Assembly (NCBI GenBank): GCA_015680685.1
Contig: MNCI01002981.1
Span: 62,001-126,000, forward strand
From: Gnetum montanum
Taxonomy: Eukaryota; Plantae; Gnetophyta
Direction: 5' to 3'
Length of the DNA stretch: 64,000 nucleotides
In this document: positions 1-64,000 of the stretch, one piece after another
Numbering within the stretch: the first letter of the stretch is position 1
Layout of the letters: the number at the start of each line of letters is the position of its first letter
The notes under the pieces: model-generated
Told to the model about the DNA's origin: nothing
The model's input: the letters and a program-made list of their open reading frames with translations, nothing else
Database searches by the model: none
Program-made: the position numbers and the translations under genes

Positions 1-299
1 TAAATGGTTTTAAGTAAATGGGTTTAACATAATGGGAAAAATGAATGAATAATAAATTACTTAGAAGAAAATTCTAAACAAAAAAGAATTTGCGATGTAT
101 GTATTTAGCATCAAAACGAATTTATTTTAAAGGAACTATCAATATTTGTTATCTGCAATTTATAATATTTGACAACTAAATTTACTCCCAAACAATTGTG
201 AAATGTAACAAGAATAAGCATGAACAATTAAGGGTTGTCATGACTTTGTGCTTTAGCTATAGGTCACAATACTCATGAGGAGTTTAATATCCTACAAGA

Positions 300-620
300 A
301 GGAAAAAGGGATGATTGCTTGGTATTTTTAAAATTAGCTTATGTATGGAAGGGTTATAACACATTTGTTTTCCTGCTATGGTAAAGGAGGAAATGAGCTT
401 GTGCCAGTACAATTGCCATAGCTAAATAATAGCATAACTCCTATCGAAAAAGTGGTAGCAGCTAATGATTCCATTATCTATCCTAAGGTAGCCTTGTTTG
501 TTTTAGTAGTGGTGATAAGGCATGCATGTTTCAGCAAGGAAAATGATTGAATTGTTTATGATACAAAAATTTTCGGCTGAGAACATAGGAATGAAGTGGA
601 AGTTGCAGATGTCAGAGGTC
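300..620 (-). mobile_element. Possible highly decayed LINE APE-endonuclease fragment
   Basis: Minus strand reads IIFLAETC (about 525-548) and GVMLLF (about 425-441), resembling APE motifs. No continuous ORF. Confidence 0.3.
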
Positions 621-841
621 AAATTTTACTTTCAAGTGTGGACTTGTTTATCATCCGTAAAACATCAAATGTTGCTTTCATATTGGCTCTTGGCCAAATA
701 GATATATAAATATAACTAATTTACTTTTCAGTTATAACAACCATAACTATATCAATCTCTTCTTTACCATTACTCTCTCTTTTTTCTTTCCCTAGTTTGT
801 CCCCTATTTTCGGATGTCTTTTGTATGTTATCTGTGTGTCA

Positions 842-1990
842 TGTGATATGTTCACTTTGTCATTCTTTTTTCACTTATTTAACAGTTAAGAGTTAATAGT
901 TTGGTTAAATTTTAATTCTTCTGCTGCACCATGATAGATTAACATGCTGCCAAAAACTTAAAAGTTTCTCAATTCATTGTCTAACTTCTCATGCTTTTTT
1001 CAATGAGAGAGATGTTGGTATGGATTCATGTTGTTTCTACATGTATAAGCCATGTTTTTTATGTTTGAGTTTAGTTATGAAGATGTAAGAGTCACTAAAA
1101 ATCACTAAGGCTAGAAGCTATGTTTCTTTGTTATGCTATGCTTCAAAGCATATGAAGAGTGCATGTCCAAAAGTGGATAGAGGGAATCAGTGGGTCTTAC
1201 TATGTAAGCATGCCAATCGTGGCAAAGATCTCCTCTCCAAAAGTATAAATAAGGGTGCACCCTCCTCATTTTGAAATGCCTATTGTAGTGTAAAGTGAAG
1301 TGAATGAAAGATCTTTCTTCCTTTCATTTGAGTATGTTCATTCAATTGTGCTTGTGCTGAACTCTCTTTAGTTTCAGCCCTTTTTCCCTTTTGTCACATT
1401 CTCACAATCATGAATTGTCATGTCAGTTAAATCATCTCAAATGGTTCAGTCTCTTACATTCTCATGAACACATTTTTGACATTGATTTTCACAAAATTTT
1501 TCTCAAGTTTCTCATAATCTGGTTCTTGCATTTTAATTTTCTCACATTCCTCTCAAATGTTTGAAGTTATTACATGCTTAATATCGTGTTTTAGTTTCAT
1601 TTGAGTATGTTCATTCAATTGTGCTTGTGCTGAACTCTCTTTAGTTTCAGCCCTTTTTCCCTTTTGTCACATTCTCACAATCATGAATTGTCATGTCAGT
1701 TAAATCATCTCAAATGGTTCAGTCTCTTACATTCTCATGAACACATTTTTGACATTGATTTTCACAAAATTTTTCTCAAGTTTCTCATAATCTGGTTCTT
1801 GCATTTTAATTTTCTCACATTCCTCTCAAATGTTTGAAGTTATTACATGCTTAATATCGTGTTTTAGTTTCATACATATGATAGTTGATAGTCTATGGAT
1901 GTTTGAAGGGTTTTATGTTTGTCTATGCAAGGAAAGATGGATTCCTTTGCTAAATTTGCTTGAATTCAAGAAGTTCAACTCACAATTAAA
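842..1990 (+). mobile_element. LTR-like sequence into which the L1 inserted (may continue at about 8135-8460)
   Basis: TATAAATA at about 1244 followed by a CT-rich R/U5-like tract. Termini and TSD are not resolved. Confidence 0.35.
1322..1873. repeat. Tandem duplication, 2 x 273 bp, TTTCAT microhomology at the junctions
   Basis: 1322-1594 is repeated at 1595-1867 and looks identical by eye. TTTCAT occurs at 1322, 1595 and 1868. Confidence 0.92.
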
Positions 1991-2417
1991 CTCTATTACA
2001 TGTTTTATTTTTTTTGGAGTAATGTTCGAGCTTATATTAATCCAAAAAAATGTGTGAACAAATGTACGTTGCGGGCCAATGCCCACCATCACCTAAGGGC
2101 CACAACCACATGCCCGTTCCATGCATGCGCACACACCATCACAGCTGCAATGCCAGCAATCCCCAGATCCAGGAAAACCAAGAGTTCAAACAAGCTTGAA
2201 AGCTAGAGACAGTATGCCCTTGTACATAGAGGGTTCGGTATTCATTCTTGTAGTTCCTCCCCTTCCCCAACACCCCCACCCCCCCCCCCCCCCCCCCCCC
2301 CAAAGCACCCCAAACGGCCACATTTTCCATCTATTAGTTTGTTGTATTTGTCATATTTTTGCCCCCTCCCCCCAGTGCCCTGAAAGGTTGTACACATTTC
2401 TCTCCTGGATGCGAGGC

Positions 2418-3377
2418 CTAGTTAGTAGGTTGATGCAACCCCTTGGCCTCAACCTTCGTCGACGTCCTTGATGTAGTCGTAGTCATTGTCAAGTGTTGTG
2501 CCACAACCCCCTGCCCCATCATGAAAAGCTGGGCCAAGCCCTCACGGTGTTCTGTGAGAACATCCTCCATCCATTGGATGTCTTGCAACCATGCCTCGTT
2601 TGCCTCTTGCCTAGCTTGTTGTCGCATCTCCTCCCACCTACGTTGCCATCTTGCGCCCTCCTCCAACATCGCCTGCTTAGTCGCAATGTGACAAGCCTCC
2701 ATTAGTGTTCTACCGCAAGACCACCCATAAGCAGGTTGCACTGGTGCCATAGCGGAAGACGAACCAAAGGCATCGATGCCATCAGATAATGACTCGTGTC
2801 AATTCGACTGCACTGCTTGGGCCACCTACCCAGAACCCCTACACCTCTGATAAAAAATAGTTGTTGCCGGGCAGGCAATGGGGGTACCCTTGCTCTATAA
2901 CACAAGAAAAACCTCGGGATGCTGCCCTAGCTGCTGCTTGTTCAATGATTCATAGAAGAACTAGGGCAAGTTCACACAGGAACCTTGTATAAGGTACTTC
3001 AAGAAAGTGAAATGCACCTCCACCAGTTTGTGGGGGTACCCAGATTGAACAAAGTACCTTTCAACCATCAACGTCGCATCTTTCCAGATGCCCTATAACC
3101 CGGAATGCCTAATGTGCCTACTGGCCATCCTTGGAACTAGCCCAGGAAAGAACTCTGTGGCATCCATCTGTGCCTTTGCCACAAGGGCCATGATTTCCCT
3201 TGCCACCTCCACCCCCAGTGCCTCCGCAATTGCTTGCATGGAGACTTCAATCCTTCTATCCTGAAACTACGTAGTCTTTCCCTCCTAGTTATCGTAAAAT
3301 TGTTGTGTGGTCAAATTGGGTTCTCCCTCTAACCGTTTGAACATTTCTGCCCATCCCATGCATTCCACAGTGCCCAT
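2418..3377 (-). pseudogene. L1 ORF3: ~319-aa protein resembling LTR-retrotransposon accessory ('env-like') proteins, with a coiled-coil-like C-terminal part
   Basis: A single frame joins ORF-track pieces 3285-3635 and 2418-2750. It has 7 internal stops (6 TAG, 1 TGA) and no frameshift. Sequence: MGTVECMGWAEMFKRLEGEPNLTTQQFYDN*EGKTT*FQDRRIEVSMQAIAEALGV...GIWKDATLMVERYF...HFTFLKYL..VNLP*FFYESLNK. Confidence 0.75.
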
Positions 3378-3403
3378 AATTTGGGCATGTTGGCGAAATC
3401 CGT

Positions 3404-6400
3404 TCACGATGGTGCAAAGAGTAGCCCTTGTGCCATGGCTACCGTTGCCTTCTGCCACAATAGGCGGGCCTCCTTGACCACCGTGGGCACCGTAGGAAGC
3501 TGCTGCCTTTGAAAAACCAGCAAGTTCCACTTCTTCCAGATGATCCACAGTGTGGCAAGTCTTCCCGAGTCCCTGTGGATCCCTGTAACTTGTGTAGACT
3601 AATCTATCTGCCACACAGCTTGTGAAAGTTGACACTTGTCCATAAAATGATTAATCATTTCTAGAGCCACATGGCAACGTGGACAGATGTCCTCAATTTG
3701 TAATCCCTACTCTTGTAACGTGGCCTTCACAGACAGCACCCGGTGCATGATAAGCCACCCAAATGCCTTAATTTTCTCTAGGAGACAACCTTTCCAAAAC
3801 GTTGCCCAACCCTCCATCGACAAATAGAAGGATTTTATCATTTCCTTTGGTTGTTGTCCCAACAAGCCCATTGGTTAGATTTTGGCCACGAACCATCACA
3901 TATTTTTCCAGAGATGAGAGCTGGCCAACGAGGACTTTTATCTACAGTATTTTCATGTTAAAATTTGCACCCATGGCACCTCTCCAGCTGTAGGGGCCAT
4001 GAACTGGTTCAATAATTGATTTAGGTTTAGAGCAACCTCATCTTCAAATCTCAATAGCCCAATACCCCCTGTCGACCTAGGTCTTGCTGTTATTGGCCAT
4101 GAGACCAAATGCATTTTTTGCCCCCCTTTTCCATCGGACCAGACAAAATGTCTCACTATTCTATCTATTTTCTGCATAATACTGACGAGCGGAGTAGCCA
4201 TATAAGTGGCAAAACGAGCAACGACCATCAAGACCACCGTTGCCAATATCATCTTGCCCTTTCGGGACAAGAATCGGCCTGTCTAGAGAGCAGTCTTGTT
4301 TTGTACATGCTCCACCAATCCTTTCCAAGCTTGCCGCCTATTCTAGTAAAAAACAGGCATACCAAGGTAAGTATCCTGGGTGTTTCCTAGCAAAATACCT
4401 AGCGTCTATATGAGCCTAGCCCTCACCATCCCATCCGTGTGAATACAGTAGATAGCTGATTTGCCCTTATTCACCTCTAGACCAACTTCGCGCTACATCC
4501 GTGTCATTGCTCGTAACAGTGCCTCAGCCTGTGGCATCGTGGCTCAAGAGAAAACCATAGTATCATTTGCATAATGTGCCACTAAGTTGTTCACCCCAGC
4601 AACCTGAAGTCCTTGAACCCCTTCCTTGTGACAATAACTTTGGAATAGATCCATAACAATAATGAAAAGGAGTGGCGACAGTGGATCCCCTTACCTTAAG
4701 CCATGCCCTGTGCCTACGAACCCACATAGCTTGCCATTGATGTCTAGAGAGTATCATCCACTGCACTGTATCTGAATACATAGGTTGACAAACTTGGTAT
4801 CAAAACCTTTCTCCACCATCACTCTCCACAGTGTTGCCGAACTGACTGTGTCATAAGCCTTAGTGATGTCAAGTTTGGTACACATTCTAGGAAGTCTAGC
4901 CACCCAGACCAAATGCAGAATCTCTTGTAATAGCAACACTTGGTCCTGTAAGAAACGTCCCTTAATAAACCCAGCCTAATGTTCCCCAACCAACTTCCCC
5001 ATAAGTGGCGTGAGACGCCCAACCAACATCTTGGAGAAAACCCGCATTAGCGTGTTGCAAACCCCAATAGGTCGAAAATGCCCCAAAGCAAAGGGATTGG
5101 GGACTTTGGGTAGGCGCACCACCCATGAACAATTTATTTCTCTCTTGACCTGCTGCCATCTGAGCATACTATTATATGCATCTAGCAAATTGGGCCCCAT
5201 GAGATCCTCATATTCTTTGAAGAATTCGGTTGGCCATCCATCAAGCCCTCAAGCCTTGTTGGCTTGCATAGATTTCAAGGCCCGCAACAGCTCCTCCCGC
5301 GAGAAAGGGTGTAACAATTGCGTATTGTCTGCTTGTGTGAGGACCCGTGGTATGTGTAGAGATATGGGATTTGTGGCCTTCCACCGCTAGATATTCCCCC
5401 AAAACTCATGCAGTGCTTCCAGCCCCCTCGCACTACTGTGTGGGCCTCCCCCACTCATGCTCTCAATGATGTCCTAGAGCTTGTTCTTTTGTGCCTGATT
5501 TTGTCTTGCCATGGCAAAGAAAAACCTGGTGTTCTTGTCCCCTTCCCTTATCCAAGTCACCCTTGAGCACTGTCTCTAATAACTCTCCTCTTCCCTGTAT
5601 AGGTCTTGTAGCTCCCAGAGAAGTTCCTACTCCTCAGTATCCTAGGCCTCCTCCATTTCCTACAGCTATTGGATTGCCCTCAGTTCCTCTTGCACTTGTT
5701 GTCGATATCCCCTGAAGCTATATCTGTCCTTCATTGTTTTGGCCTTAATAGTGTGTTTGAGAGCTCTCAAACCCCCACCGAGGAACTATCGAGGCTCTTG
5801 CGTCCCATTATAGCCTTGCCAAATAGTTGCCACCATGGGCCTGAGCCAGGCCTTAGTCAACTAGGCCTGCTCGAATCGGAACAGCTGAGGCCTCCACCTC
5901 CCTTGCGACTAAATATGATACAAAATGAATCGGTGGTCTGAGGCCTGCCACTCCTACCCCTTCACCGTGATTTGGAAGTCCAACATTAAGCCCTCACTAA
6001 CCCAGATACGGTCAATCCGAGACTGTACACAATCCAGACCCCTTCAGTGGTTACTCTAGGTAAAATTACAGCCTAGGATCTCCAGGTCGATCATTGCATA
6101 TTGCCGCAGAAACTCAATACATGCCTCAGCCCCCGGAGGATCAGTGCACTCATTACCAAATTTTTCCCAGCAATAAAGTCACTAGTTAAAATCCCCCATT
6201 ACCATCCAGCGGGCCATATTGGAGATATGCCTAGCCACCCGTTGGAGTTCCTGAACCCTTGCCTCACAATTTTGTGCCCCATAATAATTTGTAAGCCAGA
6301 TATTTCTTTGCTGCATATAAACCGTCTGACTCCAATCCGACATATCCTCCAGAGTAACCAAAACTTTAGCTAAGATGGCCAACCCCCCTGTGCGGCCCTT

Positions 6401-6577
6401 GTTGGGCACAATGTGGGCATTCCAGCCCTCCCAATTCAGCAATTGCTGTTCAGCCATTTGGACCTTTGTTTCTTGCAAGCACACTACTTCACAGCCGACC
6501 TCCCTCACCATCCTTCGTAGGGTATTTCTTTTGTATGGGGTACCCTAGCCTTAACAATTCTAGGATAAAATCTTCAT
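3404..6577 (-). pseudogene. L1 ORF2: APE endonuclease, reverse transcriptase, zf-RVT; disrupted
   Basis: APE: MKILS*NC..G, VCLQETK, WMVMGDFN. RT: FRPIGVCN, KLDITKAYDTV, GLR*GDPLSP, HYANDT. zf-RVT: KIKAFGWL..CPRC..H..C..VW and WIIWKKWN.LVF. Stop TGA at 3404-06. Confidence 0.92.
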
Positions 6578-6620
6578 GGCAAGATAACACCTATTGCTAG
6601 TATGCCTCCCACAGCGTGCG

Positions 6621-8105
6621 CTATATCCCCAAATCTAGATCCAACTGCATGGAGTTCTTGTGCATTGCCACCTTGTCTGGGCACCCAAGCTTGCTCTCCT
6701 GCCGATGCACTATGTCTCCACCCGGGCTCCTTGCTTGCTGAAGATTAATGTCTGACATCTTCGATTTAGAAGAACCCCTTCCCATAGCGATCCATTCCCC
6801 CAGCAGGGGTAGCTCCAACATGGCTCCCAGTGGCTTGGCGGCCTTGTGAATTGGTGGTGTACGGGGGGACACTGGTACCCCTGTTGCTTGTGTCCCAACC
6901 GAACTATCCCTTGCCATCCGCGATCCTTCTACTGTCTCCTCCCCCCTGAGGCAGTTGAGGGATTGGTAACTCTTCTACTGGTTTCTTTTGCTTCAAGTCC
7001 TGATCCCCTCCTTCCATAGTTGTGTGAGGTTGTTGTTGAGGGCCCTCAGAAGCCACTTGCTTCCAGATCCGGCCCTTTTGCCCAACTTTATGCCATCCTT
7101 GAGTGGCCTCCATCGGCCCTTGATTGTTCGATGCGAGGTGGCTCTTCCCACTATCCTTCCAGTTCCCCTCCAGCCTCCCCGTCAAACTTCACTTGAATCC
7201 GTTCTTCCCCTCCTACGGCATCGAAAATAATCTCTTCGACTTGTTCTGCTGATTGGATCAACCGCCACATGTAGAACTACGTGTACCCCATCCAGTCCAT
7301 GGATGCTGTAAATGCATCAAAACAGATAAACTCTTTGAAGAGACCCGCCAGAGACTTCAGGAAATCGGGTTACCAATATTCTAGTGGCAAATCCAACAAA
7401 TAGACCCAGATTGGCACATAGTCGAAGATGCACAAATCCTGGTGTGCTCTAGGTCACCAAGGTGCCAGGGCTAGGCCATGAGCACTGTAAAACCACGCCC
7501 CCCCCCNCCCTTTCCTGATCGACCAAAGTGGGGAAAATAAATAGCAAATGGTCATCCGTGAGGCTTTGAACCCTAACTATCTCCAACCCCCAGGTGATTT
7601 TGGCCCACTTGTGAATGAGTTCCATCCTCGGTTGCACACCATCAGAAATAAATTTCTTGAGTAGACTCTGCTGGAGTTCCTGCACAGTCTTCTCAGGTGG
7701 CTGCCCAACCCTAATCCGCATCACAGTCCTCTCTTTTTCGCATGCATCGAAGGTGGGCCTGCCATTTTTTGACCCAAGCAGTTGGAGCTTAGGGTCTTGT
7801 AGTATTGCATCCTTGCTTTCCTTGACCCAACATTCCTTGCCACCGCCCTCCCCATGTCCCCTTGGGGTCGCATCGACATTTCCTTCGACTCCCCCTTTTT
7901 TGAGCATCCACTCCACCCGTGCGACACTCATGCTGCTGTGCCCACCGACACTCATGCTGCTTTTTCTGTTGATACTCCCCTTGTAGTTGCCGTTGTTCCC
8001 ACCGCTCTTGCTGTGCTTGCCACCGCTCTTGCTGTGCTTGCCGCTCCCACTGTTCCTGTTGTTCCCGCAACTCCCACTATTTCCGCTGTGGCCACTGCTC
8101 CCATT
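6621..8105 (-). pseudogene. L1 ORF1 (DUF4283/RRM-like), disrupted; boundaries approximate
   Basis: Contains ELIHKWAKITWGLEIVRVQSLTDDHLLFIFPT and, after a frameshift, YVPIWVYLLDLPLEYW..FLKSLAGLF, both typical of plant L1 ORF1. The N-terminus is a Q/W/E/R-rich repeat. Confidence 0.8.
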
Positions 8106-11100
8106 TTCCCCAACTTTTCTCTATTACATGTTTTGTGTCTCAATTTGTTTCAGAATTTGAAGGTTTGTGAGTTATGCTTTTGGGGTTCTTGCTAATTTAT
8201 CCAAGTTTGGCTCAATTCCATCTCATGTTTGACAAATTGAACCTTATTTGAGCATTTAAAGCTTGATTGATGAAGGATGCATGATTTTTTATCTAGTTTT
8301 GCAAATGTGAAGGGAAATCTACACTCATCCAATGAAATTTCTCATGTTTTTCATGCATTTTGTACAACAGGGCATTGTTTTCTTAATTTGTCATTTCAAT
8401 TGATGTAATTGTACTTGTATGTGTCTTCAAACTACTGAACAGAGCTTTAGACATCTTACTTGTGTGTGTGCTTAACTCTTTTTTGGGCCCAATTTGTTTG
8501 ATTTTTTCCATTCCAAAATTATTGAACTCTGTAATTTTCTCAGGACTACAACTTCACTGTGACTTGTGGTTAACTTAGAGGTTAGACCATGGCTCGTGGT
8601 CCATCCCATGAACTGTGGTTGAAAGCATTGGTAACTCATTTTCATTTTATTAACTGGTTTTGGGTCAACATGACTTGAACATGACCCATGGTCACTATCA
8701 TCATGACAACTTCATGACTCATGGTCTACATAGAATTCACCACAACTAAAGTCCTCAACCGGGGATCAACTTTTTGGCTGAATTTCAGATTTTTAATTTC
8801 AGATCCAAGGAGTAGAGATAGACTGTATCCCTGCTGCATGCTCTGACACAATGCAATATCTTGTTGCCAACACATGAGATCACCAACTTCGGATAAAGTG
8901 ATGGGAGGCAGTCATTATTTTAGTTATGTGCATGCCAACACGAACGTGGAGACACAAAATGCCCATGACAGGCTAAAAATAGCAACAAACTCATGTACCC
9001 AATGCACATGACTTCCAAAACTACCCAGCATGCCAACAAATGAAATATCCAGTTGTCCAAGCCAACAGAACATACACACCTTACCAATTGATATGCTTCA
9101 TAAGTTAAGAACAAATACCTCTATTGCTATGGAAATTTATGTTGGCAAAAGGAAATGTAACCTTAGGGTTAAGTTGATGTGGGCCCTTAAAAGATTCTTG
9201 CCTCTTTCTGCAATTTTCCAACTTTAAGATTCTTGCCTATCTTCCCCATTTTCTAAGCAGCCAAACAGTCTCCAACGGTCCAAAATAGTTCCAACATCAG
9301 TTAAGTGCAGTTCTAAACCTACCGAGAACCGTCATTGAAAATAGTCAAAAGTAGACCTAGATCAGCCAAGAAACATAGCTAAAGTTTCTACTAGGTACAT
9401 AAAAGAAAAGCCATCTTGCTTTTCTTTTTACCCTTTCTCTCACTCCTTAAACTAGCATTATCTCCTCTACTTGGAGAAAAGGTGTCTGCAAGAGCAAAAC
9501 CCCCACTTTATAGGCTCAAAGAGACCCCAACCTTTTGGGCAAACACTTACACACCAAACTTTGTTCATTCGATAAAGACTCAACAAGCCATCTCCAAAGT
9601 ATCCCTTTTTAAATTCATGATATAATGATAATTTGACTTGGATAGTCTAGATCTTAAATGCATGGAACATTGGTTGATAGTTTTTGAAACTAAAACTGAT
9701 ATCTTATTACATCTGTATGGACCTGAAGGATCTATTAGACAAATTAACTTGTGCAAAATACATCAATAGCAATAAATCTCAAGTACAGTAGATGCATCCA
9801 ATATTCATGTAGCTTGAATACATCTCTTATATAATTCCTTAGAACTAACATTGATAGCTTGAATAACTCATGCAAAGATTGACTAGAGAACTGTCATTTT
9901 TTTTTGAAGAAATTTTTTCTGCAACATTGTCATAATATATATTACTGATCTTCTACTACCTGTAGTAAACTCAATCAGCATGTTCTATCTTCATGCTGCT
10001 TATTGGTCCATCTTCTAATTTGAACTTAAAGATGATGTGATCTCATTCTTCAGTGCTTTCATGGACATCGGAATTGTTGCATGGAGATATTTTGTTTCAT
10101 CATGCCTACCACTTAAAATGTTTTGCTAGTAAAATTGAAGCTTTTGTTTTTTTCTTTTGTATTTGTGTCTTCTTTTGTTATCTTTTTAAAACTTTTTCTA
10201 TAACAAGTTTCCAAGCTTGTTCTAAATTTGTTAATACATCAAAATTATAAATACCCCATTTTTGGAGCCAAAATTGTTGAGATTTTTAGATGATGTCTCT
10301 TAAAATCTTATTGCTATTTTTATCATTCAAATAGATTATTAAGAACTGATACATTGCTTCAGCCATCTAATAAAAGTATTGCATATAGCAATTTAGTTTT
10401 CACCTTGAATTCATCTTCAAGAGTGTCAAAACAAATATTAAATGAGCCCTTTTTTTTTCTTTTCTGCCATTAATGTGAAATAGAGCTTAAACACACAAGT
10501 TACAAATAATCATGAGTATTGGAATAAACACCATTTAGCATTACCTAGCTCCCTGACGTATTTTTCTTATTCAATGCCAACTTGTAGTTCTCTTTTTGAC
10601 TTGCTTTAATCACTATGAGGATAAGAGGATTTCTAATTTATTTTTGACATTCCGGTATTTTTCACATTTTTTATGTTTCAACTACAAAAAGCATTCATTT
10701 AGAATCTCTTAACCATCCAATGTTTCGTGCATATCAAGACAATTTTAACAAGCATATCGATGCATGGTTACATTTATAAAATTAATATTTTAATCAAACG
10801 TTAAAAAATCTAAACACTTATTAAGACTTTTTCAAACATTAAACATTAAACATTAAAATTTTATAAACCAAGATTCCAACCAAGAAATTATTTATTGATT
10901 TGCACGCTGCATGCAATATTGAACTAGGCCTCCAAATTAAGTGGAATTGGATAAATTTGGATTTTGAGCAAATATTTTAATTAACATGTTTAATTAAAAT
11001 TTCTAGAAAAACATAAAAAATAATCTTTGATCAAGCTTCCATAAATTCTCACCTATTTTTCTATGTAATTTTAATCATTAAATCTAATAAATGTTATTAG

Positions 11101-11948
11101 AAATAATTTTGGCTATTTATCTATTTAGAAATTAACAGAAATTATTAAACATGTATTAACTGCCGATGAAGCCTCAAGGTCAACTAGACTTATGCATTCA
11201 AATTAGAACTATATTATTTATTATTAAAGGCTTCAATATATTGTTTAGACCAAGGTTTAATTTGTCCTATATGTTAGATACAAAATGGGGCACTGCATAC
11301 ACATTAGTTCAAACATAAACAGCTAACAATACTCTCACAAAAAGTAATCCTAATGATTGTCAATTAAGGGGACTTGAACTAAGTTTTCAACATCCATACA
11401 GTATTACTGATCTCATAGCTTTTACAACTTGATTCATAAACTTCAGATCAATATTCAAATAAGGTTACGCAACAACAGAAACAAAATTTGAATGCAATGT
11501 TTCATACCTCTACTTATCCATTTCCTACTTTCATTCTAATTTATGTACATTCATTATGTGAAAGCAGAAGTATTGCCAATGAACTGCACCTCATTGATGA
11601 CATAAATATTATAATTAATAGATATCATTACACTACGCCGTCATACTCTTCTGGATGATAATCAAAAACTTTAACGGGGAAGACCAAAAACTTAACATGA
11701 CATTGTAGTACCAGTTCCTAATTTTTATTTTTTAATAGACGATATAATTTTAGGTCCATGACTTTGTATATTATGACCAACATTCCTGCGTATTTACAAA
11801 ATGTGAAATAATACAACATATCTCTACTGGCTGGATTGCACTGATGGCATTCTAGACACCAGAAATCCTCTAGGACTAGCATATGAGAGTTGATGAGTAT
11901 CTCTGCGCTGTTATTCAAGTGGTTGAGTTCCTATATGTTTCTATCCAG

Positions 11949-12058
11949 GCAATGCTTGCTTCCCTCGCGGAAATCAGCAGTAGGAGGTTGCTATATGGAC
12001 CAGATGGTCAAAATGGGATAATGCAAGTGTCATTTCCAACTTCTAATTGGCTTTACAG
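11949..12058 (+). CDS. Internal coding exon of a plant SLT (lytic transglycosylase/lysozyme-like) domain protein
   Basis: Acceptor ccAG at 11947-48 and donor GTATGT at 12059. 110 nt, phase 0 to 2. Encodes AMLASLAEISSRRLLYGPDGQNGIMQVSFPTSNWLY(R), with the SLT G-I/L-M-Q motif. Upstream exons were not found in the window. Confidence 0.88.
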
Positions 12059-13098
12059 GTATGTCGCTTTGCGTTGCATACAACCATGTATGAATAGTTG
12101 GTAATTATTTCAGATTGCTTTTCTAAAATTCTATAATTGAATTTCATAATAGTTTTCTTTTACATAAGTTAAATGAAATCAATTTCATGTTTGTTTCTGT
12201 TGGATAAATAACAGGATTTTATTATGAATGTTAAGAATTGATCACTGTACAGCCTTTGAAAATAAGAACATGCTTTTGTTGTTTTAAAATTTGACCAACT
12301 AATCTCCTGAGATAGAAATATGACAGAAATTTATGTGATTTAGATAAGTCGAGTTTTGGTATAAAGGTAGTGTTAAAAATAGTAAGTGATGGATCAGAAC
12401 CATACCGTGCGAAGTCATATACAGTTAATGTTTGATGATGGCTAATATCAAGACAAAGTATTTTGTCAAGTACCAGACTGTCAGTACGAGTCTTTACTAA
12501 GGAACATGACCTGTGAACCAACGAGTACAATGTTTCAAATACCTTTACATTTGGGAAATCAGCATGGATGAGTGTAATGAAGAGATGTGAAAAATCATGG
12601 AATCATAACAATATGATAAAGGTCAGGTTGGATGTAAGAAGCTGAAGGCATGGAGCTGCAAAGAGCTAGTTATATGTGTGATATATCAGACAAGGTTTAT
12701 CTGAATGTGAAGTTCATTAAGAAAAGAAACAACATTTGAAGATGACATGTTATAGGAGGTCGAACCATAAGAAGTTAACATTGGAGTGCAGAAGATAACA
12801 GGGCTTTGTGTTGAAGAAGAATTCAGTAGGTTAAGCTACAAGTTGTATCAAGTTTCTTACCAATGAAGGTTTGATATTTGCCATATACAGTGAACCAGGT
12901 TCATGTTATAATCGGAATGATAGTTTCAATAAAACAGTCAATAGATCAGATCTGAAAATACATTAGAGAAGCTCTGGAGAAATTATTAGAACATTGTAAA
13001 TCTGAATAAAATGTTAAAGGCAGAAAATATCACACTGTAGCAGATCAAATAAACGCTGTAAATCACTGAAAAAACCGCTGTAAACTCTAGCAAATGTT

Positions 13099-13527
13099 TG
13101 TTGCAAAAACAGAATAAAATAGCACAAGAACACATAGATTTACATGGTTCGGGCCTCTTTTACCCTACCTCCACGACAATGCTGATTTGCTTCTATATAG
13201 CTCAAATCTTAAGGACACAAGCTGTCCTTATAGCTTTCCCAAGCACCCAATCTGTTACTCCAACTGATCTCAGATCTACATAAAAAAAAGACTCTCATCT
13301 CCAAGGTAAAACCTTAATACAATGCTTCCACCTCAAAAACACACACACTTAAAGGCTACCCCAAGCCTTCTATTTATAATGAAACATTAGGACCAAACCC
13401 CGATCCTCACATATGTGGGATAAAACACATCCCCACATAAACATCACTTTACAAACTGACCCCTTTTAAAACCATAAAAGGAAATACAACAAATAATACT
13501 AATGTATTTGTCTTCATTTTTCCAACA
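13099..13527 (-). repeat. Copia 3' LTR (429 bp); PPT adjacent at 13528-13539
   Basis: Inverted termini TGTTG...CAACA, preceded on the minus strand by AAGGGGGAGTT. Minus-strand TATAAATA at about 13372-79. Confidence 0.85.
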
Positions 13528-15954
13528 AACTCCCCCTTGAAGACAAATCCAACCAGCCTTCAAGAGATGTGCACTTTTGATTAAGCTTCAGTTATTCCAA
13601 GCTTCTTCCTATAGAAAATGTGTTTTTCAGCTATCATTGGTTTTGTTAAAGTATCAACAATGTTAAGCTTTGTATGGACCTTCTAAACATGCACTGAGCC
13701 ATCCTCTATGATTTCTCTTATGAAGTGAAACTGGATATCTATATGTTTCGTCTTGGCATAAAAGGTAGAATTCTTTGCAAGATGGATTGTACTCAAACTG
13801 TCACAAAACACAACATACCTTTGTTGTTTTAGTCTAAGAGATTGCAAGAATCTCTTCATCCATAACATTTCCTTGCATGCTTCGAGGTCTACATATTCTA
13901 ATTTGGTTGTAGATGAAGTTACCAATGGTTGTAGACGTGACAACCAACTCACTGTTGCACGACCAAAAATAAATGTGGACCTTGTAGTGGAACGTCTTGT
14001 ATCATGATCAGCAGCAAAGTTTGCATCTACAAAACCTTCAATGTGTAGATTAGCATCTCCAAAACACAAGCAATGTGTTTTTGTGCCCTTTAAATATTTT
14101 AGAATCCATTTAACAGCCAGCCAATGATTCCACCCAAAGTTGGTCATAAATCTACTAACTACTCCAACAGTATAAGCAATATCAGGATGTGTACAAACCA
14201 TAGAATACATCAATGACCCAACAGCAGAGGTATATGGAACGTTTTTCACCTTTTCAAAATCCTCCTTTGATAAATTAAATTGTGTTGAAAGAGGTATACT
14301 TATGGGTTTTGCATCCTCCATGTTGAAACATTTTCGAACCTTTTCAATGTAATCTTCTTGACTCAATCACAATTTCTTCCTTTTTCTGTCCTTGCAAGTA
14401 TTCATTCCAAGAATTTTCTTTGCCTATCCCAAATCCTTCATAGCAATTCTTTGCCCATTTCCAGTTTTAGATGTTTTATTTCTGCCATGTCATTTCCAGC
14501 AATTAACATATCATCAACATACAACAACAACTTACCTGAAACATCTCCAGAAAAATACACATAGTGGTCCAGATTGTTTCTCTAATAATTCAGCTTCTTC
14601 ATGAAGGTATCAAACCTTTTATACCACTGCGTAGGGGCTTGTTTCAGACCATATAAGCTCTTTCTTAGTCTGCAAACCAGACCTGAACCTTGCTGTTTTT
14701 CTTACCCTTTTGGTTGTTTCACTTATATTTTCTCCTCCAAATCTCCATGGAAGAATGCTATTTTTATGTCAAGTTGTTCCAATTCTACGTCCATATAGGC
14801 CACCAAAGATAGCACTAAACGTATAGAAGAGTGTTTTACCACTGGAGAAAAAATTTCTTGAAAGTCTATGCCTAGTTTCTGTGCATAGCCTTTCACCACC
14901 AACCTGGCCTTGAAACATTTTTTCCCATTGGCCTCTGTTTTAATTCTGTATAGCCACTTGCACTCCAAGGGTTTTCTCCCTTTTGGCAACTAAACTAGCT
15001 TCCACATTTTGTTCTGTTGGAGTGATTCCCATTCATCATTCATAGTTGCCTTCCACTTTGTAGCATTAGTACATGTCATGGCTTCCTTCATTGTTTCTGG
15101 TTCACCACTATCACTGTAAATTACATAATTTAGCGAGGGAGAGTACCTGTTAGGAGGTCTAGTAGCTCTTGTTGACCTTCTAACCCAATGAGACACATCT
15201 GCAGCTTGTTGTTTATCATCTTCTTACTTATTTCCTTGTCCTCCATTTTCTCCTTGCTATCCTAAGTTCTCAGCTTGCTACCATGTAATTTCATCATGTT
15301 GTCCAATGTTTCCAGATTTGGAAAATCCATCATTTTCAACTTCTTTAGTCACCCTAAAAGGAGTTCTCATGCTATCTGAGCCATTGTTGGCCTTGTCTTT
15401 GGTTTGCAGCTCACTAAACATCACGTTTTCTTTGAATTTAACATTCCTTGATCTCACTACACATTTCAATTCAGGATCCCAAAGTCTGAATTCTAAATCA
15501 CGTTCTCCATATCCAACAAACAAGTAACATTTAGCCTTGTCTTGCAACTTAGTTTTGTTCTCCTTTGGAATATGCATAAATGCCTCACATCCAAAAACTC
15601 TTAAATGACTCTCCAAACAACTTCTGGAATAGCATTATCAATTAAAAAATGTGGAGACCTGTTCACCAAATATGTTATAGTCTTAACTACCTCTCACCAA
15701 AACACCTTAGGTAGGCTAGCACCTGAAACAATTGTTTTAGCACGATTTGACAATGTTTTGTTGCATCTTTTAGCAACTCCATTTTCCTGTGGTGTACTCG
15801 GAGGGGTACGAATGTGCCTAATTCCTTTGCTATTGCAGAAATTAGCAAATACTTTGGAAGTGTACTCCCCACCATTATCAATTTGCAAACATTTTATTTT
15901 CAGACCTGTTTCATTTTCTACTCTTGCAACAAATTTTTTGAAAATTGAAAACAA
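13099..15954 (-). mobile_element. 5'-truncated Ty1/copia (integrase, RT, RNase H, PPT, 3' LTR) in a host intron
   Basis: INT: DNGGEY, TPQENGVA, HLRVFGC. RT: CKWLYRIK, KARLVVKGY, LDIKIAFFHGDLEE. RNase H: YTSAVGSLMY, FCDS, TKHIDIQFHFIRE. Domain order is copia-type. Confidence 0.93.
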
Positions 15955-16042
15955 GTAAATCTCTGTGTTCTTGTGCTTTTTCATTTTCGTGGAGGTAGGG
16001 TTTAGGGTTCACTTCTATTAAGGGCCTAAAAAACGTTAATAC

Positions 16043-16560
16043 TGATTCTTGGATGTCTTTCCTTATGCTTGCAAACTAGGTATGTTTAGGTCTACTCTTT
16101 GTTGTTTCCCCTCAACTTTAATAAAGCGACCTCTTCTAACAAGTGTATTCTCAAGTTTTCTTAGCACATGACTAAACCATCTAAGACAACTTTCTTTAAC
16201 CTTTTCATCTATGGGTGCTACTCGCAAACTTCCCTTCATAAGAGAGTTGATTAGATCTTTTCTAGTCACACCCATCATCAACCTTGTCATTTGTATATTT
16301 GCCACATGTATGCGTTGAGCTTGATGTTTTTCAATATGTCAACATTCTGCACTATAAAGGATCTGAAGTTTGATAGTAGTTCTATAGAACTTTCCTTTTA
16401 ACCTGTCAGAGATTCATTTATCACAAAGCATACCACTAGCTTCTTGTCATTTCATCTATCTTGCTTCAATTCTGTTTGTCACATCACTGTTAATATCACT
16501 ATCTATTTGAATAGGTGACCCCAAGTATCTGAATTGCTTACACCAGAGACCATTTAACTT
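16043..16560 (-). mobile_element. RTE-clade LINE 3' fragment
   Basis: FRYLGS, GKFYRT and MMGVTRKD...VAPIDEKVKESCLRWFSHVLR match the C-terminal region of plant RTE elements. Confidence 0.85.
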
Positions 16561-17262
16561 CCACCAACAAAACTCTAAAATCCAGAGTCCAAAATTTTGT
16601 TGAAATAATGATGATTTTAGATAGAAAAGTGGTAACAGATTTTTGAATCTTTTGGTGTTTCAGCAAGTAGCAATTCCGTTCTTGATTTTTGTCTTCATGA
16701 TCTTTTGATTTTGTTTATTACATTATAAGTTAATCTTCAATGCATTTTTATATCTCTAGAACTGTCCAGTTTGACCGTATTATTCTTAATCCATCTCTGA
16801 TCTATAAGATTGCCTAATTAACTTAGAGGCACAAGATGTGCAGTTTATGTAAGTGATTAAAAATACATTTTTCATATGTAAAAAGACTTATAACGATGAA
16901 GTTTAAATTTGGATTTTGGAGTATGTCCAAGGGTTTCCAGGGATTTTAGAGATAACTGACAAACACAGTGAAGGATCCATTACATAAGCAGCTAATCTCA
17001 AAATAATGAAAGGATCCATGGAATGAAATAATCATTATTAGGTTACTGACTTATTCCTAACTTATTTTTTACACCTTTTAAATCTGCTAGCTTCAAGCAG
17101 TTGGATGGTTAATGTGTGTTACATTATCTTCCAAACCTTTTACTGCCTACAATGACTCTTTCATTGGCTTTCAGTCTCCTAAAAACCGCAGCATTATTTT
17201 TCCTATCAATGATCAAAGATAACATAAGGTAGTGAAGCTATCCACATTATATATATAGACAC

Positions 17263-17310
17263 TTGGTTAGAGCATCTAGCTTGTGGTGAGCAAGTCACAG
17301 GTTCAATTCT
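17263..17310 (+). mobile_element. Decayed tRNA-derived SINE-like head
   Basis: TGGTTAGAGC (A-box-like) and GGTTCAATTC (B-box-like) at tRNA-like spacing. Confidence 0.35.
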
Positions 17311-17329
17311 AAGGAATATGTTGGGGGAC

Positions 17330-17398
17330 ACAGTAAAAATATATATTTATGAACTATGGCATCAGGTATACAGTAAAAATATATATTTATGAACTATG
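17330..17398. repeat. Short direct repeat, 29 bp x 2, period 40
   Basis: acagtaaaaatatatatttatgaactatg at 17330 and 17370. Confidence 0.8.
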
Positions 17399-18332
17399 TC
17401 ATCATCAAATCCTTTGCCTAGCTTACTAGTTAGTCCATTATAGATAGAATAAAGGCACCAAGATGATGATGATTGCTTTAGAAAATCTTTTTCCAAAGTG
17501 CTGTCAAATTTTGTAACAACTTTGTAATGTATATGTAATCACAAAATTTCTCTATTACAAATGTTTTGCCGGAGGAATTGCTTGGTTTATGTACAGGCGC
17601 TCACTGTTTCAAGTGCAGATAGCCTGAAATCATTGCCTTGTTATTGAATATCACCTAAAATATTGAGATAGAGACAAGAATGAGAAGAGTAAAACAATAA
17701 GTTTTATATGAACGAGAAACTTTGTTTCAGGTAGAGCTTTAACATTGAGTAGCATATATCACAACTATTGACAGCTGATCACTCAAAGCTACCTACCAAC
17801 CATAACATTAATGAGATAGCAATTTTGTTAGGTAATTCTGTTTCTCTAACTGGGTAGTTTTATGTATTAAAAGTTATTCAGGATTTGAGCCATTGCATAT
17901 TTTTGGGAGGCTTATCGCCGTATTTACTATATTGAACCTGTGATTTGTCGTATTGAATTCACGAGTCATATCAACAAGTTACACCTCACTGACTATACCA
18001 TGTACCAAGTCTTAAACAGCTTCACAAATATAATTTGCTACCCCAGAATACATTCCATTACTGCTACCTATAATAAATAGGTTTTTTCGATTAATAACTT
18101 AATAACAGACACATCAAATTTATTGCCTTAATTGATATAGAAATGTAGCTTTCTTATAAATGAGACTCTAAGCATGCATGCAACAGTTCACCTTTATTAT
18201 GAAAAATGCCACATGAATCATTCAATTGCTTTTTATGTTGCTGTTGGCTTTTAAAATGGTGCTTCTCAAATGACAACTTAATCTCACTGTATGATTTTTT
18301 GAAACTTCTAATATATGTTGTTTGCATTCAAG

Positions 18333-18446
18333 GGCTCTGAACTATGAGAGTTATGATATTGCGTCGGCTGAAGACCTCTCAAATCCCTTTATTTCTATGT
18401 ATTTTGGGGCAGCCTATGTTTTTTGGCTCACAACTTATGAAGGAAG
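18333..18446 (+). CDS. SLT-domain protein, internal coding exon
   Basis: Acceptor caAG at 18331-32 and donor GTTTGT at 18447. 114 nt, phase 2 to 2, in frame with the previous exon. Encodes ALNYESYDIASAEDLSNPFISMYFGAAYVFWLTTYEG (DL..P...GAAY pattern). Confidence 0.9.
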
Positions 18447-18528
18447 GTTTGTTTTACACCACAAAGCATTTTTATTAAACGCTGCTTTACGGCTAAAGTT
18501 TCACGTTGCAGTGTTTCTTTTGAAATAG

Positions 18529-18654
18529 TGAACAGTCAGAGGAGTTCATAATTCAAGCATACATGGCTGGACCTGAAAGGGTAAATGTTCAAGGAACTAG
18601 ACACTTCTGGTTAGACTATCTTGAAGTTTTACCGCTGTATGAGCCTAGGAAAAA
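18529..18654 (+). CDS. SLT-domain protein, internal coding exon (missed by the ORF track)
   Basis: Acceptor atAG at 18527-28 and donor GTGAGT at 18655. 126 nt, phase 2 to 2. Encodes EQSEEFIIQAYMAGPERVNVQGTRHFWLDYLEVLPLYEPRK; AYMAGP matches the SLT AYNAGP motif. Confidence 0.9.
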
Positions 18655-18994
18655 GTGAGTATAATATTATTTAATTATTTCTAATCATAGGAATTTTGCA
18701 AAATAGCATTTTTTAAAATTAAATTGAAATTTGCACAACAAACGAGTAGATCTTATAGTTTCTATTTCTGCATAAATACATATAGTGATAAAGCACTAAC
18801 AAAAAGTAAAACTGCTCCTTTGCTTTTCAGTGTTTGCCTATTTTGTTTATTGTTATCGGAGATGCTTGCCATATTATATGTTTTACCAAATATTTCTTAC
18901 TGCTTGTTTGAAATGATGACATTTCCTATTGTGTTTTTTTGTTTAAATCGTAGAACATTATTAGTTTGAGTTTGATAAGTTTTTTATTTTGCAG

Positions 18995-19025
18995 GAATTC
19001 ACATAGAAGTTGTACAATTTTATGA
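18995..19025 (+). CDS. SLT-domain protein, terminal coding exon ending in CaaX motif (CTIL*)
   Basis: Pyrimidine tract plus gcAG at 18993-94, phase-2 compatible. Encodes (K)NSHRSCTIL, with TGA at 19023-25. Confidence 0.85.
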
Positions 19026-20295
19026 AAGGTGATGACACATTGCTTGGGTATATTTTCCTTGCGTCTTTTCATGTAGTGAACCCACCAAATTCATGTATCA
19101 ACTGATGAAGGAAAATATTAGGCCAATTCATTGGTACTTATATTTATACATACATCATATATATTAAGCCCCTATGCATTTTGAGGTTAGAGTTTCTATT
19201 GATTTCCTGACGCATTATGTTGGGGATTGGTATTTTTATCTTACTTGTCATGATTTATGTATTGATATCAAAGATGTTTATTATAGAGACCGAGGAATGA
19301 TGATTATAGTGTTTAAAGTTGAGAATGGAGATGGAACAATTATAGCTATTATCCAAGCTATAATTTGAATAGATAACAAAACAACCCATTAGGTAATAGC
19401 ATACAGCATATATCTATGACAGGTGGCATCAATTGGACAATCAGGTGTGAAAATCATGGTCACATATTTGCTTACATCCTATGACAAGTATTGTACAAGT
19501 ATCAACTTTCCACCCATAAAAGATCTAGTTTAAACAATTATGCAATGTACAATACTTTGTCTTACTAGGAATCATGAAAGAAAATAAATAAGCTTTAAAA
19601 GCAATTTTTGCTAGATGAGTTTCAGGTCAAATTTCAAGTCCCATATGTGATACTTTTGTTAGAAGGTAATATGTTGCTAAGGCCATGTATCAATTTTTAA
19701 CAGTCTATTTCAATAATAAACATAGTAATAAGATCATCCAAAAATCTTAGCAACAAAGTTGTTATCATGAACAAAAACTATGATGTGGTATTGAAAATCT
19801 AGATGAGATATTACATTTAAAAATGGCTTAGAGAATTGTTAATGTGAATGCTTTGTAAAAATGGTAAAATGACGGGCTATACCAAACAAGCCTTTAATTG
19901 TCTTGAAAAAACAATTTCTCAAGACATATATCTAACATGTTACATTAAAAAAATTACAAAGGAATATAACAATGTCTCAAGTACGTGAAGTAGAAATCTC
20001 TTATTTAAAAATTCTTATTAGACAAGAAGCTAACCATGTAACTTGAAACTATTTGACTACTTACACAAAAGATGAAAGTGCTTGAAGTGTAACTTGAACT
20101 TTTAAACTTTTATCTACTTAATACTTGTTAGACAATGAGATAACAACTTGAGCTTCCTCTCATTGGTTTGGTCTTATAGATGCTTTTATTTATGAAATTA
20201 AAATTGAATTTTTACTTGCATTCACTAATTTCCTCTTGGATCCATAAGAGTGATTTTAGAATTCCTTTTATGGAACTTTATTCAAATTCATAATG

Positions 20296-20368
20296 TAGTG
20301 ATGCCCATTGGAATTGAACTTGTGACCTTGGCTTTTTATACCGAAGCTCTTACCACTAAGCTAGCACC
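20296..20368 (-). mobile_element. tRNA-derived SINE head or tRNA pseudogene
   Basis: Minus strand reads TAGCTTAGTGGTAAGAGC...AAGTTCAATTCC (Pol III A and B boxes). No intact cloverleaf. Confidence 0.5.
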
Positions 20369-21285
20369 TCATAAACCTAAATTTTTAGTTACATTCACTA
20401 AGATGCCCTTGGATATATTGAACAAGAGCATAAGTGTCTTTAATCACGTGTTCTCTACTCTATTTGGAAGTTTAGGTGTGCAATTATTTTCCAGCAAGAG
20501 CATAACTATGACCTCTTATTAGGTGTTAGATATTATATTCTCAAAGATGTCACTTTTTAGTTTCAAGCAAAAAAGCTATTGGTGAAAGCTAAACAATTAA
20601 TTTATTCTCTACAATATTAATTTTTGTTTATTTTGGAGGCTAATGATGGGAAGCTTTTAGCTTCTATTTCTATTTGTTCATTATTTCTAATTAATGTGTT
20701 CTTTTATCTTTAGAGAGAGTATCTCCTTTTGTTTTAGTAAGAAGTGAAAACTCGTAAGAGTGCTTCTCAACAAGGGCAAGGCCTAATCCTTTTCCTGCCC
20801 TAGAGGGAAGGTTTTTTATGATTGGTTGTAAGGGTAAAAATCAAAAAAGGTATTCTCAAAATTATTGGGTTTTTTCTTAAGACTCCCTCTTAGTTGATTT
20901 GGTATACTCTAAATTTTTAAATATTATTATTCATTTTTTGGAATCTAACACAATCACCATAAAAAAAAATTCAAGTAGAAAATCTTGCCAATGAGAACAT
21001 AGCTCAACTAACAAGCATATTGCTTTGTGTGTAACAGCTTGCAAATTGAGTTATACTTAGAGCATTATTACATTGTACCTAAGTTTCATGTTTAGTGTAT
21101 GATCTTGTGATACATAAAGTCATAGTTTTGATTTTAATAAGCTCTATAGTTTTAGTTTTGACAACTTCCTTTGCACTCTCCCTTTTCTAGCTTGTGATAG
21201 GTTGCTTAAGTGATTAGCTCATTATCTTATTAGTCAAAAAATTGCCTATTCAAATCACACTTTAAGCATCCTTATATTCCTTTAT

Positions 21286-21368
21286 TATCATCATCATCCT
21301 TATCTTAACATTGTCCCAACACAATGGGGTTGGCTACGTGAGTTTCTTTTCACCAGTCACCTTTATGA
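21286..21368 (-). mobile_element. 3' terminus of an RTE LINE or RTE-related SINE
   Basis: Minus strand reads cacgtagccaacccca...ttgggacaa followed by a (GAT)n tail, the characteristic plant RTE 3' end. Confidence 0.6.
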
Positions 21369-21599
21369 AGAGTTGTTCATTTTTTATAGCAATGGGCTAT
21401 AGACTGCTATATATTACATTAGGGGAATGCCCCAGCATCTACAAAATTTGAAAAAGAACTCATCCATAAGATTTGACATAGTTTTATAGCTAACTACCAC
21501 CCTCCTTTTGTATCTAGGCTTGGGACTAACATTAAAAAAATTCATCCTCATATTGCTTTATAAAATATCTTCATTGTGGATTTTTAAACATTGATGGAT

Positions 21600-24088
21600 T
21601 AGTACCAGATAAAGTGAAGGTATTATATAATATATCTTTCTTTAATAAATTTGACATTTTTAGTATTGCTAAGACATACAAAATTGAAAACTTTCTAGAA
21701 ATTTTTATTTCAAATTTCTCTGTTTTATCTTTTCCTTATCAAAGAAATGTAGATCATGGAAGACATTTTAGAGGTTTCACTAGTTTTATTCAAAATTCTC
21801 TTCATAAGCAAGTCCAAATAGAAAAGGTTAATGAATATAATTAGTATATTGAGCTAAAAATATTACAACAAAAATCTTTTTTATTTTTATCTTTTTACTA
21901 CTTTTCACCTAGAGAAGCTACTCTTTATGAACAAGAAGGTTTATCATGAGATTTTCTCTTTCAAACCCTTGGTATGGATATTGCTAGCTTTTACTCAAGA
22001 GGAAATATTTATATATGTGATGACTTTAATGCTAGAATTAGTTGTGATTAGATCCTTATTAGTCAGTAAAACCTTCAAGGCTTTTTAGAATATGAGAAGA
22101 GTGCAGAATGGAATTGGTCTTTTTAAGATAAATCATTTAATTATAGGGGAAAACATTTGTTAGAATGGGGACAAGGACTAAATCTATTAGTTCTAAATGG
22201 CATCAATAAATATCCAAATTCAGGTGGCTTTACTATTGTAGGATCACAAGGCAACTCTAGCATTGATTTTCTTCTTTCTAGCCTAGACAATGTTGGTAGC
22301 ATTAAATGTTTTGAAGTAAATAAATATATAATTAAATCTTGCCATCACCCTTTATACTTCATGTTATAAACAAATACACAGTTTCTTAGATATTCTAAGA
22401 GATAAAAGCACTTTAGAATAACTTCAAAAGTGAAGACGGATTTTTAAAATAAAATTCAAAAGATTTAGAATCTAAGTGAGTCTCACAAAAACTCTAATTG
22501 CAGTTGTCGTAAATATTTCTAAAGGCAAAAGTACAAATAATCAACAATGGTTTAATGAAGAATGTAAGATAGCTAGAATTTTATTGAAAACTCGAAGATC
22601 ACCAAAGTCCAAGTTATCTAAAAATTTGATTCTAACTAAGAAGAGGGAATTTGTTAGACAAAGACATAATAGTTTACTAGATATGATAAAAAAAAATTCC
22701 CAAATGTTTTTGGCATTCATTTCAAAGCAAGAGAAAAACAAATTATGCTCTCTCAAAGATACTAAAAGTTTTTATCAAGCTTTGTTTCATAGCAATAATA
22801 AACTAGAAGATTGTCCTAACAATGGTAATACATTATTCATTTCTTTTGATGACACACTATAGGGAATAAAAAAACACTAGCATAAAGAAAAGTTGTTGGT
22901 GTAAATAATTTATATGGAGAAATGCTTAAATGGGGAGGACCATTGGTATGGAATGCTATCTAGAAGAAGTTAAATTTGGTTGTGCAAGTGGGGTGAGAAA
23001 AGAAATGATGCATCAATATAGAAGCTATGCTCTTAAATAAAAGAGACCAAAAAGATTTAAATAATTATAGAGTGATTGTAATTAGCAATATTTTTTCTTA
23101 GCTTTTGGGCACTATTCTAGAATCTATGCTTAGAAGATGAGTTGAAGAAACTTAAACATTCTACTATAGATCATCTCATCACTTTAACTTATCTTATTGA
23201 TAGAGCAAAAGATCCACATAATAAAAGCTTTTATCTAATTTGTAGATTTTTCTAAAGCCTATAATTCTCTCATTCAAAGCAAATTATAAAGGCACTTGGA
23301 AAATTTAGAAGTTCCCATCACATTATTAATGACTATCCAAAAACCTTACAAAGAGGCATACATTCAATTTACAAATAGGCAAGATAGAATTTTATTTAAT
23401 AGTTTTGTTGGTGTTAAATAAAGGTGTTCTCTTTCTCCTACTTTATTTGGGCTTTTTATTGATGCACTTGAAGAGTGGATGCATAAAATACTAACTCATT
23501 TTGCAAATATAATTGGAAGTAATCCTATCAGACTCTTACTCTATGTTGACAATGTTGCCTTAATTTTAAATTCTATAAAGGATTGCAGACAATGCATAAT
23601 ACTCTTAATGACTTTTGTTGGCATTCAAGAATGAAACTTAATATCCCAAAAAGAAAAAAAAATATGATTTATAGCACATGAAATAAAATGTACAATTTTA
23701 CTGTAAGACATGAACATGTAGACATAATTTACTCTTACAAATATCTTGGCCTAGTATGCTACTGCAATCACAAACGGGCTTAATGCATTACTCAAAGAGT
23801 TGCAAGTGGTATAAAAAACTTATTTACTTTAAAAAGAAAATATAAGAAGGAACCTATTCTATCTTGGGATATCTAAAAATAACTTTATCATGTCATTATT
23901 CTGTCTACCATTCTTTATGGATGTGTTATATGGGGTCTTACTTTATTAAATAAATATTAGAAACAAAAAGAAGAAATTCATAAGTTTTTTTGCTTAATGA
24001 ACTTAAAGAGACAAACACAATATGATATTATACCCCTTGAAGTAGAGATGATGTTGTTAGAGGTTGAACCTAGTTATTAGTTCATAGC
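21600..24088 (+). mobile_element. Decayed non-L1 LINE (RTEX-like), 5' part with APE and RT; interrupted by element A
   Basis: APE: IYICDDFNARI, SSIDFLL, SCHHPL, followed by WFNEECK. RT: GVK*RCSLSPTLFGLFID, LLYVDNVAL, YKYLGL. Confidence 0.8.
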
Positions 24089-27000
24089 TGATGAGAGGTG
24101 GAGCAATCCCAACACTACCATACAAGTCACAAGTGCTCATGCATGACTAGGTTGTAATTTGCGAATGGACAATATCATTATGCTAGTGATTGATGTTAAG
24201 TTTGAGATTGTTGTCTTTCCACTTCGAGTTAGTGAAGTTCAAGTGTATGGTTTAACTCTTAGTGAGGCATATGATTGGTTGATGTTGTAAGGCTCTTAAT
24301 GCTTTTAATGGTAAACATAATTGAAGATAAAGGTAAAATTCTAAGTCTAGTTAACTAGGGAAACATAAAACCTATCTTAGCCTAGTGTGATGGATATCTA
24401 GTCCTGGTCTACTGTACATGTCCTGGACTCATGTAGTTATCATTGGAATTACCAAGTGGTATTACTACTGAGTGAATTAAGCAATGCCACTACTGAGTTA
24501 CCAAATAACTACACTTAGCACTCGAAACCAGTTGTAATTATTCAGCTTAGTAAGGACATATAAAATAAAGTTCTTGAAACATAAAGGATTAACTAAGAAA
24601 ACAAGAAAATTATTCTAAGTAAACATAGAAAACTAAGTCGATGCAGCAATGATGAAAGGCAATCTTGATCTTTATTGCTAGTCATGAACTATGTTCAAGT
24701 ACAATTCACTTAAATAAAGATTCTAGACAATTGTTCAATACCACACTACAAGCATTCACTCTATTGCTAAAACTATGAAAATAAATTGCAATAATCTAGT
24801 TAAGGATTGGAATGAAAAGTTATGAATTGTATGTCCAAGTGTTAGTATTTATAGCTCTAGACACATCCCAAGACATTGTATCAACAATGACATAGCATGT
24901 ACCATGACATCTTTGCTATGATATCATTAATACAATATCGCAATGCAACAAAAATTAACTTTATCATACCACCATGATTCATTGAAAACTCATCCTCAAG
25001 TTAAAACAAAATGAAGATAGAGTCTCTTACAAAATTGGAAGGTAGATTTGACTTAACATACCGTACTAACTATTTATATGACTTAGAATGCAGCACTGGT
25101 GTTTTTACAAAATGACATAGGTATATGACAAGAAAAAAAACAAAATTTAAAGTTGCTCAATGTAGATCATGTTCCAAGCACTGGATGCTCTTCCATATGC
25201 TTTTTTCCTTTGTCATTAGGCTTTTGAAATTTATATTGATTTAGGAGCACTTGAAGCTTCTCTTCTTTTGCCTCGAGTCATGTAGCATCCATGCTTGTTG
25301 AGCAATGTTAGATGGAGTGAGTACATCCCATGGGCATGGTAGCTGCATAAACATTTTGTTGGCCTTCATGTACTAGACCACAAACTGTCATCTTTCCTCT
25401 TCAAATGCTTTGGTTGTCTTTTTGAGTTCCTAATAATTTGACATGCGATGCACTAGGTTTATTACTACATCTTTCTACCCATGGTAGCTTTCCTTGATAA
25501 TTTCTATTTTAAAGTTTGCCACATGTAGCTTCTATAATGCATCTTTCCTATCAGCAAACTCTCTTTCATACATGACATACATAGTCACTACCTACTACTC
25601 CAATTCATTTTGGGGCTTGCCTACTATTAACATGGCTAGATTAGCATACTAGAGGTTTGCTAATCACATATACTCTATTAAGTCTTCAATCTGCATGTGC
25701 TTGTTTTTTACTTCTACTTCGTGGACATGGGCTAAACTATCAAAGATGGGTTGCCAATTTGGATTTTGCGCAAAAAGAGAACTGATCTTGGCCTTTGCCA
25801 TCTGGATCTCTTTTTCATTGATTTGCTTGTACATACCCACTTGATTTTTGAAATGCTCTTTGATGCTTTGTGCTTCTTAGCCTTATTTTTCCACATGCTT
25901 ATTTTGATTTCTGAATTCTGATGGATGGCGTAGACTTCTTTCATTGATAAGGTTCTATTCTTGTGAGCCAACCAACTCATGTCTTGGTTTGCTCTAGCTA
26001 GTTGTTCTCTGAGTTGTTGGATGCTTTACTCAAGAACATTCTTTTGCTTTTCAATATTGGTCAACCAAGCATTATCAGTAGCAAGTTGTTTATTCTCCTC
26101 TTGTAAGCCTATGAGTGCTTTGGCATGTGCATACATTTGAGCCTCTGCCATTGATGCATCACATACTTTCTTCTCATTTTCTCTTTGCATCTTCATGTTA
26201 TGGTCAATAAGCTATCTTATATAATCAGTTTTAAATTTTTCAAGTTGATTAGGTGTTATGAATTATGTGGGGTCTTTTCTTTTAGCTTTTAGGGTGGCTA
26301 ACTCCTCTTGCAATTATTGCACCTTGTTTTCTACATGCTTGGCCTTGGTTTTAGCATGACCAACTTTTCTTTTGTGGCTATTAGATTAGATTGGACTATA
26401 ATGATATTGCTTGGGATATCAAAAATATTTTACATTACTTGGCCCTTCTACAATAGTCTGTCTAAAATCTCTTCATGCTCCATAAGTGTCATTGAGGTTT
26501 TGGCAAGTATTTAAGCATCCTATGCTCCAGAGATATCAGCTGGTGGCACAACAGGAATGTTAAAAGATTCCTTAATGTGATCATTGATGACCTCTATGAC
26601 TCTTACTGCATCTTGATGTTGCATGATCATAACTGTGGCACCTGCACCAATTTCAAGAATAACTTGGAATTATATAGCATTCTTGAAAATTTGTTATGTT
26701 CAATCTTCCTCTTCTCTTGCTTGCAATGAAAATTTTCCAGTGGCTAGTTCTGTGGATACTATGGGCCTTGCAAATATCTTCTGTACTTTGTACAATTTTC
26801 CCCTTTTCTTCTTCCCCAACTTATTGTTTCTATGATTTGTTGTAGATGGCTAATGGATGGTTGATAATCTTGTGGCCATAGTAGTGGTACTTCTTACTAT
26901 TGTTGTTGTTGTTGTTGTTGCTCATCTTTGGGTTGGCTACTAGGTCCTACCTATTGCTGCTAACTAGTAGTGGGAATGTTACCAACAGGAGTGGAATTTG

Positions 27001-27691
27001 CAACTTCCTCTGTGCCTACTAATTTTTCTACTTGATCCTTCTTTGATGGCACTAGCTTGAACATCTTTGCATAGGAAGCATTTTGATCCTTCCTTGGGAC
27101 ATCATTGATATATCCCAAGTTCCTAGCTTGCTTGCACAGCTTCCTGATGAGGCAAGGGAATGAAAGTGTTAGCTTTCCTACCTTCTTCTCTTTGAACCAC
27201 CTCTGGATTTCAAGGAAGAATAGAAGGGCAATGTTAGCATTGACTTTTTCCATCAGGGTTGCGCTTCCTTTGGTGACATATGTAGATATCCTATTGAGCC
27301 TTTTTTTTGGAAACAAGTGATAGGTTCTAATCTTGAAGTATATTTTCTCCTCAACCATGAGCTTTCTATAATCTTTATCTTCTTTTCCAGATTCTCTATG
27401 CAACCATAGCCTCTTAGCATTAGTATTTGATCTTGTTGAGATTTGTGTCATATTTTCCCCTTCATTTGGGATGTTGAGAATCTTTGCAATTGCTTCTACT
27501 AAGTAAGGCATAGAGACTCCTTCAATTTTGACTATAGCATCTACTTTCTTATTTTGCCAAAATCGGTATGTTTCCCCTAGATACCACTTACCATTGTTAA
27601 ATAGTGCAGGCCATAAAGGAGACACTTGGAGTTGCGTCATTATAGCTTTTGGAGTAAACTCCATGTAAGGACCAAAATTCAAATCCATGAT

Positions 27692-30600
27692 TGATGAGTG
27701 GCGAGGTACCCCTACACTCAACCATACGAAACGAGCGTAGCACGCGTGATTCGGTCGAACTTCGCAGACATAATGCCTAAACGCCCCATGGAACACTTGG
27801 GGTTAATCATTTGTTGTCTTCCCAGACTTACTTGTTGCTGTCACAGTGTATGGTTAAGTAAGTCCTAGGTATATGATTTTTTTTGGTCTTTTATGGTTTT
27901 ATGTCTTCTATGCTAAGAGTGAAAGGTTGAGAAAGCTAACTAACTCTAACTAAGGACTAAGTCTAAATTAACTAGCATCAACATCTGTTCCCACTTACCG
28001 TACACACCCTGAACTATGCAACTGTAGCTACCAAACACTAATCATTACTGGGATCACCACACGTAACGCACGTGCTCGAAGTGGTCATACTGAGGCACTT
28101 AACTAGCCTNNNNNNNNNNNNNNNNNNNNNNNNNNNNNNNNNNNNNGGAGTGATCAAATTGCTAGAGTTTCCCTACTTTAAGCCTAGGATGAGAAATGAG
28201 GGGAGTGCTGCCTCTTATTTATAGATCTAGAGACGGACTGCGATATTGCGTATGCGATATCGCAGGGGACAATGCGATATCGCGTACGCGATATCGCAGT
28301 GCATGCGATGTCGTGTCTCATCATACCCCCATGACTGAATGGAAACTCATCCTTGAGTTCCTTACAATAATATCAGGTAGGTATGGAATTATTAAGGGGA
28401 ATGGAACTAATGGGATAACATGTGAACGGATCATCATTACAAGACTTGAAAAAGTTGGTGTTCATGACAACAAGGGTGAACACCTTATTACAATGACATT
28501 AGGCCTTTGTTGACAATTGAGAAAGAGAGAGAGAAAGAAGTGTTGCTGTTGCCAACGCTAAGATTGCACCTTTGTTGTCCATCCGTAAGCACGTCATCGA
28601 TCTTGCTCCTTGCATAGCTACTTCAACGCTACTCCATTCCAAGTGTTTGCTCCAAATCCAATCCATTGTTGCATGATCACCATCTGCACACACAACACAG
28701 TCTTGTATTAGCAAGGGTAGATGAATCATCATGTAATTAATACCTTGCTGCAGTGAAAGTCCATTGGCTAGGTTGTGGTATGGCTGATATGGATCAGGAG
28801 ATATATTAATGATGACTACCGAAGGTGTACAGGTTAAGAAGAAAATAAAGAAATTTAGGGCTAGGAGAAAATAAAAAAAATCAGGCCCCGTACCCCCATG
28901 ACTAATCGCGAACCTCTGGTAGCATTAGAATAGAGAAGGAAAAGGAGTAAGAAAAATAGATAAAAAGGGACAACTATAGCATCGATGAAAGGGATGTCAA
29001 GATGGTAATGAACAAAATAAAATTAATTGCAAAATGTCAGGGGAAAGAAGTTAACGGATGCTCCAAATAGGAATGTCAGTGGGTCCTCCCCAAAGCAGGC
29101 TCATGCCCTTAATGCCCTGACAAACCCACATTCAAAGAGTTCGTAGGCTTTGGGAATGTTATTTGGAACAAGAGTTAAAGTCTTAACCGTAAGAATTTAC
29201 CAAAAAGAAAACAATGCATCAACCAAAATATATACACTAATGATACAACCGGCAATGAGGNNNNNNNNNNNNNNNNNNNNNNNNNNNNNNNNNNNNNNNN
29301 NNNNNNNNNNNNNNNNNNNNNNNNNNNNNNNNNNNNNNNNNNNNNNNNNNNNNNNNNNNNNNNNNNNNNNNNNNNNNNNNNNNNNNNNNNNNNNNNNNNN
29401 NNNNNNNNNNNNNNCAATAAAAATAAGAAGTCTTTGCATGGTGTGGTTCTCACGCATAAAAACACAAAACACACAAAAAAAACGAAGTGAGAATTCAAAA
29501 CACACCCCTTAGACGAAATAAACTTGGGCTACAAGCACTGGTTATGGAACCAAAANGTGAGAACCACACCATGCAAAGACTTCTTATTTTTATTGTCTCA
29601 GCTTCCAATAATTGGGTAACATTGGAATGGCAAGAAAAATCAAGAAGAAACATTCAAGCACCCAAGAAAATGACCAACACAAAAGTATCAAATTCTCTTG
29701 AAGTCACACCCTTTTCAATCCATGAGTCCTTCCTTAGTTTGAGAAATACTCAGTCATTGATTTGTTTAAGTTCTTATTAAGAAGGGGACTGTACATTTCC
29801 AAGTCGAGAGAAACCATAGAAATTGGTGGATGGATGGATGAAGTGATCTCATTGCCTGCCATATCAAAAGAAACATACCTTAGTATCAACATTGTGACTG
29901 AAAGGTAAAAACCAAACATTAGCAATTAATATGAAAATAGTTCATACCAGCATTCTGAACACTTATTATGGGACAAACTTACATGGTGGATCACACACAC
30001 ACACACACACAAAATGGAAAACTATAACGATGTTGTAAAACAAAAACTAAAAAAGTTAAAGAAATTTGTAAAACAAAAATGTGTAAAACAAAAACNGCTC
30101 CTTCGAGTAGCTGTCAACCATGGGGTGTCTACTACTTCTTGTGTGGTTGCTACATACAAGCATCTTTATTGCAAAGTTTCAAGGGCACACCTGTCACATG
30201 GAGGCATTTCCTCCATGTCATCACCCGATGAATCACTATATGTGATGCATGGAACTTTCCTCTTCTCGATCTTTCCACATATGTTTATCTTAGATATTTC
30301 CAAGGAAAAATCGCAGATCCTAAGGCATGCATCTATTGCACTAAGCCATGTCCTTCCCATTATAATCGAGAAGTCCCCTTCATTGTTGTTCACTTCAATC
30401 ACCAGAAAATTAGCTGGATAAGACCAACCACACATAGTGGTAATGATGTCCTCCACCAATCCCAAGGGAATGGTGATGGACTGGTCTGCCAACTCTAGTT
30501 AAATGTTGCTCTTCTTAAGTTGAGGTAGGTTCTAGGCGTGATACATCTCTCGTGAAATTAAGTTAACTCCGGAACCTGAGTCAAGAAGAGCGCTATGTGG

Positions 30601-33600
30601 TTCATTTTCGATGATCTGCAAATAAATTAAGGGACTCCCAAGGTCAATTAGTTTCCTGGGAAGGTGGCCCACCTTGATCCAATCAGTTACAGTATGTGTT
30701 AACATAACCGCATGCGTTAAGCTCTAATTTTGGACGGAAGGGTGCTTCGAAGGGTTAGATGGTGGAGGAGTGTACATGGGCCCAACTGCTTGTTGTTGCG
30801 AGAGTTTGTCTGGGCTTTTGGTTTTGAAGTAGGGTCTTCTCTTTTTACAGTTATCAGAACCAGTAGCAGGTTGGATATTTATAGCTCTCGCAGCATGACA
30901 TTGCTGCAGTTGAGGAGGAAGTTCCCTTTGCATTGTTGGAGCAGGAGGTGTTATGGGAACTACTTGTCGAAGAAGAGGTACAGATGGATTAGGAGGATGG
31001 TGTGGGTATGGAGTGTCTCCCGGAGGAGGAGTCCTTCTGAATTACTCCCGAACTTGGTAGTGATGGTTGGGGGTTGTGTGACTCATAGAGTCACTTGGAG
31101 AAATCGGTTGCTGCACATAATATCCATAAGGGTCAGGCTACCGATAAGGGTACTGATGTGTTGGCGGTGGCATTCCCTAGGACTGTGGGTGTTGCCATTG
31201 CTGATGTTGTGCGATGGGCTGTGGTGGAATTCCACTTGGATAATACGTTAGTGGTTGGTGGAACTTCCTTGGGTTACCTTGTGGATAAGGTAACCTTCGG
31301 GGTGTTTGCCGTTGGTTGAGTCTTGGATTAAGCGCATACACCCCAGACTCCTGTAGATGTGAGATGATGGGGCAACATCCCTTAGGATGGTCATAGTGGT
31401 AGATCTCACATCCACCATCATCGTCTGTGTCAGAGTTCTCAGCCACATCGGAGTTAGTGATTTTTCCCTTACCCTTGTTATGTGCAGGGCCTAAATCTCT
31501 TCACTTTTTCTTATCTTTGACACTACTTTGTTCAACCTTAGACTCTTCTACAATTTTTAAGACATTTTCAATTTTAGAGTCTAAGGAACTCCATACGTCA
31601 TCTACCTTAGCCACTATTTCTGTTGTGAGCTTTTGAAGTGGTAAGGTCCTTCTGTTCACCAACTCTTCGAGTGGTGACTCATCCTCNNNNNNNNNNNNNN
31701 NNNNNNNNNNNNNNNNNNNNNNNNNNNNNNNNNNNNNNNNNNNNNNNNNNNNNNNNNNNNNNNNNNNNNNNNNNNNNNNNNNNNNNNNNNNNNNNNNNNN
31801 NNNNNNNNNNNNNNNNNNNNNNNNNNNNNNNNNNNNNNNNNNNNNNNNNNNNNNNNNNNNNNNNNNNNNNNNNNNNNNNNNNNNNNNNNNNNNNNNNNNN
31901 NNNNNNNNNNNNNNNNNNNNNNNNNNNNNNNNNNNNNNNNNNNNNNNNNNNNNNNNNNNNNNNNNNNNNNNNNNNNNNNNNNNNNNNNNNNNNNNNNNNN
32001 NNNNNNNNNNNNNNNNNNNNNNNNNNNNNNNNNNNNNNNNNNNNNNNNNNNNNNNNNNNNNNNNNNNNNNNNNNNNNNNNNNNNNNNNNNNNNNNNNNNN
32101 NNNNNNNNNNNNCGTGGGATGTTGTTCATATCTAATCGTTTGATCTGACTATCCTTTAAATGCCTTGTGGGAATCCTAACTACCTTCGTAATGTCAAGCA
32201 TACTTTGGGTTGCGAGTAGGGGCTCGTCATGATCTTCTCTTTCATGACACCTGTGATGTCTGCGTTGTTTCCTACTCTCCCTACATCCTTGCCCTTATCC
32301 TCTCTCTCGACTTTCCTATCGAGGTCTTTCGTCCTTCTTACTTTTGTTCTCACCTTTATGTTCATGGTGGCTGCGCCCAGATGTGGAAGGAGAGGATGAG
32401 TGATGGGATGAAGGAGAAGAAGAAGGGGAACCATCGCCATGATGATGTTTCTTGCCTTCTCTTCGGCTGCTACGACCCCGATCATGGTGACGATCTACGT
32501 GCCCATCCTTAGCATAAGTGGTTGTTCCCTCTATGAATAGTTGGTGTTCACAGGCATTAGAACCAGGGATATGTATCATTGATCATAGGTTCTGATACTC
32601 AACCTCCTCATCATCGTTAGGAGGGGGAACATCTTTTGCTAAAGAACCCGTGATAAGGGGTTCTTCATCTCCTATTTCACTAAGGACGTGCAGGACCTTG
32701 CCCTTCAGTAGTGTATGTTGGCTCTCCTGCCGTAATTCTCTCATACGTTGGGCATCTGTGGGATAATAATCCCTCATGTCAAAGTCTTCCGCAATGTATT
32801 CAACATATAGCTTGATCATGCCTATCTGTGCCAAGGCATGGAAAAGCATGTGAGAGATTGATCGATCTAGGGGTAACACAATGTTACCTTGCAAATCTCT
32901 CCACCGCAGCTGTTCGTCTTGATGGAGAATAAAAGTAAAATTAGGAATATACTCATTGGGATGAGTATATGTCATCTTATATTGTTTAGGACTTGGCTGA
33001 TTTTGGTTATGTGTTTTATCTTGCCGACTGTCTCGTGTGTGGTCCTTAGGTGGTGAGTTGCTCTTATGAGAAGAAGGCAGTTTTATCAGTGTGCTAATTT
33101 ACCGTTATATAAATTTTTTTTCTTGATTAACCCAAAGGTCCATTAAGGCTCACAACGATGTGAGTGATATCCCTTATGTTCTATTCGGTGCACAAACACT
33201 TAGTCCCCGGCAACGACGCCAATGATGAGTGGCGAGGTACCCCTACACTCAACCATACGGAACGAGTGTAGCACGCATGATCCGGTTGAACTTCGTAGAC
33301 TAAATGCCTAAACGCCCCATGGAACACTTGGGGTTAATCATTCGTTGTCTTCCTANNNNNNNNNNNNNNNNNNNNNNNNNNNNNNNNNNNNNNNNNNNNN
33401 NNNNNNNNNNNNNNNNNNNNNNNNNNNNNNNNNNNNNNNNNNNNNNNNNNNNNNNNNNNNNNNNNNNNNNNNNNNNNNNNNNNNNNNNNNNNNNNNNNNN
33501 NNNNNNNNNNNNNNNNNNNNNNNNNNNNNNNNNNNNNNNNNNNNNNNNNNNNNNNNNNNNNNNNNNNNNNNNNNNNNNNNNNNNNNNNNNNNNNNNNNNN

Positions 33601-33944
33601 NNNNNNNNNNNNNNNNNNNNNNNNNNNNNNNNNNNNNNNNNNNNNNNNNNNNNNNNNNNNNNNNNNNNNNNNNNNNNNNNNNNNNNNNNNNNNNNNNNNN
33701 NNNNNNNNNACAAAACTTGCGTTCAAGTACAAAGCTGCTTGAATAAAGATCCGTTCACTTGGGGACTCCTACTGCGGGCACATGGAAAATATTCTATCTC
33801 TGGAGTGATCAAACTGCCAAAGTTTTTCTACTTTAAGCCTAGGATGAGAAATGAGGGGAGTGCCGCCTCTTATTTATAGATTTGGCGGTGGACAGCGATA
33901 TCGTGTATGTGATATCGCGGTGCATGCGATATCACGTCTCATCA
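27692..33944 (-). mobile_element. Element B: younger non-autonomous Athila-type element (gag-protease only)
   Basis: LTRs at 27692-28323 and 33223-33944. TSD ATGAT at 27687-91 and 33945-49. PBS TTGGCGTCGTTGCCGGGGAC (about 33203-22), PPT ATGGGGGTA (28324-32), protease ALLDSGSGVN (about 30565-92). No RT/INT, and the gaps are too small to hide pol if their sizes are right. Confidence 0.9.
28110..33709. other. Assembly gaps at about 28110-28146, 29261-29413, 31687-32112 and 33356-33709
   Basis: Runs of N, all inside the young element B. Confidence 0.95.
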
Positions 33945-36899
33945 ATGATGATCATGGACATGATAAATTTTTCTTGTATTCCTTGAAGGCATTTAGGAGA
34001 TAAGATGAGGCATTGCCCTTGTTTAGGCACTAGTGGAACTTTTGCCTCTCCTTGGGTTGAGTGCTTAATGATAGGAGTTTGTTGATTGATGCTATATGAT
34101 TGAGCCTCTTGCTTTGTGTGTTCCACTTGGGGAGTTTGTTTCCCTTCTTGGCCTCTCCCATGACCTCCTAATCTTTTGCTCCCATGCTAGGAAGGTCCTT
34201 TAGCTATTGGTCTCTTTGGGACCATCTGTAATCAATCAAGGTTTTGAAATTATTAAAGTGTTTAAATCAATTCTTAATAGTTCTTTATCTTTCTCATACC
34301 ATTAGTTAGATCAACTCCTCTGCTTATTATGATTGCAAAGTTAGAAAAATTTAAAAAATAAAACTTCTTAGGTTTTATATGCCTAATCACTATGAACTTT
34401 CCACAGTTATCATTTTCTTGCTTATTATGGCTGAAAATGGTTGGTATGGTCACTTAGGAGAATAAGTTTCATTGATTAACAATAAGATTCTTATTATTTC
34501 ATATACTTACCCTTTCTAGTATCTTCTGGATGTTAGGAATTTTTGGCTCAAATTTTTAGATGTATTGCGCAATGTACCATCCCCCAAAGACTAAGTTGAG
34601 TGCTCCAAGATCAATAAGGTTTAAGAATTTCAGAAATTAGATCTATGGGGACAGAGTTATGGGCTTGGGAAGTTAGTGTGCAAGAGCTTTGAGGAAAAAC
34701 TACAAAAGCTTCTCTTGCTACAAATGAGAGGAATGAAAAATTTCACTAACTCATGTGTGTATATACACAATTTTTATATGCATGGCATCGTAGCTATGAC
34801 ATCATTGTCAAAAAATTTCAAATTTTTGTTGAACTTTCTGGGAAAAAATACGTTAATTGGAATGTTTGGAAGATGTGAAGCTTGTCTAAAGGATCTTGGA
34901 CCATTAATGATGCACAATTTTAGAAAATTTAGCATTAAAAGTTCATGAAAATGGAATCTCAGGCAACAAAAGTTGATTGAATGGATAGGAGATGGGTTAA
35001 GAATTTCAGATGTATAAATAGATTATTAGATGATATGGAAAGTATTTAATGGGTCTTGATTATTTTCAAAAGACACAAGATGATGTAAAATTTCTTGCCA
35101 AGTATGAAATAAAAGAGTTATACAAGGGGCTCCTTGCTAAAGCAGACTCCAGCCCTTAGTGCCCTTATATAACCATGCCTAAAAGTGTTCGTAGGCACTC
35201 AAGGAATTGAATTTAAGACACCTATTTAGCAAAACACACATTTTAGTATCACCAAATTGGGAAAATATCACTATATTATATAAAACCATAAGGTTCTAAT
35301 TAAATGTATAGTAAGGTGAGATGGCCTATAGAAGGGATTACTAAAACTTGGGATGTGAGGTATCCTACCATAGGCATAATGAATCCTTGGGTGTGATCTA
35401 TGGTTAAGGTAATCATTAGTCCTTCCTTTCAAGATTCAAATCAAGTCCAAAAAAATTTCTAGTGACATCACATTGTTTCATCTCTAGGATTCTCAACCAT
35501 AAGACTACCACTATTACAAGGAGTATTATCACTTGGTGTGTTGTTCAAGGGACGAGTTTATTAATTGTACTTTTTATTTTCAAGATTCCTGAGAAGTTGC
35601 CTACCTTTAGGCATGGGTAACATGTCTCTCTAGTCGAACCCCCAAAAATTTATTTTGTGTATGGTTTTTATTCTAATTGTGTTGACCTTACCAAAGAACT
35701 ACCTTAGGCATGGGTAACATGTCTTTCCAGTGACATGGTAAGGCAATACTTATTGTACTCTTACTCCCATTTTTTATTAGATCTACAAGGATATAATACA
35801 TCCTTAACAATAGGATAGAACTCACAGTAGTAATCCAAGACAATCCACAAATCCCATTGATGTCACAACCTTTGCATTCCTACTTACTTCTTCACTCTTC
35901 TATCTAGGCATAATGATCACAAGTTTATTCTTAGTTTTATTCTGAGAAGAATATCATTATGACCATGGTAAGAACCTCTTATTGTTGGAATGGGTGGATG
36001 GATGTCATGGTCTCACTATATAGGTAATCAGTCCCTTAAGATTTGATAATATAGAAAAATCTTTACCTTATTGGAACTACATCTTACTTTATTCCTTGCA
36101 TTTTATTGAAAAATTAATAAAAATATGTACAAGTGAAGTAATGGCAAAGATAGTAAGAACGAAAGATTAGAAAAAACAATGTAAAAATGTCAAAGAATGG
36201 GAAATTGATTAAGAATCGAAAAAGTATAAAAGAATGAAAAGATATCAAAGAATGTGAAAATTGGTAAGAAATGTGAAAAAGCATAAGAAGAAATTATAAA
36301 CTAAAAATAATTGTAAAATAAAAAGTTGAAAAATACTTATTAATTCCTAGATCAAGATAACGTATCTCGCCCACAACTAAATTCATGGGCAAGTGTTCAA
36401 AAAATGGATCCTAGATCCCTTAGATCATACACTCTAGGTTTTTCACTTACCATCCTTAGTAACTTAGTTTTTTGATTATCGTCCCATGTAATCTTGATGA
36501 TAATCAAATTTTGATTTTTTGAGGACATATACCCCATTTAACTAGATGATCTTTTCATTTTAGAAGGTCCAACTATTCTTTCTTGTTGATTCCTAAATTC
36601 AAATTCTAAGTTCTTATTTTCTCTATCAGCTAGTGTATGATTATGGTTTAATATTTTCATTTGTGAGTTCTCAGTTGGGGTCATTTTCTTAGGATATGAG
36701 TTAATAAGTGAGCTAGAAATTTCCATGCATGTTTTGGATAATTTTAGAATCTTGTTTTTTTAACCAATTTGTATCTTTTGGTTTAGTGGCCCATGTTTCT
36801 TTTTGTTCACACACTATTTCTCACATCTGTTATGGGCTGGTGTAAGGATTGTGTTGATATTTTGAAATTTTTGTCCATAACTACACACTTCATTATCTT

Positions 36900-39720
36900 C
36901 AGTAATGCATGGAATTATTTACATATGTATGTATCCTTGTGCATCTTCTTTGGAGATTTCTATGGATCTCATTCCTAACTTAGCATCAATTATGCTAACC
37001 ATGCCCTTCCTGTAATGATAGGAAATTCCCTATTATCATTCTTCACATTCATCACCAAAAAATTTATTGGATAGGACCACCCATTGATAGTGGTCACCAC
37101 ATCTTCTATCTATTCCAAAGGAATGGTGACAGATTGGTCTGCTAGCTCTAATGTAATGTTGCACTTCTTTAAGGATGGTAGGTTCCACGCCTTGTATGTT
37201 TCTTGAGATATCAAATTTTTTCTAAAACCTGAGTCTAGTAGAGCCTTGCATGGTGAATTTCTAGCTACTTGTAAATAAATCAAAGGAACTCTTAGATCTA
37301 TTCGTTTCCTATGAAGTATCCCTGCCTTAATCCAATCCAGCCTGATACTATATCTGTTAGCCTAACAGTTTTAAGTTCTTAATTTGGTTGTTGTGAAAGA
37401 ATGGTGTTGATAGGATGATTTTTCATAGGAGAAACTTGTCTTAGTGAAGTCCTAATTCTACCAACCTTTTTTGGGCTTATACTGAAGAAAGAACATTTCC
37501 TTGATTTTTCTTTAGTATTGTTAATATGATCCTCTCTTTGTATATTCACTACCCTGTTAGCACTTCTCTATTAAGGTTGTGATGGAAATTCCCCTTGCAT
37601 GATAGGTGGTGGCACTAGTGGCAATGAATTGGAAGGGGAATTTGATGGGATAGTTGCTGGTAGATGTGCATAAGGATTGTGATCCATCCTTGGAGTAGTA
37701 GGTATGTAGCATTCTAATGGATGATAAGGAAAAGAACTTTGGACTAAAGTGTTTCTTAGAGATATTGAACATTGAACATAATATCCATAAGGCTCTAGTT
37801 GTATGTATGGATATTTTTGCCTTGGTAGTGGCATTGCCCATGTTTGTGGTTGCTACCACTATTGGTGTTATTACTCTTGTGGTTATGGGTAGGCTCCACT
37901 TGGGTAATATGTTGGCTAGAAAGGTTGCCTTATATTACCTTGAGGATAAGATAGCCTTTTGGGCATATGCTTTGTGACAAAGTGTGGATTCCTGCAAGTG
38001 AGGCATAACAGGACAACATCCCTTAGGATGTTCATACTAGCATACCTTGCATCCTTCCTCTTCCTCTAAAATGAAGTCAATATAATCTACCACTGAAACA
38101 ACATTTTCTTTTCGACCATAGTCTCTTTTCTTTTTCTTCTTCTTGCCCTTATTAAGTGCTTGTTCAGTCTTCTCTTTCATAATCTTTAGGATTGTAGTAA
38201 ATTTTTCATCCATTGAATCCCACATTTTCTCTACCTTTTTTGCCATATAATTTATCAATTTTTGGATAGGTAGAGTCTATTTCTATATAATATCTTCCAA
38301 GGTTTCATCCTCTTGCTTATCACATATTTGCACATCGTGTTTCCTTATTAATTTATCTCTATTATACTCTTTAGCTAACTCTCTCTTCTTGAGTTCTCCT
38401 TCCTCTTTTGCTACTTAATCAATTAATCTTTGAATCCAATGGGCAGTCATCTCTAATAGTCATCCTTGGGCATAAACCCCAATGGTCTTTCTAGTTTTGT
38501 TCCTCAACCCATCTACTATGTGCCTTATTTGTTCCTTCTGCAAGAATTCATGGCTTGGACATCTGTACAGTTAAGAATAATATTTTTCCATTACTACATC
38601 AAGGGATTTATGTATCCCTTTTTTCCATCCTTGTATTTTCTCTCTTAATCTTAACATTTGTGAGTAAGTCTAATATTTATCATTGAAGCATTCTAGCATG
38701 GTACTCCATCTTTGAATTGATTTTGATTTTAGGGATCTATAATAGCTTTTTGCCTCTTTAATGAGTGTCTGAAGGAAAAACTTAAGTTTTTGCCAGTCAC
38801 TTTATATATTCTATAGGGCATAGGGATCATGAAAGGCTTGAAGGTGATGTTGTGGATTTGCGTTATACGCACCTTCAAAGTTAGGCATATTGTTCATATC
38901 AAGTTGCTTGATGCAATTATCTCTCACATGCCTAGTTAAGATATATATAGCTTTTCTTATGTTGATCATGTTGCAAGTTGCCAACAAGGGTTCTTCATGA
39001 TCGTAGGGTTTGTATGCTCGATTATAGTGATGCCATTTTTGATACTCATATCTTTCTCTTTCTTCATGTCTATCCATGTTCCTTCATGATTCATGATCCC
39101 CGTCTCCTTCATCAAGGAATCTTGGGCAATAATTATGTCTATCATGAGCTCATCATCTCTCCCTGTCATGATCTATGTACCTTTGTCCCTTTCAGTTAGA
39201 GTCCATCGACGATCTTGAGGATGAAGATGAAGTAGTGGGAGAACGATGCTAGCTAGTTCTCCTTCTATGACTATGGTATTCATCCCTTTGTGATCTAGTA
39301 TAAACTCTTGGCCTTGAATCTTTCTTGTACTTAAAGTCTTTTGCTTTTCTTCTTGGTGTCTCTGCAAAGGTTGAATGTAGTTGCACTTTGACATGTTCTT
39401 CTGGATGAATAATAAGTGTTTATGAATGGGCTTCATGATTATAGTGAGGTTTCTCTACTACAAATGCATTGCCATCAAGTTCCTGTAGGACAATAGGAGA
39501 GTTAACTTGCTTTCCCTCATTATATTAGTTTCCATAACAGTGTCTTTTTGCACTTGTGCCTCTATGGGTTGATAGGGTCTTGTCATGTGTTTGACACATG
39601 GTACCCTTCTTATGCATGAATTAGATTCATTCCTCTTAGAGCTGTTTGAAGCATGGTAGGTGTTGAACACTCTGGGGGCAAAACATTGTTGCCCTATAGG
39701 CCTCTTCACCTTAACTACCC
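36900..39720 (-). pseudogene. Element A gag-protease, decayed
   Basis: NMPNFEGAYNANPQHHLQAFHD (gag) and ALLDSG protease motif at about 37228-45. Homologous to B, C and D. Confidence 0.8.
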
Positions 39721-40871
39721 CTCTTGGTGAAAGATGAATGTAAAATTAGAGTAGTAAAGATCATTGTGAGCAATGAGATTCTTGTTTGCATAGGCATACT
39801 CTAGTCTTTATCATCATTTGTTCTATCATTGTTCCTTCATATCTCTTTGGCATGTGATAATTTTTCCTTAGTTAAAGCCATGTTATAAGTGTGGTGTTGG
39901 GTTAAGTGTGTGTTATTAGAATTATTTAAAGGTTATAAAAATTGACTTTATGGTTCCTAATACAAAAAACTTTGTAAGATTAATTACTTAGCACATATTA
40001 ACACATCCTTGGAAATGGTACCAATGATGAGTGATGGAGCAATCTCAACACTCTACCATGTAAGTCACAAGTGCTCATGCATGAGCAGATCATAATCTCT
40101 AGTGATTGATGTTAAGTTCAAGATCGCTATCTTCCTACTTTGAGTTAGTGAAGTTCGAGTGTATGGTTTAACTCTTAGTAAGGCATATCATTGGTTGATG
40201 CTGTAAGGCTCTTAATGCTTCTAATGGTAAACATGATTGAAGATAAAGGTAAAATTCTAAGTCTAGTTAATAAGAAAACATAAATCTATCTTAGCTTAGT
40301 ATAGATATCCAATCTTGGTCTACTATACATGCCTTGGATTCATGTAATTATCACTAAGATTACCAAGTGGTATTCCTATTGAGTGAATCAAGAAACACCA
40401 CTATTGGGTTACAAGATAACTATAGTTAGCACTTGAGATGAGTTGTATCCATTCTGCTTACTAATGACATGTAAAATAAAGTGCTTGAAATGTAAAGGAT
40501 TAAGTAAGCATAAAAAACTAAGTGGATGTTGCAATGATGAAAAACAATCTTGATCTTTATTGCTAGTCATGAATTGTGTCTAAGTAGAATTCACTCAGAT
40601 AAAGATTTTGAACAACTACTCAACACAATAATATGGGCATTCACTTTATCACTAAAACTATGAAAACAAATTGCAACAATCTAGCTAAGGGTTGGAATGA
40701 AAAGTTATAAATTGTGTGCCCAAGTGCTAGTATTTTATAGGGCTACACACATCTCAAGACATGATATCAATGATAACATAACATGTACCACAATTTCATA
40801 TCTATGACTTTGTTGCTACAATATTGTAGATACAATATCGTAGTGCAACCAAAATTGAATTTATCAATAGC

Positions 40872-41600
40872 CTACACTAATAACCTTTCTGCATCTTCAT
40901 TGAATAAATATTCAAAAAAAAAGTGAAAACAGAAATCCATAATAAAGGATGCCTTCATGAGGAAGTTCTATGGCTTAATAAATGGAATATTTTATAGTAC
41001 ATTCTCTATTCTAATCCTAACTAAGTTCACACCTTGGTAAAATAAGTAGTATATCAAAAACTATAAGAAAATGCAGAAGGAAAAAAATATTTCTATTTGA
41101 ATAGTATTAGGGAATGCCATAATTTAAAGGTAAATAATATATCTATTTCTATTTCTCATTAGTTATAATGTAGAATTAGCAAAGCATAAATGTGATCTCA
41201 TCATCTAAGCGTCAAAACAAAGAGATGTGACCAAATTCCTAGTGAAGAATGAATATGTTGATTGTGCAATATAAATAGCATCAAAGATGAATACTAGATT
41301 TTCCTGCAATCTCCTTTATTGAAGTACATTAAAAATAGATGGAATATTATAGTTCCAAATTTGGGTGATTTATTCCAAATGTTACTAAGAATACTTGATA
41401 ATTTCTCTAATGACATTTTTAAACCTCATAGCATATATATTTCTATTATCCAATAGATAAAGAGAGTCTACAAACATAATTAGATTTCTATAAAAAAAAT
41501 AATTCTTCTAAAATGTCATGTTGTTTATATGTTTTGGGATGTACTAATGGGTCTTTATATCAAGATATTAAATGCACTTATACCCTATGAAATATAAATT
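40872..41600 (+). mobile_element. 3' continuation of the RTEX-like LINE after element A
   Basis: Resumes after the ATAGC TSD. The decayed motif SHHLSVKTKR..IP.EE.IC.LCN..KDE (about 41198-41300) resembles the C-terminal Cys/His region. Confidence 0.65.
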
Positions 41601-41659
41601 ACATAGTAAAGATTATATAGTTCTTATAGCAAAAACTAAAGCTCAAATGAAGTTTATAC

Positions 41660-42128
41660 TTCGAATTTTAGATGATTTATACTATCTTAGGGATAAAAGT
41701 TAATGTTAGAAAAACCAAAATGATGGTGTGTAGTACAAGATCTATTGTGGATTATTTTTATATTAGGTCAAAGAAAATTGAAATTGTCTCCTCATATAAG
41801 TATTTAGGCATCTCAATTTTAAATAGATATTCTAGTTAAGATCGTATTTCTTAGAAGATTTCAAATCGTATGTATGCTTTATATTCAATTCATACTAAAT
41901 GTGCACAATAATATACTTGGGCATAAAATGTTTGGAAGCAAATGTATAATTAACTTATTTAGCTAGTTCTATTATGAAACTTGGGAACCTAGTTTACCTA
42001 TAGCGCAATGGAAATATTTGGAATATGTCAAAAAATAATTTTTATTGTAAGAAATTCAAGTAAAAGCTCAAACTTCATATGATATTTTATTATCAGAAGT
42101 AGATATGCTACTTATAGAAATTGCAACT
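41660..42128 (+). mobile_element. Second, 5'-truncated copy of the RTEX-like LINE, interrupted by element C
   Basis: KVNVRKTKMMV, SYKYLGI and QTSYDILLSEVDMLLIE are homologous to about 23630-24070. Confidence 0.7.
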
Positions 42129-43091
42129 TGATGAGTCATCATTGTTCACCTACATTGATGCATGGTTTGCTACATTGATGCATACGCGTTGACATAGTGT
42201 CTTGTCTTGCCTATAAATACACACTCACCAACCACATTTATGACTTCCATTCATTATTTGCTAGCCAAACTCTTGCATTTTTGTCTTTTCAAGGTTAGAA
42301 TATTTTCTGAGTGCCAGTAGTAGGAGTGAGAAGTGTACGGATCTTTATTCAAACATTGATGTACCTAAGCACCTCAGTGTGATTGGCAATAAAGACAAGC
42401 TTTCTTCATAAACCTTGCAACAATTAGACTTAGCTTAATGTTTACTTAATGCATTTATTATTCATGTGATTTACTTTAATGAATTTAATTAATTAATTCA
42501 TAGTTGATAATTAATGCAAATAAGTATGACCATCTTGAGCATACAATTGATGCTTGATACTCCTAGTAGCGCTTAACACTTGGTAACCTATTAGTGTTGA
42601 AACCTATTTAGGATGTGTATGATAGATGGGAATGGATGCTTATGTTAGGATTAGCTAAGCATTAGTTGATTATTAGATTAATTAAATATTTAATTACTTT
42701 GTTTTTAGAAATTAGGAAAAATTAATGAAAAATATGAAAATGATAAAAATCATATGTCTCAGCTACACTTAATCATACCTTTTCATTTCATAAGTGAAAC
42801 TGAGCAGAAAATGATCATGTCTATTAGATTCAGTACCCAGACCTAGTGTACTTGAGAGCTAAAGTCTACGAAATTCGACTAGATTACTTAGTGAATGCTT
42901 GTAATTCGTATGGTTGGGTGTAGGGATTGCTCACTGTTCATCATTTGTGCCATTGCCAGAGACTTTAGTTAGCTATGTGCACTACCTAGGAGTTAGTGAA
43001 ATTATATAACAATGTTGTAATGAACCCTAAAGTCAACATCATTAAGAATAATAATAATAACAAAACCACATTGTTCTTCTTCCAATCTAAT

Positions 43092-46000
43092 ATGGCTTCT
43101 TCTCATAGGGAAGATTCTTTGTTGCCATACAAAGGTGGCTCCAATTAGCAAAGGCATGAAGGGTCAAAAGCACTTGTGCCCCAACAATGCATAGTGGTCT
43201 ATACTCATCTAGATGAGTATGTTTTAGACTTCAACTTCATCCTACATTAGGATGAACAACTACCATGGAGGAACATGGAGGGCAATCAAGGAAGGTCCAC
43301 GTAGCTAACTAAAGTCCCTGAAACTCTCATGAAATTGGGAATTGCAAGGCTAACGTAGCTAACTAAAGTCCTTGATTGCTCTCATGAAATTGGGAATTGC
43401 AAGGCTCAATGCTAAGTACATTGTGTAGGACCATGACTATCAGGATTATCATCCCATTGAGGCACAATGAAAGAAAGATTAGCAATAGTTGATTTGCTAT
43501 GAGGCTTTCAAGAAAAAATAGTTCACATATCCCTTTTTCCTACTAGGCTAGAAGAAAGGTGAGGATCCCTTCTCTAGGGGTTCTCAAAATACTAATTCTT
43601 CTCCTCTCTTCTTTGATGAAGGGGACCCTAACTAGAATTTACAGTCCATTATAAACAAACTTGGTTTAGGGAAGAACGGGTCCCATGACCATGGGGGCTC
43701 CAAAGGAAGGAGTCAAGGTGGAAACCAGGATAAGCATCACAACAGAGACAAACATGATGATTGTAGCCATGACCAAATAAGAGGGAGTAGTAGGCATTGT
43801 GTTGGTGCTGGCTCTCCTTTCTCTTCACTTTCAATATCCTTATCATCTTCCTCCTCTAGCTTTGATCGAACTTGTAGAGGATGAGATCGTGATGGAGGTG
43901 ACCGATGAAACAAAGATGGTCATAGGGCCCATTGAAAAAGTAGAGACTAGGGGCATGGGCAATCAAGGAAGGTCCACCACCATGAAAGAAGGGACAACAT
44001 AGAGCATCATAGGCATCATGATCATCATAGGGGCTATGACTATGATGAGTCTTTTCTTACAACAAGAAACATGCTAAACATTTTAGAGGTCGTGAAGATT
44101 CAAACAAGACATGTGAAAGATAGTAGAATCATACAATTAGACATAAAAAATACCCCCAAGTTCAAAGGGGGATACAATTTTCATTTGCAAAATCATCTTT
44201 AAGCCTTTCACAATGCTTGTGCCTTGTAGAACATTGAAAATGAATGAAAAAAACTAAAGTTATTCCATATGACACTTATCAAGGAGGCTGAAAGCTGGTA
44301 CTAGTCCTTAGAACTAGAATGAATTAGATGATGGAGTGCAATGCTTGAATTCTTCAATGACAAGTATCAAATGTAATCTTGAGTGTCTAATATGAGGAAG
44401 CAAATCCAAGGATGGAGAAAAGAAACACATGAATCCTTGGATGTGGCCATGGATAAATATTACTCTCTATTGCATAGGTGCCCAGGCCATGGCTTCTCTC
44501 AAAAGAAGCAGCTCTGCCATATCATAGATGGAATTAGAATAGAAACAAGGAGAACTCTTGGGATCTATGCCCAAGGGAGACTTTCAAAACTAAGGGTTCA
44601 TCAGATCCAAAGGCTAATTGAGCAAGTGGCCAAAGAATAAGGTGAGTTAAGAAAAAGGAAAAGTATAGAATAGTACAACCAAGATCCTTCCATCCACAAA
44701 AGGAAGGTTCAGTTTTGTGACAATGAAGAGGAGGCACCACTTGATGAAGGGTACAATGTAAGATCCTACTAATACAAAAATATATTTTCAAAATATTAGC
44801 TAAGGTAGATAAAATGTGGGATTCTTTGGATGAAGAATTCAAAACTACCCTTAGAATTTTCAAAGAGTCCAAAGAGCAAGGTAGTGGTCATGATTAAAGA
44901 AGAATAAAGGAAGCTAAATCTACCCATCAAATGGGTAAGGGCAAAGCTGCTGCTGTTGAAGAGGTTGTGAAATCTGAGACAAATGATAATGGTGGATGTG
45001 ACATCTACCATTATGAGCATCCTAAGGGATGTTGCTCCATTATGTCACACTTGTAGGAGTTTGGGGTATATGCACTAAATCTTAGATTGACAAGAAGGTA
45101 AGCACCCAGAAGGTTGCCTTATCCTCAAGGCAACTACAGGTAGTTCCATTAACAACAAGCCTACTATCCAAGTGGAGCTCCAACCCAACCTCATGAATAG
45201 TGCTAGAAATGGAAGCACCCACAGTTGTCGGGGATGCCACCACCAAGGCACTAGTACCCTTATCGATAGCCAGATCCATATGGGTACTATGTTCAATAAT
45301 CAATTTGTCCACGTGAATCTTCCAATCACACATCATTTCAGCATCACTAGTACCCTCCTGAGTATTATAGATCTCAATCTCCAAGAGTGGAATATCCATT
45401 TTCATTCTACCCTCATCCTTCTACACCTATACCTCCACCCTTAACTCAATTACCACTAGCTCCATCCATGTAGGGTAAAATTCCTGCCCATCTATAGCAA
45501 AGAAACACCACAAGGTCTATTAACTTACAACGAACACCCTAGCTGAGTGGTTCAAAAAATAAACCTAGAAAAGACCTTTCTTTCAAACTAACAATCCTTC
45601 TAAGCCCTCATAGATACCTACAACTAATGATCATGCTTCTCCCTCATGCTCTGCTACATCATTCAAGAACCCTTCGGACTAAATGCTTCCCAAAGTGCAA
45701 ACTATTATGTTGATCCATGTGGTCACTAATTGGATAAAGGTTAGCCATATTTCCAGGAAAATATATAATCCTATAAGTCTACTAATTTACTTGCAAATTG
45801 CTAGGAATTAGCCTTACAAGGTTTTTCTAGAACTAGGTTCTTGTGTAAATTGAATTTCCCATGAAATGTACAAAGCTTGGAACCTACCTTCTCTCAAGAA
45901 GAGAAACATTCATCTTGAGTTAGTAGATCAGTCCATCACCATTCCCTTGGGATTGGTGGAGAACATTATGACCACTATTTATGAATGGTTCTATCCTACT

Positions 46001-49000
46001 AACTTCCTAGTGATTCATGTAGACAACTGCAAGGGGAACTTTCCAATCATCATGGGAAGGGCTTAGCTGAGCACAATAGATGCATGGTTGGGAATCAAAG
46101 ACCTCTCCATGGAAATTTTTAAGAAAAATAATTTTAAAAAGATTGAGAGAAAGTGTGGTCCATGCATCACATACAGTGACATAGGGTGAAACTATGTGCA
46201 AAAATTATGGAACATGAAAGTACATCAATCACAGCATGTAAGTAGTGTGTTGCTGTGATAGAAATCCAAAGGTGCTTGTATGCAATAGTCAAAAAAATAG
46301 GAGGGCACCCAGTGGCTAACAATTAAACTTGATAGCAACTCAAATCTATGCATGGAATAGACTAAGCACCTTACAAGTGCCTACATGGATGGCATGTATG
46401 AGATGGAGCAAATTCATCATCAACTATTTGATGAACTTGATGACACCAATTGGGGAGAGTTGGAGATCCCTAAAAGTTTTAAACAAGAGCTCCTTGAGTT
46501 GAAAAATCTATCAACTAGAATGGATATGATTTTCTAAAAAAATGGCAAATTAGTCATTATCGATGCCAACCTTGGTCCTACATAAAAAAAGAAGTTGTTA
46601 AATATGGTTAACAAATGGCCAACAACCTTTACTTGATCATGTCTTGAACTTACTTGAATTGATCCTAAGATATGCCAGATCACATCTACATGGATCCTTC
46701 CAATTAATCAAAGAGGTAGCTGCAATGATGGTTGAACCTCAAATTGAAAGAAATCTTGAAATAGAAGATCAAAAACTTCTCAAGAAGGGGTTCATCTATC
46801 CCATTGCGAATAGTGAGTGGGTTAACCCCCTTGTGATAGTGCTATAGAAAGGTGACAAATGGAAGCTCTGCATTGATTTTAGATTGTTGAACATGGCAAT
46901 AAACAAAGATCACTTTCCATTACCATTTGTGGACTAGGTGTTGGATATTTCTTAGCATTGCTACCATAGCTTTCTAGATGGTTATAGTAGCTATAACCAA
47001 ATTTAGATTACACCAAGAGATCAAGCCAAAGCAACATTCATGAGTCCCTAGGGGACTTTTGCATACAAAAATATCTTGTTCAGCCTATGAAATTCCCCTA
47101 CCACATTCTAACACCTTGCCCTGAGCATCTTCCAATAGTACATTGGTAGTGGGGTGGAAATCTTTATGGATGATTTTTCCACCTATGGGACTACATTTAA
47201 GCAAGCATTGGATCATCTAGAGCAAGTGCTAAAAAGGTGTGTGGAGATAAACCTTAGGTTCAATTGCCAAAAAAGCCACTTGAAGGTTTAGAAAGGCATT
47301 TTGTTGGGGCACATAATTTCAAAGAAAGGGATTGAGGTGGATCCTAAAAAAATAAGAATCATCCAAGGAATTACCAAATAGCCAGAAACAGGTAAAGATA
47401 TGAGGTCATTCCTTGGACACACTAGCTACTACTGGCAATTCATTGAGAATTTCTCTAAAATTTCTACACCATTGGTAAAGCTAACAAAGAAGGATTCTTT
47501 GTTTATCTAAACCAAAGAATGTGAATGTGCATTCTAGTAGCTCAAAGAAAAGCTTGTGGAAACTCCAATTCTATGAACACTTGATTGGTCCAGGCCCTTT
47601 CACATCATGATGGATGCTTCCAATTATTCCTTGGGGGTTGTGCTCATGCCCTTGAATGATCAGAAACATCCTTACTATATTCACTATGTGAGAAAAAACA
47701 TTGTGAGTATACAGCTAAACTACACAACAACAAAAGAAGAATTGATGGTAGTGGTGTTTGACTTGGAAAAATTTAGACACTATGTGCTTGGGTACAAGGT
47801 GTTCATGCACATAGATCATAGTATAATCTAGTTCCTAATGAATAAACCAATAGTGAGCCCCCATGTCATACGATGGCTTGTGATCTTGTAGGAATTCGAT
47901 CTCATAATGGTAGATCGAAAGGAAACTAAGCACATTATTACTGACCACTTGTCTCAATTAATATGGGATAACAAAGAGGAGGAGAGCCCACTTTCATATC
48001 AATTTCTTGATGAACTTCTCTTTGTTGGGGCTATAATTGAACAAAAGCCCACTAAACCCAACTAGTACGATGGTATTCTCAACTATCTTCTCACTCAAAA
48101 GATGCCACAGGAGTGGGATCATAGGAAGAAATAATAGTTTCTTTACTAAGAAAAACACTTCATGGAAATCAATGGACAACTTTACAAGGTGTGCATTGAT
48201 GGCTTGGTTCGGTGATGCATGCCTGATGCTGATTAATTATGTGTCCTCCAAGATACTCATGAGGGCCATTGTGGGAAATACTATGCCAGGAGATGTACGA
48301 TCATTAAGATCCTCATGGTAGGGTATTATTGGCTAATACTTTTCAAGAACACTCACCACTTCATCCACTCCTGTGAATGCTACCAAGATGATGATGAAAT
48401 GACCACTCGTATGGAGGGACCTTAGTAGTGTATCCATCCACTAGAGACCTTTGATATTTGGGGCATTGACTTCATGGTTCCCATTACACCCATGTCAAAT
48501 GGAAAGGCATATATCATAGTCACTATTGGCTACTGTATGAAATGGATAGAAGATGTAGGCATCACCAATTTCACATCTTCTAAAACTACTCGATTTGTAC
48601 AACAATATGTTGTAAATAGGTTTGGGATGCCACATGTACTTATTTCTGATAACAATGCTCATTTTATAGGTAGTACCTTTTGGAAGCTCATGCAATGCTT
48701 GGGGGTTGAGTATAAATTAAGAACACCCTATCATCCCCAAGCCAATAGTTAAGAAAAGGTTATGAATAAGGAGATCACAAAAATAGTAACCCAAACTATT
48801 GGTAAATATAGGAGGGATTGAAGCATAAAACTCAATGATTCCCTTTGGACCTACCCCTTCAATTGGAAACTTCTTGTTGGCTACTCTTCCTATGAGCTTG
48901 TGTACAAAAATTTACCAACACTTTTAATCCAAATGGAGATCCGTACACTATCAACAATGTGTGACCTTGACCTTGACCTAAGTCTAGCATAGAAGAAATA

Positions 49001-49300
49001 TTGATGAACCTCAACTTACTAGACAAGAACCAACTAGTATTCCTATCATCTAACAAGTTGCATAAGGCATTTAATAAACAATGACATGACCTTAGAATAC
49101 GAAAAGTGAAATTTCAACCAGGAGATAAGGTCTATTGGAATCCCATGCATGTGCCACAAAGAGCTAAGTTTCAAATGTTGTTGGAAGGGCCTTATATTAT
49201 TTATGAAACCTTTCCTTCTAGGGCGATGTTAATCTACAAACTTGAAAGTCCAAATAAAAAACTACTAGTAAACACATAATAACTAAAACCTTAACATGAA
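43092..49300 (+). pseudogene. Element C gag-pol, many nonsense mutations
   Basis: Gypsy domain order PR-RT-RH-INT; motifs as listed for element C. Confidence 0.88.
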
Positions 49301-51333
49301 TCCAAAAGAGCCAATGACCAAAACATCCCAAAGGATGGACATGCACACTTAATTTTTCATATCTCCTGCTTCCAACTTAGTCATGGGTGCACACTTTTTT
49401 AGGACATGCTTTTTTGGATGGACATGCTTTTTTGTTTTACACACTTTTTGGATGGGTGCACACTTTTTGTTTTACACTTTTTAGGACATTTTTCTCATTC
49501 TTAAATATTTTACAATTTCTTCTATACTTTATTTAGTTTTGATTTCTTTTATGCTTTTCTTATGTTTTGTTTCCTTTATTGCCACTAGGACTAAGTGCAA
49601 TTGTAGCTATTAATTGATGGTGGTTTGTATTATAATGTTTTTTGATTACTCATTTCTAGATTCTATCTTTGAATTTTGGTGTTGATAGCTAAGTCATGGT
49701 TTTTTTTCATGATAAAAAGTGAGGAGTCCACGTCATCCACCCATTCATAAAACTCTATGGTGTTTCCTTGTTTTGGAAATATGTGATCCCTTCTTAAATA
49801 AAACTTATAATGCACTTGTGACCTTGGTAGTTTTCAAACTTGAGAAGGATTAAATGGATAGAAAAGGGTGTGAATTCAAGGGGATTTGATGCTTTTTATA
49901 CTTACCTACCCTCTTGGGTACATGAGTGTTCTCATGGATTTCTCATCATTCTACTGTTGACCAATAACAGGAAGCTGAAGTCTTTGCATGGTGTGGTTCC
50001 CATCTAAAAACTAAAAATCCAAAAAAAAGCAATAATGAGAATTCAAAGTACACCACTTAGATGAAATAATGGGCTATAGGAACTAGTTATAGGACTAGAA
50101 AGACATCGTACCCATCCTTGAAGGTCCCCTCTAACTAAGGCCCATCTCACTTCTTTCTTCTCTTTTAGAAATGGTGATTGATCTTTGGGGATATTCATGT
50201 GACTTGAGGGGGTGGATTGGTCTTAGAGTGTTAATGCAAAATCACTGAAAGTGGTTGGTTTTAATTCAAAGTAAGGATGGATGTTATCGGGTCATATTAA
50301 TCACAAAATCCACAAAGGACTTCATGTGACCATGATACAAGACTCCATTCCATTCTCCACCTCATCCATCTCTACTTTCTATATCTCACCTCATTACCTC
50401 TTTTCATGTTTTGTTCGATGTCATAGATGGATGCTTAAAAGTTTCTAGATAGTTTCTTTGGTGATTCAGTCCTTAACTAACCATAACCATTAGTCATCCA
50501 TGGGGCCCACAGACTCCTTGGCTTGAGGGCATGTAAGACCATTAAGGGAATGAGCCTACTATGGGGAAGACCCACTTGCATACTCCTTGGTTTAGTTAGT
50601 TAAGTTCCTTATCCCTTAGGCATCACTACATTGAAATCTTTTGTGCTTCACATCAATTATGTTTAGCTTTATGCTCCTTCATGGCATTTCTCTATCATTA
50701 TCACAATAAAACTCCTTTTTGTGCATTATCTAGCTGTATTCATGCATTTAATCATGTTCTAGGCTTCTTGGGATTCCTTTAGACTATAATTTCATGTAGA
50801 AACTCTTTGTTTTTCCTTCATTTTTAAGTGCAAAATTATGTCAAATAGCTGCATTGATGCGATCCCATCGACGCATAGGAAACATTCTATATATACCACC
50901 CAACACTTAGAGAATTTTTACCATTTGATACAAATGCAAGCGGAGTTTTGACAATTTTTCAAAGCCCAAAACCTTCCAAAATCCATAAATTTTACACCAT
51001 TTGTCTGATTACCCTTGTTCTTCAATCTTGCAGCTATCGGAGGTGAGCTCTACATCATGGGGGCCACAAATCTTAGGTCTTGGACAAAATTTTTTCTGAA
51101 TTTTTTCTAATTGATACAAAGTTTAATTAATAAAATAATATTAAAACCACTAATTTGTGAGATTTAAACCTTTCCAACAAACTTTGGTGGACATTAAAAT
51201 GAAATAATATTAAAATAATCAAACTTGCCATGATCACAACTTAGCCAAGTGTAACTAACCCAAAGAGATAAGGTACTAAAGTATTTCAAAGGTACACATC
51301 AAACGCTAATCCTTAATCATGTTGTGATTATAG

Positions 51334-54165
51334 ATGGCACCAAGATTGAAATGCCCATAGGATGGAGGACTATCCTAAATAAGGGACAAGTAGTCCAAAT
51401 TTGAAAGGGACCAACAAGAACAACCTCAAGAGTAGGTAGTAGAAACCCATGCAACAAGACCTCTTCGGAAGGAGCCCAAAGTGGAATTTGTCCATTAGAT
51501 TCCCCAAGCTAAAATAGAGTGATACCACTGGAATGAGGCACTAGGACCAAAGCCAAGCCTTAAGATCAAGTTGATAGATGTATGCCTTAGGGAAATCTAG
51601 TCTAGGGAAATTCAATGCTCAATTCTTCAGGAACTAAACTTTGGAACCTTCCTAAACTTTGCCCTAGAAGATGTTAAAACCCAACTTCAAAGCTCTCCCA
51701 TGTATCTCATCATAACTTCTAGTGGGGAGTGATACATGGAAGAGACCTATCTCTTTAGGAATAATACAGCTAGATGCCACTGTGAAGATCAAGGACATAA
51801 GTATGTCCTACTTGGTGAAGGCCATCTCTTAGGCCCTTGGCTTACTTGAAACCAGGACAAACCTAGTAAAGATATCAAAATAAGCTAACCTAGAGGTCAA
51901 AAAGGAGTAGGTCTAATGGTGTTATGGAGTGGACCACAAAGAGTATGGCAAACTCACCATGATGGAATGCATGTATTTCAAGATAGTGGCCTACCACCTC
52001 AATCCAATGATGAGGCGTAGCAAGGTGACAACCTTTTCTACCTATGCATGTGTCACTTTAAGCAAAAAATTTTCCATCAACCTCCCACAGTTGATTTATT
52101 TGGAGATAGAGAAGTGGTTAAAAAGAAAATGAATGTGAGAGGAAGGCACTTCCCTTTTTGTGACTAATCAAAAAATTGTGCAAAAGGGGAGGGATAACCC
52201 ACTACTCCAATGATACATTAAGACATGCTCCTACCGCCTTTTGGGTGAAAATGATGAAGGATAAGTTCCTTGTTGTAACCAAGGAAGAGGAGTAGCCACC
52301 ACCACCACCCACTCAAGAGATAATGCTAGAGGCACATGCTACCATGAAGTTCATGAAAAAGCTCCAAGAATAACTATTGTAGTAGCAGCAAGTTGTTCTG
52401 AGTGGTGACTCATCTATCTACTGACCAACCATAAGCCATATAAATGAGGTAACGCATACAATAAGCTGGTTAAAGGATATGATACTAACTTTCTCTGCCT
52501 AACGAATGTTAACATCCCTACCCTCAAATCCTAGTGCCTAAGAGATAAGGCTATCCATTCTAGGACAATAGTAATTTCTAGAAATATTTGGAAATGTAGC
52601 TACCTTCTTAATGCACCTAGATGAGGAAGGTGGGACAATTGTTCTAGTGATGCAACACCAAAGGCAGGAAATAGTGGTTGAGGTAATGGTAGATCAAGTG
52701 GGTGAAGCCTTGAATGTTGCTATGACATTTTTGCCTAATATTACTACACTTAGAGAAGTGTAGACATTTGTAGGAGTGGCAAGTGGAAGGTTCAATGTAG
52801 CCTAGCATGAAGAGTTGCTAGAATGACTAGTGAAAACTCAACAACCAATTTCGGAGGTCTTTGACCTTTTGAATGACATCACTGCTACCCAGTTGACATT
52901 GTTGGAGGTAAGTGGCAAGTGCATCATCAAAGAGGCTCAACTTGAAACAACCAAATCTAAGAATTAGTGCTTGGTTGTAGAAGTTAGAGCCTGCCTTGCT
53001 GATCCCATGGTACTTAGCCAAGCAATGATAGGGGACGAAGCTATTTAATAGCTTCAGTTAAAACTTCAAGAGGCTAAGTATGCAAATAAGTTGGTAATCT
53101 TTGACTAGTCCTTAGCTAATGCCACCATTTACAACATTTAGAAGGACTTGTTGGAGGTTCACTAGGAAAATGTAAATCTAACCAAGAACAATCATTACCT
53201 ACATACTGTTGAGCTTCAAAAGGAGTAAATGGTTGAATAAATGAGATAGCAACAAGAGCAACTTGCCAAGGTGATAATGGACCTAAGGAGGTTGACAATA
53301 GAGAATCATAATCTCTTGATGGAGAAGGTTCATTTCCTTAACCAAAGGTTTGTAATTGAAATTTCCACCTGGAAGAATGAGGCCCTTAAATTTGAAAGGA
53401 TTAAAAACCATTACAAGGACCATGTCGACTTGTAAAAGGAGATCAATGAAAAATAAATCAAACTGGTGAAGGCAAAGGTGCATGAGGTCCTTTAGCAGCT
53501 CTAACAAGAAGGTGATGTATGGTAGCCTATCTTTGATGGGCTAAATGCATACAACAAGGTAGAAATTCACCTCAAGAAGTTGTAAATCAAGAAGATGACT
53601 AAATACATGGAGCTCACCAACCTTTGCTATGCAAACTTGGTAATGTTGACTATCGAAGATTGAGGTTAGATTTGGAAAAGGTGGTAACTAGCTTGTACCT
53701 ATTGTACATGGCCGAGTTCAAGCACCATAAGGAGAGAAAAAAAACTTAAAATGGAAAATTCTAAACTCAATGTTCTCAAGCAACTCTTTACTAATTGAAT
53801 ATTAGTAGCTAAGAACCTAACCTAAAGGATGAATTACTACCAAGAGTTACAAAACACTATCAAGGCATTTGATGTTGAATGAAAGTAGTTTGTAGCCTAG
53901 TTTGTCAATGTGAAGGAGTTGTTCCCTGCAATGCAAAGATATTCCTATAAGGATCCACATTGGTGATGTCACATGGACCATGTACTACTCCTACAGTAAG
54001 GAGGAGAAGATGAAAGCATTTCTGGATGCTTTCCATCTTCCACCAGTAGTAGCAGTTATAGCTAAATAGCCAGAACCATAGCCTCAACCACAATAGTTGT
54101 GTGCACTAGAGGCAAGAGAAGAACCTTTAGCAACTCAAGAACCTCTGCTACCTAGGACAATCTAA
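51334..54165 (+). pseudogene. Element C env-like accessory ORF
   Basis: ATG directly after tatAG. NFGTFLNF..KTQLQ.SP, YFKIVAYHL.P and INLPQLIYLEIEKW are homologous to the element A ORF, and the length is similar (~2.8 kb). Confidence 0.8.
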
Positions 54166-54385
54166 CTTTCATTCTAGTAGTAACCAGACTCCTGTAACTT
54201 CATTTCTTGAACTTAGACTTAGCGATTAGAAGTGTGAATGCTCGCAGTGTCATATGACATAGTGAACAAAATCTTTGTTCAAATAGTTTATACTTGGACA
54301 CAAGTTGTGACTAGAAATAAAGATCAATCTATTTTGCATCATTGCAGCATTCTCCTAGTTTACTATTTTTACTTATACTAATGTT

Positions 54386-54478
54386 TACTATTGTCCTAGT
54401 TAATGTTTTACTTTTCCACATACTATTTTCCTAGTTAATGTTTTACTTTTCCACATACTATTGTCCTAGTTAATGTTA
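54386..54478. repeat. ~36-bp tandem repeat (2.5 copies)
   Basis: tactatt(g/t)tcctagttaatgttttacttttccaca is repeated. Confidence 0.8.
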
Positions 54479-54711
54479 TTAGTAACCAAAATGAACATGA
54501 CTGATCTCAAGCACTTAAGTGTAATCATTTGGTAGCCTAGTAGTGTTATCGCTTGGTACGCCTAGTAGCGTAATGCTTAATAGCCTAGTAACAATTACAT
54601 GAAGCCCAGATGTGTATGGTAGATCAAGAATGGATACTCATCACTTAGATTAGAATAGATTCGTTTACTTATCATGAATCATTTCTTGTCAAGTCTTGAT
54701 ATCAGAGCCCA

Positions 54712-55492
54712 TGATGTGTTATCAAATATCTAATATCACGGGATGCATACTAGCCTATAAATACAAAACTTAGACATACAATTCATCCATGTTTCCATCA
54801 GTTGTTAGTGAAGCTCTTGTAATTGTTTTTTCCTAGAGTTAGAATACTTTCTAAGTGCCTGCAGTAGAAGTCAAAGAAGTGTACAAATCTTTATTTGAGC
54901 ATTGATGTACCTGAGCATCTCTATGTGAATGGAAATAAGGATGAGCTTTCTTGATCAAACCTTGCAATACTTGGAATAGATTAATGTCTTCTTTGTGCAT
55001 TTAATATTCATGCAATCTACTTTAATGAATTTTAACTAAGTAATCAATATCAGCTAAATAGCAAACATAAACATGACCACTTTGAGCATACGTTTAACAC
55101 TTGGCAACCCTAGTAGCACTTAACACTTGGTAATCCAATGATGCTATAATGTGTTCAAGATGTGTACAAAAAGTGGGATTGGATGCCTATGTAAAGAGTA
55201 GTTAAGCATTAGTTAGTTACTACATTAATTACACATTAAATTTACTTTGTTTCTAGCACTTAGGCTATTAAACCATAAAATATAAAATGATCAAAATCAA
55301 ATTCCTCAGTTACACTTAACCATACACTTGTAATTCACAAGTGGAACTAAGAAGACAACAATTACATTGGTTAGATTCACCTGCTAGAAACTAGTATACT
55401 TAAAGAGCTAAAGTCTACAAAATTCAACCAGATCGTTGAGTAAACGTTAGTAATTCATATGGTTGGATGTAGGGACTACTCGCTACTCATCA
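54712..55492 (+). repeat. Athila-family LTR (3' LTR of C or part of D)
   Basis: TGAT...CTCATCA termini and TATAAATA at about 54756. Clearly homologous to 42129-42943 but diverged, with a different 5' end. Confidence 0.8.
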
Positions 55493-55549
55493 ACTTGTTT
55501 TACTTATATTTGGAAACCATTTTCATTTCTATCATATCTACTATGAGCA

Positions 55550-58500
55550 CTAATAACGTGTTCAAGATGTGCACAAAAATAGGAATAAATGCCTATGTTA
55601 GGATTAGTTAAGTGTTAGTTAGTTACTAGCTTAATTAGATTAATTACACATTAAATTTACTTTGTTTCTAGCACTTAGGCTCTCAAACCATAAAAGACAA
55701 AATGATAAAAATTAGATGCCTCAACTACACTTAACCATACACTTGCAATTCACAATTGGAATTGAAAAGACAATGATTGCAATGGTTAGATTCATAGCCT
55801 AGAAACTAGTATACTTAAAGAGCTAAAGTCTATGGAATTTGATAGGATCGCTAAGTGAATGCTCGAAATTCATATGATTAGATGTAGGGACTACTTGCTA
55901 CTCATCATTAGCATTATTATTGAGGACTTTAGTTAGCTACGTGTGCTACCTAGGACGTAATGAAAATTATTCAAAATCATTGTCATGAATCTTAAAGTTG
56001 CAATCATTCAAAATAATAATTGTTACTATAAAAGAACATTGGCATTTTCTTCTAATGTAAAAATGTTTTCTTCTCATAGGGATGATTCTCCATGGAGGTT
56101 TGAACATACATCCAATTAACAATGGAATGAATGATCAAACCCACTAGTTTCCCAACAATGCAGAGTGGTATATACTCATCCCAATGAGTATGTGCTAGAC
56201 TTCACCTTCATCCTACATTAGAATAAATAGTTATAGTGGAGGAACATGGAGGGAAACATTGTGTTGCTTCCCAATCGATCAATTCCTGCAATGCTGCACC
56301 AAACTCTAATGAGGTTGGGCATCTAGGGGGTCAATGCTAAATATGTTATGTGGGACCATGACTATTGGGATTACTATCCCACTAAGGCATAATGAAAAAG
56401 AAATTGGCAAGAGAAGAAGCACTATGAAGCTTTGAAAGGAAAACGATTCAATAACCCCTTCTTCCTACTAGGGCAAAATGATAGTGAGAATCCCTTCTCT
56501 GGGAATTTTTAATTCATTGACTCTCCTCCCCTTGGTTTTAATGAAGGGGACTTGAACTAGAATTTATAGTCCACTATAAAAAAATCCTGGTTTAGGCAAG
56601 AATGGGTCCCATTACCATGGGGGATCCAAAGTTGGGAGTAATGGCAAGGACAAGGACAAGAATCACGATGCTGATCATGTTCATGACCATAAGAGAAGCA
56701 ATGGTAAGCATCATCCTAATGCTAGTCCTCCTTCCTGTTCACCTTCATTGTCCTCTTCTTTCTCCTCTAGCTTTGATTGAAGCTACAAAGGATGTGATTA
56801 TGATGGAGGAGACCAAAAGGAAAAAGATGATCATACCGCCCATTGGACTAGTTGAGACCAAGGGTGTGGGCAATCAAGGCCCACGATCATGAAAGGAGGG
56901 ATAGTAGAGAACATCATGGGCAACGTGACCATCATAGAGGCTATGACCAGGATGACCCTTTACTTGCAACTCTAAACATGCTGAACATCGCAAAGATAGT
57001 GAGAATTTCAACAAGACATATAAAAGATAGTAGAATCAAGTGGTTGGATATGAACAATATCTCCAAGTTCAAGTGGGGATATAACTCAAATCAATAGAAC
57101 CATCTTTAAGCCTTTCATGATGCCTATACCTTATAGAACATGGAGAATGAATGATAAAAATTAAAGTTGTTCCCGAGGACACTAATCAAGGAAGCTAAAA
57201 GTTGGTACCAATCCTTGGTGCCAGAATCAATCCACAAATGGAGTATGATACTTGATCTTTTCAATTACAACTATCAAACATACTCCTGAGTGTTCAACTT
57301 GAAAAAGTAGATCCACAGTTGGAAACAAGGAACACGTGTAGCCTTGGATGCAATCATGGTCAGGTACTACTCTCTCTTGCATCAATGTCCTAGCCATGGC
57401 TATTCTTAAAGGGTGCAACTCTACCATATCATAGATAGAATCTATAAGGAAACACAAAGAACTCTTGGGATCTATGCCCAAGGGAGACATTCAAAATTAA
57501 GGGTCCATTAGATTCAAAAGCTAATTGAGAAGGTTTCCAAAGAAGAAGAAGATTTGAGAAAAAGGGAAAGTATAGAGGAGTATAATTAGGATCCTTCCAT
57601 CTACAAAAGGAAGGTCCAATTGTATGACAATTAGGAGGAGGCACCACTTGATGAGGTGATGAAGCAAAAGACCTTGCTAATAAGAAAATTTTGTTTTTGA
57701 AATTTCAAACAAGGTAGATAAAATGTAGGACTCTTTGGATGAAAAGTTCCAAACCACTATGAAAATAGTAGAGGAATCATAAGAGCAAAGTAGTGATCAT
57801 GATCATAGGAGAAGGAACGAGGCTAAACATGCCTACCAAAGGGATAAGGATAAGGCTACTGTAGTGGAGGTTGTGGAGTTCAAAAGAGACAATGATGATG
57901 GGTGTAACATCTATGACTATAAGCATCCTCAGGGATTTTGCCATGTCATGTCACACTTACAAGAGTCTCAGATGTATGCTCTAAATCCTAAATTAGCCAA
58001 AAGGAAAGAACCTAGAAGGTTTTCTTATCCTCAAGGCAATCCCAAGAAATTCCACTAGCAATAAGCCTACTATCTGAGTGAAGATTCACCATAACCGTAT
58101 GATTAGTACTAGCAATGGTAGCTTCCATAATTATGGGGAATGCCACCACCAAGGCAGTAGTACCATTATTGATAGCCTAATCCATATGGGTACTACATTC
58201 AGTAACCCATTTCTCCACATAACTCTTCTAGTCACACTTCATTCCAGCATCATTATTACCCTCCTAAATACTATAGAGCCTAATCTCTAACAAGGGAATC
58301 CTCATTTCTTCACTACCATTCTCATCCTTCTAGACATGTTCCTCCACACTCAACTTAATTACCACCTACTCCATCAATGCATGGTGAAATTCCAGCCTAA
58401 CTGCAGCAATGGAATGCCACTAGGGAAAATAAATCCCACAAAAGACCATTCTTCTAAGCCAACAATCCTACAAAACCCTCATAAACATATGCGATTGATA

Positions 58501-61500
58501 GCCCTGCTTCTCCCTCATCCTCTACATCTACACCTTTTGAGTCCCCTTCAAACCAAACACCTCCCAAAGTGCATATTGTCATGTTGACGCATGTAGTAAC
58601 CAATTGGATTAAGACTACCCATCTTCCTAGGAAAAGATTTGATCTTAGGAGTCCCCTTATTTACCTACAAATCATTGGGAATGAACCTTACAAGGCTCTT
58701 CTAAACTTAGGTTCCAATGTAAATCTAATTTCTCATAAGATGTACAGAGCCTAGAACATGCCTCCACTAAAGAAGAGCAACATTCATCTTAAGTTGGTAG
58801 ATCAACCCATTACTATTCCCTTGGGGCTAGTGGTGGATATTGTGACCATCGTCTATGGGTGGTCCTTTCCTACTAACTTCCTAGTGATCTATGAGAATAA
58901 TTGCAAGGGAGACTTTCTAATCATCATGGGAGGGGCTTGTTTGAGCATCATTAATGCACAACTAGGAATCAAAGACCTCTCCTTGGATATTCCGAAGGAA
59001 AATGCATTCAAGAAGATAGAGAAGAAGAGAATTCCATGCATCATATATAATGATATATGATGCAATTATGTGTAGAAACTATGGTCCATATAAAGTACAT
59101 CCATCACAACATGCAGAAATTGTGCAAATGTGTCTAAAATTCAAAGGTTTCTATATGTAGTAGCTACAAAATAGGAAGACACCTAGTGGCTAATAGCTAA
59201 TTCTAATGGAAACTCAAAAATTTGCATGGAACCAACTAAGATCCTGACAAGTTCCTACATTGAAAGCATGGACAAGATAGAGCAGATCCATCACCAACTC
59301 TCTAGTGAACCTAAAGAAACTTATTCGGAAGATGTTAACCATGGTGACTTACAAGGATTATTTCTCATTGCCATTTGTGAACCAGGTGTTGGACACCATT
59401 TCTGGGCATTATTATTATAGCTTTCTGGATAGTTATAGTGGTTATAACGAAATTCAGATTACATCTAAGGATTAGGCGAAAACCATATTCACAAGTCCCT
59501 AGGGGACTTTTGCATACAAAAAGATGTCATTTGATATATGTAATGCTCTTGCAACCTTCCAACGCCTTAACCTAAGCATCTTTCAATAGCATACTAGTGG
59601 TGAGATGGAAGTCTTCATGGATGACTTATCTACCTATGGCATTATGTTTTAGGAAGCCCTAGACCACCTTGAATAAGTATTAAAAAGGTGTGTGGAAACT
59701 AACCTCTAGCTCAATTGGTAAAATAGTCACATAATGGTCTAGGAAGACATCATTTTGGAACACATAATATCTAAAAAAGGGATTGAGAATAGACCCTAAG
59801 AAAAGAAGGATCATCCAAAGAATTACCTGTCAATCGAAAACTATCAAAGATGATCAATCATTGTTTGGTCACACTGGCTACTACCGATGCTTCATAGAGA
59901 ATTTCTCTAAGATTGCCAAACCATTGGTAGAGCTCACAAAGAAGGATCCTTTGTTAATCTAGATTGAGAAATGTGAGAATGCATTCAAGCAACTTAAGCA
60001 AAAGCTCATAGAAACTCTGATTCTATGAGCACCTAATTAGTTCAGACCATTTCACATCATGATAGATGCATCAAATTATGCCTTGGGAGCCATGCTTATG
60101 TAGTTGGATGATGAAAAACATCCTTACTACATCCACTATGCAAGACGAAACATTGTGGGTGCATAGCTAAATTACATCCCAATAGAAAAAGAGTTGATGA
60201 CAGTGGTGTATGGCTTAGAGAAATTCAGGTACTATGTGCTTGGGTACAAGGTGTTCATGCACACAGACCATAATGCAATTCACATCCTCATGAATAAACC
60301 AATGGTGAGCCCCCATATCATATGACAACTTGTGATCTTGTAGGAATTTGATCTTATAATGATGATTGTGGAGGACGTTATGAAGTCTAAAATAGATGAT
60401 GATGATGGGTGTGACATCTACCACTATGAAAATGTTAAGGGAGTTGCCCCATCATGTCACACTTGTAGAAGTCTAAGATGTACATTCTAAATTCTTAATT
60501 AGCCAGAAGGAAAGAACCTAGAAGGTTTCCTTATCCTCAAGGCAATCCCATGGAGTTCCACCAACAACAACCCTACTATCTGAGTGGAGCTCCACCACAA
60601 CCTTTTGAGCAATACCAGTAGTGGCAACATCCATAGTCGTGGGGGATGCCACCACCAAGGTAGCAATATCCTTATTAACAACCTAATCCATATGGGTACT
60701 ATGTTCAACAACCCATTTCTCCACATGGCTCTTCTAGTCATGCTTTATTCCAGCATCACTACTACCCTCCTAAATACTAGATAGACCAATCTCCAAGAGG
60801 GAAATCCCCATTTCCTCACTACTCTCCTCATCCTTCTAGACATGTCCTTCTACCCTCAACTCAATTACCACCTACTCCATCAATTCAAGGTGAAATTCCA
60901 ACCCAACCACAGCAACATAACACCACTAGGATCATTAACTTATAACCAGCTCTTAGCTGAGTGGTTTGGAAAACAAATCCTACAAAAGACCATTCTTCTG
61001 ACCCAACAATCCTACAAAACATTCACAAACATATGCAATCAATAGCCCTACTTCTCCCGCATCCTCTGCATCTACATATTTCAAGTCTCCTTCAAACTAA
61101 ACACCTCCTAAAGTGCATACTATCATGTTGACCCATGCTGTAAGTGATTGGATTAAGGTTAGTCACCTTCCTAGGAAAAGATCTGATCCTAAGAGTTCCC
61201 TTATTTACCTGAAAATCACTAGGAACAAACCTTGCAAGGCTATTTTGGACTCAAGTTTTGGTGTAAATATGATTTCTCATGAGATGTAAAAAGCCTTGAA
61301 CTTGCCTCTACTCAAGAAGAGAAACATTCATCTTGAGTTGGCAGATTAGTCCATCACTATTTACTTGGGACTAGTGGAGAACATTGTCATCATCATCTGT
61401 GGGTGATCCTTTCCTACTAACTTCCTAGTGATCCATGTTGATAATCATAAGGGAAATTTTCCAATCATCGTGGAAAGGGCTTGGTTGAGCACCATTGATG

Positions 61501-64000
61501 CACAATTAAAAATCAGAGACCTCTCCTTGAATATTTCCAAGGAAAATTCATTTGGAAAGATAGAGAAGAAGAGAGTTCCATGCATTATGTACAGTGAGAA
61601 AGGATGCAGCTATCTAGAGAAACTATGATCCATAAAAAGTACATCCATCATAGCATGCAGATAGTGTGCAAATGTGTCTAAAATTCAAAGACACCTATAC
61701 ACGATAGCCATAAAAGAGGAAGGCACCTAGTGGCTAATAGCTAATCTTGATAGCAACTCAACAATTTGCATGGAACCAACTAAGAGCCTAACAACTGCCT
61801 ACATTGAAGGCATGGATGAGTAGAGTAGATCCATCATCAAATCTCTAATGAACCTAATGATAGTTATTGGGGAGAGTTGGAAATCCCTGAGAACTTTAAA
61901 CAGGAGCCCCTAGAGTTCAAAACTCCATTTGTCGACATGAAATATGTTTTTATGAACACTAGAAAGCCAGTGATAATCAATGCCAACCTTGCTCTTAAAC
62001 AAAAATAAAAGTTATTGAAGGCTATTAATAAGTGGCCAATAGTCTTTTCTTGGTCATATCCTGCACTCACTAGAATTAATCCAAGGATATGCTAGCACCA
62101 CATCTATATAAATCCTTTAATAAAGCCAAAAAGGCAGCCATAGCAATGGTTGAATCCCAAACTCAAGAAAATCATCAAGGTTGAGATTCAACAACTCCCT
62201 AAGGTAGGGTTCATCTATTCAATTGCAAATAGTGAGTGGATTAGCCCACTATTATTAGTGCCAAAGAAAGGTGACAAGTGGAGGGTCAGTATCAATTTTA
62301 GGCTGTTGAACATGGCAACTTACAAGGATCATTTCCTATTGGTATTTGTGCACCAAGTGTTAGACATCATTTCTAGGCATTACTTTTATAGCTTTCTAGA
62401 TGATTATAATGGCTATAACCAAATTTAGATTACACTCAAGGATTAGGTAAAAATCACATTCACATGTTCCTAGGGGACTTTTGCATACAAAAAGATGTCA
62501 TTTGATCTATGCATTGCTCCTTTAACCTTTGAACACCTTGTCCTAAGCATCTTTCAATATCAGATTAGTAATAAGATGGAAGTCCTCATGGATGACCTAT
62601 CCACCTATGGCACTACATTTGAGCAAGTCCTAGACCACCTTGAGCAAGTATTGAAAAGGTGTGTGAAGACCAACCTCCAACTCAATTCGCAAAAGACTCA
62701 TCTGATGGTCTAGGAAGGCATTGTTTTGGGGCATAGAATATCTGAAAAGGGGATTGAGGTGGACCTTAAGAAAATAAGGGTCATCCAAGGAATTACCCAT
62801 CAAATAGAAACTATCAATGATGTTCGATCATTCCTTGGTCACACTGGCTACTACCGATGCTTCATAGAGAATTTCTCTAAGATTTCTAAACCATCAGTAA
62901 AGCTTACAAAGAAGAATGATCTATTCGTTTAGATTACAAAATGTGAGAATGCATTCCAGCAGCTTAAGAAGTAGCTTGTAGAAACTCCAATTCTACGAGC
63001 ACTTGATTGGTCCAAACCATTCCACATCATGACGGATGCATTAAATTATGCCTTGGGAGCCATGCTCATATAGTTTTATGATTAGAAACATCCTTGTTAT
63101 ATCCACTACACAAGCTAAAGCATTATGGGTGCATAGCTGAATTACACCATAATAGAGAAAGAGTTGGTGGTGGTGTATGCCTTAGAGAAATTAAAAAACT
63201 ATGTGTTTGGGTACAAGATGTTTGTGCATATAGACCACAATGTAATCTGCTTCCTCATGAACAAATCAACGGTGAACCCTTGTCTCATACAATGACTTGT
63301 GATCTTGCAAGAATTCGATCTTACAATGGTAGATCAAAAGAAAACTGAGAATGTGGTTGTTAATCACTTGTCTTGATTGAGATGGGATAACAAAGAGGAG
63401 GAGAGCCCACTTTCTAATCAATTTCCTGATGAAATCCTCTTTGCTAAGGCTATAATTGAATAAATGCCCAATGAGTCTAACTGGTATGATGGCATTTTCA
63501 CCTATCTTCTTACTTAGAAGATGACACAAGAGCTAAATAGTAGGAAGAAACAATAGTTTCTTCATCAGTCCAAATGCTTCATAAAGATCAATAGACATCT
63601 TTACAAGATATGTGTTGATGGCCTAGTTTTTTGGTATCTTCTTGATGTTGATCAACTATATGTTCTTCAAGATGCTCACAAGGATCATTGTTGGGGTCAC
63701 TATGCTAGGAGATGCACAATCATTAAGATCCTAATGGCAGGGTATTATTGGCCAACACTCTTCAAGGATGCTCACCAATTCATCTGCTCTTGTAAATGCT
63801 ACCAAATGCTGGTGGGATGAACACTTGTATGGAGGAACCTTAGTAATGGATCCAACCACTAGAAACCTTCAACATCTGAGACATTTACTTCATGGGTCCC
63901 ATTACACCCATGTCGAATGAAAAGACATACATCATAGTCATTGTTAACTATTGTATAAAATGGGCAGCAATAGTAGTCGTCATTGACTGTACATCTTCTA
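55550..64000 (+). mobile_element. Element D: Athila-type gypsy with a partial 5' LTR (about 55550-55907) and an internal gag-pol duplication; runs off the window
   Basis: LTR ends CTCATCA at 55907, then a decayed PBS and gag from 56063. PR/RT/RH occur twice (about 58600-60360 and 61130-63400). INT begins at about 63650. Confidence 0.88.

Follow-up and report, generated by a model that had tools for sequence, protein, structure and literature searches.

We observed that a decayed, plant L1-type LINE at 2007-8118 on the minus strand of the window (the whole stretch of 64,000 nucleotides of Gnetum montanum DNA that was analysed) carries an extra coding region, ORF3, behind ORF2, and that this region belongs to the LINE family and not to this copy alone. 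We cautiously lean towards a family whose third coding region is Transposase_32-like, selected, and expressed as its own protein.

The element is enclosed by exact 16-bp target-site duplications (TSDs); the two 16-mers are identical, and the similarity extends neither way. The features at its borders are as follows.

1991-2006, no strand: TSD on the 3' side of the element, 16 bp, exact match to 8119-8134
8119-8134, no strand: TSD on the 5' side of the element, exact match to 1991-2006
2007-2015, minus strand: short A tail read from the sequence, 8 A (2015-2008) followed by one T, next to the AAAA with which the TSD starts
2016-2417, minus strand: 3' UTR, some 400 nt long and containing a 29-nt G run (2273-2301); coding periodicity absent (chi2 p 0.74)

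Contigs from three of four DNA sequencing runs (X5, X7 and X8) join 1990 to 8119, giving an empty site with one TSD copy, and at this joint the 16 letters fit either side. As the flank is itself repetitive, these contigs may represent a paralogous and not the orthologous site. The original prediction had read the TSD and A tail as showing that 2007-8118 inserted as one unit. This is borne out by the exact duplications, the empty-site contigs and the position of the tail, which is short (only 8 A plus one T).

The upstream genes of the element are these.

6600-8118, minus strand: ORF1 region, frameshifted, with one break at a G run with N at 7507
7286-7504, minus strand: DUF4283 in the ORF1 region (E 3e-9, in one of three frames)
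7987-8042, minus strand: 21-nt repeats in the ORF1 region
3404-6577, minus strand: ORF2 with AP endonuclease, reverse transcriptase and zf-RVT; many decay stops, no frameshift, no RNase H

ORF2 is a single, frameshift-free frame from the ATG at 6577 to the TGA at 3406-3404, and matches Exo_endo_phos (E 5.7e-11), RVT_1 (7.6e-28) and zf-RVT (2.1e-11). Its best database matches are plant L1-type proteins at 23-35% identity (none above 35% among 60 matches), and nearly all of the named ones in this set are plant proteins with an L1 architecture. It had been described as complete through zf-RVT with its stop at 3404; the frame is indeed unbroken and the domains are present, but with 33 internal stops in the 1058 codons read it is complete only in frame. 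A domain search of ORF2 and ORF3 gave no match to RVT_3/RNase H, and RNase H was accordingly rejected as the identity of ORF3.

We then come to the coding region behind ORF2.

2418-3377, minus strand: ORF3 in the form that this copy has, with 7 decay stops in 319 codons; it may truly begin at 3388, 3377 or 3359, or be joined to ORF2
2943-3362, minus strand: residues 6-145 of ORF3, an N-terminal domain that likely falls in the Transposase_32/ATHILA ORF-1 group (phmmer, profile, features and model)
2466-2723, minus strand: predicted long amphipathic C-terminal helix of ORF3, about residues 219-304 (AlphaFold2, block mean pLDDT 55-75)

In this copy ORF3 runs from the ATG at 3377 to the TAG at 2420-2418 with seven internal stops (6 TAG, 1 TGA), the last 126 codons being stop-free. 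Its codon positions differ in base composition (chi2 37.1, p 1.7e-6); the same test gave p 0.74 for the 3' UTR and p 0.04 and 0.59 for two flanks of equal length. A 3-periodic model trained on ORF2 favoured the ORF3 frame over both other frames by 40-62 log units. Stop density is alike in ORF3 (7/319) and ORF2 (30/1046; Fisher p 0.69), so ORF3 decayed at the rate of ORF2 and was equally intact when the decay of this copy began. As had been proposed, its composition resembles that of the rest of the element (GC 0.50 and GC3 0.57-0.58, against 0.47 and 0.53 in ORF2). It follows the LINE and not the two metagenome homolog loci (GC3 0.44 and 0.39). Of two Transposase_32 ORFs in other parts of the window, one differs as well (0.41), and the other, which is decayed, has 0.57.

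We checked whether ORF3 is confined to one copy, as after a one-off 3' transduction, using contigs of four DNA sequencing runs (organism labels A, B, C and D). All 30 bins were covered in all four runs, thinly at the 5' end of the LINE and deeply in the terminal bin (1924-2147), and depth was unbroken across the ORF2-ORF3 junction. Summed contig depth, which does not equal copy number, was 368/531/494/120 in the ORF3 domain bins, 151/306/361/87 in the junction bin and 229/303/398/65 as ORF2 medians, so that the ORF3 domain is covered as deeply as ORF2; single listed contigs have a depth of 3-13. Among 32 listed of 9,796 pieces, at least two bridge the junction at 84-86% identity to this copy: X5#10 (3188-3547, 51 other letters, 7 gaps) and X8#27 (3185-3648, 76 other letters, 3 gaps). 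Since X5 also has near-identical pieces (#9, 2 differences in 400), X5#10 comes from a different copy. In X8, where only 0.10 of the words of this copy occur and the empty site is present, the junction is nonetheless found. The contigs showed no second full-length copy bounded by TSDs. The sequencing-run search listed no RNA run.

It could be argued that ORF3 occurs in this copy only and that the covering contigs come from a separate multi-copy LTR element, since the contigs are short and cannot show whole elements, and the bridging pieces are 2 among 32 listed. However, these diverged pieces come from two organism labels, one of them with the empty site, and junction depth is continuous in all four runs. 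This largely refutes such a restriction to one copy, which we consider very improbable.

The other copies also bear on the protein. At codon 161, a stop in this copy, each of the four runs has TGG in 93-100% of depth, and at least two of the seven internal stops are sense codons elsewhere (among 40 of 2,802 variant rows). Two 30-base loose-end consensuses, read by hand, are in frame with ORF3 at 50-57% DNA identity. The X7 consensus (12 contigs) reads Q-G-V-W-R-E-V-A-I where this copy has stop-G-I-W-K-D-A-T-L, and the X8 consensus (9 contigs) reads L-K-H-L-W-Q-G-S-P where this copy has L-K-Y-L-I-Q-G-S-C, the L, Q and G changes being synonymous. The deepest ORF3 bin (2820-3043) contains the motif best conserved among the homologs. 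From the two consensuses and this depth pattern, the ORF3 region looks selected as a protein. The C-terminal half, with a depth of 100/114/159/15 (about a third or less of that of the N-terminal domain), may be poorly conserved.

Instead, a founder LINE might have picked up a gene of an LTR element in a single 3' transduction, and the gene would since have been copied as a passenger of no benefit to the LINE. 3' transduction is normal L1 behaviour (PMC7264820), and Transposase_32 ORFs are present in other repeats of the window. Such a passenger is nevertheless improbable: copies that are 43-50% different in DNA over short stretches retain the frame and similar residues, ORF3 was as intact as ORF2 at the onset of decay, its GC3 agrees with the LINE, and coverage is maximal at the conserved motif.

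As to what the region encodes, phmmer matched ORF3 residues 6-145 to two unnamed proteins, P0063 (E 4e-7) and P0064 (E 2.3e-5), with 27% identity kept and one gap. The two-sequence profile of these homologs aligns over residues 3-145, also with one gap, and the reciprocal profile score for ORF3 was 59.2 bits. P0063 in turn matches PF20167 (E 1.5e-5; 25.4 bits against a curated cut-off of 45; profile positions 3-144 of 177). P0064 compares with PF20167 clusters at a feature score of 0.92 and a model TM of 0.71/0.70, and with PF03078 clusters at 0.92 and 0.67/0.77. ORF3 itself did not match the Pfam Transposase_32 model (PF20167), and hmmscan of P0064, L001 and L002 gave no Transposase_32 match, so the tie of ORF3 is transitive, through P0063 and P0064; these two, L001 and L002 are known from contigs of 0.7-1.9 kb. 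By this route the N-terminal domain is very probably a member of the Transposase_32/ATHILA ORF-1 group, whose proteins are accessory proteins of LTR retrotransposons. The original prediction overlooked that ORF3 is probably a known kind of retrotransposon accessory domain.

Other searches were negative. The homolog profiles scored at most 4.2 bits against the window's own Transposase_32 ORFs (hhalign probability 7%). Direct comparison with these two ORFs was not significant (z -0.2 and 2.1; 570 and 33 of 1000 shuffles), and they were therefore not taken as the donor of ORF3. Word-indexed protein searches gave 0/531 candidates at E 0.01 for ORF3 and 0/203 for the window's Transposase_32 ORF. 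ORF3 was found in 0/104 metagenome stretches and 0/3 viral contigs; the homolog alignment was found in 2/275 metagenome contigs, both short, and 0/81 viral contigs. PDB sequence searches gave nothing below E 0.1. A further match, P0065, was dropped as chance (53 residues aligned to a repetitive surface-type protein of 3,400 residues). The two AlphaFold2 models were poor (mean pLDDT 39.8 and 40.5), with only the C-terminal helix above 50. An env-like membrane protein was rejected, as a transmembrane stretch is absent (maximum 19-residue hydropathy 1.39), and so was a plant mobile domain (PMD) protein, as there was no PMD domain match.

The C-terminal half of ORF3 gave no credible homolog and has the lower coverage, as would be expected if the protein drifts and the frame stays open for reasons of RNA or translation. 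We give this hardly any credence: residues 6-145 keep their 27% identity, with one gap, to proteins of unrelated source, and a frame behind ORF2 is unable to bring ribosomes to ORF2.

The coding region need not begin where this copy suggests.

3367-3406, minus strand: ORF2-ORF3 junction, with TGA 3406-3404, ATG 3388 (ORF2 frame), ATG 3377 (ORF3 frame) and a 1-base difference at 3367

Other copies have one extra base behind 3367 in 41/140, 41/168, 79/427 and 24/71 of depth (18-34%, all four runs). This makes the start at 3377 doubtful and would put ORF3 in ORF2's frame. ORF3 may begin at 3388 or 3359 instead. ORF3 had been described as free of frameshifts from the ATG at 3377; this is secure for codons 5-145 but probably does not hold for the first four codons, and the seven TAG/TGA stops are present as described. 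The dedicated third gene proposed for this L1 family stands as a family-wide coding region that looks selected; its start at 3377 is doubtful, and it is probably, but not certainly, separate from ORF2.

We favour ORF3 being made as a separate protein by reinitiation past ORF2's stop, at ATG 3388 or 3359; fusion to ORF2 is a less likely possibility. In a fusion, the active family would make a single protein, EN-RT-zf-RVT-Transposase_32-helix, with the region as the C-terminal domain of ORF2 where other plant L1s have RNase H. The stop at 3406 would then be due to decay and one base at 3367 would have been lost in this copy, and the domain would tether the ORF2 complex to chromatin or a partner. 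The extra base behind 3367 is consistent with this, as it places ORF3 in ORF2's frame. Its low share does not make it the minority form, since a frameshift necessarily private to this copy (in ORF1, at 7504) shows at just 0-17% of depth. The homologs also continue upstream of the conserved GW for about 30 residues, beyond the TGA. ORF2 has 30 decay stops in 1046 codons, 7 being TGA, so that a linker of 45 codons is likely to contain one. Against the fusion, the TGA stands about 35 codons past the last conserved motif, and plant L1 ORF2 proteins without RNase H usually end about there. An ATG in ORF2's frame (3388) follows the TGA by fifteen bases. When the three upstream frames were scored with the profile, ORF2's frame was not preferred: the third frame scored highest with 64.0 bits (3/500 shuffles), ORF2's gave 62.5 (40/500) and ORF3's 61.1 (33/500). 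Known members of the Transposase_32/ATHILA ORF-1 group, in the available portions of PMC11728184 and PMC6317226, are separate ORFs. We regard the fused C-terminal domain as rather unlikely.

The copy at 2007-8118 is best explained as a decayed member of a multi-copy plant L1-type family whose RNA carries a third coding region behind ORF2, which would be made as a separate small protein. An Athila-type accessory gene was probably captured long ago from an LTR element, and may have entered by 3' transduction or by template switching during target-primed reverse transcription. It would then have drifted to the base composition of the LINE, and was probably retained by selection. According to the accessible text of PMC11728184, Transposase_32 is found in an Athila additional ORF and is related to PF03078. 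The part of PMC13547354 available to us describes predicted pentamers, formed via extended coiled coils and with many host contacts, both for the Athila domain and for VANC, an anti-silencing factor. By analogy, the ORF3 protein might possibly oligomerise via its C-terminal helix and have a host-facing role, acting on host chromatin or silencing factors, for example by countering silencing or steering integration. It is a tentative proposal that a plant L1 lineage runs an Athila-type gene as a third cistron, which would give a tricistronic LINE a factor of its own for countering silencing or for targeting chromatin.

There is as yet no agreed function for the additional ORFs of plant LTR retrotransposons (PMC7264820; likewise in the sections available of PMC6317226 and PMC5718144), and their 'env-like' accessory proteins have long been debated. 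A relative of the Athila-type ORF under apparent selection in a LINE narrows the options: a LINE forms no virus-like particle and relies on target-primed reverse transcription for its insertion, so ORF3 must have a role that helps such an element. It also points to module exchange between LTR and non-LTR classes. If the ORF is separate, the LINE RNA has three cistrons, the last reached by reinitiation; if fused, ORF2 has a new C-terminal domain in the RNase H slot of other plant L1s, a candidate integration-targeting domain. LINEs lack particles, LTRs and an integrase, and the tricistronic reading, if true, would therefore make the 'env-like' proteins portable host-manipulation modules and not envelope or particle parts.

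Plant L1-clade LINEs have a DUF4283 ORF1 and an ORF2 with EN, RT and zf-RVT, often with RNase H/RVT_3. The present element shares the DUF4283 ORF1, the EN-RT-zf-RVT ORF2, the A tail and a variable-length TSD at an AAAA site. It departs from the plain layout of two ORFs and a non-coding 3' UTR, since a coding region of about 320 codons, and not RNase H, lies behind zf-RVT; its ORF2 is at most 35% identical to 60 matches. DUF4283 is the dominant ORF1 domain of plant L1s in the available text of PMC5203782. We found no LINE carrying the ORF3 domain in the literature searched.

ORF3 resembles the additional ORFs of Athila-type LTR elements (PF20167/PF03078) in its N-terminal domain, through P0063 and P0064, in its sense orientation downstream of the enzyme gene, and perhaps in a long C-terminal helix, predicted in both (PMC13547354, in part). 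Unlike them, it sits in a TSD-bounded non-LTR element that makes no virus-like particle, is too diverged for a Pfam match, and follows ORF2 so closely that there is no room for a separate promoter. The VANC/plant mobile domain proteins of VANDAL transposons offer an analogy only, as host-facing accessory proteins that combine a globular domain with a coiled coil (as far as PMC13547354 is available); with no sequence similarity or PMD match found, membership is not claimed. Plant L1s with an acquired RNase H and, in the part available of PMC5890265, Symbiodinium LINEs with a DNA methyltransferase ORF are likewise LINE lineages that gained and kept an extra protein module. Their modules are enzymes of cellular or archaeal type, whereas ORF3 is a non-enzymatic accessory, apparently shared with LTR retrotransposons.

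The original prediction described an L1 LINE inserted as one unit, and its boundaries held on re-examination. The 16-mers at 1991-2006 and 8119-8134 form a perfect 16-bp TSD with no extension either way, and the A tail is present as eight A and one T, ahead of a TSD that starts AAAA.

2007-8118, minus strand: LINE element, TSD-bounded

In contigs from three of the four public DNA runs compared, 1990 is joined straight to 8119, with 16 letters that fit either side; this joint is an empty insertion site. Since the flank of the element is itself repetitive (summed depth 6-45), the empty site may be paralogous, but the joint fixes the inserted unit in either case. Adjoining the element lies a perfect 273-nt tandem duplication (1322-1873), which may be an assembly artefact.

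ORF1 is frameshifted and contains a DUF4283 domain (E 3e-9). Starting at 6577 and closing with the TGA at 3406-3404, ORF2 keeps to a single frame; the 1058 codons read contain 33 stops. As had been claimed, it is complete in frame through zf-RVT, with endonuclease, RT and zf-RVT domains matched in Pfam. Its 60 matches in the protein collection are 23-35% identical; at the sequence level the LINE family is divergent, and its plant is poorly represented in that collection. The element's 5' end (7972-8118, with 21-nt repeats) is thinly covered, at depth 15, 15, 17 and 2 in the four runs: either this 5' end is peculiar to the copy or its subfamily, or most copies are truncated. The 3' UTR carries a 29-nt G run (2273-2301, minus strand), resembling the G-rich tracts in 3' UTRs of other L1s.

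ORF3, the extra frame behind ORF2, runs from 3377 to 2418 with 319 codons and seven stops (six TAG and one TGA), as originally read. We observed that its base use varies with codon position (p 1.7e-6, against 0.74 for the 3' UTR). Trained on ORF2, a periodic model scores the ORF3 frame 40-62 log units above the others, a preference that holds for each half. ORF3 is coding sequence. Its stop density is like that of ORF2 (7/319 versus 30/1046, p 0.69) and its composition like the rest of the element, as originally noted (GC3 0.57 versus 0.53 in ORF2). This is expected if both ORFs were intact at insertion.

Parts of the element were present in 8 of the 21 public DNA runs listed (four organism labels, three studies), and contigs of four runs were aligned to it at 80% likeness. 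Summed depth in the four runs was 368/531/494/120 over the conserved ORF3 domain (residues 6-145) versus an ORF2 median of 229/303/398/65; the ORF2-ORF3 junction bin had 151/306/361/87, and the C-terminal half of ORF3 was shallower (100/114/159/15). Summed depth is not copy number, yet individual contigs among those listed have depth 3-13. Confinement of ORF3 to one copy, as a one-off 3' transduction, is contradicted by diverged contigs bridging the junction at 84-86% identity: at least two (X5#10 and X8#27, from runs X5 and X8) among the 32 listed of 9,796 pieces. As X5 also holds near-identical pieces, X5#10 represents another copy. X8 contains only 0.10 of the words of the window's copy, together with the empty site and the bridged junction. 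A third coding region at the family level is thus well supported, and we hold it to be very probable.

At internal stop 161, each of the four runs has TGG in 93-100% of depth. The consensus of 12 contigs from run X7 reads Q-G-V-W-R-E-V-A-I versus stop-G-I-W-K-D-A-T-L in the window's copy, and that of nine X8 contigs reads L-K-H-L-W-Q-G-S-P versus L-K-Y-L-I-Q-G-S-C. Read by hand, both loose-end consensuses stay in frame at 50-57% DNA identity, which, on these 18 codons, looks like the pattern of purifying selection. The variant evidence covers 40 of 2,802 variant rows, and the remaining five ORF3 stops are absent from those 40. One X5 contig (depth 7) joins 2113 to 3304 with 21 other letters between, possibly a deletion derivative without most of ORF3.

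The prediction of a dedicated third gene stood as regards the family-level coding region (depth, bridging contigs); its weaker spot is its separateness from ORF2. An extra base behind 3367 accounts for 29, 25, 18 and 34% of depth in the four runs. The ORF1 frameshift at 7504, necessarily private to the window's copy, shows 0-17%, so base loss at 3367 in this copy is compatible with such a low share. With the extra base, ORF3 falls in ORF2's frame: TGA 3406, five codons, ATG 3388, domain. The proposed start at ATG 3377 is therefore doubtful: ORF3 would begin at 3388, or the region would be the C-terminal domain of ORF2 should the TGA be another decay stop. The homologous proteins extend about 30 residues upstream of a conserved GW. 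Profile scores of the upstream frames were 61.1 (ORF3 frame), 62.5 (ORF2 frame) and 64.0 bits (third frame), reached by 33, 40 and 3 of 500 shuffles, respectively; another upstream-frame profile test at the junction gave nothing significant. We lean towards a separate ORF, and consider fusion to ORF2 less likely. Upstream of ATG 3377, the ORF3 frame has no stops and no ATG for 91 codons (3378-3650, minus strand), overlapping the ORF2 end in the -1 frame; elsewhere, the other frames of ORF2 show about 5 stops in every 100 codons. The open stretch may be accidental, or may point to overlap or frameshifting.

ORF3 matched no named family in Pfam, and strict membership of PF20167 (Transposase_32) was not found. 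A phmmer search against 1.84 billion representatives gave three matches: P0063 (E 4e-7) and P0064 (E 2.3e-5), each 27% identical over residues 6-145, and a short stretch of a repetitive 3,400-residue protein, which was dropped. The homolog alignment has one single-residue gap in 140 residues. A P0063 and P0064 profile recovers ORF3 at 59.2 bits (rest of the window at most 3 bits), a reciprocal check without independence. P0063 matches Transposase_32 at E 1.5e-5, short of the Pfam cut-off, and covers 3-144 of the 177 profile positions. P0064 has a feature score of 0.92 to Transposase_32 and ATHILA ORF-1 (PF03078) clusters, and its Atlas model gives TM 0.71/0.70 and 0.67/0.77 to these clusters, respectively; we treat both searches as a single line of evidence. 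Two further relatives had no Pfam match to Transposase_32, and the metagenome contigs that carry them give no informative neighbourhood. Through P0063 and P0064, the ORF3 domain likely descends from the Transposase_32/ATHILA ORF-1 group. PMC11728184 reports Transposase_32 from an additional ORF of Athila and describes it as related to PF03078.

Two Transposase_32-like ORFs lie elsewhere in the window:

26963-27802, minus strand: Transposase_32-matching ORF, 280 codons, stop-free (E 2e-8, under cut-off)
51619-52322, plus strand: second Transposase_32-like ORF, frameshifted, about 38% identical to the first

The first sits between repeats 24089-24966 and 40025-40866 (78% identical), with a weak retroviral-type protease match upstream on the same strand (30169-30702), and is probably the accessory ORF of an Athila-like LTR element. 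A word-indexed protein search gave no homolog for it, and direct comparison with ORF3 was not close. The second lies downstream of gag/protease-like repeats. Copia-type RT/RNase H and integrase-like ORF fragments were recognised by eye at 13686-15634 (minus strand); the one scanned had no Pfam match.

Beyond that domain, ORF3 is predicted to consist of a linker and an extended amphipathic helix; in two poor structure models, nothing but the helix exceeds pLDDT 50. Hydropathy revealed no membrane segment. Most likely, an ancestor of the L1 family would have gained, at its 3' end, an accessory ORF of Athila type through read-through transduction or template switch (the direction being our assumption), and retained it long enough for its codon composition to become that of the LINE. 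From the short spacer we propose reinitiation behind the ORF2 stop, in part on what is known of LINE ORF2 translation. The Athila domain and VANC are predicted to be coiled-coil pentamers with many host contacts (PMC13547354). The layout predicted for ORF3, a globular domain plus a long helix, would match theirs, and we therefore tentatively propose that the protein might assemble with itself and act on the host, its most plausible role being to counter silencing or to direct integration.

Among the papers listed by our full-text literature search, none described a LINE with a Transposase_32/Athila ORF or a plant L1 in which a sense-strand ORF follows ORF2. Uptake of RNase H by LINEs is already known. 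DNA methyltransferase has also been taken up by LINEs (PMC5890265), and PMC5203782 names ORF0 and reverse-strand ORFs as extra L1 ORFs. LINEs with extra modules are thus familiar, and the new part would be a likely Athila-group domain as such a module.

Follow-up and report, generated by a model that had tools for sequence, protein, structure and literature searches.

The 64,000-nucleotide stretch of Gnetum montanum DNA analysed here (contig MNCI01002981.1, positions 62,001 to 126,000; hereafter the window) raises the question of whether a LINE has taken up an accessory gene of the kind carried by LTR retrotransposons. An initial annotation read a minus-strand peptide at 3377–2898 as a separate 'ORF3' of a LINE and likened it to the 'env-like' ORFs of two further elements in the window, A and C. 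The quoted peptides are indeed present: the LINE peptide with four internal TAG stops, the element A peptide in a minus-strand ORF at 26960–27802, and the element C motif at 52076 on the plus strand. The reading that we favour, with a probability of about 0.72, is that the locus is a decayed copy of a multi-copy L1 family whose ORF2, in most of the other copies, continues in frame into a domain of the Transposase_32/ATHILA ORF-1 superfamily. The domain was likely exchanged with another class of transposon, and its predicted role is that of an accessory module that binds chromatin.

The host LINE

The peptide lies inside a transposed unit, a decayed but full-length plant L1 LINE that occupies 2007–8118 on the minus strand. 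The unit is bounded by a perfect 16-bp target-site duplication, with the 3′ copy at 1991–2006 and the 5′ copy at 8119–8134 (100% identity), and in contigs of all four runs compared, which carry four species labels, position 1990 is joined to 8119 with 16 letters in common, an empty-site-type joint. The poly(A) tail, eight T on the plus strand at 2008–2015, sits just inside the duplication, and a G-rich tract at 2273–2301, read from the sequence, falls in the 3′ untranslated region, where a comparable tract is also present in mammalian L1s. ORF1 is decayed and frameshifted near 7507, with approximate ends at 6600 and 8100, and retains a DUF4283 match at 7286–7504 (E = 3.3e-9). ORF2 starts with an ATG at 6577 and encodes an apurinic-type endonuclease (5933–6577; PF03372, E = 6.6e-10), a reverse transcriptase (4358–5086; PF00078, E = 7.7e-28) and a zf-RVT zinc-binding domain (3611–3814; PF13966, E = 2.1e-11), all on the minus strand. 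The best 120 ORF2 homologues in a protein database search have the L1-type domain set, the closest of them being just 24–31% identical. The combination of a DUF4283 ORF1, an endonuclease, reverse transcriptase and zf-RVT in ORF2, the duplication and the poly(A) tail identifies the element as a plant L1 LINE.

At 80% likeness, the entire LINE is covered at tens of times the depth of its right flank in the runs of four species labels, and the depth over the peptide region equals that over ORF2, the depths being those of contigs from sequencing runs and not copy numbers. The insertion site itself (1930–2006 and 8119–8220) is repeated host sequence, and other contigs show several distinct joints from 1990–2010 to 8119–8203. 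TAG accounts for 21 of the 32 stops in the ORF2 frame (3400–6547) and for six of the seven in the frame of the peptide, an excess that would be expected from deamination of methylated cytosines outside CpG. The stretch of ORF2 upstream of zf-RVT (about 3820–3960) looks much shorter than its counterpart in typical plant L1s, which may be a trait of the family or reflect a deletion in the window copy.

Two further features lie outside the LINE. A perfect tandem duplication of 273 bp at 1322–1873, over which depth at 1467–1733 is below that on both sides in four of four runs, may have arisen very recently or may be an error of the assembly. On the minus strand, at about 12000–16000, lies a decayed Ty1/copia pol that matches RVT_2 (E = 5.5e-57), the integrase core and an SH3-like domain.

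The peptide as the C-terminal domain of ORF2

The frame of the quoted peptide extends to 2418 and contains seven internal stops in all. Within it we place a domain at 2934–3420 on the minus strand, followed in the same frame by a C-terminal tail (2418–2933) made up of a linker and a segment rich in Q, E, R and A that is probably helical; the tail has no Pfam or homologue match except for a single unrelated one due to chance. The first residues of the domain sit in the ORF2 frame, upstream of 3368, and in the window copy two lesions separate the rest from ORF2: a TGA at 3404–3406, the apparent ORF2 stop, and a one-base frameshift at 3367–3368.

Taken at face value, the window copy would fit a separate ORF3 that follows ORF2 and has a translation start of its own, such as a Met shortly ahead of the domain. 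The frame does differ past the apparent stop, there are Mets in the ORF2 frame just ahead of the domain, and the closest homologues are, at the loci inspected, stand-alone ORFs with their own Met. In most other copies, however, neither lesion is present, and the RNA reads lack both as well. The extra base that restores the frame at 3367/3368 is present in contigs of X1, X3, X6, X7 and X8, and the insertion appears among the differences listed in four of four runs compared at 80% likeness. In X1 the contigs with the extra base (3367–3371) reach depths of 37 and 15 against 63.1 just beyond the site, and in X6 they reach 68 against 91.4; the remainder would correspond to approximately one or two single-copy depths. 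Depth at 3367 itself is higher (140 in X1 and 391 in X6) because many contigs are clipped at 3368; among the listed loose ends at this position, from three contigs of X1, six contigs of X6 and seven RNA reads of X14, three of three rows start with the extra base. The frameshift is thus likely to be private to the window copy.

The stop at 3404–3406 is a Trp codon in most other copies, the letter at 3404 that gives Trp accounting for 80.3 of 92.4 depth in X1, 211.8 of 239.8 in X6 and two of two RNA reads. The stop just downstream of zf-RVT (3601) is likewise a sense codon in most of the depth, and that at 2895–2897 is a Trp codon in most of it (175.5 of 209.7 at 2896 in X6); taken together, the stops at 3404, 3601, 3286 and 2896 are sense in 73–88% of X6 depth. 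At the TAA at 3938–3940, before the zinc finger, the middle letter differs in 93% of the depth, and the third letter is not among the 40 best-supported rows. Seven of the ten differences listed at 3370–3441 fall at third positions of the ORF2 frame. A distant subfamily clipped at 3359 shows the same join, with ANLWAVVEQ running directly into MGW (hand translation). The junction evidence comes from short contigs and clipped ends; among the listed contigs none spans the whole LINE, and no intact copy was seen.

Since the stop and the frameshift are missing from most other copies, we conclude that the peptide is not a separate ORF3, an arrangement to which we give only a slim chance, but the C-terminal domain of ORF2, in frame with it. 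The assignment of the peptide to the LINE holds, as the domain is integral to the LINE family, both within the 16-bp duplication and across an in-frame junction. The ORF2 of the family would be approximately 1,390 codons long, in the order endonuclease, reverse transcriptase, zinc finger, new domain and charged tail, and the new domain occupies the slot where many plant L1s have RNase H. Neither ORF2 nor the three frames of 1900–3700 gave a Pfam match to RNase H; RNase H is listed for 30 of the 120 other L1 ORF2 proteins, and the new domain for none of them.

Superfamily membership of the domain

The initial annotation had placed the peptide with Transposase_32 and the Athila accessory domains. 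No Pfam family matched the domain at E ≤ 1, so that the assignment stands at the level of a superfamily and not as a direct match. A phmmer search of 1.84 billion proteins returned three matches; P0127 (4e-7) and P0128 (2.3e-5) are real, each 27% identical to the domain over approximately 140 residues and nearly gap-free, and the third, P0129, was dropped as an unrelated repeat protein. P0127 and P0128 seeded a family of 72 proteins, from which a profile was built with 40 of the best-scoring members, leaving the window sequence out. The domain scores 61.2 bits against this profile, the best of 500 shuffled sequences (420 of which gave a score) reaching 8.2, and profile–profile alignment of the domain with the family gives an HH probability of 97.7%.

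The family in turn leads to Transposase_32. Sixteen of the 40 members match PF20167 at E ≤ 0.1 (best 3.1e-10), with none reaching the 45-bit Pfam gathering score (best homologue 40.6 bits). P0128 lies at 0.92 to both the Transposase_32 and the ATHILA ORF-1 clusters by Atlas features, and its Atlas model superimposes on the Transposase_32 cluster with TM 0.71/0.70 over 145 residues and on the ATHILA cluster with TM 0.67/0.77 over 134 residues, where features and predicted structure count as one source and not two. By this transitive route through intermediate homologues, the domain is indirectly linked to the Transposase_32/ATHILA ORF-1 superfamily, as judged by sequence and profile comparison, and we regard the ORF2 architecture together with this membership as highly probable.

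Several other searches gave nothing further. AlphaFold models of the domain and of P0130 are of low confidence (pLDDT 55.5 and 52.7), and fold searches with them gave no match at E ≤ 0.001 (best Z 5.3), a result that counts neither for nor against a shared fold. A word-indexed search with the 320-residue read-through (0 of 530 candidates), a metagenome scan with a three-row alignment (0 of 256) and a viral scan (0 of 60) did not recover the domain, a PDB sequence search gave one match at chance level (E = 0.024), and neither the domain nor its 40 homologues matched PF10536 or DUF1985 in Pfam.

The term 'env-like' invites the reading that the domain has an envelope-like or membrane role, and in Athila-type elements a sense ORF located 3′ of pol often receives this name (PMC7264820). 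For the LINE domain the label does not fit: the highest 19-residue hydropathy in domain plus tail is 1.39, and none of domain plus tail, the element A ORF and two homologues contains a transmembrane-like segment (maxima 0.63–1.39). Fusion to a LINE ORF2 would also better fit a nuclear role, and we consider a membrane function very improbable.

Relation to elements A and C

The accessory ORF of element A (26960–27802, minus strand) matches PF20167 with E = 2.2e-8 and 34.6 bits, below the 45-bit cut-off, and lies at 0.90 to a Transposase_32 cluster by Atlas features, which supports, again through profile matches, its membership in the same superfamily as the LINE domain. Element C carries a broken accessory ORF (51619–52195, plus strand) that has no Pfam match and is 38% identical to that of A (E = 1e-25); reverse transcriptase and RNase H Pfam matches upstream of it mark element C as gypsy-type. 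Long direct repeats at 24183–24850 and 40099–40735, approximately 15.9 kb apart and 80–92% identical, are possibly the LTRs of element A. Translations show gag/protease-like motifs by eye, no reverse transcriptase was noticed, and Pfam returned nothing for three short ORFs.

The parallel drawn between the LINE peptide and these two ORFs is partly borne out. A profile of A and C aligns with the domain-family profile with a score of 28.0, the maximum of 60 column shuffles being 19.7, so the shared register is real. The likeness is nevertheless weak: this alignment has a probability of 13%, BLAST of the LINE peptide against A and C is not significant (best E = 1.6), and tblastn gives no match to either. 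On the profile that scores the LINE domain at 61 bits, A and C reach just 10.0 and 0.3 bits, and given these scores neither is likely to be the direct donor.

Origin of the domain

A scan yielded 11 short loci with domain homologues, none of which has a LINE ORF2 match or a tblastx match to the LTR elements of the window; the closest homologues show no LTR or pol context within their short contigs. In the five loci that were translated, the sequence ahead of the domain is stop-rich and is not a zinc finger, and wherever a start is visible the domain has its own Met. Two stretches in different records, L010:2433–2981 and L011:2557–3105, hold the same divergent, broken family member in AT-rich sequence, 30% identical to P0130. 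A phylogeny was built from 15 rows without a root. The domain forms a long branch (2.46) on it, a grouping with A and C is compatible with the data but not established (p-AU 0.29), and the tree does not point to a donor lineage.

These results can be read in two ways. The carriers described in the literature are Athila-type LTR elements: 16% of Athila elements have PF03078 (PMC6317226), and an Athila ORF of sunflower carries PF20167 (PMC11728184). An LTR donor is therefore the simplest reading. We put it at roughly even odds. The fusion could also be real and the domain have come from a DNA transposon or a host gene instead of an LTR element, or it could have begun as an old LINE module and passed from there to LTR elements. 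This would agree with the failure of the tree to place the domain, with the 11 loci that match neither a LINE ORF2 nor the LTR elements of the window, and with reports that accessory folds move between hosts and transposons (PMC13547354). Against it stand the published Athila-type carriers, the relative carried by a gypsy-type element in the window itself, and the lack of the domain in all 120 other L1 ORF2 proteins. We regard a non-LTR donor as possible, if on the doubtful side. The domain was likely exchanged with another class of transposon, in either direction.

Maintenance, decay and transcription

A fused domain need not be functional, and the 3′ end of the LINE could instead have gained a fragment of another transposon through template switching or read-through, and carry it as a passenger with no function. 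Part of the evidence would fit this: the 34 differences listed in the domain frame split 12/11/11 over the codon positions, with no third-position excess, although this count comes from the 40 best-supported rows per comparison and is dominated by decay. Stops are frequent in many copies, and depth falls over the tail (2268–2800). A C-to-T change at 3170 that would create a stop is found in 129.9 of 263.1 depth in X6 and in five of 11 RNA reads, and the stop at 3093–3095 is lost in just 43–66% of DNA depth. A stop-making change in approximately half of the depth is what frequent mutation of CAG codons in a family with many dead copies would produce.

Other observations do not fit a functionless passenger. 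The domain is in frame with ORF2, is present in the runs of four species labels, and aligns nearly without gaps over 140 residues with its nearest outside homologue in spite of only about 27% identity. Loose ends of divergent subfamilies, in four hand translations, stay in frame and keep residue type through conservative changes (ANLWAVVEQ ahead of MGW, as above; IEVTVQTLVA versus IEVSMQAIAE; QGVWREVAI versus xGIWKDATL; LKHLWQGSP versus LKYLIQGSC), and depth peaks over the domain motifs (2802–3068 and 3290–3360) as it does over the endonuclease and reverse transcriptase. The conserved frame and the peaks suggest selection between subfamilies, and we consider a passenger origin improbable.

The poly(A) run X14 contains 31 RNA reads on 3080–3480, none of them at 95% likeness or above, which indicates low-level transcription of other copies. 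RNA run X11 yielded no reads in the 2% of it that was covered, a sample too small to weigh. The first mates of X14 fall on both strands and do not settle the strand of transcription.

Possible role of the fused domain

In the nucleus, the ORF2 protein of an L1 associates with the RNA that encodes it and reverse-transcribes this RNA at a nick in the chromosome. By analogy with this general L1 biology, a domain fused to the C-terminal end would reach the target DNA together with the reverse transcriptase, in the position that RNase H occupies in Ta11-type L1s. There it may bind DNA or chromatin, as an oligomer assembled through the helical tail, and help the LINE to insert into, or to stay active in, methylated chromatin, in the way that VANC and plant mobile domain proteins act for other transposons. 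The Athila domain and VANC have both been predicted to form coiled-coil pentamers (PMC13547354). We offer a DNA- or chromatin-binding function as a tentative assignment, and an RNA-binding or particle-scaffolding role is the main functional alternative. In its most specific version, the proposal is that a plant L1 lineage took over the accessory gene of an Athila-type LTR element, that this gene became joined to the reverse transcriptase in the RNase H slot, and that each new insertion thereby receives, in cis, a module for chromatin targeting or anti-silencing; we consider this version unlikely.

If it were true, a module would have passed from LTR elements to LINEs, and the 'env-like' Athila domain, long unexplained, would work in the nucleus. 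Many plant LTR elements carry the Athila/Transposase_32 domain, which is often labelled env-like and has no known function. Its in-frame, transcribed fusion to a LINE ORF2 across subfamilies and species makes a function in particles or membranes less plausible and one at RNA, DNA or chromatin more so. The fusion is also a further instance of retrotransposon classes exchanging modules, and a defined domain is now available for DNA-binding and silencing tests.

Comparison with known systems

Foreign domains at the end of a LINE ORF2 are already known: plant and oomycete LINEs can carry RNase H there, and insect R1 elements a helicase of viral origin. We found no earlier description of a LINE with a Transposase_32/ATHILA-like domain in the literature searched, though subscription journals, Repbase or supplements may hold one.

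VANC (DUF1985) and plant mobile domain proteins are transposon-borne chromatin factors (bioRxiv 10.1101/2024.09.27.615353; PMC13547354) and serve only as a functional model for the LINE domain, to which Pfam and fold searches, the latter with poor models, revealed no sequence or fold link. The domain's relatives by superfamily are the Transposase_32 (PF20167) and ATHILA ORF-1 (PF03078) ORFs of Ty3/gypsy elements (PMC11728184, PMC6317226), which have the same layout of a domain followed by a charged tail. The cases described there are stand-alone extra ORFs of LTR elements, whereas the window domain is fused to a non-LTR ORF2 and lacks a direct Pfam match.

In element architecture, the closest counterparts are the Ta11-type plant L1s with an archaeal-type RNase H (PMC5348765), which share with the window LINE a DUF4283 ORF1, an ORF2 of endonuclease, reverse transcriptase and zinc finger, and, past the cysteine motif, a domain acquired at the C-terminus of ORF2. 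As described, they carry RNase H at that point, whereas the window family has a Transposase_32/ATHILA-like domain and no RNase H match. Insect R1 LINEs differ from the window LINE in clade, kingdom and domain, but they too bear a domain from a foreign mobile element, a plant-virus SF1 helicase, at the C-terminus of ORF2, for which an anti-silencing role has been proposed (PMC4686597).
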